64,000 nt of DNA from positions 736,001 to 800,000 of the forward strand of contig OZ245046.1 in NCBI GenBank assembly GCA_965224245.1. Direction: 5' to 3'. The stretch's first letter is position 1. The number at the start of each line of letters is the position of its first letter. Both the position numbers and the translations under genes were made by a program. The notes under the pieces were generated by a model. It was not told where the DNA came from, did not search any database, and worked only from the letters and a program-made list of their open reading frames with translations. Positions 1-64,000 of the stretch are shown here, piece by piece. This DNA is from Candidatus Eiseniibacteriota bacterium. Its GTDB lineage: Bacteria; Eisenbacteria; RBG-16-71-46; CAZAMP01.

Positions 1-301
1 TCGACAGACGCGCGCCGATCAGCACGAACGCTCGGAAGAGACAGAGGTCGCCGAGCGTGAAACCGACGAGACCCGACAGCCCGAGCCACGTCCATGCGTG
101 GCGCGGCGCGTCGAGCGGCAAGGGGGACCCGTGGCGAACCCAGACCACCGGGACGAGGAGGATCGACGCCACGAGGAGCCGGATCAGGTTGACCGGGAGC
201 GACCCGACGCGCTTGCCGGCCGACTCGAAGGCCAGCGCGGTGATCGCCCAGCAGCACGCCGTGCCCAGCGCGGCGCTCTCACCGAGATAAGACACGTCCA
301 T
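1..301 (-). CDS. DMT/EamA family transporter (N-terminal part, runs off window)
   Basis: Not in ORF track. Hand translation from ATG 301: MDVSYLGESAALGTACCWAITALAFESAGKRVGSLPVNLIRLLVA...WLGLSGLVGFTLGDLCLFRAFVLIGARLS, a hydrophobic EamA-type N-terminus. Confidence 0.85.
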   Translation of the reverse strand, partial: MDVSYLGESAALGTACCWAITALAFESAGKRVGSLPVNLIRLLVASILLVPVVWVRHGSPLPLDAPRHAWTWLGLSGLVGFTLGDLCLFRAFVLIGARLS

Positions 302-636
302 CGGCGGGTTCTACGCCATCACGCGTCGCGATGCCAGAACGAACGCTCGGTCGGGGAGTGGCGTGCGCATAGTCTCTTCCACGGCAGGCGCATACGCTGC
401 CATGGGGTGGGCGGGGACGGCGTGTATCGGTTGCTCTCAACCGGGAGATCGCCGCCACGCGACGTGGGACGGCCGCGGTGGACGCGTCGTCCTCGATGTC
501 GCACCTGAAACCGCGACACACACCGCATGCGGCAAGCTGGTAGAATGTACACCTGGAACACTGGAATGTCGCACCGTCGAAACGTGGGCGGGGGTGCGAC
601 GACTCGGAAGGAGTCCCCCATCTCTGGAGAGCAAAC

Positions 637-2895
637 ATGAACGGTCGGCCCCTCGTTCGTTTCCTCGTGCTGTTCGGCGTCGCGGCCGCAGCAACGGCAG
701 CGCCGGCGTTGGCCGGCGGGGAAACACAATCTGTCGCGCGTCAATGGAACGAGCGCCTGCTCGAAGCGATCCGCGTCGACTTCGCGCGTCCCACAGTTCA
801 CGCACGCAACCTGTTTCACACGTCGGTGGCCATGTACGACGCCTGGGCGGCGTACGACGACGTCGCGGTTCCGTGGTTTCTGGGACGCTGGCGCGGGAGC
901 TATTTCTGTGAGTTCGACGGCGTGCCCGAGCCCGTGGACGTGCAGGCGGCCCGCGAGGAGGCGATCTCGTACGCGACCTACCGGCTGCTGAAGCACCGGT
1001 TCGCCGACTCGCCGGGGGCCGACCGCTCGGTGCCCCAGATCGATTCGCTCTTCGTCGCACTGGGCTACGACTCGCTCTACACCGCGACCGACTACACCGG
1101 CGGCGACGCGGCGGCGCTCGGCAACTACATCGCCGAGAAGCTCATCGACTTCGGTTACCAGGACGGCTCGAACGAGCTGAACGGCTACGAGAACCAGTAC
1201 TACGAGCCGGTGAACGAGCCGCTTCTGCCCGAGCTCCCCGGCAATCCCGACATGGAGTTCCCGAACCGCTGGCAGCCGCTCGGGTTCGACGTGTTCATCG
1301 ACCAGTCCGGGAATCCGATCGCGGACACGGTGCCGCCGTTCCTGAGCCCCGAGTGGGGACAGGTGGTGCCGTTCTCGCTGGACGAGGAGCACCTCACGAT
1401 CTTCCACCGGGACGGGTTCGACTACTGGGTCTACTACGATCCGGGCTTTCCGCCGCCCCTGTTGCCGGTCGGGTACTTCACGCCGCACTACCAGTGGAAC
1501 CACACGCTGGTCGCGATCTGGTCGTCGCACCTCGATCCCGCGGACGGCGTGATGTGGGACATCTCGCCCGCGTCGATCGGCAACATCCAGTACTACCCGA
1601 CCGATCGTGAGGAGCATCCGGACTTCTACGACCTGTACGAGGGCGGTGACCCCGGCATCGGCTGGGATCTGAACCCGGTCACCGGCGAGCCGTACGAGCC
1701 GCAGATCGTCCCGCGGGCCGACTACGCGCGCTGCCTCGCCGAGTTCTGGGCCGACGGACCGAAGTCGGAGACGCCGCCCGGCCATTGGTTCACGATCCTG
1801 AACTACGTAAACGATCATCCGCTGTTCGAGAAGCGCTTCAAGGGCGAGGGCGCGATCCTCGACGAGCTCGAGTGGGACGTGAAGGCGTACTTCATCCTCG
1901 GCGGCACGATGCACGACTGCGCGGTGACCGCATGGGGCATCAAGGGCTGGTACGACTACGTACGTCCGATCTCGGCCATCCGCTACATGAACGAGGTCGG
2001 GCAGTGCACCGATCCCGGTCAGGCGCGGTACGACCTGGCCGGCATGCCGCTCCACCCCGGGTTCGTCGAGGTCGTGGAGGTCGGAGATCCGCTGGCGTCT
2101 GATCCCGAGGCCATCGGTCGCCTGAAGCTCTTCGCGTGGAAGGGACCGGAGTTCATCGAGGACCCGGAGACGGATGTGGCCGGCGTGGACTGGATCCTGG
2201 CCGACAACTGGTGGCCGTATCAGCGACCCACGTTCGTGACGCCACCGTTCGCCGGGTACGTTTCGGGGCACTCGACGTTCTCGCGCGCGGCCGCCGAGGT
2301 CATGACGCTGTTGACCGGCGACGAGTTCTTCCCGGGCGGCATGGGTGAGTTCTTCTGCCCGCAGAACGAGTTCCTGGTCTTCGAGGACGGACCGAGCGTG
2401 GACCTGACGCTCCAGTGGGCCACGTATCGCGACGCATCCGATCAGACCAGCCTGTCGCGGATCTGGGGCGGCATCCACCCGCCGGCCGACGACATTCCGG
2501 GCCGGCTGATCGGCATCGAGCTCGGGCCCGACGCGTTCCACTACGCGGAGGCGTACTTCAACGGCAGTGCGGTCTCAGTGGGGGACGGGAGCGCGCCGAC
2601 GCCGCGTTTCGTCGCCCGGAACGCGCCGAACCCGTTCAACCCGAGGACCACGGTCCGCTACTCGGTGCCCGAGGCGGCCGACATCACGCTCGTCGTGCAC
2701 GACGCGCAGGGTCGCGAGGTGGCGACGCTGGTCACCGGGCCCCGGGACGCCGGGATGCACCAGGTGGTGTGGGACGGCCGGAGCAGCGACGGCCTGAAGG
2801 TCGCCAGCGGCACGTACTTCCTCCAGATGACCGCGGTGACGGCGGCCACCGGTCAGGAGTTCGTCACGTCCGGCAAGATGGTGATGATCAAGTAA
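637..2895 (+). CDS. Secreted vanadium-dependent haloperoxidase/PAP2-superfamily protein with FlgD-Ig/T9SS-type C-terminal domain
   Basis: Signal peptide; KGWYDYVRP, TPPFAGYVSGHSTFS and SRIWGGIHPPAD vanadate/phosphate-site motifs; C-terminal NAPNPFNPRT...WDGRSSDGLKVASGTY; GGAGAG RBS. Confidence 0.8.
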   Translation: MNGRPLVRFLVLFGVAAAATAAPALAGGETQSVARQWNERLLEAIRVDFARPTVHARNLFHTSVAMYDAWAAYDDVAVPWFLGRWRGSYFCEFDGVPEPVDVQAAREEAISYATYRLLKHRFADSPGADRSVPQIDSLFVALGYDSLYTATDYTGGDAAALGNYIAEKLIDFGYQDGSNELNGYENQYYEPVNEPLLPELPGNPDMEFPNRWQPLGFDVFIDQSGNPIADTVPPFLSPEWGQVVPFSLDEEHLTIFHRDGFDYWVYYDPGFPPPLLPVGYFTPHYQWNHTLVAIWSSHLDPADGVMWDISPASIGNIQYYPTDREEHPDFYDLYEGGDPGIGWDLNPVTGEPYEPQIVPRADYARCLAEFWADGPKSETPPGHWFTILNYVNDHPLFEKRFKGEGAILDELEWDVKAYFILGGTMHDCAVTAWGIKGWYDYVRPISAIRYMNEVGQCTDPGQARYDLAGMPLHPGFVEVVEVGDPLASDPEAIGRLKLFAWKGPEFIEDPETDVAGVDWILADNWWPYQRPTFVTPPFAGYVSGHSTFSRAAAEVMTLLTGDEFFPGGMGEFFCPQNEFLVFEDGPSVDLTLQWATYRDASDQTSLSRIWGGIHPPADDIPGRLIGIELGPDAFHYAEAYFNGSAVSVGDGSAPTPRFVARNAPNPFNPRTTVRYSVPEAADITLVVHDAQGREVATLVTGPRDAGMHQVVWDGRSSDGLKVASGTYFLQMTAVTAATGQEFVTSGKMVMIK

Positions 2896-3068
2896 CGGCC
2901 TGCCACCGCCCGATGGGCGCTCTCGGTGCCGGCGAGAGCGCCCGTGTCCGTTTCGGGCCGGGGAGTCTTCCCTCCGTGGACGCTCCCCGGCCTTTCTCGT
3001 GCTCGTTGCGCGCGGACGGATCTCCGGGCTTCCTCGGATCGCAGCCGGCCGGTGCACCCGTCCGATCG

Positions 3069-4502
3069 CTACTCGGTGTCCCCGTGAAGTCGCGCGTGGA
3101 TCGACGGCGACATGTCCGACAGCGCCGGAGTCCGGACGGTCGCATAGTGGCAGTGGCTGCACGTCCCGCGGCGTGGATGCGGTCCCAGGATGCGTGCGAT
3201 GCCGTCACTGGCCGCCGGATCGATCTCGGCTCCGTCCGCGCCGGAGATCGCCTTCCACACGTCCTCGAAGATCCGGTGGGCCAGCTCGAGGTTGTGCACG
3301 CCCAGCTCGACCGTGATCTCGGCCAGGCGGGCCTCGGCGTGGTCGAGCGACGCGGCGGAGACACCTCGATCGCGAAGCGAGTTGATGAGCGCCTCCAGCG
3401 ACGCGCGGCGCATGCGGATGCCCTCCTGCCACCACTCGAGCACGCGATCGTAGCCATCGGGGTGACACGCGATGCACTCCGCGGCTCCCGCGCGCACCGC
3501 ATGGGCCCGCTGGGCGCCGTTCACACCATCCGGCGCGGCGCCCCGATGACACCCGCGGCAGCTCATGCCGTCGAGGAACTTGGCGCTCGGAACCGCGTTC
3601 GTCTCGTCGGCGAGCCCGAGCACGAACCGCTGGATGTCGACGTGCACCTCGTCGTGGCACGAGTGGCATCCCTCGGCCGCCTCCTCGGCCGTCAGCTCGA
3701 TCTCGTGGTCACCGGGATGACAGATCGCACAGTCGAGTGCGACCACGCCGCTCATCGCCTCGATGGCGTGTACCGGTCGCTCATGGCACCGCGTGCAGGA
3801 GAGACCCCGGTGGACGTCGTGAAGCGCCTGCCGATCCGTGGGATCGGCGGTGAGCGTCTCCAGCGGCGACGGCTGGGGACGGGGCGGCCCATCCGCATCG
3901 CTCGTCCACGGCTCCACGTGACACCCGGTGCAGCGTCGCTCGTCGACGTGGGTCTCCACGTTGGCCGCGTCGTAGTGACAGCGCGTGCACGACACCCCGA
4001 GCCGGGCGAAGCGTTCGTGCGGGATCGCGGTCCCGTCGGGCGTCAGCGAGATGTGGGTCGGTGAGATGTGGCACTCGCGACACGCGCTCGGGTCGCGACC
4101 CGATACCGCGTCCGCATGGCAGAGGTAGCACGCGTCGCTGGACCCGGGCAGCCGGACCTCACCGGGTGCGTGCACGTGGCAGTTCGCGCAGGCGGCCCCT
4201 ACGTCGAGGCCCCCGTGGCCCCGATGGCGAAACGTCACGCCGTGCCGCGTCGCGCGATAGGGGCCGCCGTCACTGTGGCATCCCGCGGCCAGACAGGCCC
4301 CGTCCGGCACCGAGGCCCGGTGCGTCGCGATCGACGTGGGACCCTCGTGACACGTCGCGCAGGCCAGCTCGACGTGACCGGACGGTGCGGACTCGCCGGC
4401 GGGCGGCCGCTCGTCGGTGCCGGCGACACAGCCGACGACACCGATCAGCCCCGCCGCCACGGCGGCGGCGGTGAGCACGCGATTCAGGAGATGAGTGCCC
4501 AT
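3069..4502 (-). CDS. Multiheme cytochrome c, 13 heme motifs, probable lipoprotein (477 aa)
   Basis: Start MGTHLLNRV at 4502 within ORF 3069..5438; 12 CxxCH plus CLAAGCH; signal ending LIGVVGC; helical segment with GVHN before last heme. Confidence 0.85.
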   Translation of the reverse strand: MGTHLLNRVLTAAAVAAGLIGVVGCVAGTDERPPAGESAPSGHVELACATCHEGPTSIATHRASVPDGACLAAGCHSDGGPYRATRHGVTFRHRGHGGLDVGAACANCHVHAPGEVRLPGSSDACYLCHADAVSGRDPSACRECHISPTHISLTPDGTAIPHERFARLGVSCTRCHYDAANVETHVDERRCTGCHVEPWTSDADGPPRPQPSPLETLTADPTDRQALHDVHRGLSCTRCHERPVHAIEAMSGVVALDCAICHPGDHEIELTAEEAAEGCHSCHDEVHVDIQRFVLGLADETNAVPSAKFLDGMSCRGCHRGAAPDGVNGAQRAHAVRAGAAECIACHPDGYDRVLEWWQEGIRMRRASLEALINSLRDRGVSAASLDHAEARLAEITVELGVHNLELAHRIFEDVWKAISGADGAEIDPAASDGIARILGPHPRRGTCSHCHYATVRTPALSDMSPSIHARLHGDTE

Positions 4503-5398
4503 AGGATCATCCCGATGACGGCCAGCCCGGAGGCCAGCGCGAGGTGACCGAAGAGCGCCGCCACGAACGTCGTGCGAGGCCCCGGTGCGGGTGCCGGCAG
4601 ATCGGGCCGCTGGTCGTCGCCCGAGGGCGGCAGGTGCGCATGACGGCGGATCGAGTCGGCGATCTCGGGGTGCTCCTCCTCCATGTAGTGCACCGTCGCC
4701 CGACCGGTGAACATGACCGCGTCCATCGGAAACTTGTCGGGGCGGAGGTGCACGTTGAAGAAGTGCACGGCGAACAGGAAGCAGATCGCGATCAGCGCCT
4801 CGTACCCGTGGAAGATCGTCGCCACGTTGAAGATCCAGCCGGGGAGGATCTGCCCGAAGAAGACCGGGAACCACAGGAGCAGGCCGGATCCGCCGATCAC
4901 GACGAACCCCCAGATCTCGCCCCAGTAGTCGAGCTTCTCCATGTAGCTGTATCGCGCGAACGCCGGACGCGGGCCGAGACCGAACATCCAGCGCCACTGC
5001 CTCACGAAGTCGACGACGTCGCGCGGCTGCGGCACCAGCGAGTCGGGCCCCCACAACAATGCCTTCCGGCTGGGCGCCCGCGCGATCTGCAGCCCCACGT
5101 AGACGAAGTGGATCGTGCCGTAGATCAGCGTCAGCGCGCCGGCGATACGATGCAGGATGCCGGCGCGCTCCACGCCACCGATCAGGCTCATCGCGGGCGC
5201 CGCCCACGGCGCCTCGGGGAAGCGCAACGGTAGTCCGGTCGACACGAGGACGTAGAACGTCACGATCGCCAGCGCGTGTGTGATGCGATGGAATCGGTTG
5301 AACCGCCAGACATAGCCGCCGCCGCCGCGCTGGGCGGAGTCCAGCGGTGTGCGTCCCCGCTGATCGGGTCCGTGCGTCTCGGGCAGCGTGGACGTCAT
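4484..5398 (-). CDS. Di-heme cytochrome b membrane subunit (FdnI/HydC-like; resembles the b-domain of CbcL)
   Basis: RFNRFHRITH, ILHRIAG, YSYMEKLDYW, FHGYEA..AVHFFNVHLRPDKFPMD; several TM helices with His ligands; ATGA overlap with upstream cytochrome. Confidence 0.85.
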   Translation of the reverse strand: MTSTLPETHGPDQRGRTPLDSAQRGGGGYVWRFNRFHRITHALAIVTFYVLVSTGLPLRFPEAPWAAPAMSLIGGVERAGILHRIAGALTLIYGTIHFVYVGLQIARAPSRKALLWGPDSLVPQPRDVVDFVRQWRWMFGLGPRPAFARYSYMEKLDYWGEIWGFVVIGGSGLLLWFPVFFGQILPGWIFNVATIFHGYEALIAICFLFAVHFFNVHLRPDKFPMDAVMFTGRATVHYMEEEHPEIADSIRRHAHLPPSGDDQRPDLPAPAPGPRTTFVAALFGHLALASGLAVIGMILWALIS

Positions 5399-6642
5399 GA
5401 CTCCGATCCTCCCGAAGGCAGGTCGCCCGGCGTCTCATGGGCGCCGCGCCGTGCGCGCTCGATGGCGGCCAGGCCGCGCCGGCGCTGGATCATGATCCGG
5501 ATCCACCACACGAGCGTGTGAAGACCGAACACGCCGAGCACGCCGATCAGGAGCACGTTCATGAACACGTAGCTCACGAAGAGCTGCGGGTTCTTGTCGA
5601 AGCTCCTCGGATCGGGATGTGCCTCGAACGCGACGAAGCTCGGTCGGGCCTCGGCGTGGCAGCGGCCGCACGTCGCGACCAGGCGGTCGGGGTGTACGCG
5701 CGAGCCCTCCACGCCGGCGGGCAGGATGTCGTGTGCGCCGTGGCAGTCCGAGCACACCGCCGCCTCGCGGGATCGGAGTCGAGCCGCCTTCGTGTGATAC
5801 GTGTCTCCCGACGTGGCGCCATACTCGGCGTGGCACGCGGCGCAGCGATCGATCTCGTACACGCGGAATCCGTCGTCGCCGGGGCCTCGCATCGGATGCG
5901 CCAGATGGCAGCCGGTGCACGCCGGGGCCGTGTCGGTGGTCGCCGTCAGGTCGGTCACGCCGATCTCGCCCGCGAGCACGGCCTGTCCGTGCACGTCGCG
6001 CCGCCACGTCGCGGCCAGCGAGTCGTGACACGCGCCGCAGGTCTCGACCTGGCGCGCCGGCGAGATCCGGGCCAGCGCGTCGTCGGCCCGCCGGATCGTG
6101 TGCGCCCCGTGGCACTCGTGACATGCGGCCTTCCCGCGGTGCGGATCGGCGTGTCCCGTGGCCGCGGGCGACTCCCGGTGACAGCCGGCGCACGTCGCGT
6201 CGGCGATCAGGCGGTCCTCGTCGGATCCAAGGCGCGCGATCGGCATCACGTCGTGCACGCCGTGACAGCTCTCACAGCTCGCGGCACCCCGGCCGTGGAT
6301 GCTCTCGCTCCAGCCCTCGGCCTCGGAGTCGTGGCAGTCCGCGCAGCTCGGGCGGTCCGGTAGGGGGCGCGCGTGCGGATAGTCGTCGATGCCCTCGTGA
6401 CAGTCGGCGCAGGTGACGTCGGCGTGCACGGATCGAGCGCGCGCCAGCGGGTCCACGTAGTGCCCGCGCGCGGCCGGCCACGACCCGATGCGCGTGGCCA
6501 GGAGCTCGGCGTCGCCGTGACACCGGAGGCAGTCGTCGTCGCCGTTGGACGCGGCGGCCGGCCACGGCGACGGTGCGGTCGCGAGCGCAACGGCGAGCCC
6601 GAGGGCGATTGCGCGTGCTGATGGGGTGGTGGTGCGGCTCAT
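5395..6642 (-). CDS. Multiheme cytochrome c, 11 CxxCH, C-terminal membrane anchor (resembles the c-domain of CbcL; 415 aa)
   Basis: Start MSRTTTPSARAIALG at 6642 (ATGA overlap); signal peptide; repeated CxxCHGxH units; C-terminal TM FMNVLLIGVLGVFGLHTLVWW. Confidence 0.85.
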   Translation of the reverse strand: MSRTTTPSARAIALGLAVALATAPSPWPAAASNGDDDCLRCHGDAELLATRIGSWPAARGHYVDPLARARSVHADVTCADCHEGIDDYPHARPLPDRPSCADCHDSEAEGWSESIHGRGAASCESCHGVHDVMPIARLGSDEDRLIADATCAGCHRESPAATGHADPHRGKAACHECHGAHTIRRADDALARISPARQVETCGACHDSLAATWRRDVHGQAVLAGEIGVTDLTATTDTAPACTGCHLAHPMRGPGDDGFRVYEIDRCAACHAEYGATSGDTYHTKAARLRSREAAVCSDCHGAHDILPAGVEGSRVHPDRLVATCGRCHAEARPSFVAFEAHPDPRSFDKNPQLFVSYVFMNVLLIGVLGVFGLHTLVWWIRIMIQRRRGLAAIERARRGAHETPGDLPSGGSES

Positions 6643-7829
6643 CGTACCCAGGCCCCCAGAGCGATCACGAGCGCCTGACAGGTGCCGTGCGCCAGAAGCG
6701 ATGCCACCCACCCGAATCGCAGGTACAGATACCCCAGAATCAGCGCCGGAGCGGTGGCCGTGGCCGCGAGAAAGCCGGCGGTGGTCGCGGCGTGCGGCAT
6801 GCCCAGCGAGAGAACGCCGGGCAGGTTCGCCAGCGTCTCGATCACCGCGGCGCCGACGATGGCCCCGATCGCGGCCAGGGCGATGGATCGTCGGCTCAGG
6901 CGCTCGAGGATCGTGGTCACGATCGCGAGCCGGAACACCACGCCCAGGATCACGACCTCTCCCACGCCGCGGACGATCGCGTGGGGCAGATCGACGCCGT
7001 CGGCGAACGTGGGGACGAAGCTCGGCGGGCCGTGGAAGAGAAGCACCGACGCGGCCATCAGGACACCCCCGGCCGCCGCCGCCATCAGTCCGACGGCGCG
7101 CATGCCCGCGTCGCCGGCCAGCGTGAGCGACGGAGGGTGCACGAGCCGCGCCCGCCGCCGCAAGCCGAGCGTGACGCCGGGCCCCACGAACCAGGTCACG
7201 ATCACGATCGCCAGGAGGACGAGCGCATCGGCCGGAAGCGAGATCCGGTTCCAGAGCACGCGCGGCCCCGGGCTCACGAGCTCGGCGATCAGGGCGATCA
7301 GCGAGAGGAGGGTGGCCGTCGCCCCGAGGCGCCACTCGGGCCAGCGCCGGAACGCGGTCACGATGGCCCGGGTTCCCTGGACCGCGGCGGTCACCGTGAC
7401 GGCGGCGGCGATGATCCATCCCGACGCGACGGCGACCGTCGGCCCCAGGGCTCCCCGCGCCCAGAGGGTCTCGGTCATGGCGACCACCCCGGCGACGCCC
7501 CAGAGCGCGGCCACCGCCGGCAGGGTGTACATCGACGAGATCCCGACGGCCGTCCACGCCTCGGGGACCGACTTCCAGTGCCGTCGTCCGACGACCCCGA
7601 GGAAGGCGCCGTGCAGGAGGCCGATCAGCGCCCCCACGAAGAACCGGACGCTGCTGTCGAGCCAGATCGCGGACGGGGTTTCGGCCGAGGCGCCGAAGAA
7701 CGCCGGCCAGACGCCGCCGACGACGATTCCGCCCGCGGACGTCCAGGAGACGACGACCGCCCCGGTCAGCCCGACCTCGCGCACCATGCGGTGCGCCGCC
7801 ATCTGGCGATGCGTGATCGTCGTGGACAT
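6639..7829 (-). CDS. Polytopic membrane protein with degenerate CPBP (Abi/CAAX protease)-like C-terminal domain
   Basis: Many TM helices; VVFRL, ETLANLP and ILGYLYLRFGWVASLLAH resemble CPBP motifs; GGAGAGG RBS. Confidence 0.6.
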   Translation of the reverse strand: MSTTITHRQMAAHRMVREVGLTGAVVVSWTSAGGIVVGGVWPAFFGASAETPSAIWLDSSVRFFVGALIGLLHGAFLGVVGRRHWKSVPEAWTAVGISSMYTLPAVAALWGVAGVVAMTETLWARGALGPTVAVASGWIIAAAVTVTAAVQGTRAIVTAFRRWPEWRLGATATLLSLIALIAELVSPGPRVLWNRISLPADALVLLAIVIVTWFVGPGVTLGLRRRARLVHPPSLTLAGDAGMRAVGLMAAAAGGVLMAASVLLFHGPPSFVPTFADGVDLPHAIVRGVGEVVILGVVFRLAIVTTILERLSRRSIALAAIGAIVGAAVIETLANLPGVLSLGMPHAATTAGFLAATATAPALILGYLYLRFGWVASLLAHGTCQALVIALGAWVR

Positions 7830-7876
7830 GACCTCTCCGATGTGACGAAGCCAACCACGCTATCGGCCGCCCGGGG

Positions 7877-7902
7877 TCGTGGAAAATACGGACTTTCCAC
7901 GA
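7877..7902. promoter_or_regulatory. Inverted repeat TCGTGGAAA-N8-TTTCCACGA in the divergent promoter of the cytochrome island (candidate operator)
   Basis: Perfect 9-bp arms, AT-rich in a GC-rich background, between divergent starts 7829 and 7954. Confidence 0.55.
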
Positions 7903-7953
7903 GGCGACGGTGCGTCATGATGACGGGCTTCTCGGCGACCTCCGGAGGCGGAC

Positions 7954-9282
7954 GTGGTCTTCACGACGCGGCATCCGACCGCGACGACCCTCATCGGGAC
8001 GATCGTGCTCGTTCTGGGTGCGGGGACGACCGCCCTGGTCACGCTGTCCCACCGGGAATCCTTGACCAACGATCGGTTCTGCGTCTCGTGCCATCCGTCC
8101 GACGTCCATGCGTCGCTCGGGATCGGGGGGCACGAGCTGTCCTGCGCGAGCTGTCACGCCAGCACGCGCCTGGACGCCGCGGTGCTCGGACTGGCCCGTC
8201 TCGTCGGCGCCCGCGGCATGGATGCCACGCACGGCGAGGTTCCGGACGCCGGGTGCGTCTCCTGCCACGTCGATGGACGCGAGGAGGAGGGGCTGATCGG
8301 ACGATCACCCGGCCATCTCGCCCACCTGAGGCCGCCCGCACGCGCGCGGGCGGAGGCGGGGCTCCACTGCGTGCGGTGTCACCACGCGTCGGGCAGTCGT
8401 CCGGATGCGCTGGACTGCCGGAGCTCCGGGTGTCACGAGCTCGTCCGCGATCGACTCGGCGACATGGTGCTGGAGTCCGACGTCGAGTGCATGGTCTGTC
8501 ACGAGTTCACGTCGGCCCCACACGCGCCGGCGTTCGCGGCCACCGGCGACCACCCCGCACGTCCACCCATGGACGCGCTCTTCGAGACCGGGCGGCGTCC
8601 TCACGAGGCGTGCCTCGGCTGTCACGCCGGGCAGCGCCGCACCGACGTCGCGTTCGTGGGCGACCTCGCGCACGGCGGCCTCTGCGCCGCGTGTCACGAC
8701 CCGCATCGGGACACCGACCCGGTCGACGCGTGGCGTTCGTGCGCGGGCCTCGGCTGCCACGCCAGCGCGTCGCGGGAGTCGGCCTTTCACCGGGGACTCG
8801 CCCCCGACGTGCTGCCCGACTGCTCCCGCTGCCACGAGCACCACACGTGGTTCGCGGCGGGCGGGGACTGTGCCGCCTGCCACGCTCCATCCGCCCTCGT
8901 CCCGGGAGCGGTGTTCTCGCACGCCCGGCACACCGAGCTCGGGTGCGAGCGCTGCCATCGCGGGGCCGGGGAGAGCGGGACGCATGGCGAGCTCCGCGTC
9001 TGGCAGCGGGAGGACTGCATGGCGTGCCACGCGTCACACCATCGCCCCGAGGCGTCGTGCCGGAGCTGCCATCCCGCCGCTCGCGTGGCCGGGCACACGG
9101 ACGCGGCGCACGCCGGGTGCTCGGGGACCGGTTGCCACACGACGACGGTGCTGGCGCAGCTCCGGCCCACGCGGCCGGTGTGTCTGGTGTGCCACCAGGA
9201 CCGGGTCGATCACGAGGTGGAGGACAGCTGCGTGGACTGCCACGACGTCGAGGGCTTTCCGTCGGCGGCGAGTGGAGACTAG
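7954..9282 (+). CDS. Membrane-anchored multiheme cytochrome c, 17 heme motifs, NapC/NirT-like N-terminus
   Basis: N-terminal TM then LTNDRFCVSCH; 14 CxxCH plus 3 CX4CH in 442 aa; GGAGG RBS before GTG. Confidence 0.88.
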   Translation: MVFTTRHPTATTLIGTIVLVLGAGTTALVTLSHRESLTNDRFCVSCHPSDVHASLGIGGHELSCASCHASTRLDAAVLGLARLVGARGMDATHGEVPDAGCVSCHVDGREEEGLIGRSPGHLAHLRPPARARAEAGLHCVRCHHASGSRPDALDCRSSGCHELVRDRLGDMVLESDVECMVCHEFTSAPHAPAFAATGDHPARPPMDALFETGRRPHEACLGCHAGQRRTDVAFVGDLAHGGLCAACHDPHRDTDPVDAWRSCAGLGCHASASRESAFHRGLAPDVLPDCSRCHEHHTWFAAGGDCAACHAPSALVPGAVFSHARHTELGCERCHRGAGESGTHGELRVWQREDCMACHASHHRPEASCRSCHPAARVAGHTDAAHAGCSGTGCHTTTVLAQLRPTRPVCLVCHQDRVDHEVEDSCVDCHDVEGFPSAASGD

Positions 9283-9465
9283 GTCCGGCGGCCCGCTCGG
9301 CCTTGCGCCGGCGCCCCGCGCTCGGGCTCGACGCGGTCCCGGACCGGCCCGCCGCCTCGCACGATCCCTGCTTGACCCGGCGCTCCGATCCGCGAGACAG
9401 TGTCCCACTTCGATGCCCCGGCGCCTCGTCGGAGTCCGATCCGTTCCTGAGCCAGTGGAGAGCTC

Positions 9466-11040
9466 GTGAAGCCCCAAACCCGTTTTCCATCTACGGTTTA
9501 CAACATCATCAGCCTCGTCGGCCTTGCGGTCGCGCTGTTCGGCCTGGCCGCCATCCTGATCCTGTACGTGCTCTCGTCCCTGGGGGGCTCCAACCCCTAC
9601 CTGGGGATCGTGATGCTCGTCGTGCTGCCCGCGATCATGGTCGTCGGCCTCCTCCTGATCCCCGTCGGCATGTGGCGGGAGCGGCAGCTGCGGCTCTCGG
9701 GCCGCCGCAAGGCGCTGATCATCAACGTGGCCAAGCGCGGTCACCGCAACGCGATCATCACGTTCGGGGTCGGCACCAGCATCTTCCTGTTCCTGACCAC
9801 CATCGGCATGTTCGAGACGTACGAGTTCACCGAGTCCAGCACGTTCTGCGGCGAGGTTTGCCACACGACGATGGCGCCCGAGTACACCGCGTGGCACGAG
9901 TCGCCGCACGCGCGCGTGGGGTGTGTCGACTGTCACGTGGGCGAGGGGTTCGACTGGTTCGTGAAGGCGAAGATCAGCGGCGTGCGGCAGGTCTGGCAGA
10001 TGGTCAATCGCAGCTGGCCCACGCCCATCCCCACGCCGATCCACGATCTGCGTCCCGCACGCGAGACCTGCGAGCACTGCCACTGGCCGGGCAAGTCCTA
10101 CGCATCGAAGGAGATCGTCCGCGATTACTTCCTCGGTGACGAGGCCAACACGCACTGGCGAATCCGGCTCCTGTTGCACGTGGGCGAGACGTCCACCCAG
10201 TCCGGACGGCGGGCCTGGGGCATTCACTGGCACGTGGATCCGCGCAACCGCGTCGAGTACGTGGCCGGCGACGACAAACGTCTGTCGGTCTCGCAGGTCA
10301 CCTGGTGGCAGAACGGAGAGCCGGTCGTCTACTCCGAGACCGGCCAGCCGCTCTCGCCGGACGAGATCGTGGAGGCCGAGCTCGAGGGCCGCGTGCGCAC
10401 GATGGACTGCATCGACTGCCACAATCGTCCCGCGCACGTCTACCTGCCGCCCACGCTGGCCGTGAACGGGGCGCTGTCCCACGGGGCGCTCGATCGGGAC
10501 CTGCCGTTCGCGAAGCGCGAGGCGGTCCGGGCGCTCTCGGCCGCATACGGCACCCGCGACGCCGGGCGCGACTCGATCCGGACCGTGCTCGAGCGCGTGT
10601 ACGCCGACATCGGCATCGACGTGCCCCAGAGCGCGGTGGCGGCGGTGATCGATCTCTACGAGCGAAACATGTTCCCGGAGATGGGTGTGCGCTGGAACGA
10701 GTACCCGGTGCACAACAGCCACATGGAGAGCCCGGGGTGCTTCCGGTGCCACGGCTCGAACCTGCGCAACGCGGCCGGCGAACGCATTCGCGACGACTGC
10801 GATCTCTGTCACAAGATCATCGCCCAGGGCCCGGTCGAGGACGACCACGAGTTCGGCCCGTCGCACTGGACCGGAGTCGACGAGGCCGTGACCGGCGTCG
10901 AGTTCGAGCATCCGATCTCGATCGACGGCGCACAGCGCGAGATGCGGTGCTGGGAGTGTCACTCCGGGGACGACTCGATCTATCTCGAAGGCGTCCCAAC
11001 GATTCCGAACGCGGCTCTGACCGCCGAGGTCGCGCCGTGA
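9466..11040 (+). CDS. NapC/NirT-family quinol-oxidising heptaheme cytochrome c, ImcH-like
   Basis: Three N-terminal TM helices with NPYLGI; TESSTFCGEVCH, SPHARVGCVDCHVG, LRPARETCEHCHWP, GIHWHV, RTMDCIDCHNRPAH, PGCFRCH; 7 heme motifs. Confidence 0.85.
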   Translation: MKPQTRFPSTVYNIISLVGLAVALFGLAAILILYVLSSLGGSNPYLGIVMLVVLPAIMVVGLLLIPVGMWRERQLRLSGRRKALIINVAKRGHRNAIITFGVGTSIFLFLTTIGMFETYEFTESSTFCGEVCHTTMAPEYTAWHESPHARVGCVDCHVGEGFDWFVKAKISGVRQVWQMVNRSWPTPIPTPIHDLRPARETCEHCHWPGKSYASKEIVRDYFLGDEANTHWRIRLLLHVGETSTQSGRRAWGIHWHVDPRNRVEYVAGDDKRLSVSQVTWWQNGEPVVYSETGQPLSPDEIVEAELEGRVRTMDCIDCHNRPAHVYLPPTLAVNGALSHGALDRDLPFAKREAVRALSAAYGTRDAGRDSIRTVLERVYADIGIDVPQSAVAAVIDLYERNMFPEMGVRWNEYPVHNSHMESPGCFRCHGSNLRNAAGERIRDDCDLCHKIIAQGPVEDDHEFGPSHWTGVDEAVTGVEFEHPISIDGAQREMRCWECHSGDDSIYLEGVPTIPNAALTAEVAP

Positions 11041-12122
11041 GGGCTCGCCATCGTTCCCGGATCCCCGGGGTCGAGATCTCCTTCGGAGCGATCCCGGCGG
11101 GAGCGATCGTCGCGGCGACCATCCTCGTGATCGGCGCCGGGTGCGGCCCCGTCGATCACACCGCCGGTGAGGCGGCGCCCGCGGACACGCTGGCCGATCT
11201 GTCGCCGTCCGAGCGTCCCGCCGGGTCGCCGCGGATGGAGGCGCTCTTCCGATCCGCCGCGGCCGGGACGTTCGACGAGGATCCGCATCGCTTCGAGTGT
11301 GCGCGATGCCACACGGGAGAGTCCGATCCGGAGGACCGGACGCTGTGGCGATTCCGGTGCCAGACGTCGGACTGTCACCCCCGGGCATGGACGGAGACCG
11401 TCTACCACCGGCTCGCACCCTCCACGTTCACGGTCTGCGTGAACTGTCACGTGCCGCACGTGTGGACCGCGAACGGCGAGGATTGCCGATCCTGTCACGG
11501 CGACATGAACGGTCCCCGGGGATCGGTCGAGCAGCACGTCCTGGCCACGTCGAAGCACTTCGAGCACTCGCTCCACTGGGACGTGGACTGCCGCCGGTGC
11601 CACGAGACGAAGAGCCACCACGCGTCGCGCGGACCCGCGTCGTCGGCCACGTGCATGTCGTGTCACCACGGTACCCAGATGAGCGCCGACTGCTCGAGCT
11701 GCCACGACCCGGGGAGCATCGCCCCGCTGGTGACCACGCGGGTGGCGTTCGACATCGGCGGCACCGAGTACGACCGCGAGGTGTCGTTCCCGCATCCGAT
11801 CCACGTGGATCTCGAGTGCTCGGACTGCCACACGTCACGCGAGAACGTGCGTGACGTGGAGGCGTGCGTGTCCTGCCACGACTTCCATCACGACCCCGGC
11901 GCGTCGTGCGTGTCGTGTCACACGCCCCCGCCGAGCGACGCGCACGACGTCGAGGTGCACGAGGAAGCCTGCTCGTCGTGCCACGAGCGGACCGAGTTCG
12001 ACGCGGCCTCGTTGAGCCGGGAGGTCTGCCTCGTGTGCCACCGGGCGCCGCCCGATCACGACCTCGAGGACGAAGAGGCGTGCACGTCGTGTCACGACAT
12101 GCCGGAGCGGAGTCTGGACTGA
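11037..12122 (+). CDS. Multiheme cytochrome c, 13 heme motifs, probable lipoprotein (361 aa)
   Basis: GTGA overlap with upstream stop; signal ending ILVIGAGC; 12 CxxCH plus CQTSDCH; colinear with C-terminal half of 7954..9282. Confidence 0.85.
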   Translation: MRARHRSRIPGVEISFGAIPAGAIVAATILVIGAGCGPVDHTAGEAAPADTLADLSPSERPAGSPRMEALFRSAAAGTFDEDPHRFECARCHTGESDPEDRTLWRFRCQTSDCHPRAWTETVYHRLAPSTFTVCVNCHVPHVWTANGEDCRSCHGDMNGPRGSVEQHVLATSKHFEHSLHWDVDCRRCHETKSHHASRGPASSATCMSCHHGTQMSADCSSCHDPGSIAPLVTTRVAFDIGGTEYDREVSFPHPIHVDLECSDCHTSRENVRDVEACVSCHDFHHDPGASCVSCHTPPPSDAHDVEVHEEACSSCHERTEFDAASLSREVCLVCHRAPPDHDLEDEEACTSCHDMPERSLD

Positions 12123-12170
12123 GCGGTTTCGCTCGGGGAGCGCGCCGGTGCGCGCCCCCCGGGATCGCGC

Positions 12171-14147
12171 CTAGCGCACCCGCACGATCCGCTCGCTGGT
12201 GACGGCCCGATCCGCCTCGAGCGTCACGTAGTACACGCCCGGCGCCGCCGGATGCCCGTCCTCGCCGAGGCCGTCCCACGCGAGCCGGAGCGTCCCCACG
12301 TCGATCGGCCCGCGGTGAACCGTGGCCACTTGCCGTCCCGTCGTGTCGTAGAGCCGCACCGTCGCGTCGTCGTACGGGCGACCGCTCCGGAGCTCGATCG
12401 AGACCACGCCCGCCGAGGGCTGGGGCGCCACCCGCGTCACCCGTGCGGTGACCGCCGATGCGACGTCGGGCGTCCCGACCGCGGTGACCTCCTCGTGCCA
12501 GTCGAGGATCCAGTTGTCGGGATCGAACACGATCGCCGTCGGCGTTCCGGTCAGGACGTCGAGCGTGAAGACCTGATACGGTGCGTCGTTCCAGATCGTG
12601 AATCGCTCGGTGCCCGAGGTCGTGACCACGTCGACCTCGATCGGCATCGTGAACAGGTTGGACTGCTGCTGATCGAGGGTCAGGACCACGTCGCCGGCTC
12701 CGTCGACCGTATACGCATACTGGTAGTCGGGACGACCGGGTCCGTAGATCCACTCGTCGAAGAAGTACGACAGATCCTGTCCGCTCCGCGACTCCATCAC
12801 GGCCTGGAGATCCTCGGTGGTCGCATGGGAGTACGCGTGCGCCGCGCGGTAGTCCAGAACGCCGGCCCAGAAGTCGTCCTCACCCAAGACGCCGCGCAGC
12901 ATGTGCACGACCCATGCGCCCTTGCGATACACGACGCCCGAGAAGATCTCCCATGGGTTCGTCAGGTCGTAGCGATACACTGGTGTGTCGAAGCCGTCGG
13001 GATCGTCGATCCAGTCCATGTAGTCCGCGTAGCCCCCGGGCACCTGGGATCCGTACCAGACGCCCTCCGACCAGGTCGCGAACCCCTCGTTGAGCCAGAT
13101 GTGCCCCCAGTCGGCGCACGTGACGAGATCGCCCCACCACTGATGTGCCAGCTCGTGCGCGATGATGAGCTCCGAGCCGACGCAGCAGGAGCCCATGGAC
13201 GTCATCGTCTGGTGCTCCATCGCGCCGCCGAACGGAAACTCCACCATCCCGTAGCGTTCGGCCAGGAACGGGTACTCGCCGAACACGGTCCGGTAGAGCT
13301 CGATCTGCTCGGCCACGACCGGCCACGAGGAGAGCGATTCGCTCTCGTCCTCGGGGTACACGTAGTACTCGAGCGGCATCTCGGTGCCGTCGCCCGCGAC
13401 GTAGATGTCCGTCCAGGTCGTGAAGTTCGTGACGGTCGCCGCGATCAGATACGTCGCGATCGGATAGTCGGTGTGGTGCCGGTACGTCTTCGTGGCGCCG
13501 TCGTCGTCGACGCCGACGAGGAGACCGTTCGAGACGGCGACGTACTCGGACGGCACGGTGATCGCGACGTCACACGTGGCCTTGTCGGTCGGGGTCTCCT
13601 TGCACGGCCACCACGTGCGGGCGAACCAGGGCTCGCTCAGTGATGCCGCCAGCGGCGTGCCCGCGTGCGTGTCGAAGACGAAGCTCTGGAGGCCTTCCTC
13701 GGGCGGCGTGCCGTTGTACGCGATCGTGATCGCGAACGCGTCGTCCTCGCTCATCGCGGCGTCGAGGGTGATCGACACGCGGTGATCGGCGCGCGTGAAG
13801 GTGAGGGGAGTGCCGTCGTGATCGATGGACGTGATCGTCAGATCGTCATGAAGATCGATCGGCACCGACAGGAGGTTCGGGATCAGGCTGACCGCCGAGA
13901 TCGTACAGGCCCCGTCCACCGTGTGCGCGTCGAGGTCGATCGCGAGATCGAGATCGTAGTGCTGCACGTCGAACGTGGTGACGGGCGGCGGAGGCCCCAG
14001 CACCGCGGCTCGGAGACGCTCGGACTTGATGGCGCTACAGCCCTGCGAGGGATCGAGATCAGCAAGGCTCGGCACCTCGGCGCGTGCGGCGACCGCCGCG
14101 ATCAGGAGAACCGTCGAGAGCATGGGGAAGGCGCGCGAGACGCACAT
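12171..14147 (-). CDS. Secreted M1-family aminopeptidase with T9SS/FlgD-type C-terminal domain
   Basis: GAMEHQT and HELAHQWWG...WLNEGFA zinc motif; VYRKGAWVVHMLR; start ATG 14147 with GAGGAG RBS; C-terminal WDGLGEDGHPAAPGVY. Confidence 0.9.
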   Translation of the reverse strand: MCVSRAFPMLSTVLLIAAVAARAEVPSLADLDPSQGCSAIKSERLRAAVLGPPPPVTTFDVQHYDLDLAIDLDAHTVDGACTISAVSLIPNLLSVPIDLHDDLTITSIDHDGTPLTFTRADHRVSITLDAAMSEDDAFAITIAYNGTPPEEGLQSFVFDTHAGTPLAASLSEPWFARTWWPCKETPTDKATCDVAITVPSEYVAVSNGLLVGVDDDGATKTYRHHTDYPIATYLIAATVTNFTTWTDIYVAGDGTEMPLEYYVYPEDESESLSSWPVVAEQIELYRTVFGEYPFLAERYGMVEFPFGGAMEHQTMTSMGSCCVGSELIIAHELAHQWWGDLVTCADWGHIWLNEGFATWSEGVWYGSQVPGGYADYMDWIDDPDGFDTPVYRYDLTNPWEIFSGVVYRKGAWVVHMLRGVLGEDDFWAGVLDYRAAHAYSHATTEDLQAVMESRSGQDLSYFFDEWIYGPGRPDYQYAYTVDGAGDVVLTLDQQQSNLFTMPIEVDVVTTSGTERFTIWNDAPYQVFTLDVLTGTPTAIVFDPDNWILDWHEEVTAVGTPDVASAVTARVTRVAPQPSAGVVSIELRSGRPYDDATVRLYDTTGRQVATVHRGPIDVGTLRLAWDGLGEDGHPAAPGVYYVTLEADRAVTSERIVRVR

Positions 14148-14236
14148 GGCGCAACTCCTCGAGGAGGCAGGGGGGGATGTCCGGCGAGAATCGCCAACGG
14201 AACCCTCCACGATGCGCCGGGCGGGTCGAGCGCCGC

Positions 14237-14274
14237 AATCGTGGGTTCCCCGTATGTACGGGGATTCCACGATT
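14237..14274. promoter_or_regulatory. 38-bp imperfect palindrome in divergent promoter (candidate operator)
   Basis: AATCGTGG-GT-TCCCCGTA-TG-TACGGGGA-TT-CCACGATT between divergent M1 peptidase and LVIVD genes. Confidence 0.5.
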
Positions 14275-14407
14275 CAACCGGACCGGCACCCATCTAGAAT
14301 GATCGGTCGAATTGTGGTCGCCGCTGCTCGCATCCGCACTCGCGGGTCGGCGTCGCGCCGATCCCGGCTGTGGGCGCAATGGATCGACTCCAGACCGGGA
14401 GGAGCTC

Positions 14408-16642
14408 ATGGGGTCCCTCGCTCGCCTGCCGCGCCCGGTGCTCCACGCCGCCACCGGCGTCGCGTGCGGTATCGTGGTCACGTTCGTCACACCCGGGACC
14501 GCGTCCGCCGACGGCGCCTGCTTCAACTACCTCGAGAGCCTCCGTTGGTCGGTCGCGGATGCCTCTCTCGGCTACGTGGAAGAGACGGCACTCGTCGGAG
14601 ACCGGCTCTACGCGCTGAGCACGTATCCCACGGTGCTGCACGTTCTCGACGTCGGCGATCCGGACGCGCCGGTCGAGCTGGGGTCGCTCGGGCTCGCCGG
14701 CGAAGGAGAGGCGGACTACCGGCTCCACGTCGATGGATCTCTCGTCTACGTCCCGCGTCCGACCGGCCTCTGGATCGTGGACGTGTCGGATCCCACCGAC
14801 CCGACCCTGCGGGGACAGGTCACGACCGGCGCCCCGGCCTACGACGTGACGGTCGTGGCCAGCCATGCTTACGTGTCCTACGGCCACTCCGCCACATCGC
14901 TCGGACTCGGGGTCGTGGACGTCTCCGATCCCGACGCCCCCACGCTCGTCACGGAGCTCGAGCGCCCGGCGTGGTCTCCGGTCCTCGCGGTGAGTGGCTA
15001 CGTCGTCGTTGCGAAGGACGAGGGCCTCGACGTGCTGGATGTCTCCGATCCGAGCGCGCCGACGCCCGCCGAGACCTGGGCGCTGGGAGGCCCCGCCGTC
15101 GACCTCGACGTCCGGAACGGGCGCCTGTACGCCGTGGCGAACACCGAGCTGACCGTGCTCGACGTGACCACCCCGACGACGCTGAGCTTCGTCGCGTCGT
15201 TCGACGTCGAGCTTCCGGTGTCGCGACTCGCCGTGGACGACACCAGCGCGTACGTGATCGTCGATCACGGAATGGTGTACGCCAGCCGGCTCGTGATCGT
15301 CGGTCTCCTGGGAGGCCCCCACGCGGTGGGCGCGATCGCGGCGCCCGACTACGCGAACGGCGTCACCGTCGGCTCCGAGCGGGCCTACGTCGGCGGCCAG
15401 GATGCGGGACTCCTCGTCGCCGATCTCCGGTACCCGGGCACCGCGCCGAAGGTGGGCCACCTGGCGACCGCGTTTCCGGTCGCGGACGTGGTCGTCGCGC
15501 ACCCGTACGCCTACGTGGCCGGCGGCTTCGGGGGTGGGCTGGGTGTGATCGACATCTCCACGCCCACCGCGCCCACCGCGGTGGGCAACCTGACGACGCT
15601 GGGGACCGCGATCCGGGTGGCCGTATCGGGACCGATCGCGGCGCTGTCCGACGACCAGACGTTGCGCATCGTCGACGTCTCGGCTCCGGCGAGCCCGACC
15701 GAGATGGGGTCGGTTGCGCTGCCCTCCACCGCACGAGGCTCGGAGTTCGACGGCGGCATCGTGTTCGTGGCCGCCGACGACGCGGGGCTTCAGGTCGTCG
15801 ACGCCTCGACCCCCGAGGCGCCGTCGATCTGCGCGTCGATCGCGTCACCCGATGGCGCCTACGACGTCGCACTCCACGGCAACTACGTCTACCTGGCCAC
15901 CGAGGCCCGCACGCTGATGGTGGTGGACGTAACCGATCCCTGCATGCCGGCGCTCGTGACGAGCGTTCCCACGCCGGGCTATGCGTACGTCGTGCACGTC
16001 CTCGGCGACCGGGCGTACGTCGGCGACTCGACCGGCCTGACGATCTTCGACCTGACCGACCCGGCAGCGCCGAAGCTCGAGAGCTCGCTGGCCACCGGGG
16101 CTGTCTGGGGCATCCAGGTCCGGGGGTGGTACGCCTACCTGATCGGCCCCACCGGGATGCGGGTCGCGTACGTGGCCGACGAGATGAGCCCGGCGCTGAT
16201 GGGCGGGGTGACGTCGAACGCGTTCGCACGTGGCGTCGGGGTGACGGACACACACGTGTTCGTGGCCGACCAGGGTGACGGCCTCGCCGTCTACGAGATC
16301 GAGTGCGAGGGTGTGGTGCCGATCCTGGAGCCCGCGGACCATCCATCGCTCACACCCGCGCGCACGTGGCTCGGCACCGCGGCGCCGAACCCGTTCAACC
16401 CCATCACGCGGATCGCGTTCGCGGTGCGAGACCGCGATCCACTGAGCCTCGCGATCTACGACACGGCGGGCCGCCTGGTGCGACGTCTAGCAGATGGGCG
16501 TTCGCTCGCGCCCGGCACCTACGACGCACGGTGGGACGGACGGGACGACGCCGGTCGCGCGGCCCCGAGCGGGACGTACGTCGTCCGGCTCTGGACGCGG
16601 CGAGGGATCGACGAGCATCGGAAGATCTCGCTGATCCGGTGA
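14408..16642 (+). CDS. Secreted LVIVD-repeat beta-propeller protein with FlgD-Ig/T9SS-type C-terminal domain
   Basis: Many repeats such as GLWIVDVSDPTDP, GLGVVDVSDPDAP, GLGVIDISTPTAP; C-terminal AAPNPFNP...WDGRDDAGRAAPSGTY; GGAGG RBS before ATG 14408. Confidence 0.85.
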   Translation: MGSLARLPRPVLHAATGVACGIVVTFVTPGTASADGACFNYLESLRWSVADASLGYVEETALVGDRLYALSTYPTVLHVLDVGDPDAPVELGSLGLAGEGEADYRLHVDGSLVYVPRPTGLWIVDVSDPTDPTLRGQVTTGAPAYDVTVVASHAYVSYGHSATSLGLGVVDVSDPDAPTLVTELERPAWSPVLAVSGYVVVAKDEGLDVLDVSDPSAPTPAETWALGGPAVDLDVRNGRLYAVANTELTVLDVTTPTTLSFVASFDVELPVSRLAVDDTSAYVIVDHGMVYASRLVIVGLLGGPHAVGAIAAPDYANGVTVGSERAYVGGQDAGLLVADLRYPGTAPKVGHLATAFPVADVVVAHPYAYVAGGFGGGLGVIDISTPTAPTAVGNLTTLGTAIRVAVSGPIAALSDDQTLRIVDVSAPASPTEMGSVALPSTARGSEFDGGIVFVAADDAGLQVVDASTPEAPSICASIASPDGAYDVALHGNYVYLATEARTLMVVDVTDPCMPALVTSVPTPGYAYVVHVLGDRAYVGDSTGLTIFDLTDPAAPKLESSLATGAVWGIQVRGWYAYLIGPTGMRVAYVADEMSPALMGGVTSNAFARGVGVTDTHVFVADQGDGLAVYEIECEGVVPILEPADHPSLTPARTWLGTAAPNPFNPITRIAFAVRDRDPLSLAIYDTAGRLVRRLADGRSLAPGTYDARWDGRDDAGRAAPSGTYVVRLWTRRGIDEHRKISLIR

Positions 16643-16797
16643 TCAGGGGCGGGTGCGGCCGACGCCACCGTCGGGCTGCGCCCGGCGTGTCCGCCGGCGG
16701 CACGGACGTCGTGCCGCCGGTCGCCGCCTCCACCCTGTCGCTTGCTCTGCGCATCGGTCGGGCGTACCGTGCCCCACTTTCCTTGCCGGAGACCGCG

Positions 16798-18198
16798 ATG
16801 AGCCCGACGACGCCGGAGCTGACCCGGCGCGCCATGCGCCTCTCGATCTGGGAAGGCGTCGTCTGGGCGCTGATGGTCGGGCTGGGCGAGACGTACTTCG
16901 TGGCGGATGCGGTGCGGCTTGGGGCGACCGCGCTCGAGCTGGGGCTCGTGGTGACGTTGCCCTTGGCGCTCGCCGGGATCGGTCCCCTGGTGACGCTCTC
17001 GCTTCTGCGGGTGCGGAGCCGACGGGCTCTGGCCACGCTGGGGGCGTCCGCGCAGACCCTCACGCTGGCCGTGCTCGCCACGCTGGAGTGGACGGGCATC
17101 CTCACGCCGAGATCGCTGATCGCGGTGGCCTGCATCTATGCGATGGCGGGACAGGCCGCCGGCACCGCGTGGTCGTCGTGGTACGGGGACCTGGTGCCGG
17201 CCGCCGAGCGCGGTCGCTACTTCGCCCGCCGGAACCGCGCCATCTACGTCACGACGTGTCTCGGGCTCGTCCTCGGCGGGTTGCTCCTCCAGCGTCTGGA
17301 GCCGGCATCCGCCGGGGCGGCGGTCGCCGCAGGCGGGGGGCTCGGGTTCGCGGTCATCTTCACGATCGCCGTGGCCTGCCGGGCGGCCTCGGCGATCCTG
17401 CTCGCACGTTCTCCCGAGCCGCCGTTTCGTGGCATCGCCGACCGCCACGAGACCCGTGCCTTCTTCACGAGCCGCCCCGGACGGCGCGCACTGTCGCTCC
17501 TGGCGGTGGCGACGACGTTCCACTTCGCGGCCTATCTCAGCTCGCCGTACTTCGGGCCCTTCATGCTGGAGACGCTCCGCTTCACCTACGTCGAGTACAT
17601 GATCGCCAGCGTGTGGGTGGTCGTGATCAAGGCGCTGTCGACGCTCTGGTGGGGACGGGGCGTGGATCGCTTCGGTGCCGGACGGATGTTCCGGCTGGCC
17701 TTGTTCCTGGTGGGGCTCGTGCCCGTGCCCTGGATCGTCGCTCACGACCTCTGGATCGTGCTGCTCGGTCAGGGCCTTTCGGGGCTCGCCTGGTGCGGGT
17801 ACGAGCTCGGGTTCTTCACGTCGATGCTGGAGTCCACGACGCCGGCGACGCGACCGAGCGTGTTCGCGGCCCAGAGTCTGGTCGTCGGATGGGCGCAGCT
17901 CGCGGCCGGTGTCATCGCCGCGCACCTCCTGGGGGCGCTCGACGGCGGGTTCCGGACGCTCTTCGCGATCAGCGCCGGGCTTCGCCTCGGGATCGCCGCG
18001 CTGATGCCGCTGTGGATGCGCCGGGACGTGGTCCTGGTCCCGGTGAGGACCGCCGCGCTCTCGTTCCGCTCTCTCGGATTCCGGCCGAGCGGCGGGCTGT
18101 CCCGCCGGCCGGTGTTCGATGCGCCCGACGAGGTCGAGGGCGACCCGATCGGGGCTCTGCCGGAGACGGCCGCGCCGGAGGCCTCGTCGCGGGACTGA
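16798..18198 (+). CDS. MFS transporter
   Basis: About 12 hydrophobic helices; WSSWYGDLVPAAERGRYFARRN and WGRGVDRFGA MFS loop motifs. Confidence 0.8.
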   Translation: MSPTTPELTRRAMRLSIWEGVVWALMVGLGETYFVADAVRLGATALELGLVVTLPLALAGIGPLVTLSLLRVRSRRALATLGASAQTLTLAVLATLEWTGILTPRSLIAVACIYAMAGQAAGTAWSSWYGDLVPAAERGRYFARRNRAIYVTTCLGLVLGGLLLQRLEPASAGAAVAAGGGLGFAVIFTIAVACRAASAILLARSPEPPFRGIADRHETRAFFTSRPGRRALSLLAVATTFHFAAYLSSPYFGPFMLETLRFTYVEYMIASVWVVVIKALSTLWWGRGVDRFGAGRMFRLALFLVGLVPVPWIVAHDLWIVLLGQGLSGLAWCGYELGFFTSMLESTTPATRPSVFAAQSLVVGWAQLAAGVIAAHLLGALDGGFRTLFAISAGLRLGIAALMPLWMRRDVVLVPVRTAALSFRSLGFRPSGGLSRRPVFDAPDEVEGDPIGALPETAAPEASSRD

Positions 18199-18349
18199 GC
18201 GAGGACGGTTTTCCGGATCGCGTTCGCGGAGCGACGCGCTACTCTGGGTCCCACGATGTGTGCGGCGACGTCGGGACCTCCGAGCGCCGGCGACACTCCG
18301 GCACGAGCACGGGGTGAACTCGAGGCCCGCCAGGGGGTGGAGCGAACGC

Positions 18350-19234
18350 ATGGATCTACTCGTCACGAGCTTCAGGGATGAATGGAACGGTCTCATCCGG
18401 CTCCTGCCGAGGTTGCTGGTGGCGGCGGGCGTGTTCGTGGTCATCGCGTGGGGCGGACGCGCCGCCACGCGTCCGCTTCTCCGCCTGCTCGGCCGGAGCC
18501 AGCTCCGCGCGATCCACCTCGGGTTCATCCGGAACGTCATGCGGTGGATCTTCGCGCTCCTGGGGCTGGTGGTGGCCCTGAACGTGCTGGGCCTCCGGGG
18601 TGTCGCCGGGAGCCTGCTGGCCGGCGGGGGCGTGACCGCGATCGTCGTCGGGTTCGCGTTTCGCGCCGTGGTCGAGAACTTCCTGGCCGGGCTGTTCCTG
18701 GTCATGGGGCGCTCGTTCAAGGTGGGAGATCTGATCGCGTCCGGCGACTTCGAGGGCGTCGTTCGGGGCATCGAGCTCCGGCACACCCACATCCGCACCG
18801 TCGACGGCCGGGACGTCTTCATCCCCAGCATCGAGCTCTTCACCAAGCCGCTGGTCAACTACACGCTGGACGGCCTGCGCCGGCTCTCGTTCCGGGTGGG
18901 CATCGACTATCGCGACGACGTCGAGCGGGCGCGGCAGCTCCTCCTGGACGCGGTGATGCGCTCGGGCTTCGTGCTCACCGACCCGGTGCCGCTGGTCACG
19001 ATCGGTGAGCTGGCCACGAACGCGGTGGTCCTGCAGGTGTCGTACTGGATCGACACGTTCGATCCGGCCCCACCCGGGATCTCGGTGCCGAGCGAGCTGA
19101 TGGATCGCTGTCGCCGGGTGATCCTGGAGAACGGGTTCACGATCAGCTCCGAGGTGAGCACGGCGATCGTCTTCGGTGAGGGAGCCCCGGTCGGCGTGCG
19201 GCTCGAGCGCGAGGATGCCCCGAGATCCGGGTGA
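18350..19234 (+). CDS. Small-conductance mechanosensitive channel (MscS family)
   Basis: LLAGGGVTAIVVGFAFRAVVENFLAG, FKVGDLI, GVVRGIELRHT, RVGIDYRDD. Confidence 0.9.
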   Translation: MDLLVTSFRDEWNGLIRLLPRLLVAAGVFVVIAWGGRAATRPLLRLLGRSQLRAIHLGFIRNVMRWIFALLGLVVALNVLGLRGVAGSLLAGGGVTAIVVGFAFRAVVENFLAGLFLVMGRSFKVGDLIASGDFEGVVRGIELRHTHIRTVDGRDVFIPSIELFTKPLVNYTLDGLRRLSFRVGIDYRDDVERARQLLLDAVMRSGFVLTDPVPLVTIGELATNAVVLQVSYWIDTFDPAPPGISVPSELMDRCRRVILENGFTISSEVSTAIVFGEGAPVGVRLEREDAPRSG

Positions 19235-19248
19235 CCATCCGGGTGACC
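19225..19248 (+). repeat. 12-bp tandem duplication ATCCGGGTGACC x2 spanning the MscS stop codon
   Basis: Exact direct repeat, 19225-19236 and 19237-19248. Confidence 0.8.
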
Positions 19249-19258
19249 GCCCAGTATC

Positions 19259-19286
19259 GAACTTCCAGCGTGCGACTGTCCTCTGA
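19259..19286 (+). promoter_or_regulatory. Candidate sigmaE/ECF-type promoter GAACTT-N17-TCTGA
   Basis: Matches the classical RpoE -35/-10 consensus, about 110 bp upstream of the M23 peptidase start. Confidence 0.5.
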
Positions 19287-19395
19287 TTCGGCGTTCTTAC
19301 GTTGTACGATTCCGATCGTGCGATTGGGGGGCGACTCCGCGGCATCTCGAAATCGAGATGTTGCGGATGCCACGCGCAACCTTGGAGGTCTCCGC

Positions 19396-22047
19396 ATGAG
19401 AAGAGCGTTCCTCTGCCTGCTCTCGATGTCGTTCGCCGGCCTGGCCACGGCCGCCGACTTCCGTCTGGCAGACGAGTCCGAGCCCTACCAGCTCCAACAG
19501 GATCGGCCCTGCCTCTCGGAGACAGATCGCGCGGCGATCAAGGAGCGTCTTCGCGCTCAACGCGAGCGGCTTCGGGAAGCCGGCATCATCGGTCCGGTGG
19601 ATCGCAGCGCCGTCGTTCTGTACCAGTGGCCGCTGGCACCGCGGCCGGGCTTCCCGGACTTCGGCTACCACGGCATCTCCAACTTCGTCGATCAGGATCC
19701 CGACTTTCCCGATGAGCTGCTCGACTACAACTGCGGTGATCGGACGTACGACCTCGAGGGGGGGTACAACCACCAGGGGGTCGACATGTTCACGACGCCG
19801 TTCTCGTGGCTGAAGATGGACAACGGCGACGTCCGGATCGTGGCCGCGGCCGACGGCGTGATCCTCGACAAGTTCGACGGTAACGACGATCGAAGCTGCG
19901 ACTTCGGCGGCTCCTGGAACGCCGTCTACGTCGAGCACGCGGACGGCTCGGTGGCCTGGTACGGCCACATGAAGAACGGCTCCACCACGTACAAGGAGAT
20001 CGGGGAGAGCGTCAGCGCCGGCGAATACCTCGGCGTGGTGGGCAGTTCCGGCAGCTCGACCGGTCCTCATCTGCACCTGGAGTCGTACGACGCGGACGGC
20101 AACCTGATCGAGCCCTACGCCGGACCGTGCAACATGATGAACGACGACTCGTGGTGGGCCAGCCAGCGTCCCTACTACGACAGCGCGATCAACGCGCTGC
20201 TCACGCACTCGATGGCTCCGGACTACCCGCCGTGTCCGGATCAGGAGACTCCGAACACGAGCGATGCGTTCATGCCTGGACAGGCGATCCGGTTCTCGGC
20301 GTACTACCGGGACCAGCTCGACCCGCAGGTCACGACGTACACCGTGCTCAAGCCCGACGATTCCGTGCAGTGGACGTGGATGCACGACAGCGACGCGGAT
20401 CACTACTCCGCCGTGTCGTGGTCCTGGAACGACGTGCTCCCCGGCGACGCGCCGACCGGCACCTGGACGTTCCGCGCCGAGTACGAGGGACAGACGTACA
20501 ACCATCCCTTCCGCGTATGTGACGATCCGGGCGGAGACCCCACCGTCGACTGTCCGTCTCCGATCACCGTCGAGTGCGTGATGCACGGCGGGGCGCCCGA
20601 CGAGCTGCCCGCGATCGATGCGTTCCTGAACGGGGCCACCGGCAGCGGTCCGTGCGACCAGACGCTGAGCTTCACCAACGACGGTCCCGCGTTCTTCCCG
20701 CTGGGGACGACCACGGTCACGTTCACGGGCACCGACGACTTCGGCCAGGAGACCTCGTGCTCCTCGACGGTCACGGTGGAGGACACGACGGATCCCGTCA
20801 TCACGTGTCCGTCCGACATCACCGTGGAGTGCACCCAGCACGGCGGGACCCCGGACGACGATCCGGCCATCGCCGCGTTCCTGGCCGGTGCATCGGCGAC
20901 CGACATCTGTGACCCGAACCCGGCCATCACGCACGACGGCCCGCCGGTGTTCCCGCTCGGAACGACGGTCGTCACGTTCACGGCCACCGACGCGTCCGGG
21001 AACGACGCGACGTGCACGGCGTCGGTCACGGTCGAGGACACGACGCCGCCGACGATCGACGTCACGCTCAGTCAGACGATGCTCTGGCCGCCGAACCACA
21101 AGATGGTCGACATCACGGCCATCGTGGAGGTCGAGGACATCTGCGACCCGAACCCGACCTTCGAGCTCGTGTCGATCGAGAGCAACGAGCCCGACAACGG
21201 GCTCGGCGACGGCGACTTCCCGGATGACATCCAGGGCGACGACCTCGGCACCGACGACGTCGAGTTCCAGCTGCGCGCCGAGCGTGCCGGTCCGGGCGAC
21301 GGTCGGATCTACACGATCAACTACCTGGCCAGCGACATGTCCGGCAACACGACGCCCGCCACCGTCGAGGTCGAGGTGCCGCACGATCAGTCCGGGGCCG
21401 CGATGGCCGGCCGCGGGTTCACGCCCGACGGTACCGACTTCGAGGGGGCGAAGTACACGCTGGTGATCCCGGGGAGCGCCGAGCTGGACGTGACCCGGAT
21501 CGACGTGTCACGGGTCCACGTGATCAACGACATGGGCGCGGTGCTGCCCCTCGAACATCGCATGCTGGACTTCGACGGCGACGGCAACGACGACCTCGAG
21601 GTGTCGTTCGACGCCGCGGCCACGCTGGTGTTCGCGCGGGATCCCGAGGCGCTGCAGCCCGCGTCGATCCTGTACCCGCACGATTCGGGCGTCGTGTTCA
21701 GCGCCATCGACATCTTCGCCCTCGCGCCCGTCGTGGCGGTGGACGAGATGGTCGACACGCCGGTGGTCGCGCTGATGCGTCCGATTCCGAACCCGTTCAA
21801 CGACCGGACGCGCGTCGCGTACGAGGTGCCCGAGGGGCCCTCGGTCTCGGTCGAGATCGCGGTCTACGACGTCGGGGGACGCCGGGTCCGAGAGCTCGTG
21901 AACGCGATCCAGGCTCCGGGCGTGTATGACGTCACCTGGGACCGTCGTGCGGACGGCGGCCAGAGCGTCTCGCCGGGGATCTACTACCTGAAGCAGTCGA
22001 CCAGGCACGGCCTGCGAAACGTCGCGCGGCTGATCGTCATCGAGTAG
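19396..22047 (+). CDS. Secreted M23 metallopeptidase with tandem HYR/Ig-like domains and T9SS/FlgD-type C-terminal domain
   Basis: Signal peptide; NHQGVD and STGPHLHLE M23 motifs; two ~85-aa repeats (CP..ITVEC..HGG.PD...FPLGTT.VTFT.TD...TVTVEDTT); PIPNPFND C-terminal domain; GGAGGT RBS. Confidence 0.85.
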   Translation: MRRAFLCLLSMSFAGLATAADFRLADESEPYQLQQDRPCLSETDRAAIKERLRAQRERLREAGIIGPVDRSAVVLYQWPLAPRPGFPDFGYHGISNFVDQDPDFPDELLDYNCGDRTYDLEGGYNHQGVDMFTTPFSWLKMDNGDVRIVAAADGVILDKFDGNDDRSCDFGGSWNAVYVEHADGSVAWYGHMKNGSTTYKEIGESVSAGEYLGVVGSSGSSTGPHLHLESYDADGNLIEPYAGPCNMMNDDSWWASQRPYYDSAINALLTHSMAPDYPPCPDQETPNTSDAFMPGQAIRFSAYYRDQLDPQVTTYTVLKPDDSVQWTWMHDSDADHYSAVSWSWNDVLPGDAPTGTWTFRAEYEGQTYNHPFRVCDDPGGDPTVDCPSPITVECVMHGGAPDELPAIDAFLNGATGSGPCDQTLSFTNDGPAFFPLGTTTVTFTGTDDFGQETSCSSTVTVEDTTDPVITCPSDITVECTQHGGTPDDDPAIAAFLAGASATDICDPNPAITHDGPPVFPLGTTVVTFTATDASGNDATCTASVTVEDTTPPTIDVTLSQTMLWPPNHKMVDITAIVEVEDICDPNPTFELVSIESNEPDNGLGDGDFPDDIQGDDLGTDDVEFQLRAERAGPGDGRIYTINYLASDMSGNTTPATVEVEVPHDQSGAAMAGRGFTPDGTDFEGAKYTLVIPGSAELDVTRIDVSRVHVINDMGAVLPLEHRMLDFDGDGNDDLEVSFDAAATLVFARDPEALQPASILYPHDSGVVFSAIDIFALAPVVAVDEMVDTPVVALMRPIPNPFNDRTRVAYEVPEGPSVSVEIAVYDVGGRRVRELVNAIQAPGVYDVTWDRRADGGQSVSPGIYYLKQSTRHGLRNVARLIVIE

Positions 22048-22066
22048 GCGCCGGCGTCATCGTCGA

Positions 22067-22099
22067 GGCTCGGGAGCTCACGAGGTGGGCTCCCGAGCC
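22067..22099. terminator. GC-rich stem-loop after the M23 gene (no U-tract)
   Basis: GGCTCGGGAGC-TCAC-GAG-GTGG-GCTCCCGAGCC. Confidence 0.45.
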
Positions 22100-22283
22100 G
22101 ATTCCTCGACCGCTCCGTCATCTCGCGGCCTCGTCGCCGACAGGAGGAGCCACCGGCTCGCCCCGGCACGTGTCCTCGTTCCTCGCCCGCGATGCGTTCG
22201 GACCCCGTCTGTGGCAGAATGCGCCTCCGATGGGTCCAGCCTGGACCCACCCGGCCCCGTCCACGAGACGATGGGAGGAGTCC

Positions 22284-22808
22284 GTGAGTTCGTTTCCCGA
22301 TCGAATGGTCCGCGCGGCGAAGCTCGACGTGTCGCTCTACGAGGAGGTCGAGGCCGACGACGGAGCGACGCTGCAGGCGCTCCTGGTCGTCGTGCTCGCG
22401 AACGTGGCCACCGCCATCGGCACCTGGGGGATGTCCACCGGCGGCAATCCGCTCCAGGCCCTGGTCGGAGCACTCGTCGGGTGGGCGCTGTTCGCCGCGT
22501 CGATCTACCTGGTCGGAGCGAAGCTCATGGCGAGCGAGACGACGGACGCGAGCGTTCCCCAGCTGCTCCGCACGATCGGCTTCGCGGCGTCCCCGGCGCT
22601 TCTGAACGTCGTGGGCATCGTGCCGCTGCTGGGCATCATCGTCGTGCCGATCACGTGCGTGTGGGTGCTGGCGGCCACGGTCATCGCGGTGCGCCAGGCA
22701 CTCGACTACACGAGCACCGCTCGCGCGATCGCGGTGTGCATCCTCGGCGTCGTCGTGTTCGCGATCGGGCGTATGCTGGTGAGCGTGCTGACCGCGGGCC
22801 TCGTCTAG
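22284..22808 (+). CDS. Yip1-family membrane protein
   Basis: RMVRAAKLDVSLYEEVEAD..ATLQAL, LLRTIGFAASP, IAVRQALDY; GGAGGAG RBS before GTG. Confidence 0.75.
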   Translation: MSSFPDRMVRAAKLDVSLYEEVEADDGATLQALLVVVLANVATAIGTWGMSTGGNPLQALVGALVGWALFAASIYLVGAKLMASETTDASVPQLLRTIGFAASPALLNVVGIVPLLGIIVVPITCVWVLAATVIAVRQALDYTSTARAIAVCILGVVVFAIGRMLVSVLTAGLV

Positions 22809-22847
22809 GCACCCGGCCCGCCGGCATCGCACCGGGCCGCGGCCGGG

Positions 22848-23261
22848 TCAGTGGGGCAGCCGGGGCCGCGCCGCGGCGTAGGCGAGCATGCCGATCAGCG
22901 CCCCACCCAGCGTGGCCAGCGCCGGCCACTCGCCGCTTCCGATCTGGGCGTAGATGGGGCCCGGACACGCCCCGGTGATCGCCCAGCCCATCCCGAACAG
23001 CGCGCCGCCCACGATCACCCCCGTGTGGTAGCGCTTGGGCTCGTACACGATGCGACGACCGTCGAGATCGCGGACGCCGATGCGACGGATCAGGGCCATC
23101 GCGATCACGCCCACCCCCAGCGCCGAGCCCAGGACCAGGTACATGTACGGCTCCTCGAAGCGAAACATCCGCTGGATCCGGAACCAGGACGCCACCTCGG
23201 ACTTGACCAGGACGATGCCGAACGCGAGTCCGACCAGGAAGATCCGCGCCTTGGAGGTCAT
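22848..23261 (-). CDS. YeeE/YedE-family sulfur-compound transporter subunit
   Basis: GGALFGMGWAITGACPGP motif; ATGA overlap with partner gene. Confidence 0.85.
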   Translation of the reverse strand: MTSKARIFLVGLAFGIVLVKSEVASWFRIQRMFRFEEPYMYLVLGSALGVGVIAMALIRRIGVRDLDGRRIVYEPKRYHTGVIVGGALFGMGWAITGACPGPIYAQIGSGEWPALATLGGALIGMLAYAAARPRLPH

Positions 23262-23743
23262 GGCCGCCCCCCGCCCCCGAGGATTGCCGTCATCAGGAGG
23301 CCGCCGGCGAAGAAGAACACGGTCGCGAGGAGGCTCGGCCAGTTGAGGTTCGAGATGCCCGTGAGCGTGTGACCGGACGTGCATCCATCAGCGTAGCGGG
23401 TGCCGAACCCCACCAGCACGCCCCCGATCGCGAGTCGGGCCAGACCGCTCGGCGACCCGAACTCCTCGGGGAGCAAGCGCGCCGGCGCGCCGTGCGAGAG
23501 CCCCGCGGCGACGGCGGCCCCGACCAGGATGCCGGCCACGAACACGAGATTCCAGACGTCGCCGCGCCAGTCGTTGTCGCGGAGGTAGGCGAGCCTGGAC
23601 TTGGGGAGGCAAGCCGAGCCGATGTGCTGGAGGCTCGTCGAGATGCCGAAGGCCTTGCCGCCCAGGATGTACAGCGCGGGCACGGTGAGGCCGATCAGGG
23701 GGCCGGAGACGTACCACGGCCACGAGTCTTGGAGCCAGTTCAC
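23258..23743 (-). CDS. YeeE/YedE-family sulfur-compound transporter subunit
   Basis: WPWYVSGPLIG, GKAFGISTS, GVLVGFGTRYADGCTSGH. Confidence 0.88.
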   Translation of the reverse strand: MNWLQDSWPWYVSGPLIGLTVPALYILGGKAFGISTSLQHIGSACLPKSRLAYLRDNDWRGDVWNLVFVAGILVGAAVAAGLSHGAPARLLPEEFGSPSGLARLAIGGVLVGFGTRYADGCTSGHTLTGISNLNWPSLLATVFFFAGGLLMTAILGGGGRP

Positions 23744-23792
23744 GCGTCACTCCGTCGATGGGGTCTTCGCCGCGGACCGGCCGCGGGGCACG

Positions 23793-23821
23793 AAAAACCC
23801 CGGGGCCGTCCGGCCCCGGGG
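23793..23821 (-). terminator. Rho-independent terminator downstream of the GAPDH-like gene
   Basis: CCCCGGGGCCG/CGGCCCCGGGG stem followed by TTTTT on the minus strand. Confidence 0.75.
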
Positions 23822-23869
23822 CGGCAGTTCTCCCAGGAAGCTTCGGCGCCGGCGGCATGAGCCGTGGAG

Positions 23870-24940
23870 TCAAATCTCCTGAAAGAAATACTCGCGAAGC
23901 GTCCGGATGCGCTCGTCGTACACCGACGGGTTCACGAACCACTGCATGATCGACACCGAGCTCAGGATCGAGTTGCCGTCCTGCGGGGTGAAGCAGAACC
24001 CGACGACGTCCTTGCCGTTGACGGCGAGCGTGGGCATCGACACCACGGTCTGGTTGTAGATGCGGCCGTACAGGCCGTGATCGCGTCCGAACGAGAAGAC
24101 GGTGTTCGCCGAGCTGCGGTCGGTGATGGCGATTCTCGGATTCTCGCGCAGGCGCTCGACGACCGCGTCGCGCGAGACGGGCTTCTTCAGACGCAGATGG
24201 AACTGGATCGTGTGCATGTACTGCGAGTTCAGCTTCACGGCCGACGAGTACAGGTTGAGGTCGTGGCCGAGCGTCTGGAACAGGTGCCACGCGTCGCGGG
24301 CGTGGTGGGTGCCGAACCGCTCGTCGTCGTGCTTGCCGACCGCCGGGGACGGTACGAACGACGAGTCCTGGCTGATGTCGTTGGCCCGCCGCATGCAGAC
24401 GAAGCGGCCTTCCTCGAGGTTGGAGTCGTCGCCGTTGAACGCGATGGACTTGATCAGGACCGCGAGATTGTGCGTGTTGCACGAGACCACGTGGATGTAC
24501 TTGTCCTCGTCGCGGTTCAGCGCCTGGTCGTTGATGCCGCGCGCGTACATCTTGCCGAAGCCGAACTCCGAGCCCTGGGCGACGAACCCGAGCGTGTTGT
24601 CCTCGTACTTCGTGAAGACCTCTTCCTTGTGCTTGAGGCCCCCTCCGGTCGACGTGCAGTCGATGACGACCGTGGCCTGGCCGAGCGCCTCGTCGAGCGT
24701 CATGGCGACGGGCTGATCGCACGCCGCGAAGGCATCGATCGCATCCCCCTCGGCCGCCAGCTTGCCGCCCTTCGAGATGAGCTGCCGAACCTTGGACGTG
24801 TCTTTGCGGCCCGCCGTCCGCTTCGAGAACGTCACCTGATCGATGTAGAGCTCATCCTTCTTTTGCAGGAGCAGTGCGATGAGTGGCTCCCCGATCGTAC
24901 CCGTGCCAACGACGTGCACGGACACCGGACTACCAGGCAT
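23870..24940 (-). CDS. Class II (archaeal-type) glyceraldehyde-3-phosphate dehydrogenase-like protein
   Basis: VHVVGTGTIG Rossmann motif, VIDCT, AQGSE, VVSCNTH, RRAND, THHARD, QYMH; AAGGAG RBS before ATG 24940. Confidence 0.75.
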   Translation of the reverse strand: MPGSPVSVHVVGTGTIGEPLIALLLQKKDELYIDQVTFSKRTAGRKDTSKVRQLISKGGKLAAEGDAIDAFAACDQPVAMTLDEALGQATVVIDCTSTGGGLKHKEEVFTKYEDNTLGFVAQGSEFGFGKMYARGINDQALNRDEDKYIHVVSCNTHNLAVLIKSIAFNGDDSNLEEGRFVCMRRANDISQDSSFVPSPAVGKHDDERFGTHHARDAWHLFQTLGHDLNLYSSAVKLNSQYMHTIQFHLRLKKPVSRDAVVERLRENPRIAITDRSSANTVFSFGRDHGLYGRIYNQTVVSMPTLAVNGKDVVGFCFTPQDGNSILSSVSIMQWFVNPSVYDERIRTLREYFFQEI

Positions 24941-25169
24941 TGGGGACGTCTCCTTGTGGAAGAGCGTGGAGCGCCCGCCCCTCGGACGCGAGTGACACTC
25001 CCGCGTGAGGCGCGAGCACGTAACAGTATCGGAGCCCCCGGCATCAGGCAAGAGGGAGAATCCGACATGACAACCCGGCTGAGGTCGACGCTCTCGTGGA
25101 TTGAAACAAAAGGACTTGGGTCGACTCATGTTCGCCTGGTCGCGATCACCCGGGGAGGGTCGTGGCCGG

Positions 25170-25197
25170 TTGACTGGGAGGGACGCGGCGTTATCCT
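25170..25197 (+). promoter_or_regulatory. Candidate sigma70 promoter TTGACT-N16-TATCCT
   Basis: Near-consensus hexamers 90 bp upstream of the MBL hydrolase start. Confidence 0.4.
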
Positions 25198-25286
25198 CTG
25201 GGCGGTCTGACCCGGGTCCGGGCGGGCTCGATCACGACCGTCCAGCGCGCACGATCCGCCCATCGGCACGTGACGGGAGGGGAGAC

Positions 25287-25961
25287 ATGCCACGTCTCAC
25301 GTTCCTGGGCCACTCGGCCTTTCTGATCGAGGGCGGCGGTAGCCGCATCCTCGTGGACCCGTTTCTGACGGGCAATCCGAAGGCCTCGACGTCACCGGGC
25401 GACGTCGAGTGCGACTACATCATCTTGACGCACGCGCACGGCGACCACGTCGGCGACACGGCCGACATCGCCAGGCGGACCGGCGCGCCGATCATCTCCA
25501 ACTACGAGATCGTCACCTACTTCGAGGGCAAGGGCCTCAGCGGCCATCCGATGAACACCGGCGGGTCCTGGACGTTTCCGTTCGGTCGGGTCAAGTTCAC
25601 GATCGCCCATCACAGCTCGACGTTTCCGGACGGCACGAACGGCGGCAACCCGTCGGGCATCATCCTGTGGCTGGACGGCAAGGCGATCCACCACGCCGGG
25701 GACACCGCGCTGACGCACAACATGTCGTTCGTCGGAGAGGAGGGGATCGACCTGGCGATGCTGCCGATCGGAGACAACTTCACGATGGGGATCTCGGACG
25801 CGGTGCGGGCGCTCGACTTCATCAAGCCGAAGAAGGTGATCCCCATCCACTTCGACACGTTCCCGTTCGTCGAGGTGGACGTCCAGGATTTCCGGAACCG
25901 GAGCGAGGCCAAGGGCGTGGAATGCGTGGTGCTGGAGCCGGGACAGACGCACGAGGTCTGA
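25287..25961 (+). CDS. Metallo-beta-lactamase-fold metal-dependent hydrolase (UPF0173-like)
   Basis: LTFLGHSAF, LVDPFLTGNP, THAHGDHVGD, HHAGDT, LPIGDNFTMG, PIHFDTFP. Confidence 0.9.
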   Translation: MPRLTFLGHSAFLIEGGGSRILVDPFLTGNPKASTSPGDVECDYIILTHAHGDHVGDTADIARRTGAPIISNYEIVTYFEGKGLSGHPMNTGGSWTFPFGRVKFTIAHHSSTFPDGTNGGNPSGIILWLDGKAIHHAGDTALTHNMSFVGEEGIDLAMLPIGDNFTMGISDAVRALDFIKPKKVIPIHFDTFPFVEVDVQDFRNRSEAKGVECVVLEPGQTHEV

Positions 25962-25992
25962 GGGTGACGGCGGAGGAGGCGGAAACCGGCCG

Positions 25993-26445
25993 TTACGACC
26001 CGGGCTCCTCTCGGCCCGTCGGGTCGGCGTCCGGACGCCGCTCTCCGAGCGGCGTGCCCATGCGCTCGGTCACCCAGCTCGGAAATCGATGGGGCTTGAA
26101 TTCGGCGTCCACGGAGACCAGCTTCGTCCAGCCCGTGGCCAGGAGCGTCCGATCGCGGCGGACCTCGTATGCGAACGTCACCCGGCGCGACTCCAGCTTG
26201 GCCAGCCAGGTGTCGACGAGGAGGTCGTCGCCGTAGCGCGCGGGAGCGATCAGCCGATAGTACGTCTCCGACACGGGCAGCACGACGCCGCGCCGCTCGA
26301 TTTCGTGATAGGGAAGTCCCCGCCGGGCCATGTAGCCTGTCCTGGCAACCTCGAACCACACGGGGTACACGCCGTAGTAGGCGATGCCCATCTGATCGGT
26401 CTCGGCATATCGGACGGAAATCGGAATGGACTCGATCGCGGCCAC
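25993..26445 (-). CDS. Acyl-CoA thioesterase (YbgC/4HBT hot-dog family)
   Basis: VRYAETDQMGIAYYGVYPVWFEVART; PARYGD; GAGGAG RBS before GTG 26445. Confidence 0.88.
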   Translation of the reverse strand: MAAIESIPISVRYAETDQMGIAYYGVYPVWFEVARTGYMARRGLPYHEIERRGVVLPVSETYYRLIAPARYGDDLLVDTWLAKLESRRVTFAYEVRRDRTLLATGWTKLVSVDAEFKPHRFPSWVTERMGTPLGERRPDADPTGREEPGS

Positions 26446-26593
26446 GGTTTCTCCTCGGCGACGCGCGCTCGACGCGACGTCACCGCGTGCACGCGGCTCG
26501 TCGGCGTCCGAGCGACGTCGTTCGCCGGGCGAGGGTAACAGATCGCGGCCGCGCCTCGCGCGTGCCGTTCTCGCTACCGCCGCCCGGCGACGC

Positions 26594-28246
26594 GTGCCCC
26601 TGCGGGCGACGACGGTCCTGACAGCGCTCGCTTCGCTCGTCGCGGTGGCCGAGGAGGCGCCGCCGTCGGCCCCCGGCACGCCGCCGGCCGACATCGAGGC
26701 GGTACCGGCGGCGGCCCCCGCCGACACGACGACGACCGCCGTTCCCGACTCGACCGTCCCCGGCTCGACCGTCCCGGTCCCGAGCCTTCCGGGTCCGGCC
26801 GGTCCCGGGTCGAGCGATCCCGCTGCCGCCGGTGCCGACTCCGCCCGCACCCCTCCGGGTGTCGACGACGCCGTTGTGCCGGCCGACATCCCCGCGATCG
26901 ATGCTCGAGCGGAGTTTCTCCGGCTCCGTCGCCTGACGATCCCGGTGGGCGGCGACAGCGAGCGGCTCTGGACGCTCACGCCCGAGGGCGCGTTCGTGGT
27001 GGACGGTCGCACGGCCACCCGGACGCTGACCGCGTCGAGCTGGCAGGGTGATCTGGCGACGTTCGCGACCACGACGCGCGGGTATCTGCTGGCCACGTCC
27101 GAGGGCGTCTGGGAGATGCGCCTCAACGACGGCGACGTGCGGTTCCTGCCCGAGCTGGAGCCCGAGGGCGTGTATCGCTTCCACCAGGACGCGGCCTTCA
27201 CGGCGTCGCGGGTGTATCGCCTGGACCGGCCCTGGGAGCGATACCCGTACGAGGGCTTCACGTTCGACCAGCTGAACGACGTGCTGCAGATCGCCGACAC
27301 GCTGCTCGTCGCCACGACCAAGGGACTCAAGCGCCTTCTGTGGGATCGGCGCGCCTGGGACGACGCGCCGATCGGTCGCGAAGCCGAGACTGCGCACCTC
27401 GTGCGCTTCTTGCCGCCGTCCACGCACAACCAGATCCTGAGCCCCGACAGCTCGATGATTGCGACGCCGCCGCTGGTGGTGGGCCGACGCGAGCTGCTGT
27501 TCGAGCAGCCGGGGGCGCGCGACTGGCTCCCGGTCGAGGGCCTCGCGTTCCGGCCGGTCAGTCGTGCGGACGCGGACAGCACGTACCGGCAGATCGATCG
27601 CCTCCTGTTTCAGGACGACGCGAAGGGTCGCGAGGCCGACGTGTGGCGGCGCTGGCTCGTGATGCCGACCGGCGTGTGCCGGCTCGAGCTGCCCGCCGGC
27701 GGGACGCCGTTCGTGACGATGAAGTTCCCGCTCACCGGGGACGTCCGGGCCACCTGGGAGCAAGACGAGACGTTCGCCTGGGTGGCCACCACGAGGGATC
27801 TGTTCTGTGTGGATCGAGAGTTCGAGCAGGTCTACCGCTTCTTCGAGGAGAACTACTTCGTGTGGGGCTTCCTCGGCGAGCCGCGACGGTTCTCGCAGGA
27901 AGTCACCGACGAGCGCGGCTGGTACTGTCTGGCGTCGGACGGCGTGATCGAGGTGTTCACCGATTCGTGGACCTGGGAGTCCTACGGACCGGGCGGCGTA
28001 CGGGTCGACGACGTGCTCGCGACCGCGGCCGACGAGGACGGGTTCTGGATCGGCACCACGCACGGCCTCCGGTGGTTCGACGCGCTGGGCCGCGCGTGGA
28101 GGCCGCGCGACCTGCCCGGGCCGCTGGCCGAGGGCGCCGTGCTGAAGCTCGAGTGGCAGGGGAACGACCTCTTCGCGGTGACCGACGACCGGGTGTACGT
28201 CTCCACGTTCCGGTCGCGGCAGTGGACCGAGGTCGGTCGGCTGTGA
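26594..28246 (+). CDS. Hypothetical exported protein with Pro/Ala/Thr linker and probable beta-propeller (start uncertain)
   Basis: Hydrophobic N-terminus, low-complexity linker, repeated blade-like motifs LLATSEGV, LLVATTKGL, WIGTTHGL; GTGA overlap with ggt. Confidence 0.55.
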   Translation: MPLRATTVLTALASLVAVAEEAPPSAPGTPPADIEAVPAAAPADTTTTAVPDSTVPGSTVPVPSLPGPAGPGSSDPAAAGADSARTPPGVDDAVVPADIPAIDARAEFLRLRRLTIPVGGDSERLWTLTPEGAFVVDGRTATRTLTASSWQGDLATFATTTRGYLLATSEGVWEMRLNDGDVRFLPELEPEGVYRFHQDAAFTASRVYRLDRPWERYPYEGFTFDQLNDVLQIADTLLVATTKGLKRLLWDRRAWDDAPIGREAETAHLVRFLPPSTHNQILSPDSSMIATPPLVVGRRELLFEQPGARDWLPVEGLAFRPVSRADADSTYRQIDRLLFQDDAKGREADVWRRWLVMPTGVCRLELPAGGTPFVTMKFPLTGDVRATWEQDETFAWVATTRDLFCVDREFEQVYRFFEENYFVWGFLGEPRRFSQEVTDERGWYCLASDGVIEVFTDSWTWESYGPGGVRVDDVLATAADEDGFWIGTTHGLRWFDALGRAWRPRDLPGPLAEGAVLKLEWQGNDLFAVTDDRVYVSTFRSRQWTEVGRL

Positions 28247-30036
28247 CGGGCGCGCGCACGGCGCTCCTCGTGGCGCTCGTGTTCGGGCTCCCGGCGGCCG
28301 CGGCGGCCGCGGCGGCCGGCTCGGGTCCGGAGGCGGTCTGGCCGCCCCCGCAGTGGATGGACCTCGATGTCGACCCCACGCCCGTGGCCGTCGGATCCCG
28401 CGCGATGGTGACCACCGCGAACGCGTGGGCCACTCAGGCCGGGCTCGATGCGCTGGAGCGCGGCGGCTCGGCGATCGACGCGGCGGTCGCGATCCAGTTC
28501 GTCCTGAACGTCGTCGAGCCGCAGTCCTCGGGCATCGGCGGCGGCTGCTTCATCGTGTATCTGCCCCCCGGCGCCGACGCTCCGATCACGATCGACGGGC
28601 GGGAGACCGCCCCCGCGGCGGCCACGCCCGAGCTGTTCCTGGAGCCGTCGGGCGAGCCCATCCGCTATCTCCCGGACCGCGTGACCGGGGGGCTCGCGGT
28701 GGGGGTCCCGGGGACGCTCGCGGCGCTCGCGGAGGCACACGCACGGCACGGACGGCTCGACTGGGCCGAGCTGATCGAGCCGGCGATCGAGCTGGCCGAG
28801 AGGGGATTTCCGGTCAGTCGCCGCCTCCACGAGACCATCCGCTTCGAGCGGGCGCGTCTGTCACGATTTCCCGCCACCCGGGACGCGCTGTTCGAGCCCG
28901 ACGGATCGGCGCTTCGCGTCGGACGTCGCTGGCGGCAGCCCGAGCTCGCCGCGACGTTCCGTCGCATCGCGCGCGACGGGGTGGATGCGTTCTACCGAGG
29001 TGAGATCGCCGAGGACGTGGCCGGGTGCGTGGCCGGCGCGCCGGTGCGACCGGGGTTGATGACGGTGGCGGACCTCGCCGCGTACCGCGCGATCCGGCGC
29101 GAGCCCGTGCGCGGGCGCTACCGCGGTGTCGACGTGTTCGGCATCGGGCCGCCGTCGTCCGGCGGAACGACTCTGATCGAGATCCTCCAGATCCTCGACG
29201 GCTTCGATCTCGGCTCCGCGCCGCTATCGGTCGAGGCGATGCATCGGATGCTCGAGGCATCCCGGCTCGCGTTCGCCGACCGCAACCGCTACGTCGGTGA
29301 CCCCGACTTCGTCGACGTGCCCACCTCGATGCTGACCGACGCCGGCTTCGCCGCCACGCGACGTGCGGAGATCGATCCCGCGCGTGCCGCCGAGGGCGTG
29401 GTCGGAGCCGCCGATGTCGGGGCGCGCGAGAGCCAGGAGACCTCGCACTACTCGGTGTACGCGCCCGACGGGGGCATTCTGGCCGTCACGACCACGCTCG
29501 AGCAGAACTTCGGGTCCGGCATGATCGTGCCGGGTCGCGGGTTCTTCCTGAACAACGAGCTCTCGGACTTCGACGCCGTGCCGGTGGACGCCGAGGGGCG
29601 CGCTCTTCCCAACCGCGTGCAGGCGGGAAAGCGGCCGCGCTCGAGCATGGCGCCGACGCTCCTCGTGAAGGACGGCCGGCCGTTCATGGCCGTGGGATCG
29701 CCGGGCGGGTCGCGGATCATCGGCATCACGCTGATGGTGATTCTCGGCGTCGTCGACTGGCAGCTCGACGTGCAGCAGGCGATCGATCTGCCGCGTGCGT
29801 TCAACAGGGGTCGCGACGTCTCCGAGGCGGAGATCCTGTACTTCGATGCGCCGTCGCTGGAGGCGCTCTACGGACGATCGGGTCTCGTGGACTCGCTCGA
29901 GGCCATGGGTCATCGATTGCTCCGGCCGAAGCAGGGCTACCGGGGCGTCGGCGGGGTCCACGCGATCGTGGTCGAGAGCGGCCGGGTCACCGGCGGAGCC
30001 GATCCGCGCCGCGAAGGAGTGGCGCTTGGGTACTGA
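28243..30036 (+). CDS. ggt: Gamma-glutamyltransferase
   Basis: GGSAIDAAVA..LNVVEPQSSGIGGG, GVPGT, PPSSGG, ETSHYSV catalytic Thr, LNNELSDF, KRPRSSMAP, GSPGGSRI, ADPRREG. Confidence 0.95.
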   Translation: MTGARTALLVALVFGLPAAAAAAAAGSGPEAVWPPPQWMDLDVDPTPVAVGSRAMVTTANAWATQAGLDALERGGSAIDAAVAIQFVLNVVEPQSSGIGGGCFIVYLPPGADAPITIDGRETAPAAATPELFLEPSGEPIRYLPDRVTGGLAVGVPGTLAALAEAHARHGRLDWAELIEPAIELAERGFPVSRRLHETIRFERARLSRFPATRDALFEPDGSALRVGRRWRQPELAATFRRIARDGVDAFYRGEIAEDVAGCVAGAPVRPGLMTVADLAAYRAIRREPVRGRYRGVDVFGIGPPSSGGTTLIEILQILDGFDLGSAPLSVEAMHRMLEASRLAFADRNRYVGDPDFVDVPTSMLTDAGFAATRRAEIDPARAAEGVVGAADVGARESQETSHYSVYAPDGGILAVTTTLEQNFGSGMIVPGRGFFLNNELSDFDAVPVDAEGRALPNRVQAGKRPRSSMAPTLLVKDGRPFMAVGSPGGSRIIGITLMVILGVVDWQLDVQQAIDLPRAFNRGRDVSEAEILYFDAPSLEALYGRSGLVDSLEAMGHRLLRPKQGYRGVGGVHAIVVESGRVTGGADPRREGVALGY

Positions 30037-30072
30037 CCGGCCCGACGGCGCGCCGCACGCGAGGCACACCGC

Positions 30073-32634
30073 GTGAGCGAGTGGGTGCATCCCCTCGACG
30101 TCGCCCGGGTCGGCCTGGCGGCCGCGTGGCTCCTCGTGCCGGGCGTCGCGCTGGCGGTACGGCTCCGCTCCGGCATCTGGCAGACCCTGGTCGCCGGCGT
30201 CGCGCTGGGGCTGGTGTTCGGCGTTCTGGTGGCCTGGGGGCTCGCGCGCCTGGGGGCCTCACTGCCGGTGCTCCTCGCCGTCCTCGGGGTGTCGTCGACG
30301 GTGGCGCTCGTCGACCTCGCGCGCCATGCTCGATCGCGTGTCGCGAGCGCGCGAGCACGAGGATCCGAGCCGGTGCCGTCCGACCACGCCGCGGCGACGT
30401 CGGCCGGTGCCGCGGCGTGGGTGCTCGGGCGAGGCGATGCGATCACCGCGTGGGGGCTCGCGATCGGACTCGTCGTGTTCGGGATGGCGTCCACGCGTCC
30501 GATCGCCTCGTACAGCGATGTGCCGGACCATCTGGGCACGATCCGGACCACGATCGAGACCGGCGCGCTGGAGCCCAACGACGTCTTCTACGCCGGCGGC
30601 GACGGCATGCGCCCCGATGCCCGGAAGGGGTTCTTCCACGCGTGGCTGGCCGCGGTCGCCCGCGTGTCGGGACTGGATGCGGTGGCGTTCTGGTACGCGG
30701 TCCGTCCGTGGCTCGTCGGGCTGGTCGCGATGGCGGGCGCGTTCCTGGCCTGGGCCGCCGGCCTTCGCGGGGTCGGCTTTCGCGTCGCGCTGGTCGCGGT
30801 TCCGCTCGTGACGCACGGAAACGCGGCCTGGTTTCTCGACACCGCGGCCTATCCGCGAAACGCGAGCTGGATCCCGATCTGGGTGCTCTGGGGCGTCGTC
30901 CTGCGATCGATCGGGGAGGGGAGCGACCGCGCGCCGGCGCGGTCGCCGCGCATCCTCCAGGTGGCGGTGGTCCTGCTGTCGCTGTCGCTGGCGCCGTTTC
31001 ACGTCTTCGCGCCCGTGCTCGCGCTGTGTGGCCTGGCCAGCGTCGTGGCCGCGCTGATCGTCGGGCGTGAGGTCGCCGTCGTCAGGCGGCTGGGGCCGAT
31101 GCTGGCAATCGCGGGCGTCTGCGCGGTCGGTCCGCTCCTGGTGCGCCTCGTCCGGACCTACGCCCCGATCAATCCGCTTCACACGAACGTCAGCGAGGTC
31201 TTCTACCTGACCGACCGGCTGTCGCTGCACGCGCTGGGCCCGATGTTCACGAAGTTCTCCGCGACCGCGATCGGTCTGGCCGCGCTCTCGGTCTTCTGGC
31301 TCGTCCGTCGTCCGGTGCGGTCGCCGCAGCGGCTGGCCCTGGCGGGACTGGCCTGGGCGCCGCTCCTGGTGAGCCTGAACCCGATCGCGGGGGGGCTCCT
31401 CCAGCCCAAGATCGGGTACCTGTTCGTGCGCTTTCTCGGCATCGTGCCGTATCCGGTGATCGCGGGGGCGCTGGTCGCCGACGCGTGGCGCGCCCGATGG
31501 CGCGGATGGGAGCGCGCGCTGGTGCTGGTCGCGGTCCTCGTCGTGCTCGGCGGGCGGGTCATGCCGCTCGCCAACCGCTGTCGGCCCTCCGCCGCGATGG
31601 CCGACCTGGCCGTCAGTCCCGAGCGATGGAAGGGCGGGTTGACGGCGGCTCGCGCGGCGATCGACGAGCCGCGCGCCACCGTCCTCACCGATCCCTTCAC
31701 GTCGTACGGGCTCCCGGCCTACGCCGGGCTGCGCGTCGTGGCCACGCTGGACCAGCATTCGTCTCCGTCGGACAGCACGCTGGGGCCTCGTCTCGAGGAT
31801 GTGGCGCGGGCGCTGAGTCCGCATCGGCCGCTGGCCGAGGCGATCGACGTGCTCGAGCGGCGCGGCGTCCGGTACGTGCTCGTGAACACGGCCATGTCAC
31901 ACGTTCAGGAGACTCACTTCGACGTGCGGCATCCGGCGGACGCGCCCGCCGCGCGGGAGCGCTTCGCCTCGTCGGGCGCGTTTCGCACGATCTCGTCCGA
32001 GGCGGGATGCACGCTCTACGAGCTCGTCGACCCCGGCGCCCGGCCGGACGATGTGCCCCTCGGCGACCCGACCGAGGCCACGTTCCGGGACACGACGGTG
32101 GCCGGTCCATTCACGACGCTGACCCCCGAACTGTCGATGGGACCGGTGACGTGGTCGCCGCACGTGCTCCGGCCGGGAGACACGCTCTCGGTGCGTGTCT
32201 TCCTGCACAAGGACACCGAGGTCGCGCCGGCCACGCCCTACCGGTGGGTCGCCCGCGCTCGGCGTGAGGGGGACGGGCCGGCGCCCTGGGTCTCCCGGCT
32301 CCGGCGGGCGGCCGCCCTCCTGCTCCACCGGCCACCGCCGCCGGCGCGCGAGCTCGTCGTCACCAAGCGCCCGCTGGACGGCCGGTATCCGGTTGCGCTG
32401 TGGGACGTCGGGTCGTGCCACGAGGACGAGCTTCGTCTGGTCGTGCCCGCCGACGCGGTCCCGGGAACGTACGCGCTCGGCGTCACCGCGCACGAGCAGT
32501 CGTTCGTGCGCAACGTCGCGCTCTCGGACTGGCTCCGCGCCTCCGGGGGGATCGGGGTGCCGGTGGGTCAGCTGGAGATCCGGCCCCGGCCGGACCGCAC
32601 ACCCGACGCCGCGCCTCCCGACGGCATGGACTGA
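30073..32634 (+). CDS. Large polytopic membrane protein, possibly a GT-C-fold glycosyltransferase
   Basis: More than 10 TM segments, loop with SDVPDH after early helices, soluble C-terminal region (VLTDP...GVRYVLVN...YPVALW). Confidence 0.5.
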   Translation: MSEWVHPLDVARVGLAAAWLLVPGVALAVRLRSGIWQTLVAGVALGLVFGVLVAWGLARLGASLPVLLAVLGVSSTVALVDLARHARSRVASARARGSEPVPSDHAAATSAGAAAWVLGRGDAITAWGLAIGLVVFGMASTRPIASYSDVPDHLGTIRTTIETGALEPNDVFYAGGDGMRPDARKGFFHAWLAAVARVSGLDAVAFWYAVRPWLVGLVAMAGAFLAWAAGLRGVGFRVALVAVPLVTHGNAAWFLDTAAYPRNASWIPIWVLWGVVLRSIGEGSDRAPARSPRILQVAVVLLSLSLAPFHVFAPVLALCGLASVVAALIVGREVAVVRRLGPMLAIAGVCAVGPLLVRLVRTYAPINPLHTNVSEVFYLTDRLSLHALGPMFTKFSATAIGLAALSVFWLVRRPVRSPQRLALAGLAWAPLLVSLNPIAGGLLQPKIGYLFVRFLGIVPYPVIAGALVADAWRARWRGWERALVLVAVLVVLGGRVMPLANRCRPSAAMADLAVSPERWKGGLTAARAAIDEPRATVLTDPFTSYGLPAYAGLRVVATLDQHSSPSDSTLGPRLEDVARALSPHRPLAEAIDVLERRGVRYVLVNTAMSHVQETHFDVRHPADAPAARERFASSGAFRTISSEAGCTLYELVDPGARPDDVPLGDPTEATFRDTTVAGPFTTLTPELSMGPVTWSPHVLRPGDTLSVRVFLHKDTEVAPATPYRWVARARREGDGPAPWVSRLRRAAALLLHRPPPPARELVVTKRPLDGRYPVALWDVGSCHEDELRLVVPADAVPGTYALGVTAHEQSFVRNVALSDWLRASGGIGVPVGQLEIRPRPDRTPDAAPPDGMD

Positions 32635-32657
32635 CGCGCTCGCCGAGCCGGCGCCGG

Positions 32658-33887
<1,230 letters not shown>

Positions 33888-33987
33888 GTCGACTCCTCGC
33901 GATCCGCGTGCGCGGGGGTTGAAGGTGACGTTGCCGGTGTTCAAAACGCGGGAGAGTATAGCAGCCCCGCGCGGCGAGGGCGATGCG

Positions 33988-34728
33988 TCAGTCGGGGTCG
34001 ACGAAGACGACGGCCACGCTGATGTTGTCGGGACCGCCCGCGTTGCAGGCCCGCCGCACGAGCTCCGCGCAGGCATCTTCGGGGGGCATGCTCGAGAGGA
34101 CGTCGCGGATCTCCGAATCGGAGACCTGGCCGGTCAGGCCGTCGGAGCAGATCAGGTAGCGGTCGCCGGCCAGGACCTCCTCGGGCGGAGACAGGATGTC
34201 GATCCGGAGCGGCTCCTCCATGCCGAGCGCGCGCGTGAGCACGTGCGCCGCGGGATGCATGTCGGCCTCGGCGGGATGGATGATCTTCTCGTCCACGAGC
34301 TCCTGGGCGACGGTGTGGTCGCGAGTGAGCTGCTCGAGGCGCTCGCGCAGCCGGTACGCGCGGGAGTCACCCACGTGCGCGATGTACATCTTGCCGGCGT
34401 CGACGGCCAGCGCGGTGCACGTGGTGCCCATGCCCTGGAGCTGCGCGTTCTCTCTCGCTTGCGCGAGAATGCGCTCGTGCGCCGCGCGGATTCCGTCGCC
34501 GAGGAGCCCGTCGATGTCCGGGCGGCCGTTTCGGCGATACGCGTCCATGACCTCGCTGACCGCGATCTCACTGGCCACCTCGCCGGCGGCGTGGCCGCCG
34601 AGACCGTCGGCGACCACCGAGAGCGTGCTGCATCCGTCGCCGCCCTGGACGACCGAGACGTGATCCTCGTTGTGGGTGCGTACCAGTCCGATGTCGGTGC
34701 GGTGTGCGGTGCGGCAATTGATGCCCAC
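33988..34728 (-). CDS. PP2C-family Ser/Thr protein phosphatase (Stp1/PrpC-like)
   Basis: [56 protein letters not shown]. Confidence 0.92.
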
Positions 34729-34943
34729 GGTCGTAACCCCCGATCGCTCCACGCGCCGTCGCGTGACGGGTTGCTCGTGCCGGGCGAGGGGCGCGAGAGT
34801 GACGTCACAGTCGGGTGTTCCCGAGGCGCCCGGGGAGTTTAGCCGAGTCGCCGCGACGGCCACAACGCCTGTCGCGCGGGGTCGGAGATCGGGGATTGGG
34901 GGTCGATACCGTGTGCGGGCGGGGCCCTCCCGCGTTCGAAAGG

Positions 34944-34974
34944 GGCGGGGAGCTCCACGAGGGAGCTCCCCGCC
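34944..34974 (-). terminator. Stem-loop (13-bp perfect stem) downstream of the small membrane protein gene
   Basis: GGCGGGGAGCTCC-ACGAG-GGAGCTCCCCGCC, followed by CCTTT on the minus strand. Confidence 0.6.
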
Positions 34975-35002
34975 AGGGGGGATGGAGGGGTCAATCGTAT
35001 GA

Positions 35003-35245
35003 TCAAACGGCCGAGAGCAGGGCGCCGACGACGAGCGCGAACGGCGCGAGCACCGCGAGCGCGAGCACGGCTCCCACGATCGAGAGCGGGAGCAGCACGA
35101 CGATCGCGACGGCCGTGAGCACCGTGCCGATCACCATCAAGACGAGCTTGATCGGAAACAACACGAGGCGCACGATCAGCGACAGCAGCATCGCCAGCCC
35201 GACGAGTACGGTGCCTACGATCACGAGGAAACCAAGTTCGATCAT
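35003..35245 (-). CDS. Small hydrophobic membrane protein (80 aa)
   Basis: GGAGGT RBS before ATG 35245; almost entirely hydrophobic; own downstream hairpin. Confidence 0.65.
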   Translation of the reverse strand: MIELGFLVIVGTVLVGLAMLLSLIVRLVLFPIKLVLMVIGTVLTAVAIVVLLPLSIVGAVLALAVLAPFALVVGALLSAV

Positions 35246-35347
35246 CCCGGTCACCTCCAATGCATGTACAGTGCTACGTGAGGGGCGGCGGACGGGTTTC
35301 AATTCCGGGCCGCCTGGACGCGGGGGTCGTCACGGTGCGAGGTCGAC

Positions 35348-36157
35348 ATGGGGAACAAGGGCCACGAGAGCATCGAGTCGGTGTGGCGGGAAGTCTGGGA
35401 AGCGCTCGATGACGATCGGGTCGACGCGGCCGCCGATCGGATCCGCCGCGCGCGAGCCTCCGGCCTGGCCGGGCCGGATCTCGACTATCTGGACGGCATG
35501 ACGTCGCTGGAGGCCGACGACGTCGAGGGCGCGCTGGCGCTGATGCGACGCGCCTCCCAGGCGGCACCGGACTGGATCGACGCCACCGTCGGACTGGCCT
35601 GGGCGGCATTCCGGGCGTGCCAGTTCGAGGAGGCCGCGAAGGCGGCCGACACGGTTCTGGCCGAGGACCCGGGCGTCGCGGACATGCACGAGCTCCGGGC
35701 GCTCCTCTCCGAGCGAGCGGGCCGAGTCGACGACGCAGAGGCCGCGTTCGCCGAGGCGCGCCGGCTCGAGCCCAACCTCCCCGATCCCGTGCGACTCGAC
35801 GAGGCGGCGTTCCGGCGCGTGACCGAACAGGCGCTCGAGCGGCTCCCCGAGGCGTTCCGGAACGCGATGACCAACGTCGCGATCATGGTGGAGCCCGTTC
35901 CGCCCACCGCGTTCCTGACCGAGTCGCGCCCGCCGCTGGATCCCCAGTCGCTCGGCATGTTCTCGGGCGCCTCGCGCATCGACACGCCGGACGGCGGCGA
36001 GCTACCCGACGTCATTCACCTGTTCCAGCGGAACCTCGAGCGGATGGCCGAGACGCCGGACGAGCTGGAGGAAGAGATCGCGATCACGTTGTATCACGAG
36101 ATCGCGCACTACCTGGGCTTCGACGAGGACGACATGCCGGGGCTGGGGCTCGAGTAG
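35348..36157 (+). CDS. TPR-repeat protein with C-terminal zincin-like metallopeptidase domain
   Basis: Ala-rich TPR-like helices, then ALERLP..F, LGMFSG, IHLFQRNLE, TLYHEIAHYLGFDEDDM. Confidence 0.85.
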   Translation: MGNKGHESIESVWREVWEALDDDRVDAAADRIRRARASGLAGPDLDYLDGMTSLEADDVEGALALMRRASQAAPDWIDATVGLAWAAFRACQFEEAAKAADTVLAEDPGVADMHELRALLSERAGRVDDAEAAFAEARRLEPNLPDPVRLDEAAFRRVTEQALERLPEAFRNAMTNVAIMVEPVPPTAFLTESRPPLDPQSLGMFSGASRIDTPDGGELPDVIHLFQRNLERMAETPDELEEEIAITLYHEIAHYLGFDEDDMPGLGLE

Positions 36158-36196
36158 CCTCGGCCGCGGGCGACCCGGACTCGGGCTCGACCCGGC

Positions 36197-36841
36197 TCAG
36201 CCGGCCGCGATCGCGCGGACCCGCGTTCCGAGCTCGGCGAGGCGCTCGATGCGACCGCCGCCGGCGGCCCGCCGGAACCCGATCACGGGTATCCCGGCCC
36301 GGCGACCGGCCTCGACGTCGGTGGACGAGTCACCCACGAACACGACCTCGGTCCTGGCCACGCCGAGGCGCGCGCAGACCTCGAGCAGCATGTCGGGCTC
36401 GGGCTTCGGACGTGGGACGTCGTCGGCGGTCACGACGAGATCGAAGAACGGGGTCAGCCCGGTGACCCCCAGCATCACCCGGGCGGTCTCGCCCGGAGCG
36501 TTCGTGGCCACCGCCAGCTTGGCGCCGCCGGCCCTGAGCGCGGTGAGCGCGCGGTCGGCGTCGGGGTCCACGCGCCCGACACGATCGACGTGTCGCGGGA
36601 ACTCCTCGTCGTAGGCGGCGTCCAGCTCGGCGCGCGTCATCGTCCCGTCGAAGAACCGCTCGGCGTCGGCCTCGCTGGACTGTCCGAACGTCTCGGCGAA
36701 CTCGGCCGGGTCGACCGCGTCGCGGCCCGTGCGGGCGCGAATCGCGTCCAGGGCCGCCTGCCAGGCCAGCCGACTGTCGACGAGCACGCCGTCGAGATCG
36801 AAGACGATGGCGCGCGCGCGGTGACGCGACGCGCCGGTCAA
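36197..36841 (-). CDS. HAD-family hydrolase (phosphoglycolate phosphatase-like)
   Basis: FDLDGVLVDS, VATN, KPEPDML, FVGDSSTDVEAGRRAG; TTGA overlap with glyQS stop. Confidence 0.88.
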   Translation of the reverse strand: MTGASRHRARAIVFDLDGVLVDSRLAWQAALDAIRARTGRDAVDPAEFAETFGQSSEADAERFFDGTMTRAELDAAYDEEFPRHVDRVGRVDPDADRALTALRAGGAKLAVATNAPGETARVMLGVTGLTPFFDLVVTADDVPRPKPEPDMLLEVCARLGVARTEVVFVGDSSTDVEAGRRAGIPVIGFRRAAGGGRIERLAELGTRVRAIAAG

Positions 36842-38163
36842 AACGCGGTCTTCTCCCGAATGATGCCCTTCACGGCGTCGAGCCCCACGCGCACCTGGGT
36901 CATGTCGTCGCGATCGCGCAGCGTGACGCTCTGGTCCTCGAGCGTCTGGGAGTCGACCGTGATGCAGTACGGGGTGCCCGCCTCGTCCTGGCGTCGATAG
37001 CGCCGCCCGACCGCGCCGCTCTCGTCGTACACGACCGGAAACGCCAGACGGAGGTCGTCGCAGAGCTTGCGGGCCACGTCGGGCATGCCGTCCCGCTTGA
37101 CCAGCGGGAACACGGCGGCCTTGATCGGTGCGATCCTGGGCGCGATCCGGAGCACCACGCGAGTCTCGCCCTCGACCTCTTCCTCGGCGTATCCGTCGAG
37201 GAGCACGACCAGGAGCGCGCGGTCGCAGCCGCACGCGGCCTCCACGACGTACGGCACGAACCGCTCGCGCGTCTGGTCGTCGAAGTACTCGAGCTTCTTG
37301 CCGCTGTGCTCCTGGTGCCGTCCGAGGTCGAAGTCGGTGCGATTGTGGATGCCCTCGAGCTCCTTCCACCCGAACGGGTACAGGTACTCGATGTCCACGG
37401 CGGCCTTCGCGTAGTGGGCGAGGTCGTTGGGGCCGTGCACGGCGAAGCGCAGGTGATCAGGACGGATGCCGAGCTCGTGGTGCCAGCGCATTCGCTCGTC
37501 CTTCCAGCGTTCGAACCACTCCTCGTCCTGGCCCGGAGCGACGAAGAACTGCATCTCCATCTGCTCGAACTCGCGGGTCCGGAAGATGAAGTTCTTGGTG
37601 GTGATCTCGTTGCGGAAGGCCTTGCCGATCTGGGCGATGCCGAAGGGGAGCTTGTGTCGCGCGGTCTGCTGCACGTTGAGGAAGTTCACGTACGAACCCT
37701 GGGCCGTCTCCGGACGGAGATACACGATCGACGAGTCGTCCGACACCGGGCCCATGTGGGTACGGAACATGAGGTTGAAGTCGCGCGGCTCGGTCAGCTC
37801 ACCGCCGCAGGCTCCGGGGTGCTTGGAGGGGCGCTGCGGGCACTGCTGCTCCTCGAGCGTGTCGGCGCGGAACCGGCCCTTGCACGTCTTGCAGTCGACC
37901 ATCGGGTCGGAGAATCCGTCGACATGGCCGGACGCGACCCATACGTTGGGGTGCATCAGGATCGACGCGTCGACCGGCTCGATGTTGTCGTGCCGCTGCG
38001 TCATCGCGTGCATCCAGAACGCCTTGATGTTGTTCTTCAGGCGCGCGCCGAGGGGGCCGTAGTCCCAGCAGCTGCCGAGGCCGCCGTAGACCTCGCTGGA
38101 GGGGAAGATGTAGCCGCGTCGCTTGGTGAGCGAGACGACTTTCTCCATCGTCTTGGGATCCAT
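36838..38163 (-). CDS. glyQS: Glycine--tRNA ligase (alpha2 type)
   Basis: KRRGYIFPSSEVYGG, WDYGPLG, YLRPETAQG, FRNEIT, FRTREFEQME, ELEGIHNRTDFDL, GRRYRRQDEAGTP. Confidence 0.96.
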   Translation of the reverse strand: MDPKTMEKVVSLTKRRGYIFPSSEVYGGLGSCWDYGPLGARLKNNIKAFWMHAMTQRHDNIEPVDASILMHPNVWVASGHVDGFSDPMVDCKTCKGRFRADTLEEQQCPQRPSKHPGACGGELTEPRDFNLMFRTHMGPVSDDSSIVYLRPETAQGSYVNFLNVQQTARHKLPFGIAQIGKAFRNEITTKNFIFRTREFEQMEMQFFVAPGQDEEWFERWKDERMRWHHELGIRPDHLRFAVHGPNDLAHYAKAAVDIEYLYPFGWKELEGIHNRTDFDLGRHQEHSGKKLEYFDDQTRERFVPYVVEAACGCDRALLVVLLDGYAEEEVEGETRVVLRIAPRIAPIKAAVFPLVKRDGMPDVARKLCDDLRLAFPVVYDESGAVGRRYRRQDEAGTPYCITVDSQTLEDQSVTLRDRDDMTQVRVGLDAVKGIIREKTAF

Positions 38164-38325
38164 CTCGAGGCCTCCGAATAGCGTCCGGGACGATCCGCCC
38201 CGTGATCCCGAGAGGTGGACCCCGATGGCGCGGTGACTCGGGCGTGGCGTGGCACGACACGTCCGCCAAACAGACCGACGAGTATAGGGATCGCCGCGAA
38301 GGGCGGTCAAGAAAGGCACTCCACG

Positions 38326-39126
38326 ATGCTCACGTTCGCCCTGGAGCTGGCCGAGGAGGCGGGTCGTCTGCTGATGGCGCGCCTGGGCACCCTCGACACG
38401 TCCGAGATCGACTTCAAGGGACGGGTCGACCTGGTGACCCGCGTGGACCGCGAGGCCGAGGCGCTGATCGTCGGCGCGATCCGGAGCCGCTTCCCCGATC
38501 ACGTCGTGGTCGCCGAGGAGGGCGCCGGCGAGACCACCCCGGCGCCCTCGGGCCCGAGCACGCGCTGGATCGTCGACCCGATCGACGGAACGACGAACTT
38601 CGTCCATCGCTTCCCCTTCTTCGCGGTGTCCATCGGTGTCGAGGTCGACGGCGAGCCGGCGCTGGGCGTGATCCACGCCCCGGCGCTCGGGGAGACCTAC
38701 TCCGCCACGCGCGGCGGAGGGGCGTCGCTGAACGGCGCTCCGATCCGGGTCTCGACCACGGAGACGCTGATCGGGAGCCTCCTGGCCACCGGATTCGCCT
38801 ACGATCGCTGGGAGCGCCCGCGCAACAACCTGGCCGAGTTCGCCGCGCTGACCATGCGCACGAGGGGCGTGCGGCGCGCCGGGGCCGCGTCGCTGGACCT
38901 GGCCTACGTCGCGGCCGGCCGTCTGGACGGGTACTGGGAGTTCGGACTGGCGCCCTGGGACGTTGCGGCCGGTTCGCTGATCGTGGCCGAGGCCGGCGGT
39001 CGGGTCACGGACATCGACGGCGGACACACCCACCGGAGCGGGGACAGCATTCTCGCCACCAACGGTCCGCTCCACGAGCCTCTCGGAGCCGTGCTCGCCG
39101 AGGTGGCGGCGGCGGAGTCAGACTGA
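38326..39126 (+). CDS. suhB: Inositol monophosphatase family protein
   Basis: DLVTRVDREAE, WIVDPIDGTTNFVH, RRAGAASLDLAYVAAGRLDGYWE, WDVAAG. Confidence 0.92.
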   Translation: MLTFALELAEEAGRLLMARLGTLDTSEIDFKGRVDLVTRVDREAEALIVGAIRSRFPDHVVVAEEGAGETTPAPSGPSTRWIVDPIDGTTNFVHRFPFFAVSIGVEVDGEPALGVIHAPALGETYSATRGGGASLNGAPIRVSTTETLIGSLLATGFAYDRWERPRNNLAEFAALTMRTRGVRRAGAASLDLAYVAAGRLDGYWEFGLAPWDVAAGSLIVAEAGGRVTDIDGGHTHRSGDSILATNGPLHEPLGAVLAEVAAAESD

Positions 39127-39151
39127 TCCCGGACTGGGGAACGCGACCCGA

Positions 39152-40120
39152 TCACCGAGACCGGTAGGCGAAGCGCTCGCGGAGCACGGCGGCCCCGTCC
39201 TCGAGATAGGCGGCGCGGAGCGCGAGTCGATCCAGCTCGGGATCGGTCTCGACGTCGGGGTGAACCGGACGCAGCTCGAAGGCCCAGTCCCCGCCGGCGG
39301 TGCCACGCATCAGGCCGACCTGACGACCGCGCAGGCCGGGAGCACCGCCGGCCGCCCCGCCGAGGTCGACCACGTTCGGGGTGCGACCTCCGGATCCGTA
39401 CAGGACGACGTCCACGGCGGCGTTCGCCCGTGCGACGGCACGCGCCGGGCCGAGCCCTCCCGCGCAGAGGACCACCACCACGTCGGCCGCTCCGCCGCCT
39501 CCGTCCGACACCGACATGGCCGCCAGGGCTGCGGCGACCTGCTCGGCGGGAGACCGCACGTCGGACCCGAACCACCCGGCCCCGATCACCGCGATGCGTC
39601 CATCCGGGTGCGCCACCGTGCGCCAGGCCGGGACGTCGTCGGGTCGATCGGGATGCCCGCATACGAGCGGAAGCTGGTGCCGCTCGGCGCCGAGCGACTG
39701 CAGGAGATCGAGCTCGGCGGGACCGACGTTGAGGACGTCGTATCCGAGCACGTCCATCGCCTCCAGGGTCACGCGCGCGGTCTCGAGCCCGATGTCACCG
39801 GCGAGCCAGCCACCGACGTCGAGCCGGACGAGTCCCGGCTCCTCGGCCTCCAGCGTCCGGAAGAGCACGTCACGCGGCGCCCAGCCCCCCAGCGGATCGA
39901 CCGGACAGTCGCACGGCCGGGGCTGAAAGCCCGTCTCGGCGGTGACGGCCAGCGTCAGGGCCGCCGCCCCGGTGCCGACCGCGGCGGCCAGGGCGAGGGC
40001 CAGCGACAGGCTCGCGACGGCGCGCCACGTGGACCCGGCGGTACGGCGAGGACTCCGGCAGGACCGGGGCGCCGCGATCGGCGCCGCGATCCTGGGAGTC
40101 GACGGGGGACGGTGTCGCAT
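39152..40120 (-). CDS. Exported UshA/5'-nucleotidase-like metallophosphoesterase-fold protein with PCxC motif and degenerate metal site
   Basis: Signal peptide; PRPCDCPVDPLGGWAPR, LDVGG, MDVLGYDVLNVGPAEL, RIAVIG, VDVVLYG; lacks DxH and GNHE. Confidence 0.6.
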   Translation of the reverse strand: MRHRPPSTPRIAAPIAAPRSCRSPRRTAGSTWRAVASLSLALALAAAVGTGAAALTLAVTAETGFQPRPCDCPVDPLGGWAPRDVLFRTLEAEEPGLVRLDVGGWLAGDIGLETARVTLEAMDVLGYDVLNVGPAELDLLQSLGAERHQLPLVCGHPDRPDDVPAWRTVAHPDGRIAVIGAGWFGSDVRSPAEQVAAALAAMSVSDGGGGAADVVVVLCAGGLGPARAVARANAAVDVVLYGSGGRTPNVVDLGGAAGGAPGLRGRQVGLMRGTAGGDWAFELRPVHPDVETDPELDRLALRAAYLEDGAAVLRERFAYRSR

Positions 40121-40123
40121 CGG

Positions 40124-42937
40124 CTACGGCTCGACGATCAGCACGTCGTCGAACGACGCCGCCGACACGTACGTCCCGAACCCGAAGCGGCCGGCCGGCG
40201 GCTCCGGATAGATGCTCGTCTCGAGGTACAGCTCGCAGTCCACGTAGACCTTGTACGTCGTGCCGTAGCGCTCGACCCGCATCCGGTACCAGCGGTTGTT
40301 CTCGAACGGGAATGGCGCCAGGTCGATGTCGAGGTAGTCGGGCAGCATCGACGCGAGCACCACCGAGTTGGACCACGCGTACAGGTAGCCGACGTACCGG
40401 TAGCCCGCGGCGTACCGATTGAACTGGAACATCGTGTAAGCGCCGGTGTCGCAGTTCGTGTCGGCCTGGAAGACGAAGTCGCCGTCGTGCGAGAGCGTGG
40501 ACGTGTAGATCCACTTCGACGACCCGTAGGCGGAGTTCGTCTGCTGGAGCATGCCTTCCGCCGCCGTCCAGTTGCCGGTGTCCACGGTCCATCCGTTGTA
40601 GTCGCGATCGTCGAACGTGTCGGCGAGCAGCAAAGTGGCCGGCATTCCGGTGACGTCGCACGGCGCTCCGCTCGAATGGAACTTGACGGTCGTCTGGATG
40701 CGACGCATGTCACCGTCGAACGCGAGCAGCATCGGCTGTCCGTGGATGCCGTCGCCGTCCGCGCGGACGGTGAACGACTCCGGGAAGATCTCGGTTCCCG
40801 AGGAGACTCTTCCCGTCGGGCCGTGACCGTATGTGCCGTCCGCCGACCACAGCGTGCGGCCGTCGAACCACACCTTGGCCAGAAGGCGGGAGGCATCGTC
40901 CCACAGCGGGGTGAGCTTGATGACCTCCTCGTCGCCTCCGCTCGAGTAGACCTCGAAGTTGACCAGGTTGTGGCCGTCGCTGCCGGCGATCCACGGCGAG
41001 CACGTCGTCTCGATCGTGCACGAGATGCAGGACGTTCCACCGGCCACCTCCATGGAGTGGTCGCTCTCGTAGAACGGCGAGCATCGGTCGACCGCGGTCA
41101 CCGAGATGTAGTAGTCGCTGCACAGCTCCAGCCCCGTGAGCGTGAACTGACACCGGGCTCCGCTCGTGACCTCCGAGACGTCGACACTGATGGGCGAGTC
41201 ACCCTCGACGGCCCCGAGACCGTAGTACGCGCCCGGATACGGGCCGTACCAGATGCGGTAGCCGGCGAGGTCGCAGTCGACGGTGTTGGCATCCCAGGTG
41301 AGCTGCACCGTCCGCTCACCGATCACGGCGGTCAGGCCCGTGGGCACCGTCGGCGCGCCGGGCGTGCACGGCGAGGACGTGTTGATCACGGCCTCGTTGG
41401 CCGCGCAGACGTCGCCGAGCACGCCGCAGGCGTCCACGGCCCCCACGTTGATGTAGTACGTCCGGCACGGCAGGAGGTCGGTCAGGATGGCCCAGTCCCG
41501 CGACGGCTCGACCCGTTCGACCCGGGACATGCCCCCGGGGATGGTGTCGTAGAAGACCGCGAAGTGATGGATGTCGTCCGCGGACAGCGGGGAGCCGTCG
41601 AGACGGTCGGTCGGCGGCGTCCAGGAGACCGCGAGCTCGCCCTCGACGCTGCCCAGCTCGGCGTCCAGCGACGACACGCAGCTGACGGGGGCCGGCCAGA
41701 CGCCGGCCACTTCGGGGGACGCCTCACCGTCGTTGTCGCAGGCGATGGCCACCACGCGGTACCAGTAGCTCTGGCATCCGCTCATGCCGTCGTCGACGTA
41801 CGTGGTGACGCCCTCGCCGAGTGACGCCAGGAGGTTCGACGGCCCGGGGGTGAAGCCGGCCTCGTCGTCGCGGTAGAGCTCGTACTGGACGCCGGTGGTG
41901 ATCGTGCCGCCACTGAGCGACTGGGTCACCGCGTCCCAGCTGACGGTGATGGCGTCGCTGGACACGGCGGTGGTCACGTTGTCGGGCACCTCCGGGCGCA
42001 CGCCGGACGACATGTCGACCGTGACCGAGTATGGATAGCTCTCGACACCGGCGCGGCTCACGCACGTGACCTGGATGTAGTACACGTCGGCCGACAGGTC
42101 GGACACGGTCCAGTGGTCGATCGTCCGCGCCAGTCGCGCGTTCAGGGTCAGCTCACCGAGCGTGGTGCCGAAGTAGAAGTTGTAGTGGCTGATGTCGTCG
42201 AACTCCAGCGGGGTCCCGTCCGTGTTGGCCGTCGGACGGCTCCAGCTGGTCGTGACCGACTCGCAGTCGGGCAGGCTCGTCCCATGCCCGATGGGCGGGT
42301 TCGGACGGCTCCGCGCGGGGGTCAGCGGGAGGTTCCGGGGGTAGATCGTCGTCGACAGCGTCGTGGTGTAGTAGTCGCCGTTCTGCATCGGCCGCGGGCT
42401 CACGCCGCTGACCTGGAGCCGGATCTCGCCGATGAGCTCCGGCTGGGGTACCGGTGCCGGAAGCTCGACGCCGTCGCCGTTGTAGAAGCGCATCTGCAGC
42501 CCGGCGGGTGCGATCCCGTACGACTGGGGATCGTTCACGAGGACGGCGCCCGTCGTGTCCCGGACCGAGCGCATCACGATCAGATCCGTCGGGTTCGGGG
42601 TGTCGTTGTCGGCGTCGGGCGCGAGGTAGTAGCTGATCGTCTCGGCGCCCGGATTGTCGAAGATGTCGGCGTTGAACACGACGGAGTCGATGTCGGCGAA
42701 CTCGATCGACGCCTGCGTTGCGTCCTTGCCGTAGGACACCTGGCGAAAGTCGTCCGCGATCGAGTTGATGGCCACGCGCGCGTTCTGCTGGGCTTCGATC
42801 GTCGCCTTCTGGTCCTCGACCGAACGGCTCGACACGTTGAGCACCTGGAACAGCGCGACACCCACGAGCCCCAGGACGATCAACGTCATCAAGAGCTCGA
42901 CGAGGCTGAAGCCTCGTTGATCGAATCGTTGCGTCAT
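40124..42937 (-). CDS. PilW-like type IV prepilin fused to fibronectin-III repeats and a C-terminal ConA-like domain (937 aa)
   Basis: G|FSLVELLMTLIVLGLVG; EAQQNARVAINSIADDFR; about four FN3-like units (W..PT...DG.PL..DDI.H; WDANTVDCDLAGYRIWYG); WYRMRVE..KVYVD..GRFGFG..FDDV. Confidence 0.8.
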   Translation of the reverse strand: MTQRFDQRGFSLVELLMTLIVLGLVGVALFQVLNVSSRSVEDQKATIEAQQNARVAINSIADDFRQVSYGKDATQASIEFADIDSVVFNADIFDNPGAETISYYLAPDADNDTPNPTDLIVMRSVRDTTGAVLVNDPQSYGIAPAGLQMRFYNGDGVELPAPVPQPELIGEIRLQVSGVSPRPMQNGDYYTTTLSTTIYPRNLPLTPARSRPNPPIGHGTSLPDCESVTTSWSRPTANTDGTPLEFDDISHYNFYFGTTLGELTLNARLARTIDHWTVSDLSADVYYIQVTCVSRAGVESYPYSVTVDMSSGVRPEVPDNVTTAVSSDAITVSWDAVTQSLSGGTITTGVQYELYRDDEAGFTPGPSNLLASLGEGVTTYVDDGMSGCQSYWYRVVAIACDNDGEASPEVAGVWPAPVSCVSSLDAELGSVEGELAVSWTPPTDRLDGSPLSADDIHHFAVFYDTIPGGMSRVERVEPSRDWAILTDLLPCRTYYINVGAVDACGVLGDVCAANEAVINTSSPCTPGAPTVPTGLTAVIGERTVQLTWDANTVDCDLAGYRIWYGPYPGAYYGLGAVEGDSPISVDVSEVTSGARCQFTLTGLELCSDYYISVTAVDRCSPFYESDHSMEVAGGTSCISCTIETTCSPWIAGSDGHNLVNFEVYSSGGDEEVIKLTPLWDDASRLLAKVWFDGRTLWSADGTYGHGPTGRVSSGTEIFPESFTVRADGDGIHGQPMLLAFDGDMRRIQTTVKFHSSGAPCDVTGMPATLLLADTFDDRDYNGWTVDTGNWTAAEGMLQQTNSAYGSSKWIYTSTLSHDGDFVFQADTNCDTGAYTMFQFNRYAAGYRYVGYLYAWSNSVVLASMLPDYLDIDLAPFPFENNRWYRMRVERYGTTYKVYVDCELYLETSIYPEPPAGRFGFGTYVSAASFDDVLIVEP

Positions 42938-42947
42938 CGTGGAGCTC

Positions 42948-43499
42948 CTAGTTGTGCCGCAACGTCATGCGACCGGTCCGTACGACGCGGACCACGGAAG
43001 TGTCTCGGTGTGAATTGTAGAAACGTATCGTCGCGGGAACGTCGCTCGAGGCCACCGTGCCCGGGGCCTCGAACGTCAGCACGGTGTTCGATGCGTCACC
43101 GTCGGTCCCTCCGATCATCGAGACGTTGGGCGTGATGCGCGTCGTGTCGTTGGATGCGAAGACCCACGAGCCCGCCTCGAACTTCTCGACGTAGTACCGA
43201 CCGCCCGAGGGCTCGTAGACGACCCGGTGACGCGTTCGGGTGGCCGTGGCCCGCTTCTGTGCGACGGCGCACGCCGACCGGAAGTTGTGGGCTGCCATGC
43301 GGACGGCGTCGTGCTGCATGTAGCGACCCACGTTCGGCACCGCCGCCGCGAGGGTGATGCCGATGATGAGGAGCACGACCATGGCCTCGATCAAGCTGTA
43401 TCCGTTCTGATCGTTCGACATGCGACGACCGAGTCCGCGCGCACGCACCGTGGCGAGGTGGAAGGCGTGTCCGGTTGCGCTGTGCAGGCGGCACATCAT
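42948..43499 (-). CDS. FimT/FimU/GspH-like minor pilin (alternative start 43421)
   Basis: G|YSLIEAMVVLLIIGITLAAAVP; C-terminal LTFEAPG...VRTGRM; GGAGG RBS and ATGA overlap at 43499. Confidence 0.85.
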   Translation of the reverse strand: MMCRLHSATGHAFHLATVRARGLGRRMSNDQNGYSLIEAMVVLLIIGITLAAAVPNVGRYMQHDAVRMAAHNFRSACAVAQKRATATRTRHRVVYEPSGGRYYVEKFEAGSWVFASNDTTRITPNVSMIGGTDGDASNTVLTFEAPGTVASSDVPATIRFYNSHRDTSVVRVVRTGRMTLRHN

Positions 43500-43732
43500 G
43501 GTGAGAGATCCTCCAGGTCGGACTCGCGGTGGAGCGGCTCGCGCCGGGACGCATCAATCCACGAGTGGAGCGGGACATCCACGCGGGCGATCCGCGGCCC
43601 CGATCCGAGATAGAAATCGTCGGCGCCCACCCACCCGATGTTGATCGGCTGGCCGCAGCCGTTCGGCCGCGACGCGGGGCGTGCGCGGGCTCGATCGTCG
43701 GGGGCCGTGGAGTGAGGGTGGGAATGCGTCAT
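43496..43732 (-). CDS. Small hypothetical protein (78 aa) within the pilin operon
   Basis: GAGGT RBS just after the pilV-like stop; ATGA coupling to the downstream pilin; fills the gap. Confidence 0.5.
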   Translation of the reverse strand: MTHSHPHSTAPDDRARARPASRPNGCGQPINIGWVGADDFYLGSGPRIARVDVPLHSWIDASRREPLHRESDLEDLSP

Positions 43733-43750
43733 GTTCGTCGACCTCGTCCG

Positions 43751-44209
43751 CTATGACACGCCCATCTTGCTCATCAGCCAGGTGAGCGGGATCTCGTGAG
43801 TGTTGGGTCCGCTGGTCCAGGCGACGACGACCTCGACGCGGTAGAGCCCCGGGGGCAGCGAGGCGTCGTCGCCGTTGTCGTAGACCTGGATCGTGCCGCG
43901 ACCGCTGGCTCCGAAGAGGTCGGCGATGTGCTCGGCCCACTCGTCGCAGTAGTCGTTGATCGTGTCCACGTCGTCGGTGTCCACGTCGTCGTAGGCGGTC
44001 TTGACGTCCGCAAAGACCGTCGAGTAGATGCGCTCCTTGATCTCCTGGGTCAGGCTCACGGCCATCGTCTCTTCCCGGCCGTAGTTCGAGTGTCGCCGGC
44101 TGGTGATGGTCAGCTGGCCGACGGCGAGGATGCCCACGGCGAAGATGACCAGCGCCACCATGAGCTCGACGAGCGAGAACCCGGCTTCGGACGACTTTGC
44201 GCGCGGCAT
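43751..44209 (-). CDS. PilV-like type IV minor pilin
   Basis: MPRAKSSEAG|FSLVELMVALVIFAVGILAVGQL; AVSLTQEIKERI; C-terminal YRVEVVVAW; GGGAGAG RBS. Confidence 0.88.
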   Translation of the reverse strand: MPRAKSSEAGFSLVELMVALVIFAVGILAVGQLTITSRRHSNYGREETMAVSLTQEIKERIYSTVFADVKTAYDDVDTDDVDTINDYCDEWAEHIADLFGASGRGTIQVYDNGDDASLPPGLYRVEVVVAWTSGPNTHEIPLTWLMSKMGVS

Positions 44210-44281
44210 GACAGCTTCTCTCCCAGAATGACCGTTCGTTTGGCGACCCTCGCGGGTCGCGATCGGCTCGGGCGGATCGGT

Positions 44282-44297
44282 CGCAAGCGACGTTCCG
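44282..44297 (-). promoter_or_regulatory. Candidate sigma54 (-24/-12) promoter CGGAACG-TCGC-TTGCG upstream of the pilV-like gene
   Basis: GG-N10-GC spacing matching TGGCACG-N4-TTGC, about 70 bp upstream of ATG 44209. Confidence 0.65.
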
Positions 44298-44384
44298 TGA
44301 CGCCGGTTCGATCGGGCCGATTGCCAAGCTCTTGCTCGGCAAGGCGATGCGGACTCGCGTGCAACGACGGCGCCGGCTCTGCCG

Positions 44385-44426
44385 TGCGTTTTGCAATGCG
44401 GCCGCAAAGCGCTGCACGATTGCAGC
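44385..44426. promoter_or_regulatory. Candidate enhancer-binding-protein UAS
   Basis: Perfect GCTGCA-CGAT-TGCAGC at 44411-44426 plus TGCGTTTTGCA nearby, about 90-130 bp upstream of the sigma54 site. Confidence 0.5.
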
Positions 44427-44535
44427 CCGCCGCCCGTGGCGGACGCTGCCTCTCTGCGTTGTCGGCACCGATCGGCGTGAGGTTCTCGTGGGGGCCGTCG
44501 CGACCCGACGCCGGTGGCCGGTCTGGGCCGCGTGG

Positions 44536-46107
44536 TCACGGTGTGAACATGGCCAGATCGGCCTCCATGTTGAACAGCTCGCGCCAGGAGGCGTCCACCC
44601 AGACGTTCAGCGGCACCGGGTAGCACGGCGGCGGGAAGTCGTTCAGGTCGAGGTCGTAGTTGTAGTGCCGCGTCGGGCCGGCGCCCTCCTGGTAGATCCA
44701 CGGCGCGGCGTGGCCGCCGTCGCGGGTGATGATCGGACCGTTCTGCGTCAGCGACCAGTGATCCGCCGTGATGTTGACCTCGTCCCATCCGGATCCGAAG
44801 GTGGGGTCGTGATTGACCGGGGTCTCGTTCGGATTGCCGTCGCCGTCGAGGTCGACGGGCCCGGATTGGAGCGGCGGGTACGTGGATGCATCGGTAGAGG
44901 CCGGATGCCACTGGCCGTTCACCGCCATCGCCGCCACGTCGAAGCGGCAGACGCGCGGCACCGGTCCGATCAGCACGTCGTTGCGCGCGACGATGCCCAG
45001 GTTCACCGGGTCGCCGGTGCCGCTGGCGGTGCGGTCCGCTCCGTAGAACCCCGTGTGACCGGTCACGATGCTGCTGTCGCAGTACGCGTTCCGGTTGGCG
45101 AAGATCGTCATCGAGCACGCCGAGACACCGTCGAGGACACCCTTCAGGTGTGCGTCGAACTCGAAGAAGATCGAGCCGTTGAAGTCGGCGCGACGCAGCG
45201 GCTGACCGGTCGAGGCGTCGATCACGGGGGAGCCCGCGTACGCGATCACGGTGTCGCCGGGCGAGGTCCACGTGTCGTGGAAGTCGAACCTCGAGAAGTC
45301 GAGCACGCCGCCGGTCGCGGCGATGCCGATCGGGTCGGAGCCCGCGTTGGAGTTCACGTAGAGGCCGATGGTGCCCTGTCCGCCGCACGAGTTGTTCGTG
45401 GAGAGGCCGCGCGCGCGGTCTCGCTCCCACGTGAAGTCCACCGACTGATCGAGATTCACGACCTGGGCATCGGTCGAGTAGCCGCGCCAGAAACGGGCCG
45501 CATCGGGCGACGGAAGGATGTTCTCCACGACCGAGACCATCTCCAGGAACGTCGTCTCCTCGCCGGACGCGCACGAGGGCACGAGCAGGTCCCGACCGGC
45601 GTAGACCTCGCCGGTGATCAAACCCCTGCAGGCGAAGCTGAGGTCGACCTCCTGGAAGAAGAACGCGTACTTCAGGAAGCTGTCGTGAACGATCCGCACC
45701 GCGACGCGTCGTCTGGCGCCGCGCACCTCGCCCTCGGCGATGATGTTGAACGCGTGGGACCGGAACGCGCTGGAGATCGGGAGCGCGTCGGACGCCTCGG
45801 CGAACACACGGTAGCGACCGTTCCACGGCAGGTCGCGGACGATCTCGAAGTCCGCGAGCCCGTCGGCGTCGGCGTCGGCCAGGGTCACGTCGAGGTCCTG
45901 GATCAACCGTTTGGCGACCGCGACGCCGGTCTCCGCCGCAGCGAGTGCGTCGGCGGAGTCCCGGTCGTATCGCGAGATCTGCCGGTCGCTCAGCGCGTTG
46001 AAGACGATTCCGGATCCCAGGAGGGTGAGCGCGGCGAGCACCATGATCGAGACGAGCAGCGCGCTCCCGCTCTCGTCTCCCGTCCAGCCCGAACGATCTC
46101 TGATCAA
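44536..46107 (-). CDS. PilX-like minor pilin with large C-terminal domain (DUF4900-like)
   Basis: G|SALLVSIMVLAALTLLG (no Glu5, as in PilX/GspK), ALAAAETGV, FLKYAFF, NLGIVARNDVLI, YNYDLDL..PPPCYP; AAGGGAG RBS before TTG. Confidence 0.8.
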   Translation of the reverse strand: MIRDRSGWTGDESGSALLVSIMVLAALTLLGSGIVFNALSDRQISRYDRDSADALAAAETGVAVAKRLIQDLDVTLADADADGLADFEIVRDLPWNGRYRVFAEASDALPISSAFRSHAFNIIAEGEVRGARRRVAVRIVHDSFLKYAFFFQEVDLSFACRGLITGEVYAGRDLLVPSCASGEETTFLEMVSVVENILPSPDAARFWRGYSTDAQVVNLDQSVDFTWERDRARGLSTNNSCGGQGTIGLYVNSNAGSDPIGIAATGGVLDFSRFDFHDTWTSPGDTVIAYAGSPVIDASTGQPLRRADFNGSIFFEFDAHLKGVLDGVSACSMTIFANRNAYCDSSIVTGHTGFYGADRTASGTGDPVNLGIVARNDVLIGPVPRVCRFDVAAMAVNGQWHPASTDASTYPPLQSGPVDLDGDGNPNETPVNHDPTFGSGWDEVNITADHWSLTQNGPIITRDGGHAAPWIYQEGAGPTRHYNYDLDLNDFPPPCYPVPLNVWVDASWRELFNMEADLAMFTP

Positions 46108-46292
46108 GGGTAGCTCCCTTCGTCAGTCGATCGCGTCGGGCCAACGCAACCGTTCCGCTGAGTTGTGAACAGCCAATCCCTACATCGGCCGGCCCGCCCG
46201 GCGGCGTTGGGGATTGCGTGGACGGGAATCCGCCGCTGCGGTATCGTGGCTGATCCGAGCCGCTCTCCCGGCTCGTCGAGGAGGACGTTGTC

Positions 46293-46490
46293 GTGTTCGG
46301 CATTGGGACGGTCGAGGTCGTCATCGTGGCGGCGCTGGTGCTCATCCTGTTCGGTCCGGACCGGATGCCCGAGATCCTCCGCTCGTTCGGACGCGCCACC
46401 GGCCAGCTCCGAAAGGCCGTCTCGGAGGTACACGCCGAGATCGAGGACGCCGCCAAGAACGACGATGAGCCGCGTGTCGGGAAGTCCTGA
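46293..46490 (+). CDS. Twin-arginine translocase TatA/TatB-family subunit
   Basis: MFGIGTVEVVIVAALVLILFGPDRMPEILRSFGR; GAGGAGG RBS. Confidence 0.9.
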   Translation: MFGIGTVEVVIVAALVLILFGPDRMPEILRSFGRATGQLRKAVSEVHAEIEDAAKNDDEPRVGKS

Positions 46491-47004
46491 TCGGCTCGCG
46501 CTGACCGGCTTCATGGGGGCCGGAAAGACCACCGTCGGCCGCCGACTCGCCGAGACCCTGCGCTGGCCGTTCGTCGACCTCGACGCCGCCGTCGAGGCCG
46601 CCGAGGGGGCGTCGGTCCCCGAGATCTTCGCGACGAGAGGCGAGCGATCGTTCCGGGAGGCCGAGACCCGGGCGCTCGGCCGGGCGCTCGCGCAGTCGCC
46701 GCTCGTGCTGGCGCTGGGAGGGGGGACCCTCGACGACCCGGGCAACCGCGAGCGCGTCCGCGCGGACACGACGCTGGTCTTCCTCGATGCCCCGCCGTCG
46801 ATCCTCCGCGCGCGCCTCGACGAGACCGACGCCGGACGGCGGCCGCTTCTCGCCGGCGGATTCCCCCGCGCGCTCTACGATCGGCGGCTCGGCACGTACC
46901 GGCAGGCGCCGGTGATCGTGCGCGCCGACGCCCCGGTCGAGACCGTGGTCACCCGGGTGGTGGCGGCGCTCGAGGCGCTCGGGCTACCCGGACGCGATCG
47001 ATGA
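46465..47004 (+). CDS. aroK: Shikimate kinase
   Basis: LTGFMGAGKTTVG, FVDLD, IFATRGERSFREAE, ALGGG, RRPLL. Confidence 0.92.
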   Translation: MSRVSGSPDRLALTGFMGAGKTTVGRRLAETLRWPFVDLDAAVEAAEGASVPEIFATRGERSFREAETRALGRALAQSPLVLALGGGTLDDPGNRERVRADTTLVFLDAPPSILRARLDETDAGRRPLLAGGFPRALYDRRLGTYRQAPVIVRADAPVETVVTRVVAALEALGLPGRDR

Positions 47005-47618
47005 TCCGGATCATCGCCGGCGAGTTTCGCGGCCGCCGCTTGAAGTCACCCCGGGAGACCGCCCGGCGCATCACGCGCCCGACGTCGTCGAGGGCGCGTA
47101 CCATTCTCTTCGATCTCCTGGGTCCGCTGGCCGGAGTCGAGGCGGTGCTGGATCTCTGCGCCGGATCGGGCGCGCTGGGCCTCGAGGCGCTCAGCCGCGG
47201 GGCGGCCCGTGCCGACTTCGTGGAGCTGGACCGGCGGGCCGTCCAGGCGCTGAGGGACAACGTCAGGAGCCTCGGCCTGGACGAGCGCGCCGCGATCGCG
47301 GTCGCCGACGTGTATTCTTACCTCCGCGGCGCTCGCGAGCGGAGCTGGTCGCTGATCCTGGCCGATCCGCCGTACGGCGCCGAGTCGGCCCGCACGATTC
47401 TGGCGGCCGTGGACGCCGCCCGGTGCGTGGCCCCGGGCGGTCGCGTGGTGATCGAGCACGACATCGATGGCGATCCCGGGGATCGAGTCGGTATGCTGGC
47501 CCGTACGCGTCGGCGCCCTGTGGGGCGAACGGTCGTATCGATCTATCGCGAGGTGCCCGGGAGCGAGGCACCAAGCGAGCACGCGCCCGACGAGCCGGGC
47601 GCGCGGGAGGATGCATGA
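47001..47618 (+). CDS. rsmD: 16S rRNA (guanine966-N2)-methyltransferase
   Basis: RIIAGEFRGRRL, RPTSSRAR, LDLCAGSGALGLEALSRGA, ADPPY; adjacent to coaD. Confidence 0.92.
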   Translation: MIRIIAGEFRGRRLKSPRETARRITRPTSSRARTILFDLLGPLAGVEAVLDLCAGSGALGLEALSRGAARADFVELDRRAVQALRDNVRSLGLDERAAIAVADVYSYLRGARERSWSLILADPPYGAESARTILAAVDAARCVAPGGRVVIEHDIDGDPGDRVGMLARTRRRPVGRTVVSIYREVPGSEAPSEHAPDEPGAREDA

Positions 47619-48130
47619 GTCGAGCCATCTTCGCGGGAACGTTCGATCCAGTGACCATGGGACACCTGGATCTCGTGGAGCGCGCCACACATCTCTTCGA
47701 CGAGATTCTGGTCGGGGTGGCCGTGGGGCACCACAAGAAGGCGCTGTTCAGCGTGGACGAGCGCGTGGAGATGTTTCGCGAGGCGGCCGCGCACCTGCAT
47801 GCGGTCACGGTCACGTCGTTCGACGGACTCCTGGTGGACTTCGCGCGCGAGACCGAGACCGGCGTCGTCGTGCGCGGCCTCAGGATGGTGAGCGACTTCG
47901 AGTACGAGTACCAGATGGCGCTGATGAACCGGAAGCTGGCCCAATCGCTGGAGACGATCTTCCTGATGCCGAGCGCGCGCTACGTGTTCGTGAACTCCAC
48001 GGTGATCAAGGAGATCGCCCGCTTCGGAGGGCCGCTGGACGAGCTCGTGCCCGACACGGTCAAGGCGCGCTTCGCCGACATGCGTGAGAGTGGCGAGCTG
48101 GCCCGCCGGACCGGGCGCGCGGGGGGCTGA
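47615..48130 (+). CDS. coaD: Phosphopantetheine adenylyltransferase
   Basis: AIFAGTFDPVTMGHLDLV, LFSVDERVEM, RGLRMVSDFEYEYQMALMNRKL. Confidence 0.95.
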   Translation: MSRAIFAGTFDPVTMGHLDLVERATHLFDEILVGVAVGHHKKALFSVDERVEMFREAAAHLHAVTVTSFDGLLVDFARETETGVVVRGLRMVSDFEYEYQMALMNRKLAQSLETIFLMPSARYVFVNSTVIKEIARFGGPLDELVPDTVKARFADMRESGELARRTGRAGG

Positions 48131-48135
48131 CGCGC

Positions 48136-49161
48136 ATGTTCGTCGACGAGGTCCAGATCGAGGTGCAGTCCGGCCGCGGCGGCGACGGCGTCGTCAGCTT
48201 CCGGCGCGAGGCATACGTCCCCCGCGGCGGCCCCGACGGCGGCGACGGCGGCCGGGGCGGCGACGTCGTTCTCGTCGCCGACTCGAACCTCGGGACGCTG
48301 CTCGACTTCCGACACACGCGCCGCTTCGTCGCCCCCAGCGGAGCCCCCGGGCAGGGGAGCCGGAAGTTCGGCAAGAGCGGCCGGGATCTCGTGATCCAGG
48401 TGCCGGTGGGCACCGTCGTGACCGATCTCGATACGAACGAGGTGCTGGCCGATCTCGTCGAGAGCGGCGCACGCTCCGTGGTGGCCTGCGGTGGACGAGG
48501 GGGCAAGGGCAACTTCCACTTTCGCACGGCCACGAACCAGGCGCCGCGCCGCGCGCAGCCGGGCAGACCGGCCGAATCGCGGCGACTCGGCCTCACGCTC
48601 AAGCTGATCGCCGACGTGGGGCTCGTGGGACTCCCCAACGCGGGCAAGAGCACGCTCCTGTCGCGCGTGTCCCGGGCGCGACCCAAGATCGCCGACTACC
48701 CGTTCACGACGCTGGTTCCCAACCTGGGGATCGTCTCGGCCGGCGACTACGCCTCCTTCGTGATGGCCGACATCCCCGGGCTGGTCGAGGGCGCGCACAC
48801 CGGAAAGGGGCTCGGGCACCGCTTTCTGCGCCACATCGAGCGCACGAGGAGCTTGGCTCTGCTGATCGACTCTCAGAGCGAGGATCCGGCGGCGGTTTAC
48901 GGTACTCTTCTCGGCGAGCTCGGCGCGTGGAGCTCGGCGCTCCTCCGGAAGCCCCGGATCGTCGTGTTCACGAAACGAGACGTGGCGCCCGACGCCCCGC
49001 TTCCGCGGTCGCCCGACGACGCGGTGCCCGCGATCGGCATCAGCGCCGTGACCGGAGAGGGCGTCGCGGAGCTCGTGCATGCGCTGTATGCGATGGCGAG
49101 CGCGGCATCGGCCGACGACGCCGACGAGGCTTCAACGGTTGAGGGACAGCGATCCACATGA
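48136..49161 (+). CDS. obgE: GTPase Obg/CgtA
   Basis: MFVDEV..SGRGGDGVVSFRRE..PRGGPDGGDGG, GLPNAGKST, ADYPFTTL, DIPGLVEGA, FLRHIERT. Confidence 0.96.
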   Translation: MFVDEVQIEVQSGRGGDGVVSFRREAYVPRGGPDGGDGGRGGDVVLVADSNLGTLLDFRHTRRFVAPSGAPGQGSRKFGKSGRDLVIQVPVGTVVTDLDTNEVLADLVESGARSVVACGGRGGKGNFHFRTATNQAPRRAQPGRPAESRRLGLTLKLIADVGLVGLPNAGKSTLLSRVSRARPKIADYPFTTLVPNLGIVSAGDYASFVMADIPGLVEGAHTGKGLGHRFLRHIERTRSLALLIDSQSEDPAAVYGTLLGELGAWSSALLRKPRIVVFTKRDVAPDAPLPRSPDDAVPAIGISAVTGEGVAELVHALYAMASAASADDADEASTVEGQRST

Positions 49162-49805
49162 GTGACGAGCGAGTGCAGCCGGGACGACTCCTGGATCTGA
49201 TCCGATCCAAGAACTTCGAGGGTCGAAAGGCCCTCATCGACGAGCTCAGGGCCGAGCGGACCAAGCAGTCCACCGACCTTCTGCTCGAGATCCTCAGCGA
49301 CGAGAGCTGGAGCCTTCGCGAGCTGGCCGTCTCGGCGCTGGCGGACCGCGAGGACCTCGCCGCGCCGCATCTCCTGGCGCTCCTGGACACCGGTCTCTGG
49401 TACTCGAAGGCGGCGGCGGCCCGAACGCTGGGCGTGATGGGACACGGCCGGGCGCTGTCCAAGATCGTCCGCCTGATCGACGATCCCAATCGGACCGTCG
49501 CCGAGGACGCGGGCCGCGCGCTCCTGGACCTCGCGCGCCGGGGCTGGGCCGCCGGCGTGGCCCGTGGGCTGCTGGCTCGCGACGAAGGCGCCGAGGACGC
49601 GCTCAAGATCCTCGAGCGAATCGACCCCGACGACGGCCGCAAGATTCGCATCCTGGTCGCCCGAGACGAGATCCGGGCTCCGGTGATGGACTGGCTGGAG
49701 AGCGAGGAGCGCGACCCGACCCGTTTCTCCGAGCTTCTCGCGGCCAGCGCCGATGCCGACCTCGGCATCGGCTGGGAACGCATCTCCGGGCCGGTCGGCG
49801 GGTAA
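49158..49805 (+). CDS. HEAT-repeat protein
   Basis: LLEILSDESWSLRELAVSAL, AAARTLG, LIDDPNRTVAEDAGRAL; ATGA overlap with obg. Confidence 0.75.
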   Translation: MSDERVQPGRLLDLIRSKNFEGRKALIDELRAERTKQSTDLLLEILSDESWSLRELAVSALADREDLAAPHLLALLDTGLWYSKAAAARTLGVMGHGRALSKIVRLIDDPNRTVAEDAGRALLDLARRGWAAGVARGLLARDEGAEDALKILERIDPDDGRKIRILVARDEIRAPVMDWLESEERDPTRFSELLAASADADLGIGWERISGPVGG

Positions 49806-49885
49806 CGACCCCGCACCATCGTCACTCTCCCCGTGAACCGGCGCGCGCCTCGGTCGCGCGTGCCGCGCCGAAGAAGGGGATACCC

Positions 49886-50797
49886 GTGACGTCCACCGAC
49901 CACCTCGACGAGCGATTGCCCGCGCACGTTCCGGCCTCGGAGCCGCTCCGCATCGTGCCCACCCGTCGCCGTTCGCTCGCGCCGCTGTTCGACCTTCCCG
50001 ATCCGCCCGAGCGGCTGTGGCTGGTCGGGTGCCCCGGCGTGCTCGAGCGTCCCAGCGTGGCGATCGTGGGGGCCCGCAACGCCACGCCCACCGGACGCGA
50101 CCTCGCCCGGCGTCTCGCGCGCGATCTGGCCGGCGAAGGCTGGCTCGTCGTCAGCGGCCTTGCGCGGGGGATCGACGCGGCCGCGCACGAGGGGGCACTG
50201 TCGGCGTCCGGAGCCAGCCTGGGCGTGCTCGGGACCGGCATCGACGTGTGCTATCCGCGAGAGTCGCGCGCCCTGTACCGGGGGCTCGGTACCCGTGGAC
50301 TCCTGATGTCCGAGTTCGCTCCGGGGATGCCGCCGCTGCGCCACCACTTTCCCCGCCGCAACCGGATCATCGCCGCGCTGAGCCGCGCGGTCGTCGTCGT
50401 GGAGGGGGCGGCCCGGAGCGGGTCCCGCATCACGGCGGATCTCGCGCTGGATCTGGGCCGCGAGGTCCTCGCCGTGCCCCGCGATCCGATCCTCCCCGGC
50501 GCCGAGATGCCCAACACGCTCATTCGTGCGGGCGCCACGCCGTGCACGGGCGCCGACGACGTCCTGTCACTGTTCGGAGCGGGACGCCGGCTCGCTCCCG
50601 ACCGGCCGCGCCGTGTCGTTCCGCCCCGGCTGGAGTGGCTCGTGCTCGCGTTGCGCCCCGAGGGCGTCAGCGTGGACGACCTGCAGATGGTGACGGGACG
50701 GTCCGTGGTGGATATCCTCCCGGCGCTTCTGGATCTCCAGCTTCGCGGCGTCGCCGAGCGCCTCGAGACCGGTCACTACCGCCGCGTGTCGGATTGA
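49886..50797 (+). CDS. dprA: DNA-processing protein DprA (short form)
   Basis: VAIVGARNAT, VVSGLARGIDAAAH, VLGTGID..YP, FPRRNRIIAALS, RSGSRITA, GREVLAVP; C-terminal winged-helix-like tail. Confidence 0.92.
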   Translation: MTSTDHLDERLPAHVPASEPLRIVPTRRRSLAPLFDLPDPPERLWLVGCPGVLERPSVAIVGARNATPTGRDLARRLARDLAGEGWLVVSGLARGIDAAAHEGALSASGASLGVLGTGIDVCYPRESRALYRGLGTRGLLMSEFAPGMPPLRHHFPRRNRIIAALSRAVVVVEGAARSGSRITADLALDLGREVLAVPRDPILPGAEMPNTLIRAGATPCTGADDVLSLFGAGRRLAPDRPRRVVPPRLEWLVLALRPEGVSVDDLQMVTGRSVVDILPALLDLQLRGVAERLETGHYRRVSD

Positions 50798-50809
50798 CGG
50801 AGGACTTGC

Positions 50810-51802
50810 GTGGCCAGATGGACGCGCTCCACGCGCGTGACGTTCTCGCACCGGGTCGAGGCCCTCGGGCTTCGCGCGGGCATCGCGCTCGCGAACGGGG
50901 TTCCCCACGAGCGGGCCCTCGAGCTGGGGGCGTGGCTCGGCGACCTCGCGTGGCACGCCGGAGTCCGCCGACGGGTCGTTCTCGAGGCTCTGGCCCGGGC
51001 CGACGGGATGCCGGCCGACACCGACGCGCGGGTGCGGATTGCGAGGGATTGCTACCGGAACTTCGGCCGCACGTTCGTGGAGTACGCGCGTCTGGGCGGC
51101 CCCACCGGCCCCGAGCTCGTGTCACGCGTCAGCGTGGACCGCGGCGAGTACCTGGAGCGCGCCATCGGCGCCGGCCGCGGCGTCCTGGCGGTGAGCGGGC
51201 ACTTCGGCAGCCTCGAGCTCATGGCGACCGCCATGGGCCGGTTCGGCGTGCGCCCGACGCTGCTGGTGGCGCCGATGCGAAACCCGCTGGCCAACGCGCT
51301 CTTCGCCGAGCGACGACGACGATACGGCGTCGACGTGATCGAGGTGGGGCCGGGGCTCCGCCAGGCCCTGGTCGTGCTGAAGCGCGGGGGGCTCCTGTGT
51401 CTCGCGGTCGATCAGGACGCAGGCCGTCACGGCGTCTTCGTCGACTTCCTGGGGCGGCCGGCCTCGACGCCGGCCGGCGTGGTCGAGCTCGGACTGCGAT
51501 CCGGAGCGCCGGTGGTCTTCGGGCTCGCATTCCGGGAGCCGCCGCCCGTCGGCCGGCGCGGCGGCGGCCATCACGTCGTCCGGCTTCGACCGCCGGTGGA
51601 TCTCGTTTCGCGGGGCGACCACGACGCGACCGTTCGGTACTATCTGCAGCTTCTCTCGGACTGGCTCGGCGAGGGCGTTCGCGAGCGGCCCGATCACTGG
51701 TTCTGGATGCACCGGCGCTGGAAGACCCGGCCCGATTCCGGGTCGGCCTCCACGCGCCCGCACGGCGAGACCGCCCGCACCCGTGGAGCTGGAGACGCAT
51801 GA
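50810..51802 (+). CDS. Lipid A/lysophospholipid acyltransferase (LpxL/HtrB family)
   Basis: SGHFGSLE, LAVDQDAG..GVFVDFLGRPAST, PDHWFWMHRRWKTRP. Confidence 0.88.
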   Translation: MARWTRSTRVTFSHRVEALGLRAGIALANGVPHERALELGAWLGDLAWHAGVRRRVVLEALARADGMPADTDARVRIARDCYRNFGRTFVEYARLGGPTGPELVSRVSVDRGEYLERAIGAGRGVLAVSGHFGSLELMATAMGRFGVRPTLLVAPMRNPLANALFAERRRRYGVDVIEVGPGLRQALVVLKRGGLLCLAVDQDAGRHGVFVDFLGRPASTPAGVVELGLRSGAPVVFGLAFREPPPVGRRGGGHHVVRLRPPVDLVSRGDHDATVRYYLQLLSDWLGEGVRERPDHWFWMHRRWKTRPDSGSASTRPHGETARTRGAGDA

Positions 51803-52683
51803 ACGGTTACACGATCACGCTCGGCAACCCCGACACGCTCCCGGACGATCCGGCCGTCGTCGTGATCCCGGCGCCCTACGATCGCACCGCGTGCTATCAG
51901 CCGGGGTCCCGGCGGGGGCCGGACGCGATCCTGACCGCGTCGGCGAACATGGAGTTCTACGACGAGGTGCTCGGCTTCGATCCCTCGCGCGTGGGCATCG
52001 CGACGCTGGCCCCGCTCGAGGTGTCCGCCGACGGGCCGCGTCTGATGTGTGATCGCGTGCGCGACGTCGTCGCTGCGGTCCTGGCCGAGAAGCGGCTCCC
52101 CCTCGTCCTCGGGGGCGAGCACTCGGTCACGATCGGAGCGATCGAGGCGGTGGCCGCCGTGCACCCGTCGGTGTCGATCCTGCATCTCGACGCGCACGCC
52201 GATCTTCGCGACGAGTACGAGGGGAGCCGCTACAGCCACGCCTGCGTGATGCGCCGCGCCCGCGAGCGGTGCAAGGCGGTCTCCCTGGGCATCCGGAGCG
52301 TGAGCGAGGCCGAGGCGAGCTGGGCCCGGGAGACCGGAACCGCGCTCACCAGCGTTCGTGAGTGCCGCGAGCGCGGCTGGGATCTCGACGCCCTCTGCGG
52401 CGATCTCGGTGACGAGGTCTACGTGACCCTGGACGTGGACGCGCTCGATCCGAGCATCATGCCCGCCACCGGGACGCCCGAGCCGGGGGGGTTCGTCTGG
52501 GACGAGATCGACGCGCTCCTGGCGTGGGTGGCGGAACGCCGTCGCGTGGTCGGCTTCGACATCGTCGAGCTGATGCCGATTCCGGGATTCGTGGCGCCCG
52601 ACTATCTCGTCGCGCGCCTCGCGTACCGCATGATCGGCCGCGTGCTCGGGTCGCGTCGCCAGCGAGACGGGGGCGACGTGTGA
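51799..52683 (+). CDS. speB: Agmatinase
   Basis: PYD.T..Y.PGSRRGP, LGGEHSVT, HLDAHADLR, SHACVMRR, VTLDVDALDPS..PATGTPEPGG, DIVELMP. Confidence 0.92.
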   Translation: MNGYTITLGNPDTLPDDPAVVVIPAPYDRTACYQPGSRRGPDAILTASANMEFYDEVLGFDPSRVGIATLAPLEVSADGPRLMCDRVRDVVAAVLAEKRLPLVLGGEHSVTIGAIEAVAAVHPSVSILHLDAHADLRDEYEGSRYSHACVMRRARERCKAVSLGIRSVSEAEASWARETGTALTSVRECRERGWDLDALCGDLGDEVYVTLDVDALDPSIMPATGTPEPGGFVWDEIDALLAWVAERRRVVGFDIVELMPIPGFVAPDYLVARLAYRMIGRVLGSRRQRDGGDV

Positions 52684-53246
52684 GCGACCCCGTGGCCATC
52701 CACGTCGGTGGGCGGCTGCGCCGCCTCCGTCTGGCCAAGGCGATGACGCTGATGGACCTCCAGAGCGCCGCGGGGGTCAGCACCGCGCACATCTCCGAGA
52801 TCGAGCGCGGCCACACGTCCCCGACCATCTTCACGCTCGAACGCATCGCGACCGCGCTCGGCATCGACGTGGCCGAGCTCCTGTCGCCCGAGCGAGACGA
52901 GCCGGTGGCCGTCGTGCGAGGCGCCGATCGAACGACCGTGGCGATTGCCGACGGCGTCGTGATGGAGCCGCTCTCCACCGGTCGCCGGACGACGTCGCTC
53001 AGCGCGTTCCACGTCCGACTGGCTCCCCGGGCATGCGCACGGCCGCGACCGGGACGGCACTACGGCGAGGAGATCGTCGAGATGGAATCGGGCCGGCTGT
53101 TGGTCCGCTCGGCCTCGGACGTCATCGATCTGGCGGGCGAGGATGCGGTCCACATCCTGTCCGAGGGTGCGCTGGAGTTCGAGAACCCGGCTGACGACCG
53201 CGAGGCGCACGCCGTGTGGATCACGGCGCCGGCGCTGGTCTGGTGA
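52680..53246 (+). CDS. XRE-family HTH-cupin transcriptional regulator
   Basis: VGGRLRRLR...STAHISEIERGHTSPTI..IATALG; HYGEEIV cupin motif; GTGA overlap. Confidence 0.88.
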   Translation: MSDPVAIHVGGRLRRLRLAKAMTLMDLQSAAGVSTAHISEIERGHTSPTIFTLERIATALGIDVAELLSPERDEPVAVVRGADRTTVAIADGVVMEPLSTGRRTTSLSAFHVRLAPRACARPRPGRHYGEEIVEMESGRLLVRSASDVIDLAGEDAVHILSEGALEFENPADDREAHAVWITAPALVW

Positions 53247-53779
53247 CGCGCGCCGACCGCGATCAGCTCGGCGCGCGCATTCGTGCCGAGCGAAAGCGAC
53301 TCTCGCGCACGCTGAAGGACGTCGAGCGGGAATCGGGACTCTCGTCCACCCACATCTCGGAGATCGAGCGCGGCAAGAGCTCGCCGACCATCGGCGCGCT
53401 CGTGCGCATCGCACACGCGCTGGGGGTCGATCCCGCCGAGCTCCTGGAGGCCGAGCCACGCCGCCGTGTGGTCGTCGTTCGCGGGGACGATCGCGGCGTG
53501 GGTCGCCCGGCCACCGTGCGACCGCTCGGCTCCGGCGTGCGCGGCGGACACCTGCGCTTCGCCCACGTGACCCTGCTCGACGACGAGCCCGTGGTGTTCC
53601 GCGAGGTACCGGAGCTGTGCGCGATCGTCCGGACCGGCGATCTGATCTACGAGCTCGGGGAGCGCCGCGAGCGACTCGGTGCCGGCGATGCGGTTCACGC
53701 GGTGGGTGTGGGCGCGCACACGTTTCGGCGGGGGACCACGAGCGACACGCGACTCACGCTGGTCTACGTCCGGACGTAG
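53243..53779 (+). CDS. XRE-family HTH-cupin transcriptional regulator (second paralog)
   Basis: LGARIRAER...SSTHISEIERGKSSPTI..IAHALG; LGAGDAVH..H cupin strand; GTGA overlap. Confidence 0.88.
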   Translation: MTRADRDQLGARIRAERKRLSRTLKDVERESGLSSTHISEIERGKSSPTIGALVRIAHALGVDPAELLEAEPRRRVVVVRGDDRGVGRPATVRPLGSGVRGGHLRFAHVTLLDDEPVVFREVPELCAIVRTGDLIYELGERRERLGAGDAVHAVGVGAHTFRRGTTSDTRLTLVYVRT

Positions 53780-53795
53780 CGGCGATCCCTCGCGG

Positions 53796-54656
53796 CTAGT
53801 CCGGATCCCGGGACGACGCGTCGCCCACGCGCTCGCGCCGCTTGGCGTCGTCCCACAACGCGTCCATCTCCTCCAGCGTGACGTCCTCCGGGCGCCGCCC
53901 CGCTCGTGCCAGCTCGCGCTCGACGTGGCGGAAGCGCTCGTAGAATCGCCGGTTGGTCCCGCGAAGGGCCGCCTCGGGGTCGATCGCGAGAAAGCGCGCG
54001 ACGTTGGTGACCGCGAACAGGAGGTCGCCGATCTCGGCGCGGATGTCCGCGCCCGCGGCGCGGCTCTCTCGCGATTCCGCGGCGACGCCGTCACGGAGCT
54101 CGTCGGTCTCCTCGCGCACCTTTTCGAGAGCGCCGTCGACCGATGGGAAGTCGAAGCCGACGGCCGCGGCGCGTTCCTGCATCCGAAACGCCGCGAGCAG
54201 CGCCGGCCTCGAGCGCTCGAAGCGGCCCAGGACGCTCGCCGCGTCGGCGGCGTCCCCGTCGGACTGCTCCTCACGCTTGGCGCGCTGCCAGCTCTCGCGA
54301 GCCACCCGCTGGTCCTGCGACGGTGAGTCGCCGAACACGTGCGGATGTCGCCTGACCAGCTTCTCCACGGTCCCGTCCACGATCACGTCGAGCGTTCCGA
54401 TGGACTCGGTCTCGGCCGCATGCAACGCGAAGACGGTCACGAACAGGAGGTCGCCCAGCTCCTCGCGGATGTCGGCGGCGGTGCCGGACGCGATGGCGTC
54501 CAGGACCTCGTGGACCTCCTCGAGGAGATAGGGCGTGAGCGTGCGAAGCGTCTGGGCCCGATCCCACGAGCAGCCGTCCTGGCCGCGCAGGCGTTCACAG
54601 AGCGCCAGCATGCGGCCGACCACGTGCCCGCGCCGGCCGAACGGAGTGTCGTACAT
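53796..54656 (-). CDS. mazG: Nucleoside triphosphate pyrophosphohydrolase MazG
   Basis: LRGQDGCSWDRAQT, LLEEVHEV, EELGDLLF, KLVRRHPHVFG, EIGDLLFAVTNVAR, EMDALWDDAK. Confidence 0.93.
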   Translation of the reverse strand: MYDTPFGRRGHVVGRMLALCERLRGQDGCSWDRAQTLRTLTPYLLEEVHEVLDAIASGTAADIREELGDLLFVTVFALHAAETESIGTLDVIVDGTVEKLVRRHPHVFGDSPSQDQRVARESWQRAKREEQSDGDAADAASVLGRFERSRPALLAAFRMQERAAAVGFDFPSVDGALEKVREETDELRDGVAAESRESRAAGADIRAEIGDLLFAVTNVARFLAIDPEAALRGTNRRFYERFRHVERELARAGRRPEDVTLEEMDALWDDAKRRERVGDASSRDPD

Positions 54657-54741
54657 GAGGCGAGTGTAGGGTGCCGGCGCGACCGAGACCAGCGTTCTCG
54701 GGGCGGTGCGATGGATGCCCGCGATGTGATATATCTCGCGC

Positions 54742-55901
<1,160 letters not shown>

Positions 55902-55905
<4 letters not shown>

Positions 55906-56345
55906 TCGAGGCGACCCGCGCCGCGCTCGACGACGCCGACCGCGCGCTGATCGCGGCGGCCGAGCGTGCCCGCGAGCGGGCCCACGCGCCCTACTCGGGG
56001 TTCCGGGTCGGGGCGGCGGTTCGCGGCGAGGGCGGTCGCGTCGTGTCCGGCTGTAACGTCGAGAACGCGACGTTCGGGCTCACCCTGTGCGCCGAGCGCG
56101 TCGCCGTGTTCGCGGCGATCGCCGAGGGGCTCGCGTCGCTCGAGGCGCTCGCGGTCGTGGTGGCGCCCGATCAACCGGCCTTGCCCTGCGGCATCTGTCG
56201 CGAGATGCTGCGTGAGTTCGCGCCGGCGGTGCGGGTGATCCTCTCGGGTCGGGGTGATGCGGTGAGGGTCGCGAGCGTGGGGGAGCTCATCGCGGGCTCA
56301 CCGGACGCATCAACGGGTGAGAGCGGGGGAGGCCGTTCGTCATGA
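55902..56345 (+). CDS. cdd: Cytidine deaminase
   Basis: [34 protein letters not shown] (homotetrameric Cys-Zn type). Confidence 0.93.
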
Positions 56346-57361
56346 CCCATCACCACCGGGACGCACCGATCGGAGCCGACGTGACCGCGCACGAGGTCGA
56401 GGAGATCGTGCGCCGCGTGCTCGCCCGCCTCGACGTCGGCCCTCCGCGCGCACCACACCTTCTCGGCGACCGTTCTCGGGGACACGCCGACCTTCCACCG
56501 GAGCTCCGCGGAACCTACGCGGGTCGGTGGGAGGAGCCCACCGACGACGCGGTGGGCGTGGTCAGTCCCGTCACGGGGCCCGACGCCGGGCGCTGTCTCG
56601 GCTGCCGTCTGCCCGGTGCCTGTGCCTGGGTGTGCCCGGCGACCACGCGACGCGTGCTCCAGGAGGGCGCCGATCGCGTCGGGGCGAGCCTGGGCGCCGA
56701 GGCCACGTCCCTCTCGGTCGCACGCCGCATCGATCACACGCTTCTCGCGGCCAACGCCACCCGGGGCGCGGTCGATCGGCTGTGCGACGAGGCGCTGCGG
56801 TACCGGTTCGCCACCGTCTGCGTCAACGGCCACTGGGTTCCCCGCGTCGCCGAGCGCCTCGCGGGCTCGGAAGTGGACGTGTGCGCCGTGGTCGGGTTTC
56901 CCCTGGGCGCCACGTTTCCCGAGGTCAAGGCGGCGGAGGCGCGGCAAGCCGTTCGCGACGGCGCGGCCGAGATCGACATGGTCATGCAGATCGGCGCGCT
57001 GAAGTCGCGCGATCACGCGCTGGTGTCTCGTGACATCCGCGCGGTGGTGTCGGCCGTCGGCGTTCCGGTCAAGGTCATCCTGGAGACGGCGCTTCTGACC
57101 GACGAGGAGAAGGTCGAGGCGTGTGTGCTGGCCAAGGCGGCGGGGGCGGCGTTCGTGAAGACGTCCACCGGCTTCGGGCCGTCGGGCGCGACGGTCGAGG
57201 ACGTGCGCCTGATGCGCCGCGTCGTGGGGGGCGACGTCGGGGTGAAGGCGTCCGGCGGCGTCCGCTCGGCCGACCAGGCTCAGGCCATGATCGAGGCCGG
57301 CGCCACGCGCATCGGCGCCAGCGCCTCGATCGCCATCCTCGGGGGACCGAACCTGACGTGA
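56342..57361 (+). CDS. deoC: Deoxyribose-phosphate aldolase with ~125-aa N-terminal extension (alternative GTG start 56381)
   Basis: [52 protein letters not shown]. Confidence 0.93.
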
Positions 57362-58704
57362 ACGCCGTCCGACTGATCATCCGAAAGCGCCGGGGCGAGG
57401 AGCTGACCCCGGACGACATCGGGAGCCTCGTGTCCGCGTACGCGGGAGGTGACGTCCCCGACTACCAGATGTCGGCGTTTCTGATGGCCGTGCTCTGGCG
57501 CGGCATGACCGACGGCGAGACGGTGGCGCTGACCCGCGCCATGATCGACTCGGGCACCGTCATCACCTACCCCGATCTTCACCCCACCGTGGACAAGCAC
57601 TCCACCGGCGGGGTCGGCGACAAGGTCTCGATTGTTCTGGCGCCGCTGGCGGCGGCCTGCGACGTGTACGTGCCCATGCTGTCGGGACGGGGGCTCGGGC
57701 ACACCGGCGGCACGCTCGACAAGCTCGAGTCGATCCCGGGGTTCGTCACCGACCTCGACACCGAGCGCTTTCAGCGCATCCTGCGCGACGTGGGCTGCGT
57801 CATGGGCGGCCAGAGCGCCGACCTGGCGCCGGCGGACGGGAAGATCTACGCGCTCCGCGACGCCACGGGCACGGTCGAGTCGCCGCCGTTGATCGTGTCC
57901 AGCATCCTGTCCAAGAAGATCGCCGCCGGACCCGAGTCGCTGGTGTTCGACGTGAAGGTGGGACGCGGCGCCTTCATGCCGACGCGCCGCGCCGCCTCGG
58001 ACCTCGCCCAGCGACTGGTTCGGACCGGCGCCGCGTTCGGGAAGCCGATCCTCGCGTTCGTCACGAACATGGACGTGCCGCTGGGCCGCGGAATCGGCAA
58101 TGCGATCGAGGTCGTCGAGTGTCTGGACATGCTCGAGCGCCGTCCGGTGAGCGAGGATCTGGCCATGCTGACGACCCTCCTCGCCTCCGCGATGCTCGTC
58201 ACGTCGGGTCGCGCCCCGACGCTCGTCGAGGCTCGCGAGGAGGTCGAGTCGGGTCTGGCGTCGGGGCGGGCCGCCGAGCGGTTCGAGCGGCTCGTGCGCG
58301 CGCACGGCGGCGACGCCGCTGCGCTCGATCGCCGCGCGCTGCCGGCGGCCGAGCGCACGATCCGGGTCGCGAGCCCGGCCGCCGGTGTCGTGGCCGACGT
58401 GGATCCGTTCGCGCTGGCCACGCTCGTCACCGACCTCGGAGGCGGGCGGCGCGTGATGTCCGACGCGATCGATCCGGCCGTGGGGATCTGGCTCGATGCG
58501 CGCCCCGGCGATCACGTCGGGCGAGGAGACGCACTCGCGACCGTTCACGTCAACGGATCGTGGGACGAGTCCGAGCTGGGGGAGCACGTTCGTCGTGCGT
58601 TTCGGATCGACGAAGACGCGCCGCGCAGCGAGCTGGTGTACGAGGTCGTGGGACCTCGTGGCCGTGTGCCCTGGTCGGGCTGGGAGACCGCGCTCCCCCT
58701 GTGA
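57358..58704 (+). CDS. pdp: Pyrimidine-nucleoside/thymidine phosphorylase
   Basis: [74 protein letters not shown]. Confidence 0.93.
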
Positions 58705-58731
58705 TCGTGCGCCCGCGCGGGCGACCCCGAC

Positions 58732-60810
58732 CTAGCGCGGGCGGCGGCGTGCCGGTCGCACGGGATCGCGGACGTCGCGATCGGCGCGTCGCATCGGCGC
58801 CTCGCCCAGGTCGTCGTACTCCTCGTGGTACGGGCAGGGCAGGGTCGGCTCGGTCCCTTCGATGAAGACCTCGTCGACCGTCTCCGGACAGTACGGCGTC
58901 GCCAGACGCGCGGTCTCCACGCACATCTTCACCACGACGACCGACTTGGGTACCGCGAACGGCGCCGGCGACGCACCGTCGCCGGCGGCCTTCATGACGT
59001 CGGTCCACACGGGGAGCGCACACTGGGCGCCGGTCATGCCCTTGCCGATCGGCGAGTGCTGGTCGAAGCCCACCCAGACGCCACACAGGAGATCGTCGTT
59101 GAAGCCCACGAACCACGCATCGGTGTAGTCGTCGGTGGTGCCGGTCTTGCCCGCACAGTCACCCTCGAGGCCGTAGCGCCTGGCGCGCTGTCCGGTCCCG
59201 TGGTCGATGACGCTCTTCATCAGATCGGCGGTCACGTAGGCCACGCGCTCGTCGAGGGCCTCGCGTGTCTCGGCGACGTGTCGGAACAGCGAATGACCCG
59301 CCCGATCCTCGATCCGTTCGATCATGTACGGTCGCGTGTAGATGCCCCGGTTGGCGAACGGGCCGTATGCGCCCGTCAGCTCGAGGAGCGACACCTCGCC
59401 GGTTCCGAGCGCCAGCGACAGGACGCGCGGGAGCGGGCTCTCGATCCCCATCTGATGCGCGGTCGCGATGACCTGGTCGAGTCCGACGTCCTCCATCAGC
59501 AACACCGACGGGATGTTGATCGAGTGTGCCAGGGCTTCCCGGAGCGTCACCACGCCACGGAACGTCTTGGAGAAGTTCGTGGGCTCCCAGCGGTCGCCGT
59601 TGGGCAGGAAGCGAACGATGGCGGCATCGATGAGCGTGTCGCTGACCCGCCTCCCATCGGCCACCGCGGTGGCGAACACGAACGGCTTGAACGCCGAGCC
59701 GGGCTGGCGGCGTGCCTGGATCGCGCGGTTGAACTCGCTCTCGTCGAAGTCTCGTCCCCCGACCAGTGCCCGGATGGCGCCGGTCCTCGGGTCCAGCGCC
59801 ACGACGGCGCCCTGGAGACGGGACGTGCTCGGGGCGTCAATCGAGTCGGCCTCCAGGTAGTCGTACCGGTTCTCGCGCTCGAGAAACGCCAGCTGCCGCT
59901 CGAGACTCTCCTCGGCGACGTGCTGCAGATCGGGATCGAGCGTGGTGACCACCTTGAGACCCCCTTCGTAGGTGGTCTCGCCTCCATAGTCCTCGAGCAG
60001 GCGCTGCCGGATCGTCTCGGTGAAGTAGGGCGCGCGCTGGCCGTCTCGTGACGCGTGGCGCCCCGTGACGCGCAACGTCTCCGCGACCGCGGCCTCGTAG
60101 CGCCCCCTCGTGATCTTGCCCGTCGAGAGCATCGCGGCCAGGACGACGTTGCGGCGGCCGGTGGCGTTGTCGGGATGACGGACCGGCGAGTAGCGCGCGG
60201 GGTGTTTGGGAATGCCGGCGAGCACCGCGGCCTCGGCCAGGTCCAGATCCGCGGCCGACTTCCCGAAGAAGTACCGCGAGGCGGTCTCGACGCCGTAGAC
60301 GTCACCGAAGTAGATCTCGTTCATGTACAGCTCGAGGATCTCGTCCTTCGAGAACGAGCGCTCGAGCCGCAGCGTCATGACGAGCTCCTTGAGCTTTCGC
60401 GACAGCGTCTGCTCGTGGGTCAGAAAGAGGTTCCAGGCGAGCTGCTGGGTGATCGTGCTCCCGCCCTGGAGGCGCCTCCCACGGCTCCGGAGGTTGTTCA
60501 TGGCCGCCCGGACCAGCCCGAAGGGGTCCACGCCCCAGTGCTGATAGAACTTCCGGTCCTCGATGGCGATGATCGCGTTGATCAAATCCGGCGTGACCTC
60601 GTGCAGGTGAACCGTCCGGCGGTCCTCGCGCGAGAGCGTGGCCGCGAGCTCGCCGTTGGCGTCGTAGATCTCGGTCCGGACCGATGTCTCGACGTTCCGT
60701 ACCGTCGAGAGCGACGGCAGCTCGTCACCGCACCAGACGTGCACGCCGACGAGACCGCCGAGCAGGGCCAGCGTGGCTCCGATCACGCCGATGATGAACG
60801 AGCGCAGCAT
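58732..60810 (-). CDS. Class A penicillin-binding protein (PBP1A family)
   Basis: N-terminal TM; EDRKFYQHWGVD, QGGSTITQQL, RKLKE transglycosylase motifs; GSAFKP, SIN, KTGT transpeptidase motifs; GGAGAG RBS before ATG 60810. Confidence 0.93.
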   Translation of the reverse strand: MLRSFIIGVIGATLALLGGLVGVHVWCGDELPSLSTVRNVETSVRTEIYDANGELAATLSREDRRTVHLHEVTPDLINAIIAIEDRKFYQHWGVDPFGLVRAAMNNLRSRGRRLQGGSTITQQLAWNLFLTHEQTLSRKLKELVMTLRLERSFSKDEILELYMNEIYFGDVYGVETASRYFFGKSAADLDLAEAAVLAGIPKHPARYSPVRHPDNATGRRNVVLAAMLSTGKITRGRYEAAVAETLRVTGRHASRDGQRAPYFTETIRQRLLEDYGGETTYEGGLKVVTTLDPDLQHVAEESLERQLAFLERENRYDYLEADSIDAPSTSRLQGAVVALDPRTGAIRALVGGRDFDESEFNRAIQARRQPGSAFKPFVFATAVADGRRVSDTLIDAAIVRFLPNGDRWEPTNFSKTFRGVVTLREALAHSINIPSVLLMEDVGLDQVIATAHQMGIESPLPRVLSLALGTGEVSLLELTGAYGPFANRGIYTRPYMIERIEDRAGHSLFRHVAETREALDERVAYVTADLMKSVIDHGTGQRARRYGLEGDCAGKTGTTDDYTDAWFVGFNDDLLCGVWVGFDQHSPIGKGMTGAQCALPVWTDVMKAAGDGASPAPFAVPKSVVVVKMCVETARLATPYCPETVDEVFIEGTEPTLPCPYHEEYDDLGEAPMRRADRDVRDPVRPARRRPR

Positions 60811-61022
60811 TTCGGATCTCTCCAACGCGGGTCCGGAGACCGGTGCCGGCAGGCCGTGGCAAGGAGGCAGGGCGCAGCTTAGGAGCCCCCGCCGACGTGG
60901 TCAACCATCGGACGCCGGGTCCGGGTTCCTTCGAGCTGAGGGGCCATCGGGGGCAGGGGATCCCCCCGCTGGATCGGAGTCGACTTGATTACAACGACTT
61001 GCGCGAATTCGTATTTCGCCGG

Positions 61023-61053
61023 TTGACGGCCGGAGGCGGGGCGCGCTATCAAT
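61023..61053 (+). promoter_or_regulatory. Possible upstream rRNA promoter (P1), TTGACG...TATCAAT
   Basis: TTGACG, 18-bp spacer, TATCAA(T), then GC-rich discriminator. Confidence 0.4.
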
Positions 61054-61155
61054 CCCGCCCTTCGTGCTGGCCGCGATCCGTCGCGGGCCGGCCCCGCCGC
61101 TGCCGGAGGCGCCAGGAGCGCCCTCGGAGCGCGGCTCGGACCGCCGGGAGGGGGC

Positions 61156-61204
61156 AAAAAAGCACGAAAAGTTGTTTGACCGGGTCTGGGCCCTTTGATA
61201 GAGT
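61156..61204 (+). promoter_or_regulatory. rRNA operon promoter TTGACC-N17-TAGAGT with A-tract UP element
   Basis: -35 at 61176-61181, -10 at 61199-61204, AAAAAAGCACGAAAA upstream. Confidence 0.75.
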
Positions 61205-61249
61205 CCGGCTCCGTTGCTCTCGATGGGAGGTTTTTCCGTCGATGGCGCC

Positions 61250-61262
61250 TGTTCTTTGAAAA
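61250..61262 (+). promoter_or_regulatory. boxA antitermination element in rRNA leader (second copy about 63381-63392 in ITS)
   Basis: GTTCTTTGAAAATT present in both the leader and the spacer before 23S. Confidence 0.75.
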
Positions 61263-61395
61263 TTGAATAGTGTGTGCTTGTGTGAGCGCTGACAGTTCCT
61301 GTCCGCTCGCCGCCGGAAACGGTTGCGAGAGGGCAGTTTCAATTCGAACGACTCCAGTTCGAACTTTCCTTTGGAAGTATATGACTTTCATATAT

Positions 61396-62958
<1,563 letters not shown>

Positions 62959-63102
62959 ATCACGATCGGACAGACCGTCATCGGCACTGTCCCGATCCAG
63001 TCCTAGGTCGATCTGTCAGCCTTACCTCGCACACACTATTCTTCTCTTCGTCAGCTCAATTGAGCGGCCTGGGTCCAGTTTTTGACACAGGTCAGTGTGA
63101 CT

Positions 63103-63179
<77 letters not shown>

Positions 63180-63213
63180 ATCATTCGGCCGCGTTCGCGG
63201 CCATCGGATTGCT

Positions 63214-63289
63214 GGGGATATAGCTCAATTGGGAGAGCGCCGGCTTTGCAAGCCGGAGGTTACCGGTTCGATCCCGGTTATCTCCACCA
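63214..63289 (+). tRNA. tRNA-Ala (TGC)
   Basis: GGGGATA...TTTGCAA anticodon loop...TTCGATC...TATCTCCACCA with G3:U70 pair. Confidence 0.97.
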
Positions 63290-63490
63290 TCTGATTCAGG
63301 GTGGGCGGCGAAGAGATCATAACGATCTCGGTGCGAATGACGTCTCACGTCAGCTTCCTCCAGGAGAGGGAGTCCGACTCGTTCTTTGAAAATTCATGTT
63401 GGATACGCGGTCTTTGCGTCGCGTTGGTACACGTGCCCTCGTGGCACGTGACTGATGCCGAGCAAGAGCGTTGAGGTTACTCTAGAGTTT

Positions 63491-64000
<510 letters not shown>

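Follow-up and report, generated by a model that had tools for sequence, protein, structure and literature searches.

Of the routes by which electrons leave the quinone pool in metal-respiring Geobacter, ImcH and CbcL are the best studied; MtoC-type relatives of CbcL occur in iron oxidisers too. ImcH, as characterised by Zhong & Shi 2018 (PMC6295460), has three N-terminal transmembrane (TM) helices, a CX3CH motif by the membrane domain and six CX2CH motifs, and full-length similarity of family members to the Geobacter group is given there as 31.5-49%. The same source describes CbcL/MtoC/MtrH proteins by a c domain with 3-23 CX2CH motifs and a HydC/FdnI-like b domain; CbcL carries 9 haems (PMC9129911). 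In D. acetexigens, adjacent-numbered ImcH and CbcL homologues are expressed on electrodes (PMC12133095), and a preprint on ImcH reports Y188, in G. sulfurreducens numbering, as conserved.

A multihaem island

We identified relatives of both proteins in one island of seven genes in the window (the whole 64,000-nucleotide stretch of DNA analysed), which comes from an uncultured soil-type bacterium. Its features are:

6639..7829, minus strand: gene A, 396-aa polytopic membrane protein, opening the minus-strand operon
5395..6642, minus strand: gene B, 415 aa, periplasmic 11-haem cytochrome c, c half of a split CbcL/MtoC/MtrH-type protein
4484..5398, minus strand: gene C, 304 aa, five TM helices, di-haem cytochrome b, b half of the split CbcL-type protein
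3069..4502, minus strand: gene D, 477 aa, 13-haem probable lipoprotein of c7/c3-type modules
7954..9282, plus strand: gene E, 442 aa, 17-haem cytochrome c with an N-terminal membrane anchor
9466..11040, plus strand: gene F, 524 aa, ImcH-family 7-haem inner-membrane cytochrome
11037..12122, plus strand: gene G, 361 aa, 13-haem cytochrome of c7-type modules (GSU1996-like), its start overlapping the stop of F
7877..7902, no strand: candidate operator palindrome, TCGTGGAAA-N8-TTTCCACGA, perfect, in the 124-base gap between A and E

Translation of the window places these genes in two divergent runs, read in the order A (7829..6639), B (6642..5395), C (5398..4484) and D (4502..3069) on the minus strand and E (7954..9282), F (9466..11040) and G (11037..12122) on the plus strand. 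An earlier note on this DNA had described back-to-back, mostly overlapping runs holding five c-type cytochromes with 61 haem motifs, plus a cytochrome b. Our recount by translation also gave 61 (13+11+17+7+13 in D, B, E, F and G), with the di-haem cytochrome b, C, adjoining the five. Four of the five same-strand junctions overlap, by 4 bases at A/B, B/C and F/G and by 19 bases at C/D, and 183 bases separate E from F. Gene A, the seventh of the island, had been overlooked. The proposal that a 13-haem lipoprotein closes each arm is firm for D only, whose lipobox (V-V-G-C) matches the usual pattern, because G has an imperfect one (G-A-G-C) and only 3 of the 11 G relatives examined have a lipobox.

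Frames rich in haem motifs are concentrated here: only 37 stop-to-stop frames of the 6.94-Mb genome have at least three CXXCH motifs, and five of them lie inside the 9-kb island. GC at third codon positions is 0.86-0.91 across the motif-bearing parts. Pfam assigns the flanking genes to secreted enzymes, a peptidase, an LVIVD-repeat protein, an MFS transporter and MscS; these flanks and the translation contain no porin, MtrA-like protein or terminal or catalytic reductase in or beside the island, in agreement with the earlier note. The catalytic haem motif CXXCK is absent from the five cytochromes. The nearest named homologues are labelled Candidatus Eisenbacteria and Gemmatimonadota, in keeping with the FCB-type host that had been suggested.

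The arms of the palindrome (9+9 nt) are 100% complementary, and even when reduced to GGAAA-N8-TTTCC the motif is single-copy in the 6.94 Mb. Treated as RNA, its fold is not better than that of shuffled sequences (z = -1.26). We regard it as a candidate operator of the divergent region between A and E.

The minus arm and a split CbcL-type cytochrome

On sequence grounds, we assign B and C together to the CbcL/MtoC/MtrH family as a split cytochrome bc. B has 11 CXXCH motifs, a Sec-type signal, a single C-terminal TM helix (residues 354-372) and Pfam matches to c3, c7 and the MtrC domain. In C, four histidines (H41, H83, H197 and H212) are invariant in a 60-row alignment of C and 59 homologues, and the score against Ni_hydr_CYTB (PF01292), 29.0 bits, is slightly below the 30.1 cut-off. 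A frame from Geomonas (Geobacteraceae) was used for the CbcL comparison in place of GSU0274. Both B and C align to this one 409-aa open frame, at 43-50% identity to the fused Geobacteraceae protein (B residues 280-397, 43%, to the part running on into the b domain; C residues 31-244, 50%). The earlier note's CbcL-like call for the two genes is thus upheld, in split form.

Like CbcL (GSU0274), MtoC and MtrH, the pair combines a periplasmic multihaem c part with a HydC/FdnI-like di-haem b part and its histidine ligands, and the 1+5 helices give the six TM helices of the family description. Unlike CbcL, in which c and b share a single polypeptide, the two parts are encoded by genes overlapping by 4 bases, with 11 haems versus 9, and are preceded by the orphan A and followed by the 13-haem D. 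Gene C is 49% and 46% identical to its counterparts in two class relatives (loci L187 and L189). In the tree of the wider family it forms a long branch without firm placement.

Gene A, with about ten hydrophobic segments and no haem motif, matched no family in Pfam scans. Its only relatives among 5.8 billion protein clusters are three proteins, at 55, 30 and 30% identity, and none was found in the 205 other genomes of the phylum (the sample being 206 species genomes, the window's own included). The residues invariant across the four family members include H73, R82, R300, R313 and H381.

D has 12 CXXCH motifs and one CX4CH, and its profile matches are to c7 and c3. Relatives at 23-35% identity occur in 63 of the 205 other genomes. 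In L187 and L189 the gene directly 3' of the CbcL-like one is D-like, and L188 carries a fusion of a D-like module with a NapC/NirT-type anchor. D is likely, judging from sequence and position, to be the periplasmic acceptor of B and C.

The plus arm and an ImcH-family cytochrome

Hydropathy gives F three TM helices (residues 17-35, 48-66 and 97-115), followed by a CX3CH motif (CGEVCH) at residue 128 and CXXCH motifs at 153, 202, 315, 425, 445 and 495. With a Geomonas protein as proxy for the Geobacter ImcH group, identity is 36% over residues 6-501 (95% of the length; E 6e-110). In a FastTree phylogeny built without an NrfH outgroup, F falls in a 73-row clade (support 95) that also contains the Geobacteraceae row, and sits within an 8-row clade limited to its own phylum and two further genomes. 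These features bear out the ImcH-like call made earlier for this gene, and we assign F to the ImcH family from its sequence. Its score against PF03264 is 35.3 bits, and it has at least 4,999 relatives; among 185,579 species genomes, relatives were confirmed for at least 585 of 595 matched stretches.

The seven haem motifs together with E123, K169 and Q175 are invariant in all 22 aligned sequences, and these three residues have the same spacing from the haem-1 histidine as their G. sulfurreducens ImcH counterparts E127, K173 and Q179. F resembles ImcH (GSU3259) in the three N-terminal helices, the CX3CH next to helix 3, the six CXXCH motifs, a length of about 500-520 residues, NapC/NirT-like similarity around haems 1-3 and, judged by spacing, the conserved Glu, Lys and Gln near haem 1. 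It differs in having Trp for the conserved Tyr, Y188 of ImcH corresponding to W184; all four pocket positions are mapped by spacing and not by alignment to GSU3259. Its neighbours are 17- and 13-haem cytochromes, not the 4-haem cytochrome that adjoins ImcH-like genes in 40 of the loci compared, and it is not the genome's closest copy to the Geomonas protein.

Upstream, E has 14 CXXCH and three CX4CH motifs and a single TM helix at residues 13-31. Its C-terminal half is paralogous to G (residues 243-432, 31% identity), and neither the full length nor the N-terminal half found a match in the 205 other genomes of the phylum. Against the NapC/NirT N-terminal model it scores weakly, 17 bits (cut-off 24.1).

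Downstream, G has 12 CXXCH motifs and one CX4CH. CX4CH motifs are typical of c3. The G-family profile finds the dodecahaem GSU1996 (3ov0; 7.7e-18) and the 16-haem 1z1n (6e-12), as well as nine-haem and c7/c3 chains. The likeness of these proteins to GSU1996 and Hmc, which extends to the CX4CH motifs and to the c7 match of D, is limited to the level of modules: G differs in its 13 haems and its membrane or lipid anchor, and the 8-haem N-terminal half of E is unique. Only 15 relatives of G at E <= 1e-30 were found among 1.84 billion representatives, and at four loci (L171, L173, L174 and L191) an F orthologue has a G-like gene (33-40% identity) nearby. Sequence and gene order suggest that G is likely the acceptor of F.

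Other assignments were tried for F and C and rejected. F obtains 50.6 bits with the NrfH model, whose cut-off is 134.2, and 23.5 with the NapC/NirT model, whose cut-off is 310.6. Scored as an FdnI or HydC subunit of a formate dehydrogenase or hydrogenase, C reaches 30.3 and 30.1 bits where 341 and 115.85 are required, and the flanks have no catalytic subunit for which C might be the b subunit of a soluble enzyme. The earlier note had raised grouping with NrfH/NapC or with such b subunits as the competing outcome; F and C fall below the model cut-offs and do not group there.

Conservation, paralogues and a distant conduit

The pairing of ImcH-like with CbcL-like genes is itself ordinary and common. 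A CbcL-like gene stands beside an ImcH-like gene at 58 of 165 related loci, on the same strand in 57 of the 58, with the c and b halves fused in 42 and split in 16. The core parts of the island are of known kinds, and the combination alone is unusual, namely the divergent layout, the absence of E and A from the 205 other genomes of the phylum and the separation of the arms in relatives. The arm B-C-D was found in two genomes (G006 and G021), both without an ImcH match at E <= 1e-20, and the F...G arm in five (G008, G022, G035, G040 and G015), all without a match to D. The conservation in relatives that the earlier note had proposed as a check is therefore lacking once the entire island is considered: the arms occur apart, and A and E in none of the 205 genomes.

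The genome encodes a second ImcH (contig C1, 1,422,748-1,424,268) and a second CbcL, which is fused and has 19 haems. Geomonas ImcH and CbcL both find their best match in these other copies (39% identity versus 36% for F; 47% versus 41% for the island's CbcL). By this comparison both island quinol oxidases are second, more divergent paralogues, so the island copies may differ in role. The genome is also rich in further multihaem proteins, and the search for cytochrome c maturation genes proposed earlier found them present.

An outer-membrane conduit had been a further point to check, and an MtrAB-like pair was identified 0.68 Mb from the island, beside the other ImcH paralogue and not F. Its locus also couples the pair with Rieske and cytochrome b genes. 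As in MtrAB, MtoAB and PioAB (PDB 6R2Q), an MtrA-like decahaem gene lies immediately upstream of a barrel gene. Against TIGR03508 (DmsE/MtrA), the MtrA-like protein aligns over model positions 2-257 with 168.9 bits, short of the 192.2 cut-off. The barrel (522 aa, 54% identical to a protein of L171) has 26 strands in its AF2 model (pLDDT 85), for which the top Foldseek match is MtrB (6r2q_B; E 5.4e-17, TMq 0.74), with a runner-up at 5.8e-10. Unlike MtrAB, the pair lies outside the island, and the barrel is shorter than the MtrB chain of 649 residues and falls below Pfam's MtrB_PioB: a Pfam scan found no match to PF11854 anywhere in the genome, and among the matches listed that family is precomputed for 4 of 120 barrel relatives. 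We found no MtrC/OmcA-type decahaem next to the pair. In one relative, G008, the conduit pair clusters with F and G orthologues. On one strand, locus L171 has an F orthologue, a 4-haem cytochrome, an MtrA-like 11-haem protein and a porin-like protein, to which the conduit pair of the window's genome is orthologous, together with two lipoprotein cytochromes and a G-like gene. An MtrB-like barrel (E <= 1e-20) occurs in only two of the five other genomes with a G-like gene and is absent from G022, G015 and G040. Extracellular electron transfer by the island is plausible because the genome has an MtrAB-like conduit and a relative clusters F and G orthologues with one.

How the island may work

The gene structure, the sequence families, the conserved haem and quinol-site residues and the recurrence of each arm in relatives are direct observations. 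Building on these, we lean slightly towards a reading in which the island encodes two separate quinol:cytochrome c oxidoreductases, each passing electrons to its own large periplasmic acceptors and onward to a conduit and extracellular acceptors. Each inner-membrane oxidoreductase would be co-transcribed with its own very large multihaem acceptor. In the minus arm, C would be a di-haem b cytochrome with five helices and the FdnI/HydC fold, and B would be anchored by its one C-terminal helix; together they may move electrons from membrane quinol to the 13-haem lipoprotein D, with A a membrane protein from the same transcript. In the plus arm, quinol would be oxidised by F at an NrfH-like pocket beside the first, CX3CH-bound haem, and electrons would pass through its seven haems to the 13-haem G and probably also reach the membrane-anchored 17-haem E. 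Flow would be out of the quinone pool, with D, E and G as direct partners, and might continue to the MtrAB-like conduit 0.68 Mb away and to extracellular acceptors.

Alternatively, the quinol oxidases could load a multihaem buffer that acts as a capacitor, or feed soluble periplasmic reductases encoded elsewhere in the manner of Shewanella CymA. An island without an outer-membrane part or reductase, the three genomes with a G-like gene and no MtrB-like match, the resemblance of the G family to periplasmic GSU1996, HmcA and nine-haem cytochromes, and the many other multihaem proteins of the genome would all suit such a hub. We nevertheless consider it unlikely, given the L171 cluster of F and G orthologues with MtrA-like and MtrB-like genes, the absence of CXXCK and the lipobox on D, a feature often present on surface and outer-membrane cytochromes. 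Flow might also run inwards, with an external donor such as Fe(II), reduced humics or a cathode supplying electrons to reduce the quinone pool, a role that has been proposed for MtoC and CymA in iron oxidisers. MtoC of Fe(II) oxidisers belongs to the CbcL family, Rieske and cytochrome b genes accompany the MtrAB-like pair at the conduit locus, and, as far as the account in PMC6295460 goes, no sequence feature divides quinol oxidation from quinone reduction. That account ties ImcH so far to quinol oxidation only, however, and G. sulfurreducens ImcH is described as delivering electrons to periplasmic PpcA (10.1101/2023.05.03.539133); we judge inward flow to be distinctly unlikely.

By analogy with Geobacter, whose families are described as splitting the work by potential (PMC5322298), the ImcH arm might serve high-potential and the CbcL arm low-potential acceptors under shared divergent-promoter control, for which the 124-base region with its genome-unique palindrome would provide a site. 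This appears highly improbable: the arms are apart in relatives, each family is present twice in the genome, potential dependence is unreadable from sequence at 36-50% identity, and the same-strand pairing at 57 of 58 other loci suggests co-expression, not alternation. A more elaborate version of the outward reading, also distinctly doubtful, would have anchored E, D and G form a fixed periplasmic haem wire from the ImcH-type and split CbcL-type oxidases to the MtrAB-like conduit, replacing soluble shuttles (PpcA-type or the 4-haem neighbour), with A, which has two invariant membrane histidines, as a new subunit of the split CbcL and one genome-unique operator governing all.

At present, what the island offers is an annotation-level result from known families, not a new mechanism. 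Relatives of ImcH and CbcL are very widespread; in this island, a poorly known candidate phylum rebuilds their core with very large cytochromes of its own, as two modules able to travel separately. If D, E and G were confirmed as partners, the island would offer a compact, testable case of crossing the periplasm without small soluble carriers, and a candidate electroactive lineage for iron and humic cycling in soil and sediment.

Gene content and control region of the island

The island lies in a window of ~70% GC (C1:736001-800000), in a 6.94-Mb genome (27 contigs, 97% complete). Translation and motif counting define seven genes in two divergent runs.

Genes and candidate shared control element of the island (window coordinates, strand)
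A, 7829..6639, minus: orphan membrane protein, 396 aa; ~10 hydrophobic segments, no haem motifs
B, 6642..5395, minus: c-type half of the split CbcL-like protein, 415 aa; Sec-type signal, 11 CXXCH, one C-terminal helix
C, 5398..4484, minus: b-type half, 304 aa; five helices
D, 4502..3069, minus: multihaem protein, 477 aa; lipobox VVGC, 12 CXXCH and one CX4CH
E, 7954..9282, plus: multihaem protein, 442 aa; one N-terminal helix, 14 CXXCH and three CX4CH
F, 9466..11040, plus: ImcH-like cytochrome, 524 aa; three helices, CX3CH and six CXXCH
G, 11037..12122, plus: multihaem protein, 361 aa; 12 CXXCH and one CX4CH
Palindrome, 7877-7902: TCGTGGAAA-N8-TTTCCACGA, perfect 9+9 arms with an 8-base spacer, in the 124-base control region shared by the divergent operons

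The five cytochromes carry 61 haem motifs, the same number as counted in the earlier note, and the island holds 5 of the 37 frames genome-wide with at least three CXXCH. Overlaps of 4 bases join A/B, B/C, and F/G, and one of 19 bases joins C/D; E and F are separated by 183 bases. The palindrome is a candidate operator for some regulator. It occurs once in the 6.94-Mb genome, on which ground a regulon site was rejected, and as an RNA hairpin its fold is unremarkable (z = -1.26). A sigma-70 promoter scan returned no sites, a terminator scan two (1.3 expected), both intragenic, and Rfam had no match in window positions 1-16000.

The flanks contain genes for secreted enzymes that have FlgD-Ig-type C-terminal domains, as well as for a peptidase, a transporter, and a channel, and none for a porin or a reductase. 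Four large secreted proteins (637-2895, 12171-14270, 14312-16642, and 19180-22047), namely a haloperoxidase-like protein, an M1 peptidase, an LVIVD-repeat protein, and an M23/HYR protein, have a FlgD-Ig-like domain at the C-terminus. This domain looks like a common C-terminal sorting or anchoring tag. Type IV pilus/pseudopilin-like genes (N-terminal methylation motif, PilX_N) occur at 40124-46122 on the minus strand, adjoining a gene for a 946-aa fibronectin-III-domain protein.

Family assignment of the two predicted quinol-oxidizing cytochromes

The available text of Zhong & Shi 2018 (PMC6295460) defines the ImcH family by three N-terminal helices, an adjoining atypical CX3CH, and six CX2CH, and describes a Geobacter group of 495-519 residues with 31.5-49% identity to the rest of the family. 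F has every one of the defining features given there, and is 36% identical to a protein from Geomonas (Geobacteraceae) over residues 6-501. Scores against the equivalog models for NrfH (50.6, cut-off 134.2) and NapC/NirT (23.5, cut-off 310.6) fall well short, and a PDB sequence search with F returned NrfH alone (E 0.023). In a FastTree phylogeny of 166 family members, which had neither an NrfH outgroup nor bootstrapping, F and relatives from the same phylum make up a clade of 8 rows (support 100). This clade lies within a larger one of 73 rows (support 95) that also contains the Geomonas row and the second ImcH of the genome. According to the accessible part of a preprint on purified ImcH (10.1101/2023.05.03.539133), H137, Q179, E127, K173, and Y188 surround haem 1. 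E123, H133, K169, and Q175 are invariant in a 22-sequence alignment that includes F, with spacings equal to those of the ImcH residues; mapped by spacing, the tyrosine position is Trp in F.

The family is large, with at least 4999 matches among 8000 candidates scored. A search of genome contigs matched at least 595 stretches (585 of 595 encode an F relative), and the 80 loci retained carry labels including Bacteroidota, Ignavibacteria, Calditrichota, Zixibacteria, Latescibacterota, Gemmatimonadaceae, Verrucomicrobiota, Acidobacteriaceae, and Geomonas. All 80 loci from a metagenome scan are at most 43% identical to F and therefore provide no close synteny. A c554-like four-haem cytochrome (~200 aa) frequently neighbours ImcH-like genes (tblastn matches in 40 loci, L005-L176). 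This neighbour is absent from the island, where F is instead flanked by E and G.

B and C are the two halves of a split CbcL/MtoC/MtrH-type cytochrome bc. Both align to a single continuous Geomonas open frame, B through residues 280-397 (43%) and C through residues 31-244 (50%), and this frame has the fused CbcL architecture; in CbcL the c and b portions form one protein, whereas the island encodes them separately. Four His are invariant over C and 59 homologues, and the five helices of C plus the one of B give six, the usual number for the family. The C-terminal helix of B presumably packs on C, as FdnH does on FdnI. A rival assignment, raised in the earlier note, would group these proteins with NrfH/NapC or with the FdnI/HydC subunits of a soluble enzyme. 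C does match the Ni_hydr_CYTB/FdnI fold models, weakly (29-30 bits), and had no match in a PDB sequence search. The weakness of the FdnI match, the fused Geomonas counterpart, and the lack of formate dehydrogenase or hydrogenase subunits among the genes flanking B and C together argue against that grouping. A tree of 81 b-domain segments joins C with its counterparts from two relatives (L187 and L189) on a long branch, and its wider placement is without support. The assignment of F to the ImcH family and of B plus C to the CbcL/MtoC/MtrH family is supported.

Both proteins have counterparts elsewhere in the genome. Queried with Geomonas ImcH, the genome yields C1:1,422,798-1,424,261 at 39% and F at 36%; queried with a Geomonas CbcL fragment, it yields a fused 19-CXXCH protein (C1:1,130,223-1,131,392) at 47% and C at 41%. 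Within the genome, F shares 39% identity with its paralogue, and C shares 41% with the fused copy's b domain. On these matches, the ImcH and CbcL copies of the island are second paralogues. The locus of the fused protein (C1:1,128,442-1,133,224), which is nearer Geomonas CbcL than B plus C, continues with an 8-haem membrane-anchored cytochrome and a four-cluster ferredoxin-type protein. Neighbouring frames at C1:448,068-451,414 have 16 and 26 CXXCH and repeated MtrA/DmsE-like segments, and one has a weak N-terminal NapC/NirT match.

Pairing was surveyed in the 165 loci whose F relative matched over 420 residues or more, counting B and C relatives at ≥80 bits. B and C relatives lie beside the F relative in 58 of the 165, and in 37 of the 80 loci that extend 4 kb or more to both sides. 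Of the 58, 42 have the c and b halves fused and 16 have them split. C shares the strand of F in 57 (upstream in 47, mostly no more than 400 bases away, and downstream in 10) and lies on the opposite strand in one. Pairing of ImcH with CbcL is thus common, but the divergent layout of the island is not. Consecutively numbered ImcH and CbcL homologues are expressed on electrodes in D. acetexigens, according to the available text of PMC12133095; a literature search of titles and abstract openings returned no description of ImcH-CbcL gene linkage as such.

Partner cytochromes and the two arms in relatives

We compared the genome with 205 others of the phylum (206 species genomes, one class). One relative (G006, locus L187) encodes a fused B+C (35% and 49% identity) followed by a 21-haem D-like lipoprotein (29%), and another (G021, locus L189) encodes a split B, C (46%), and a D-like gene in succession; both lack an F match at E <= 1e-20. 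Among the 205, 63 encode D-like proteins (23-35% identity). A D-like module in G107 sits behind a NapC/NirT-type anchor in a single protein, which fits D as the putative first acceptor of a quinol oxidase. After that 609-aa protein (7609-9438 of locus L188, on contig C3; 18-haem module) come genes for an 8-haem cytochrome, an iron-sulfur protein, and a polytopic membrane protein; many genomes of families f9 and f8 have similar frames.

F orthologues (47-53%) were identified in G008, G028, G035, G022, G040, G029, and G015, with G-like genes (33-40%) near them in four loci (L171, L173, L174, and L191). G-like genes are present in 5 of the 205 genomes; all five have an F-clade ImcH and none has a D-like protein. 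The earlier note had read the island as one integrated, two-potential module, and conservation does not support this: the B-C-D and F...G arms recur apart.

A search of 1.84 billion representatives gave 15 relatives of G at E <= 1e-30, and the last ~190 residues of G make up a module that 273 proteins share at E <= 1e-10. The profile of the G family matches the dodecahaem cytochrome GSU1996 (7.7e-18), 16-haem and nine-haem cytochromes, and c7/c3. GSU1996 is rod-shaped. The AF2 model of G (pLDDT 66.5, pTM 0.41) had no Foldseek match at E <= 0.001, the top row being GSU1996 at 0.013. E resembles G in its C-terminal half (31% identity), and neither full-length E nor its N-terminal 240 residues were found in any of the 205 genomes. 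E matches MccA over a 93-residue haem-packing stretch (E 0.0026). We did not accept E as a third quinol oxidase, of the NapC/NirT type: its match reached 17 bits (cut-off 24.1) and extended only over the helix and the first haem. Given the lack of a CXXCK motif, we also rejected a catalytic NrfA-type enzyme among the island cytochromes.

A, whose gene is co-transcribed with those of B and C, is also absent from the 205 genomes and has only three relatives in 5.8 billion clusters. Membrane His H73 and H381 are invariant. None of the four family members has a Pfam match, and a CPBP-type protease was rejected (17.5 bits, cut-off 75). A predicted complex of A with C scored 0.01 (mark, 0.32).

Outer-membrane conduit and proposed electron flow

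The earlier note made extracellular transfer depend on an outer-membrane conduit elsewhere in the genome. The Pfam MtrB_PioB model had no match genome-wide. The DmsE/MtrA model matched C1:1,427,889-1,428,659 over its whole length at 168.9 bits, below the cut-off of 192.2. Directly downstream is a gene for a 522-aa signal-peptide protein with no Pfam match, from a family of 142 members labelled Gemmatimonadota and Candidatus Eisenbacteria. Its AF2 model (40 sequences; pLDDT 85, pTM 0.75) has 26 strands, as does MtrB, and Foldseek placed MtrB first (6r2q_B, E 5.4e-17, TMq 0.74), with TonB-dependent receptors far behind (5.8e-10, TM 0.51). The MtrA-like match and MtrB-fold barrel (AF2, Foldseek) indicate that a conduit is present, and cytochrome c maturation genes are present also. 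The pair lies ~2 kb from the second ImcH and adjoins Rieske and cytochrome b genes. This second respiratory locus (L177, C1:1,421,978-1,432,350) encodes a c554-like four-haem cytochrome, the second ImcH, a 582-aa protein, the barrel, the MtrA-like decahaem protein, the Rieske protein, cytochrome b, and an 11-haem protein. Zhong & Shi 2018 (PMC6295460) report no mtrAB adjoining imcH in their set.

In G008 (L171) one strand carries, in order, the F orthologue (51%), a four-haem cytochrome, an MtrA-like gene (59%, measured against the copy in our genome), the barrel (54%), 6-haem and 9-haem lipoproteins, and a G-like protein. This gene order is the best evidence that F and G may work with an outer-membrane conduit. 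At E <= 1e-20 the barrel occurs in 21 of the 205 other genomes; only G008 and G035 of the five G-bearing genomes have it, which counts against a strict link between G and the conduit.

We propose that the island encodes two quinol:cytochrome c oxidoreductases, each having large acceptors of its own. If F behaves like the purified G. sulfurreducens protein (available text of 10.1101/2023.05.03.539133), it would oxidize menaquinol at its haem-1 pocket, releasing protons to the periplasm; B plus C would pass electrons from b haems to periplasmic c haems (by analogy, from the available text of PMC9129911). The Geobacter acceptor described in the former source is the small PpcA, whereas the co-transcribed, large D, G, and E would be the obvious candidates in the island. 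We infer the direction of electron flow, surface exposure, and any split by redox potential. Extracellular transfer by the island, as suggested in the earlier note, is unproven, but is strengthened by the comparative context and is plausible. The parts of the island are of known kinds, and their combination is lineage-specific.
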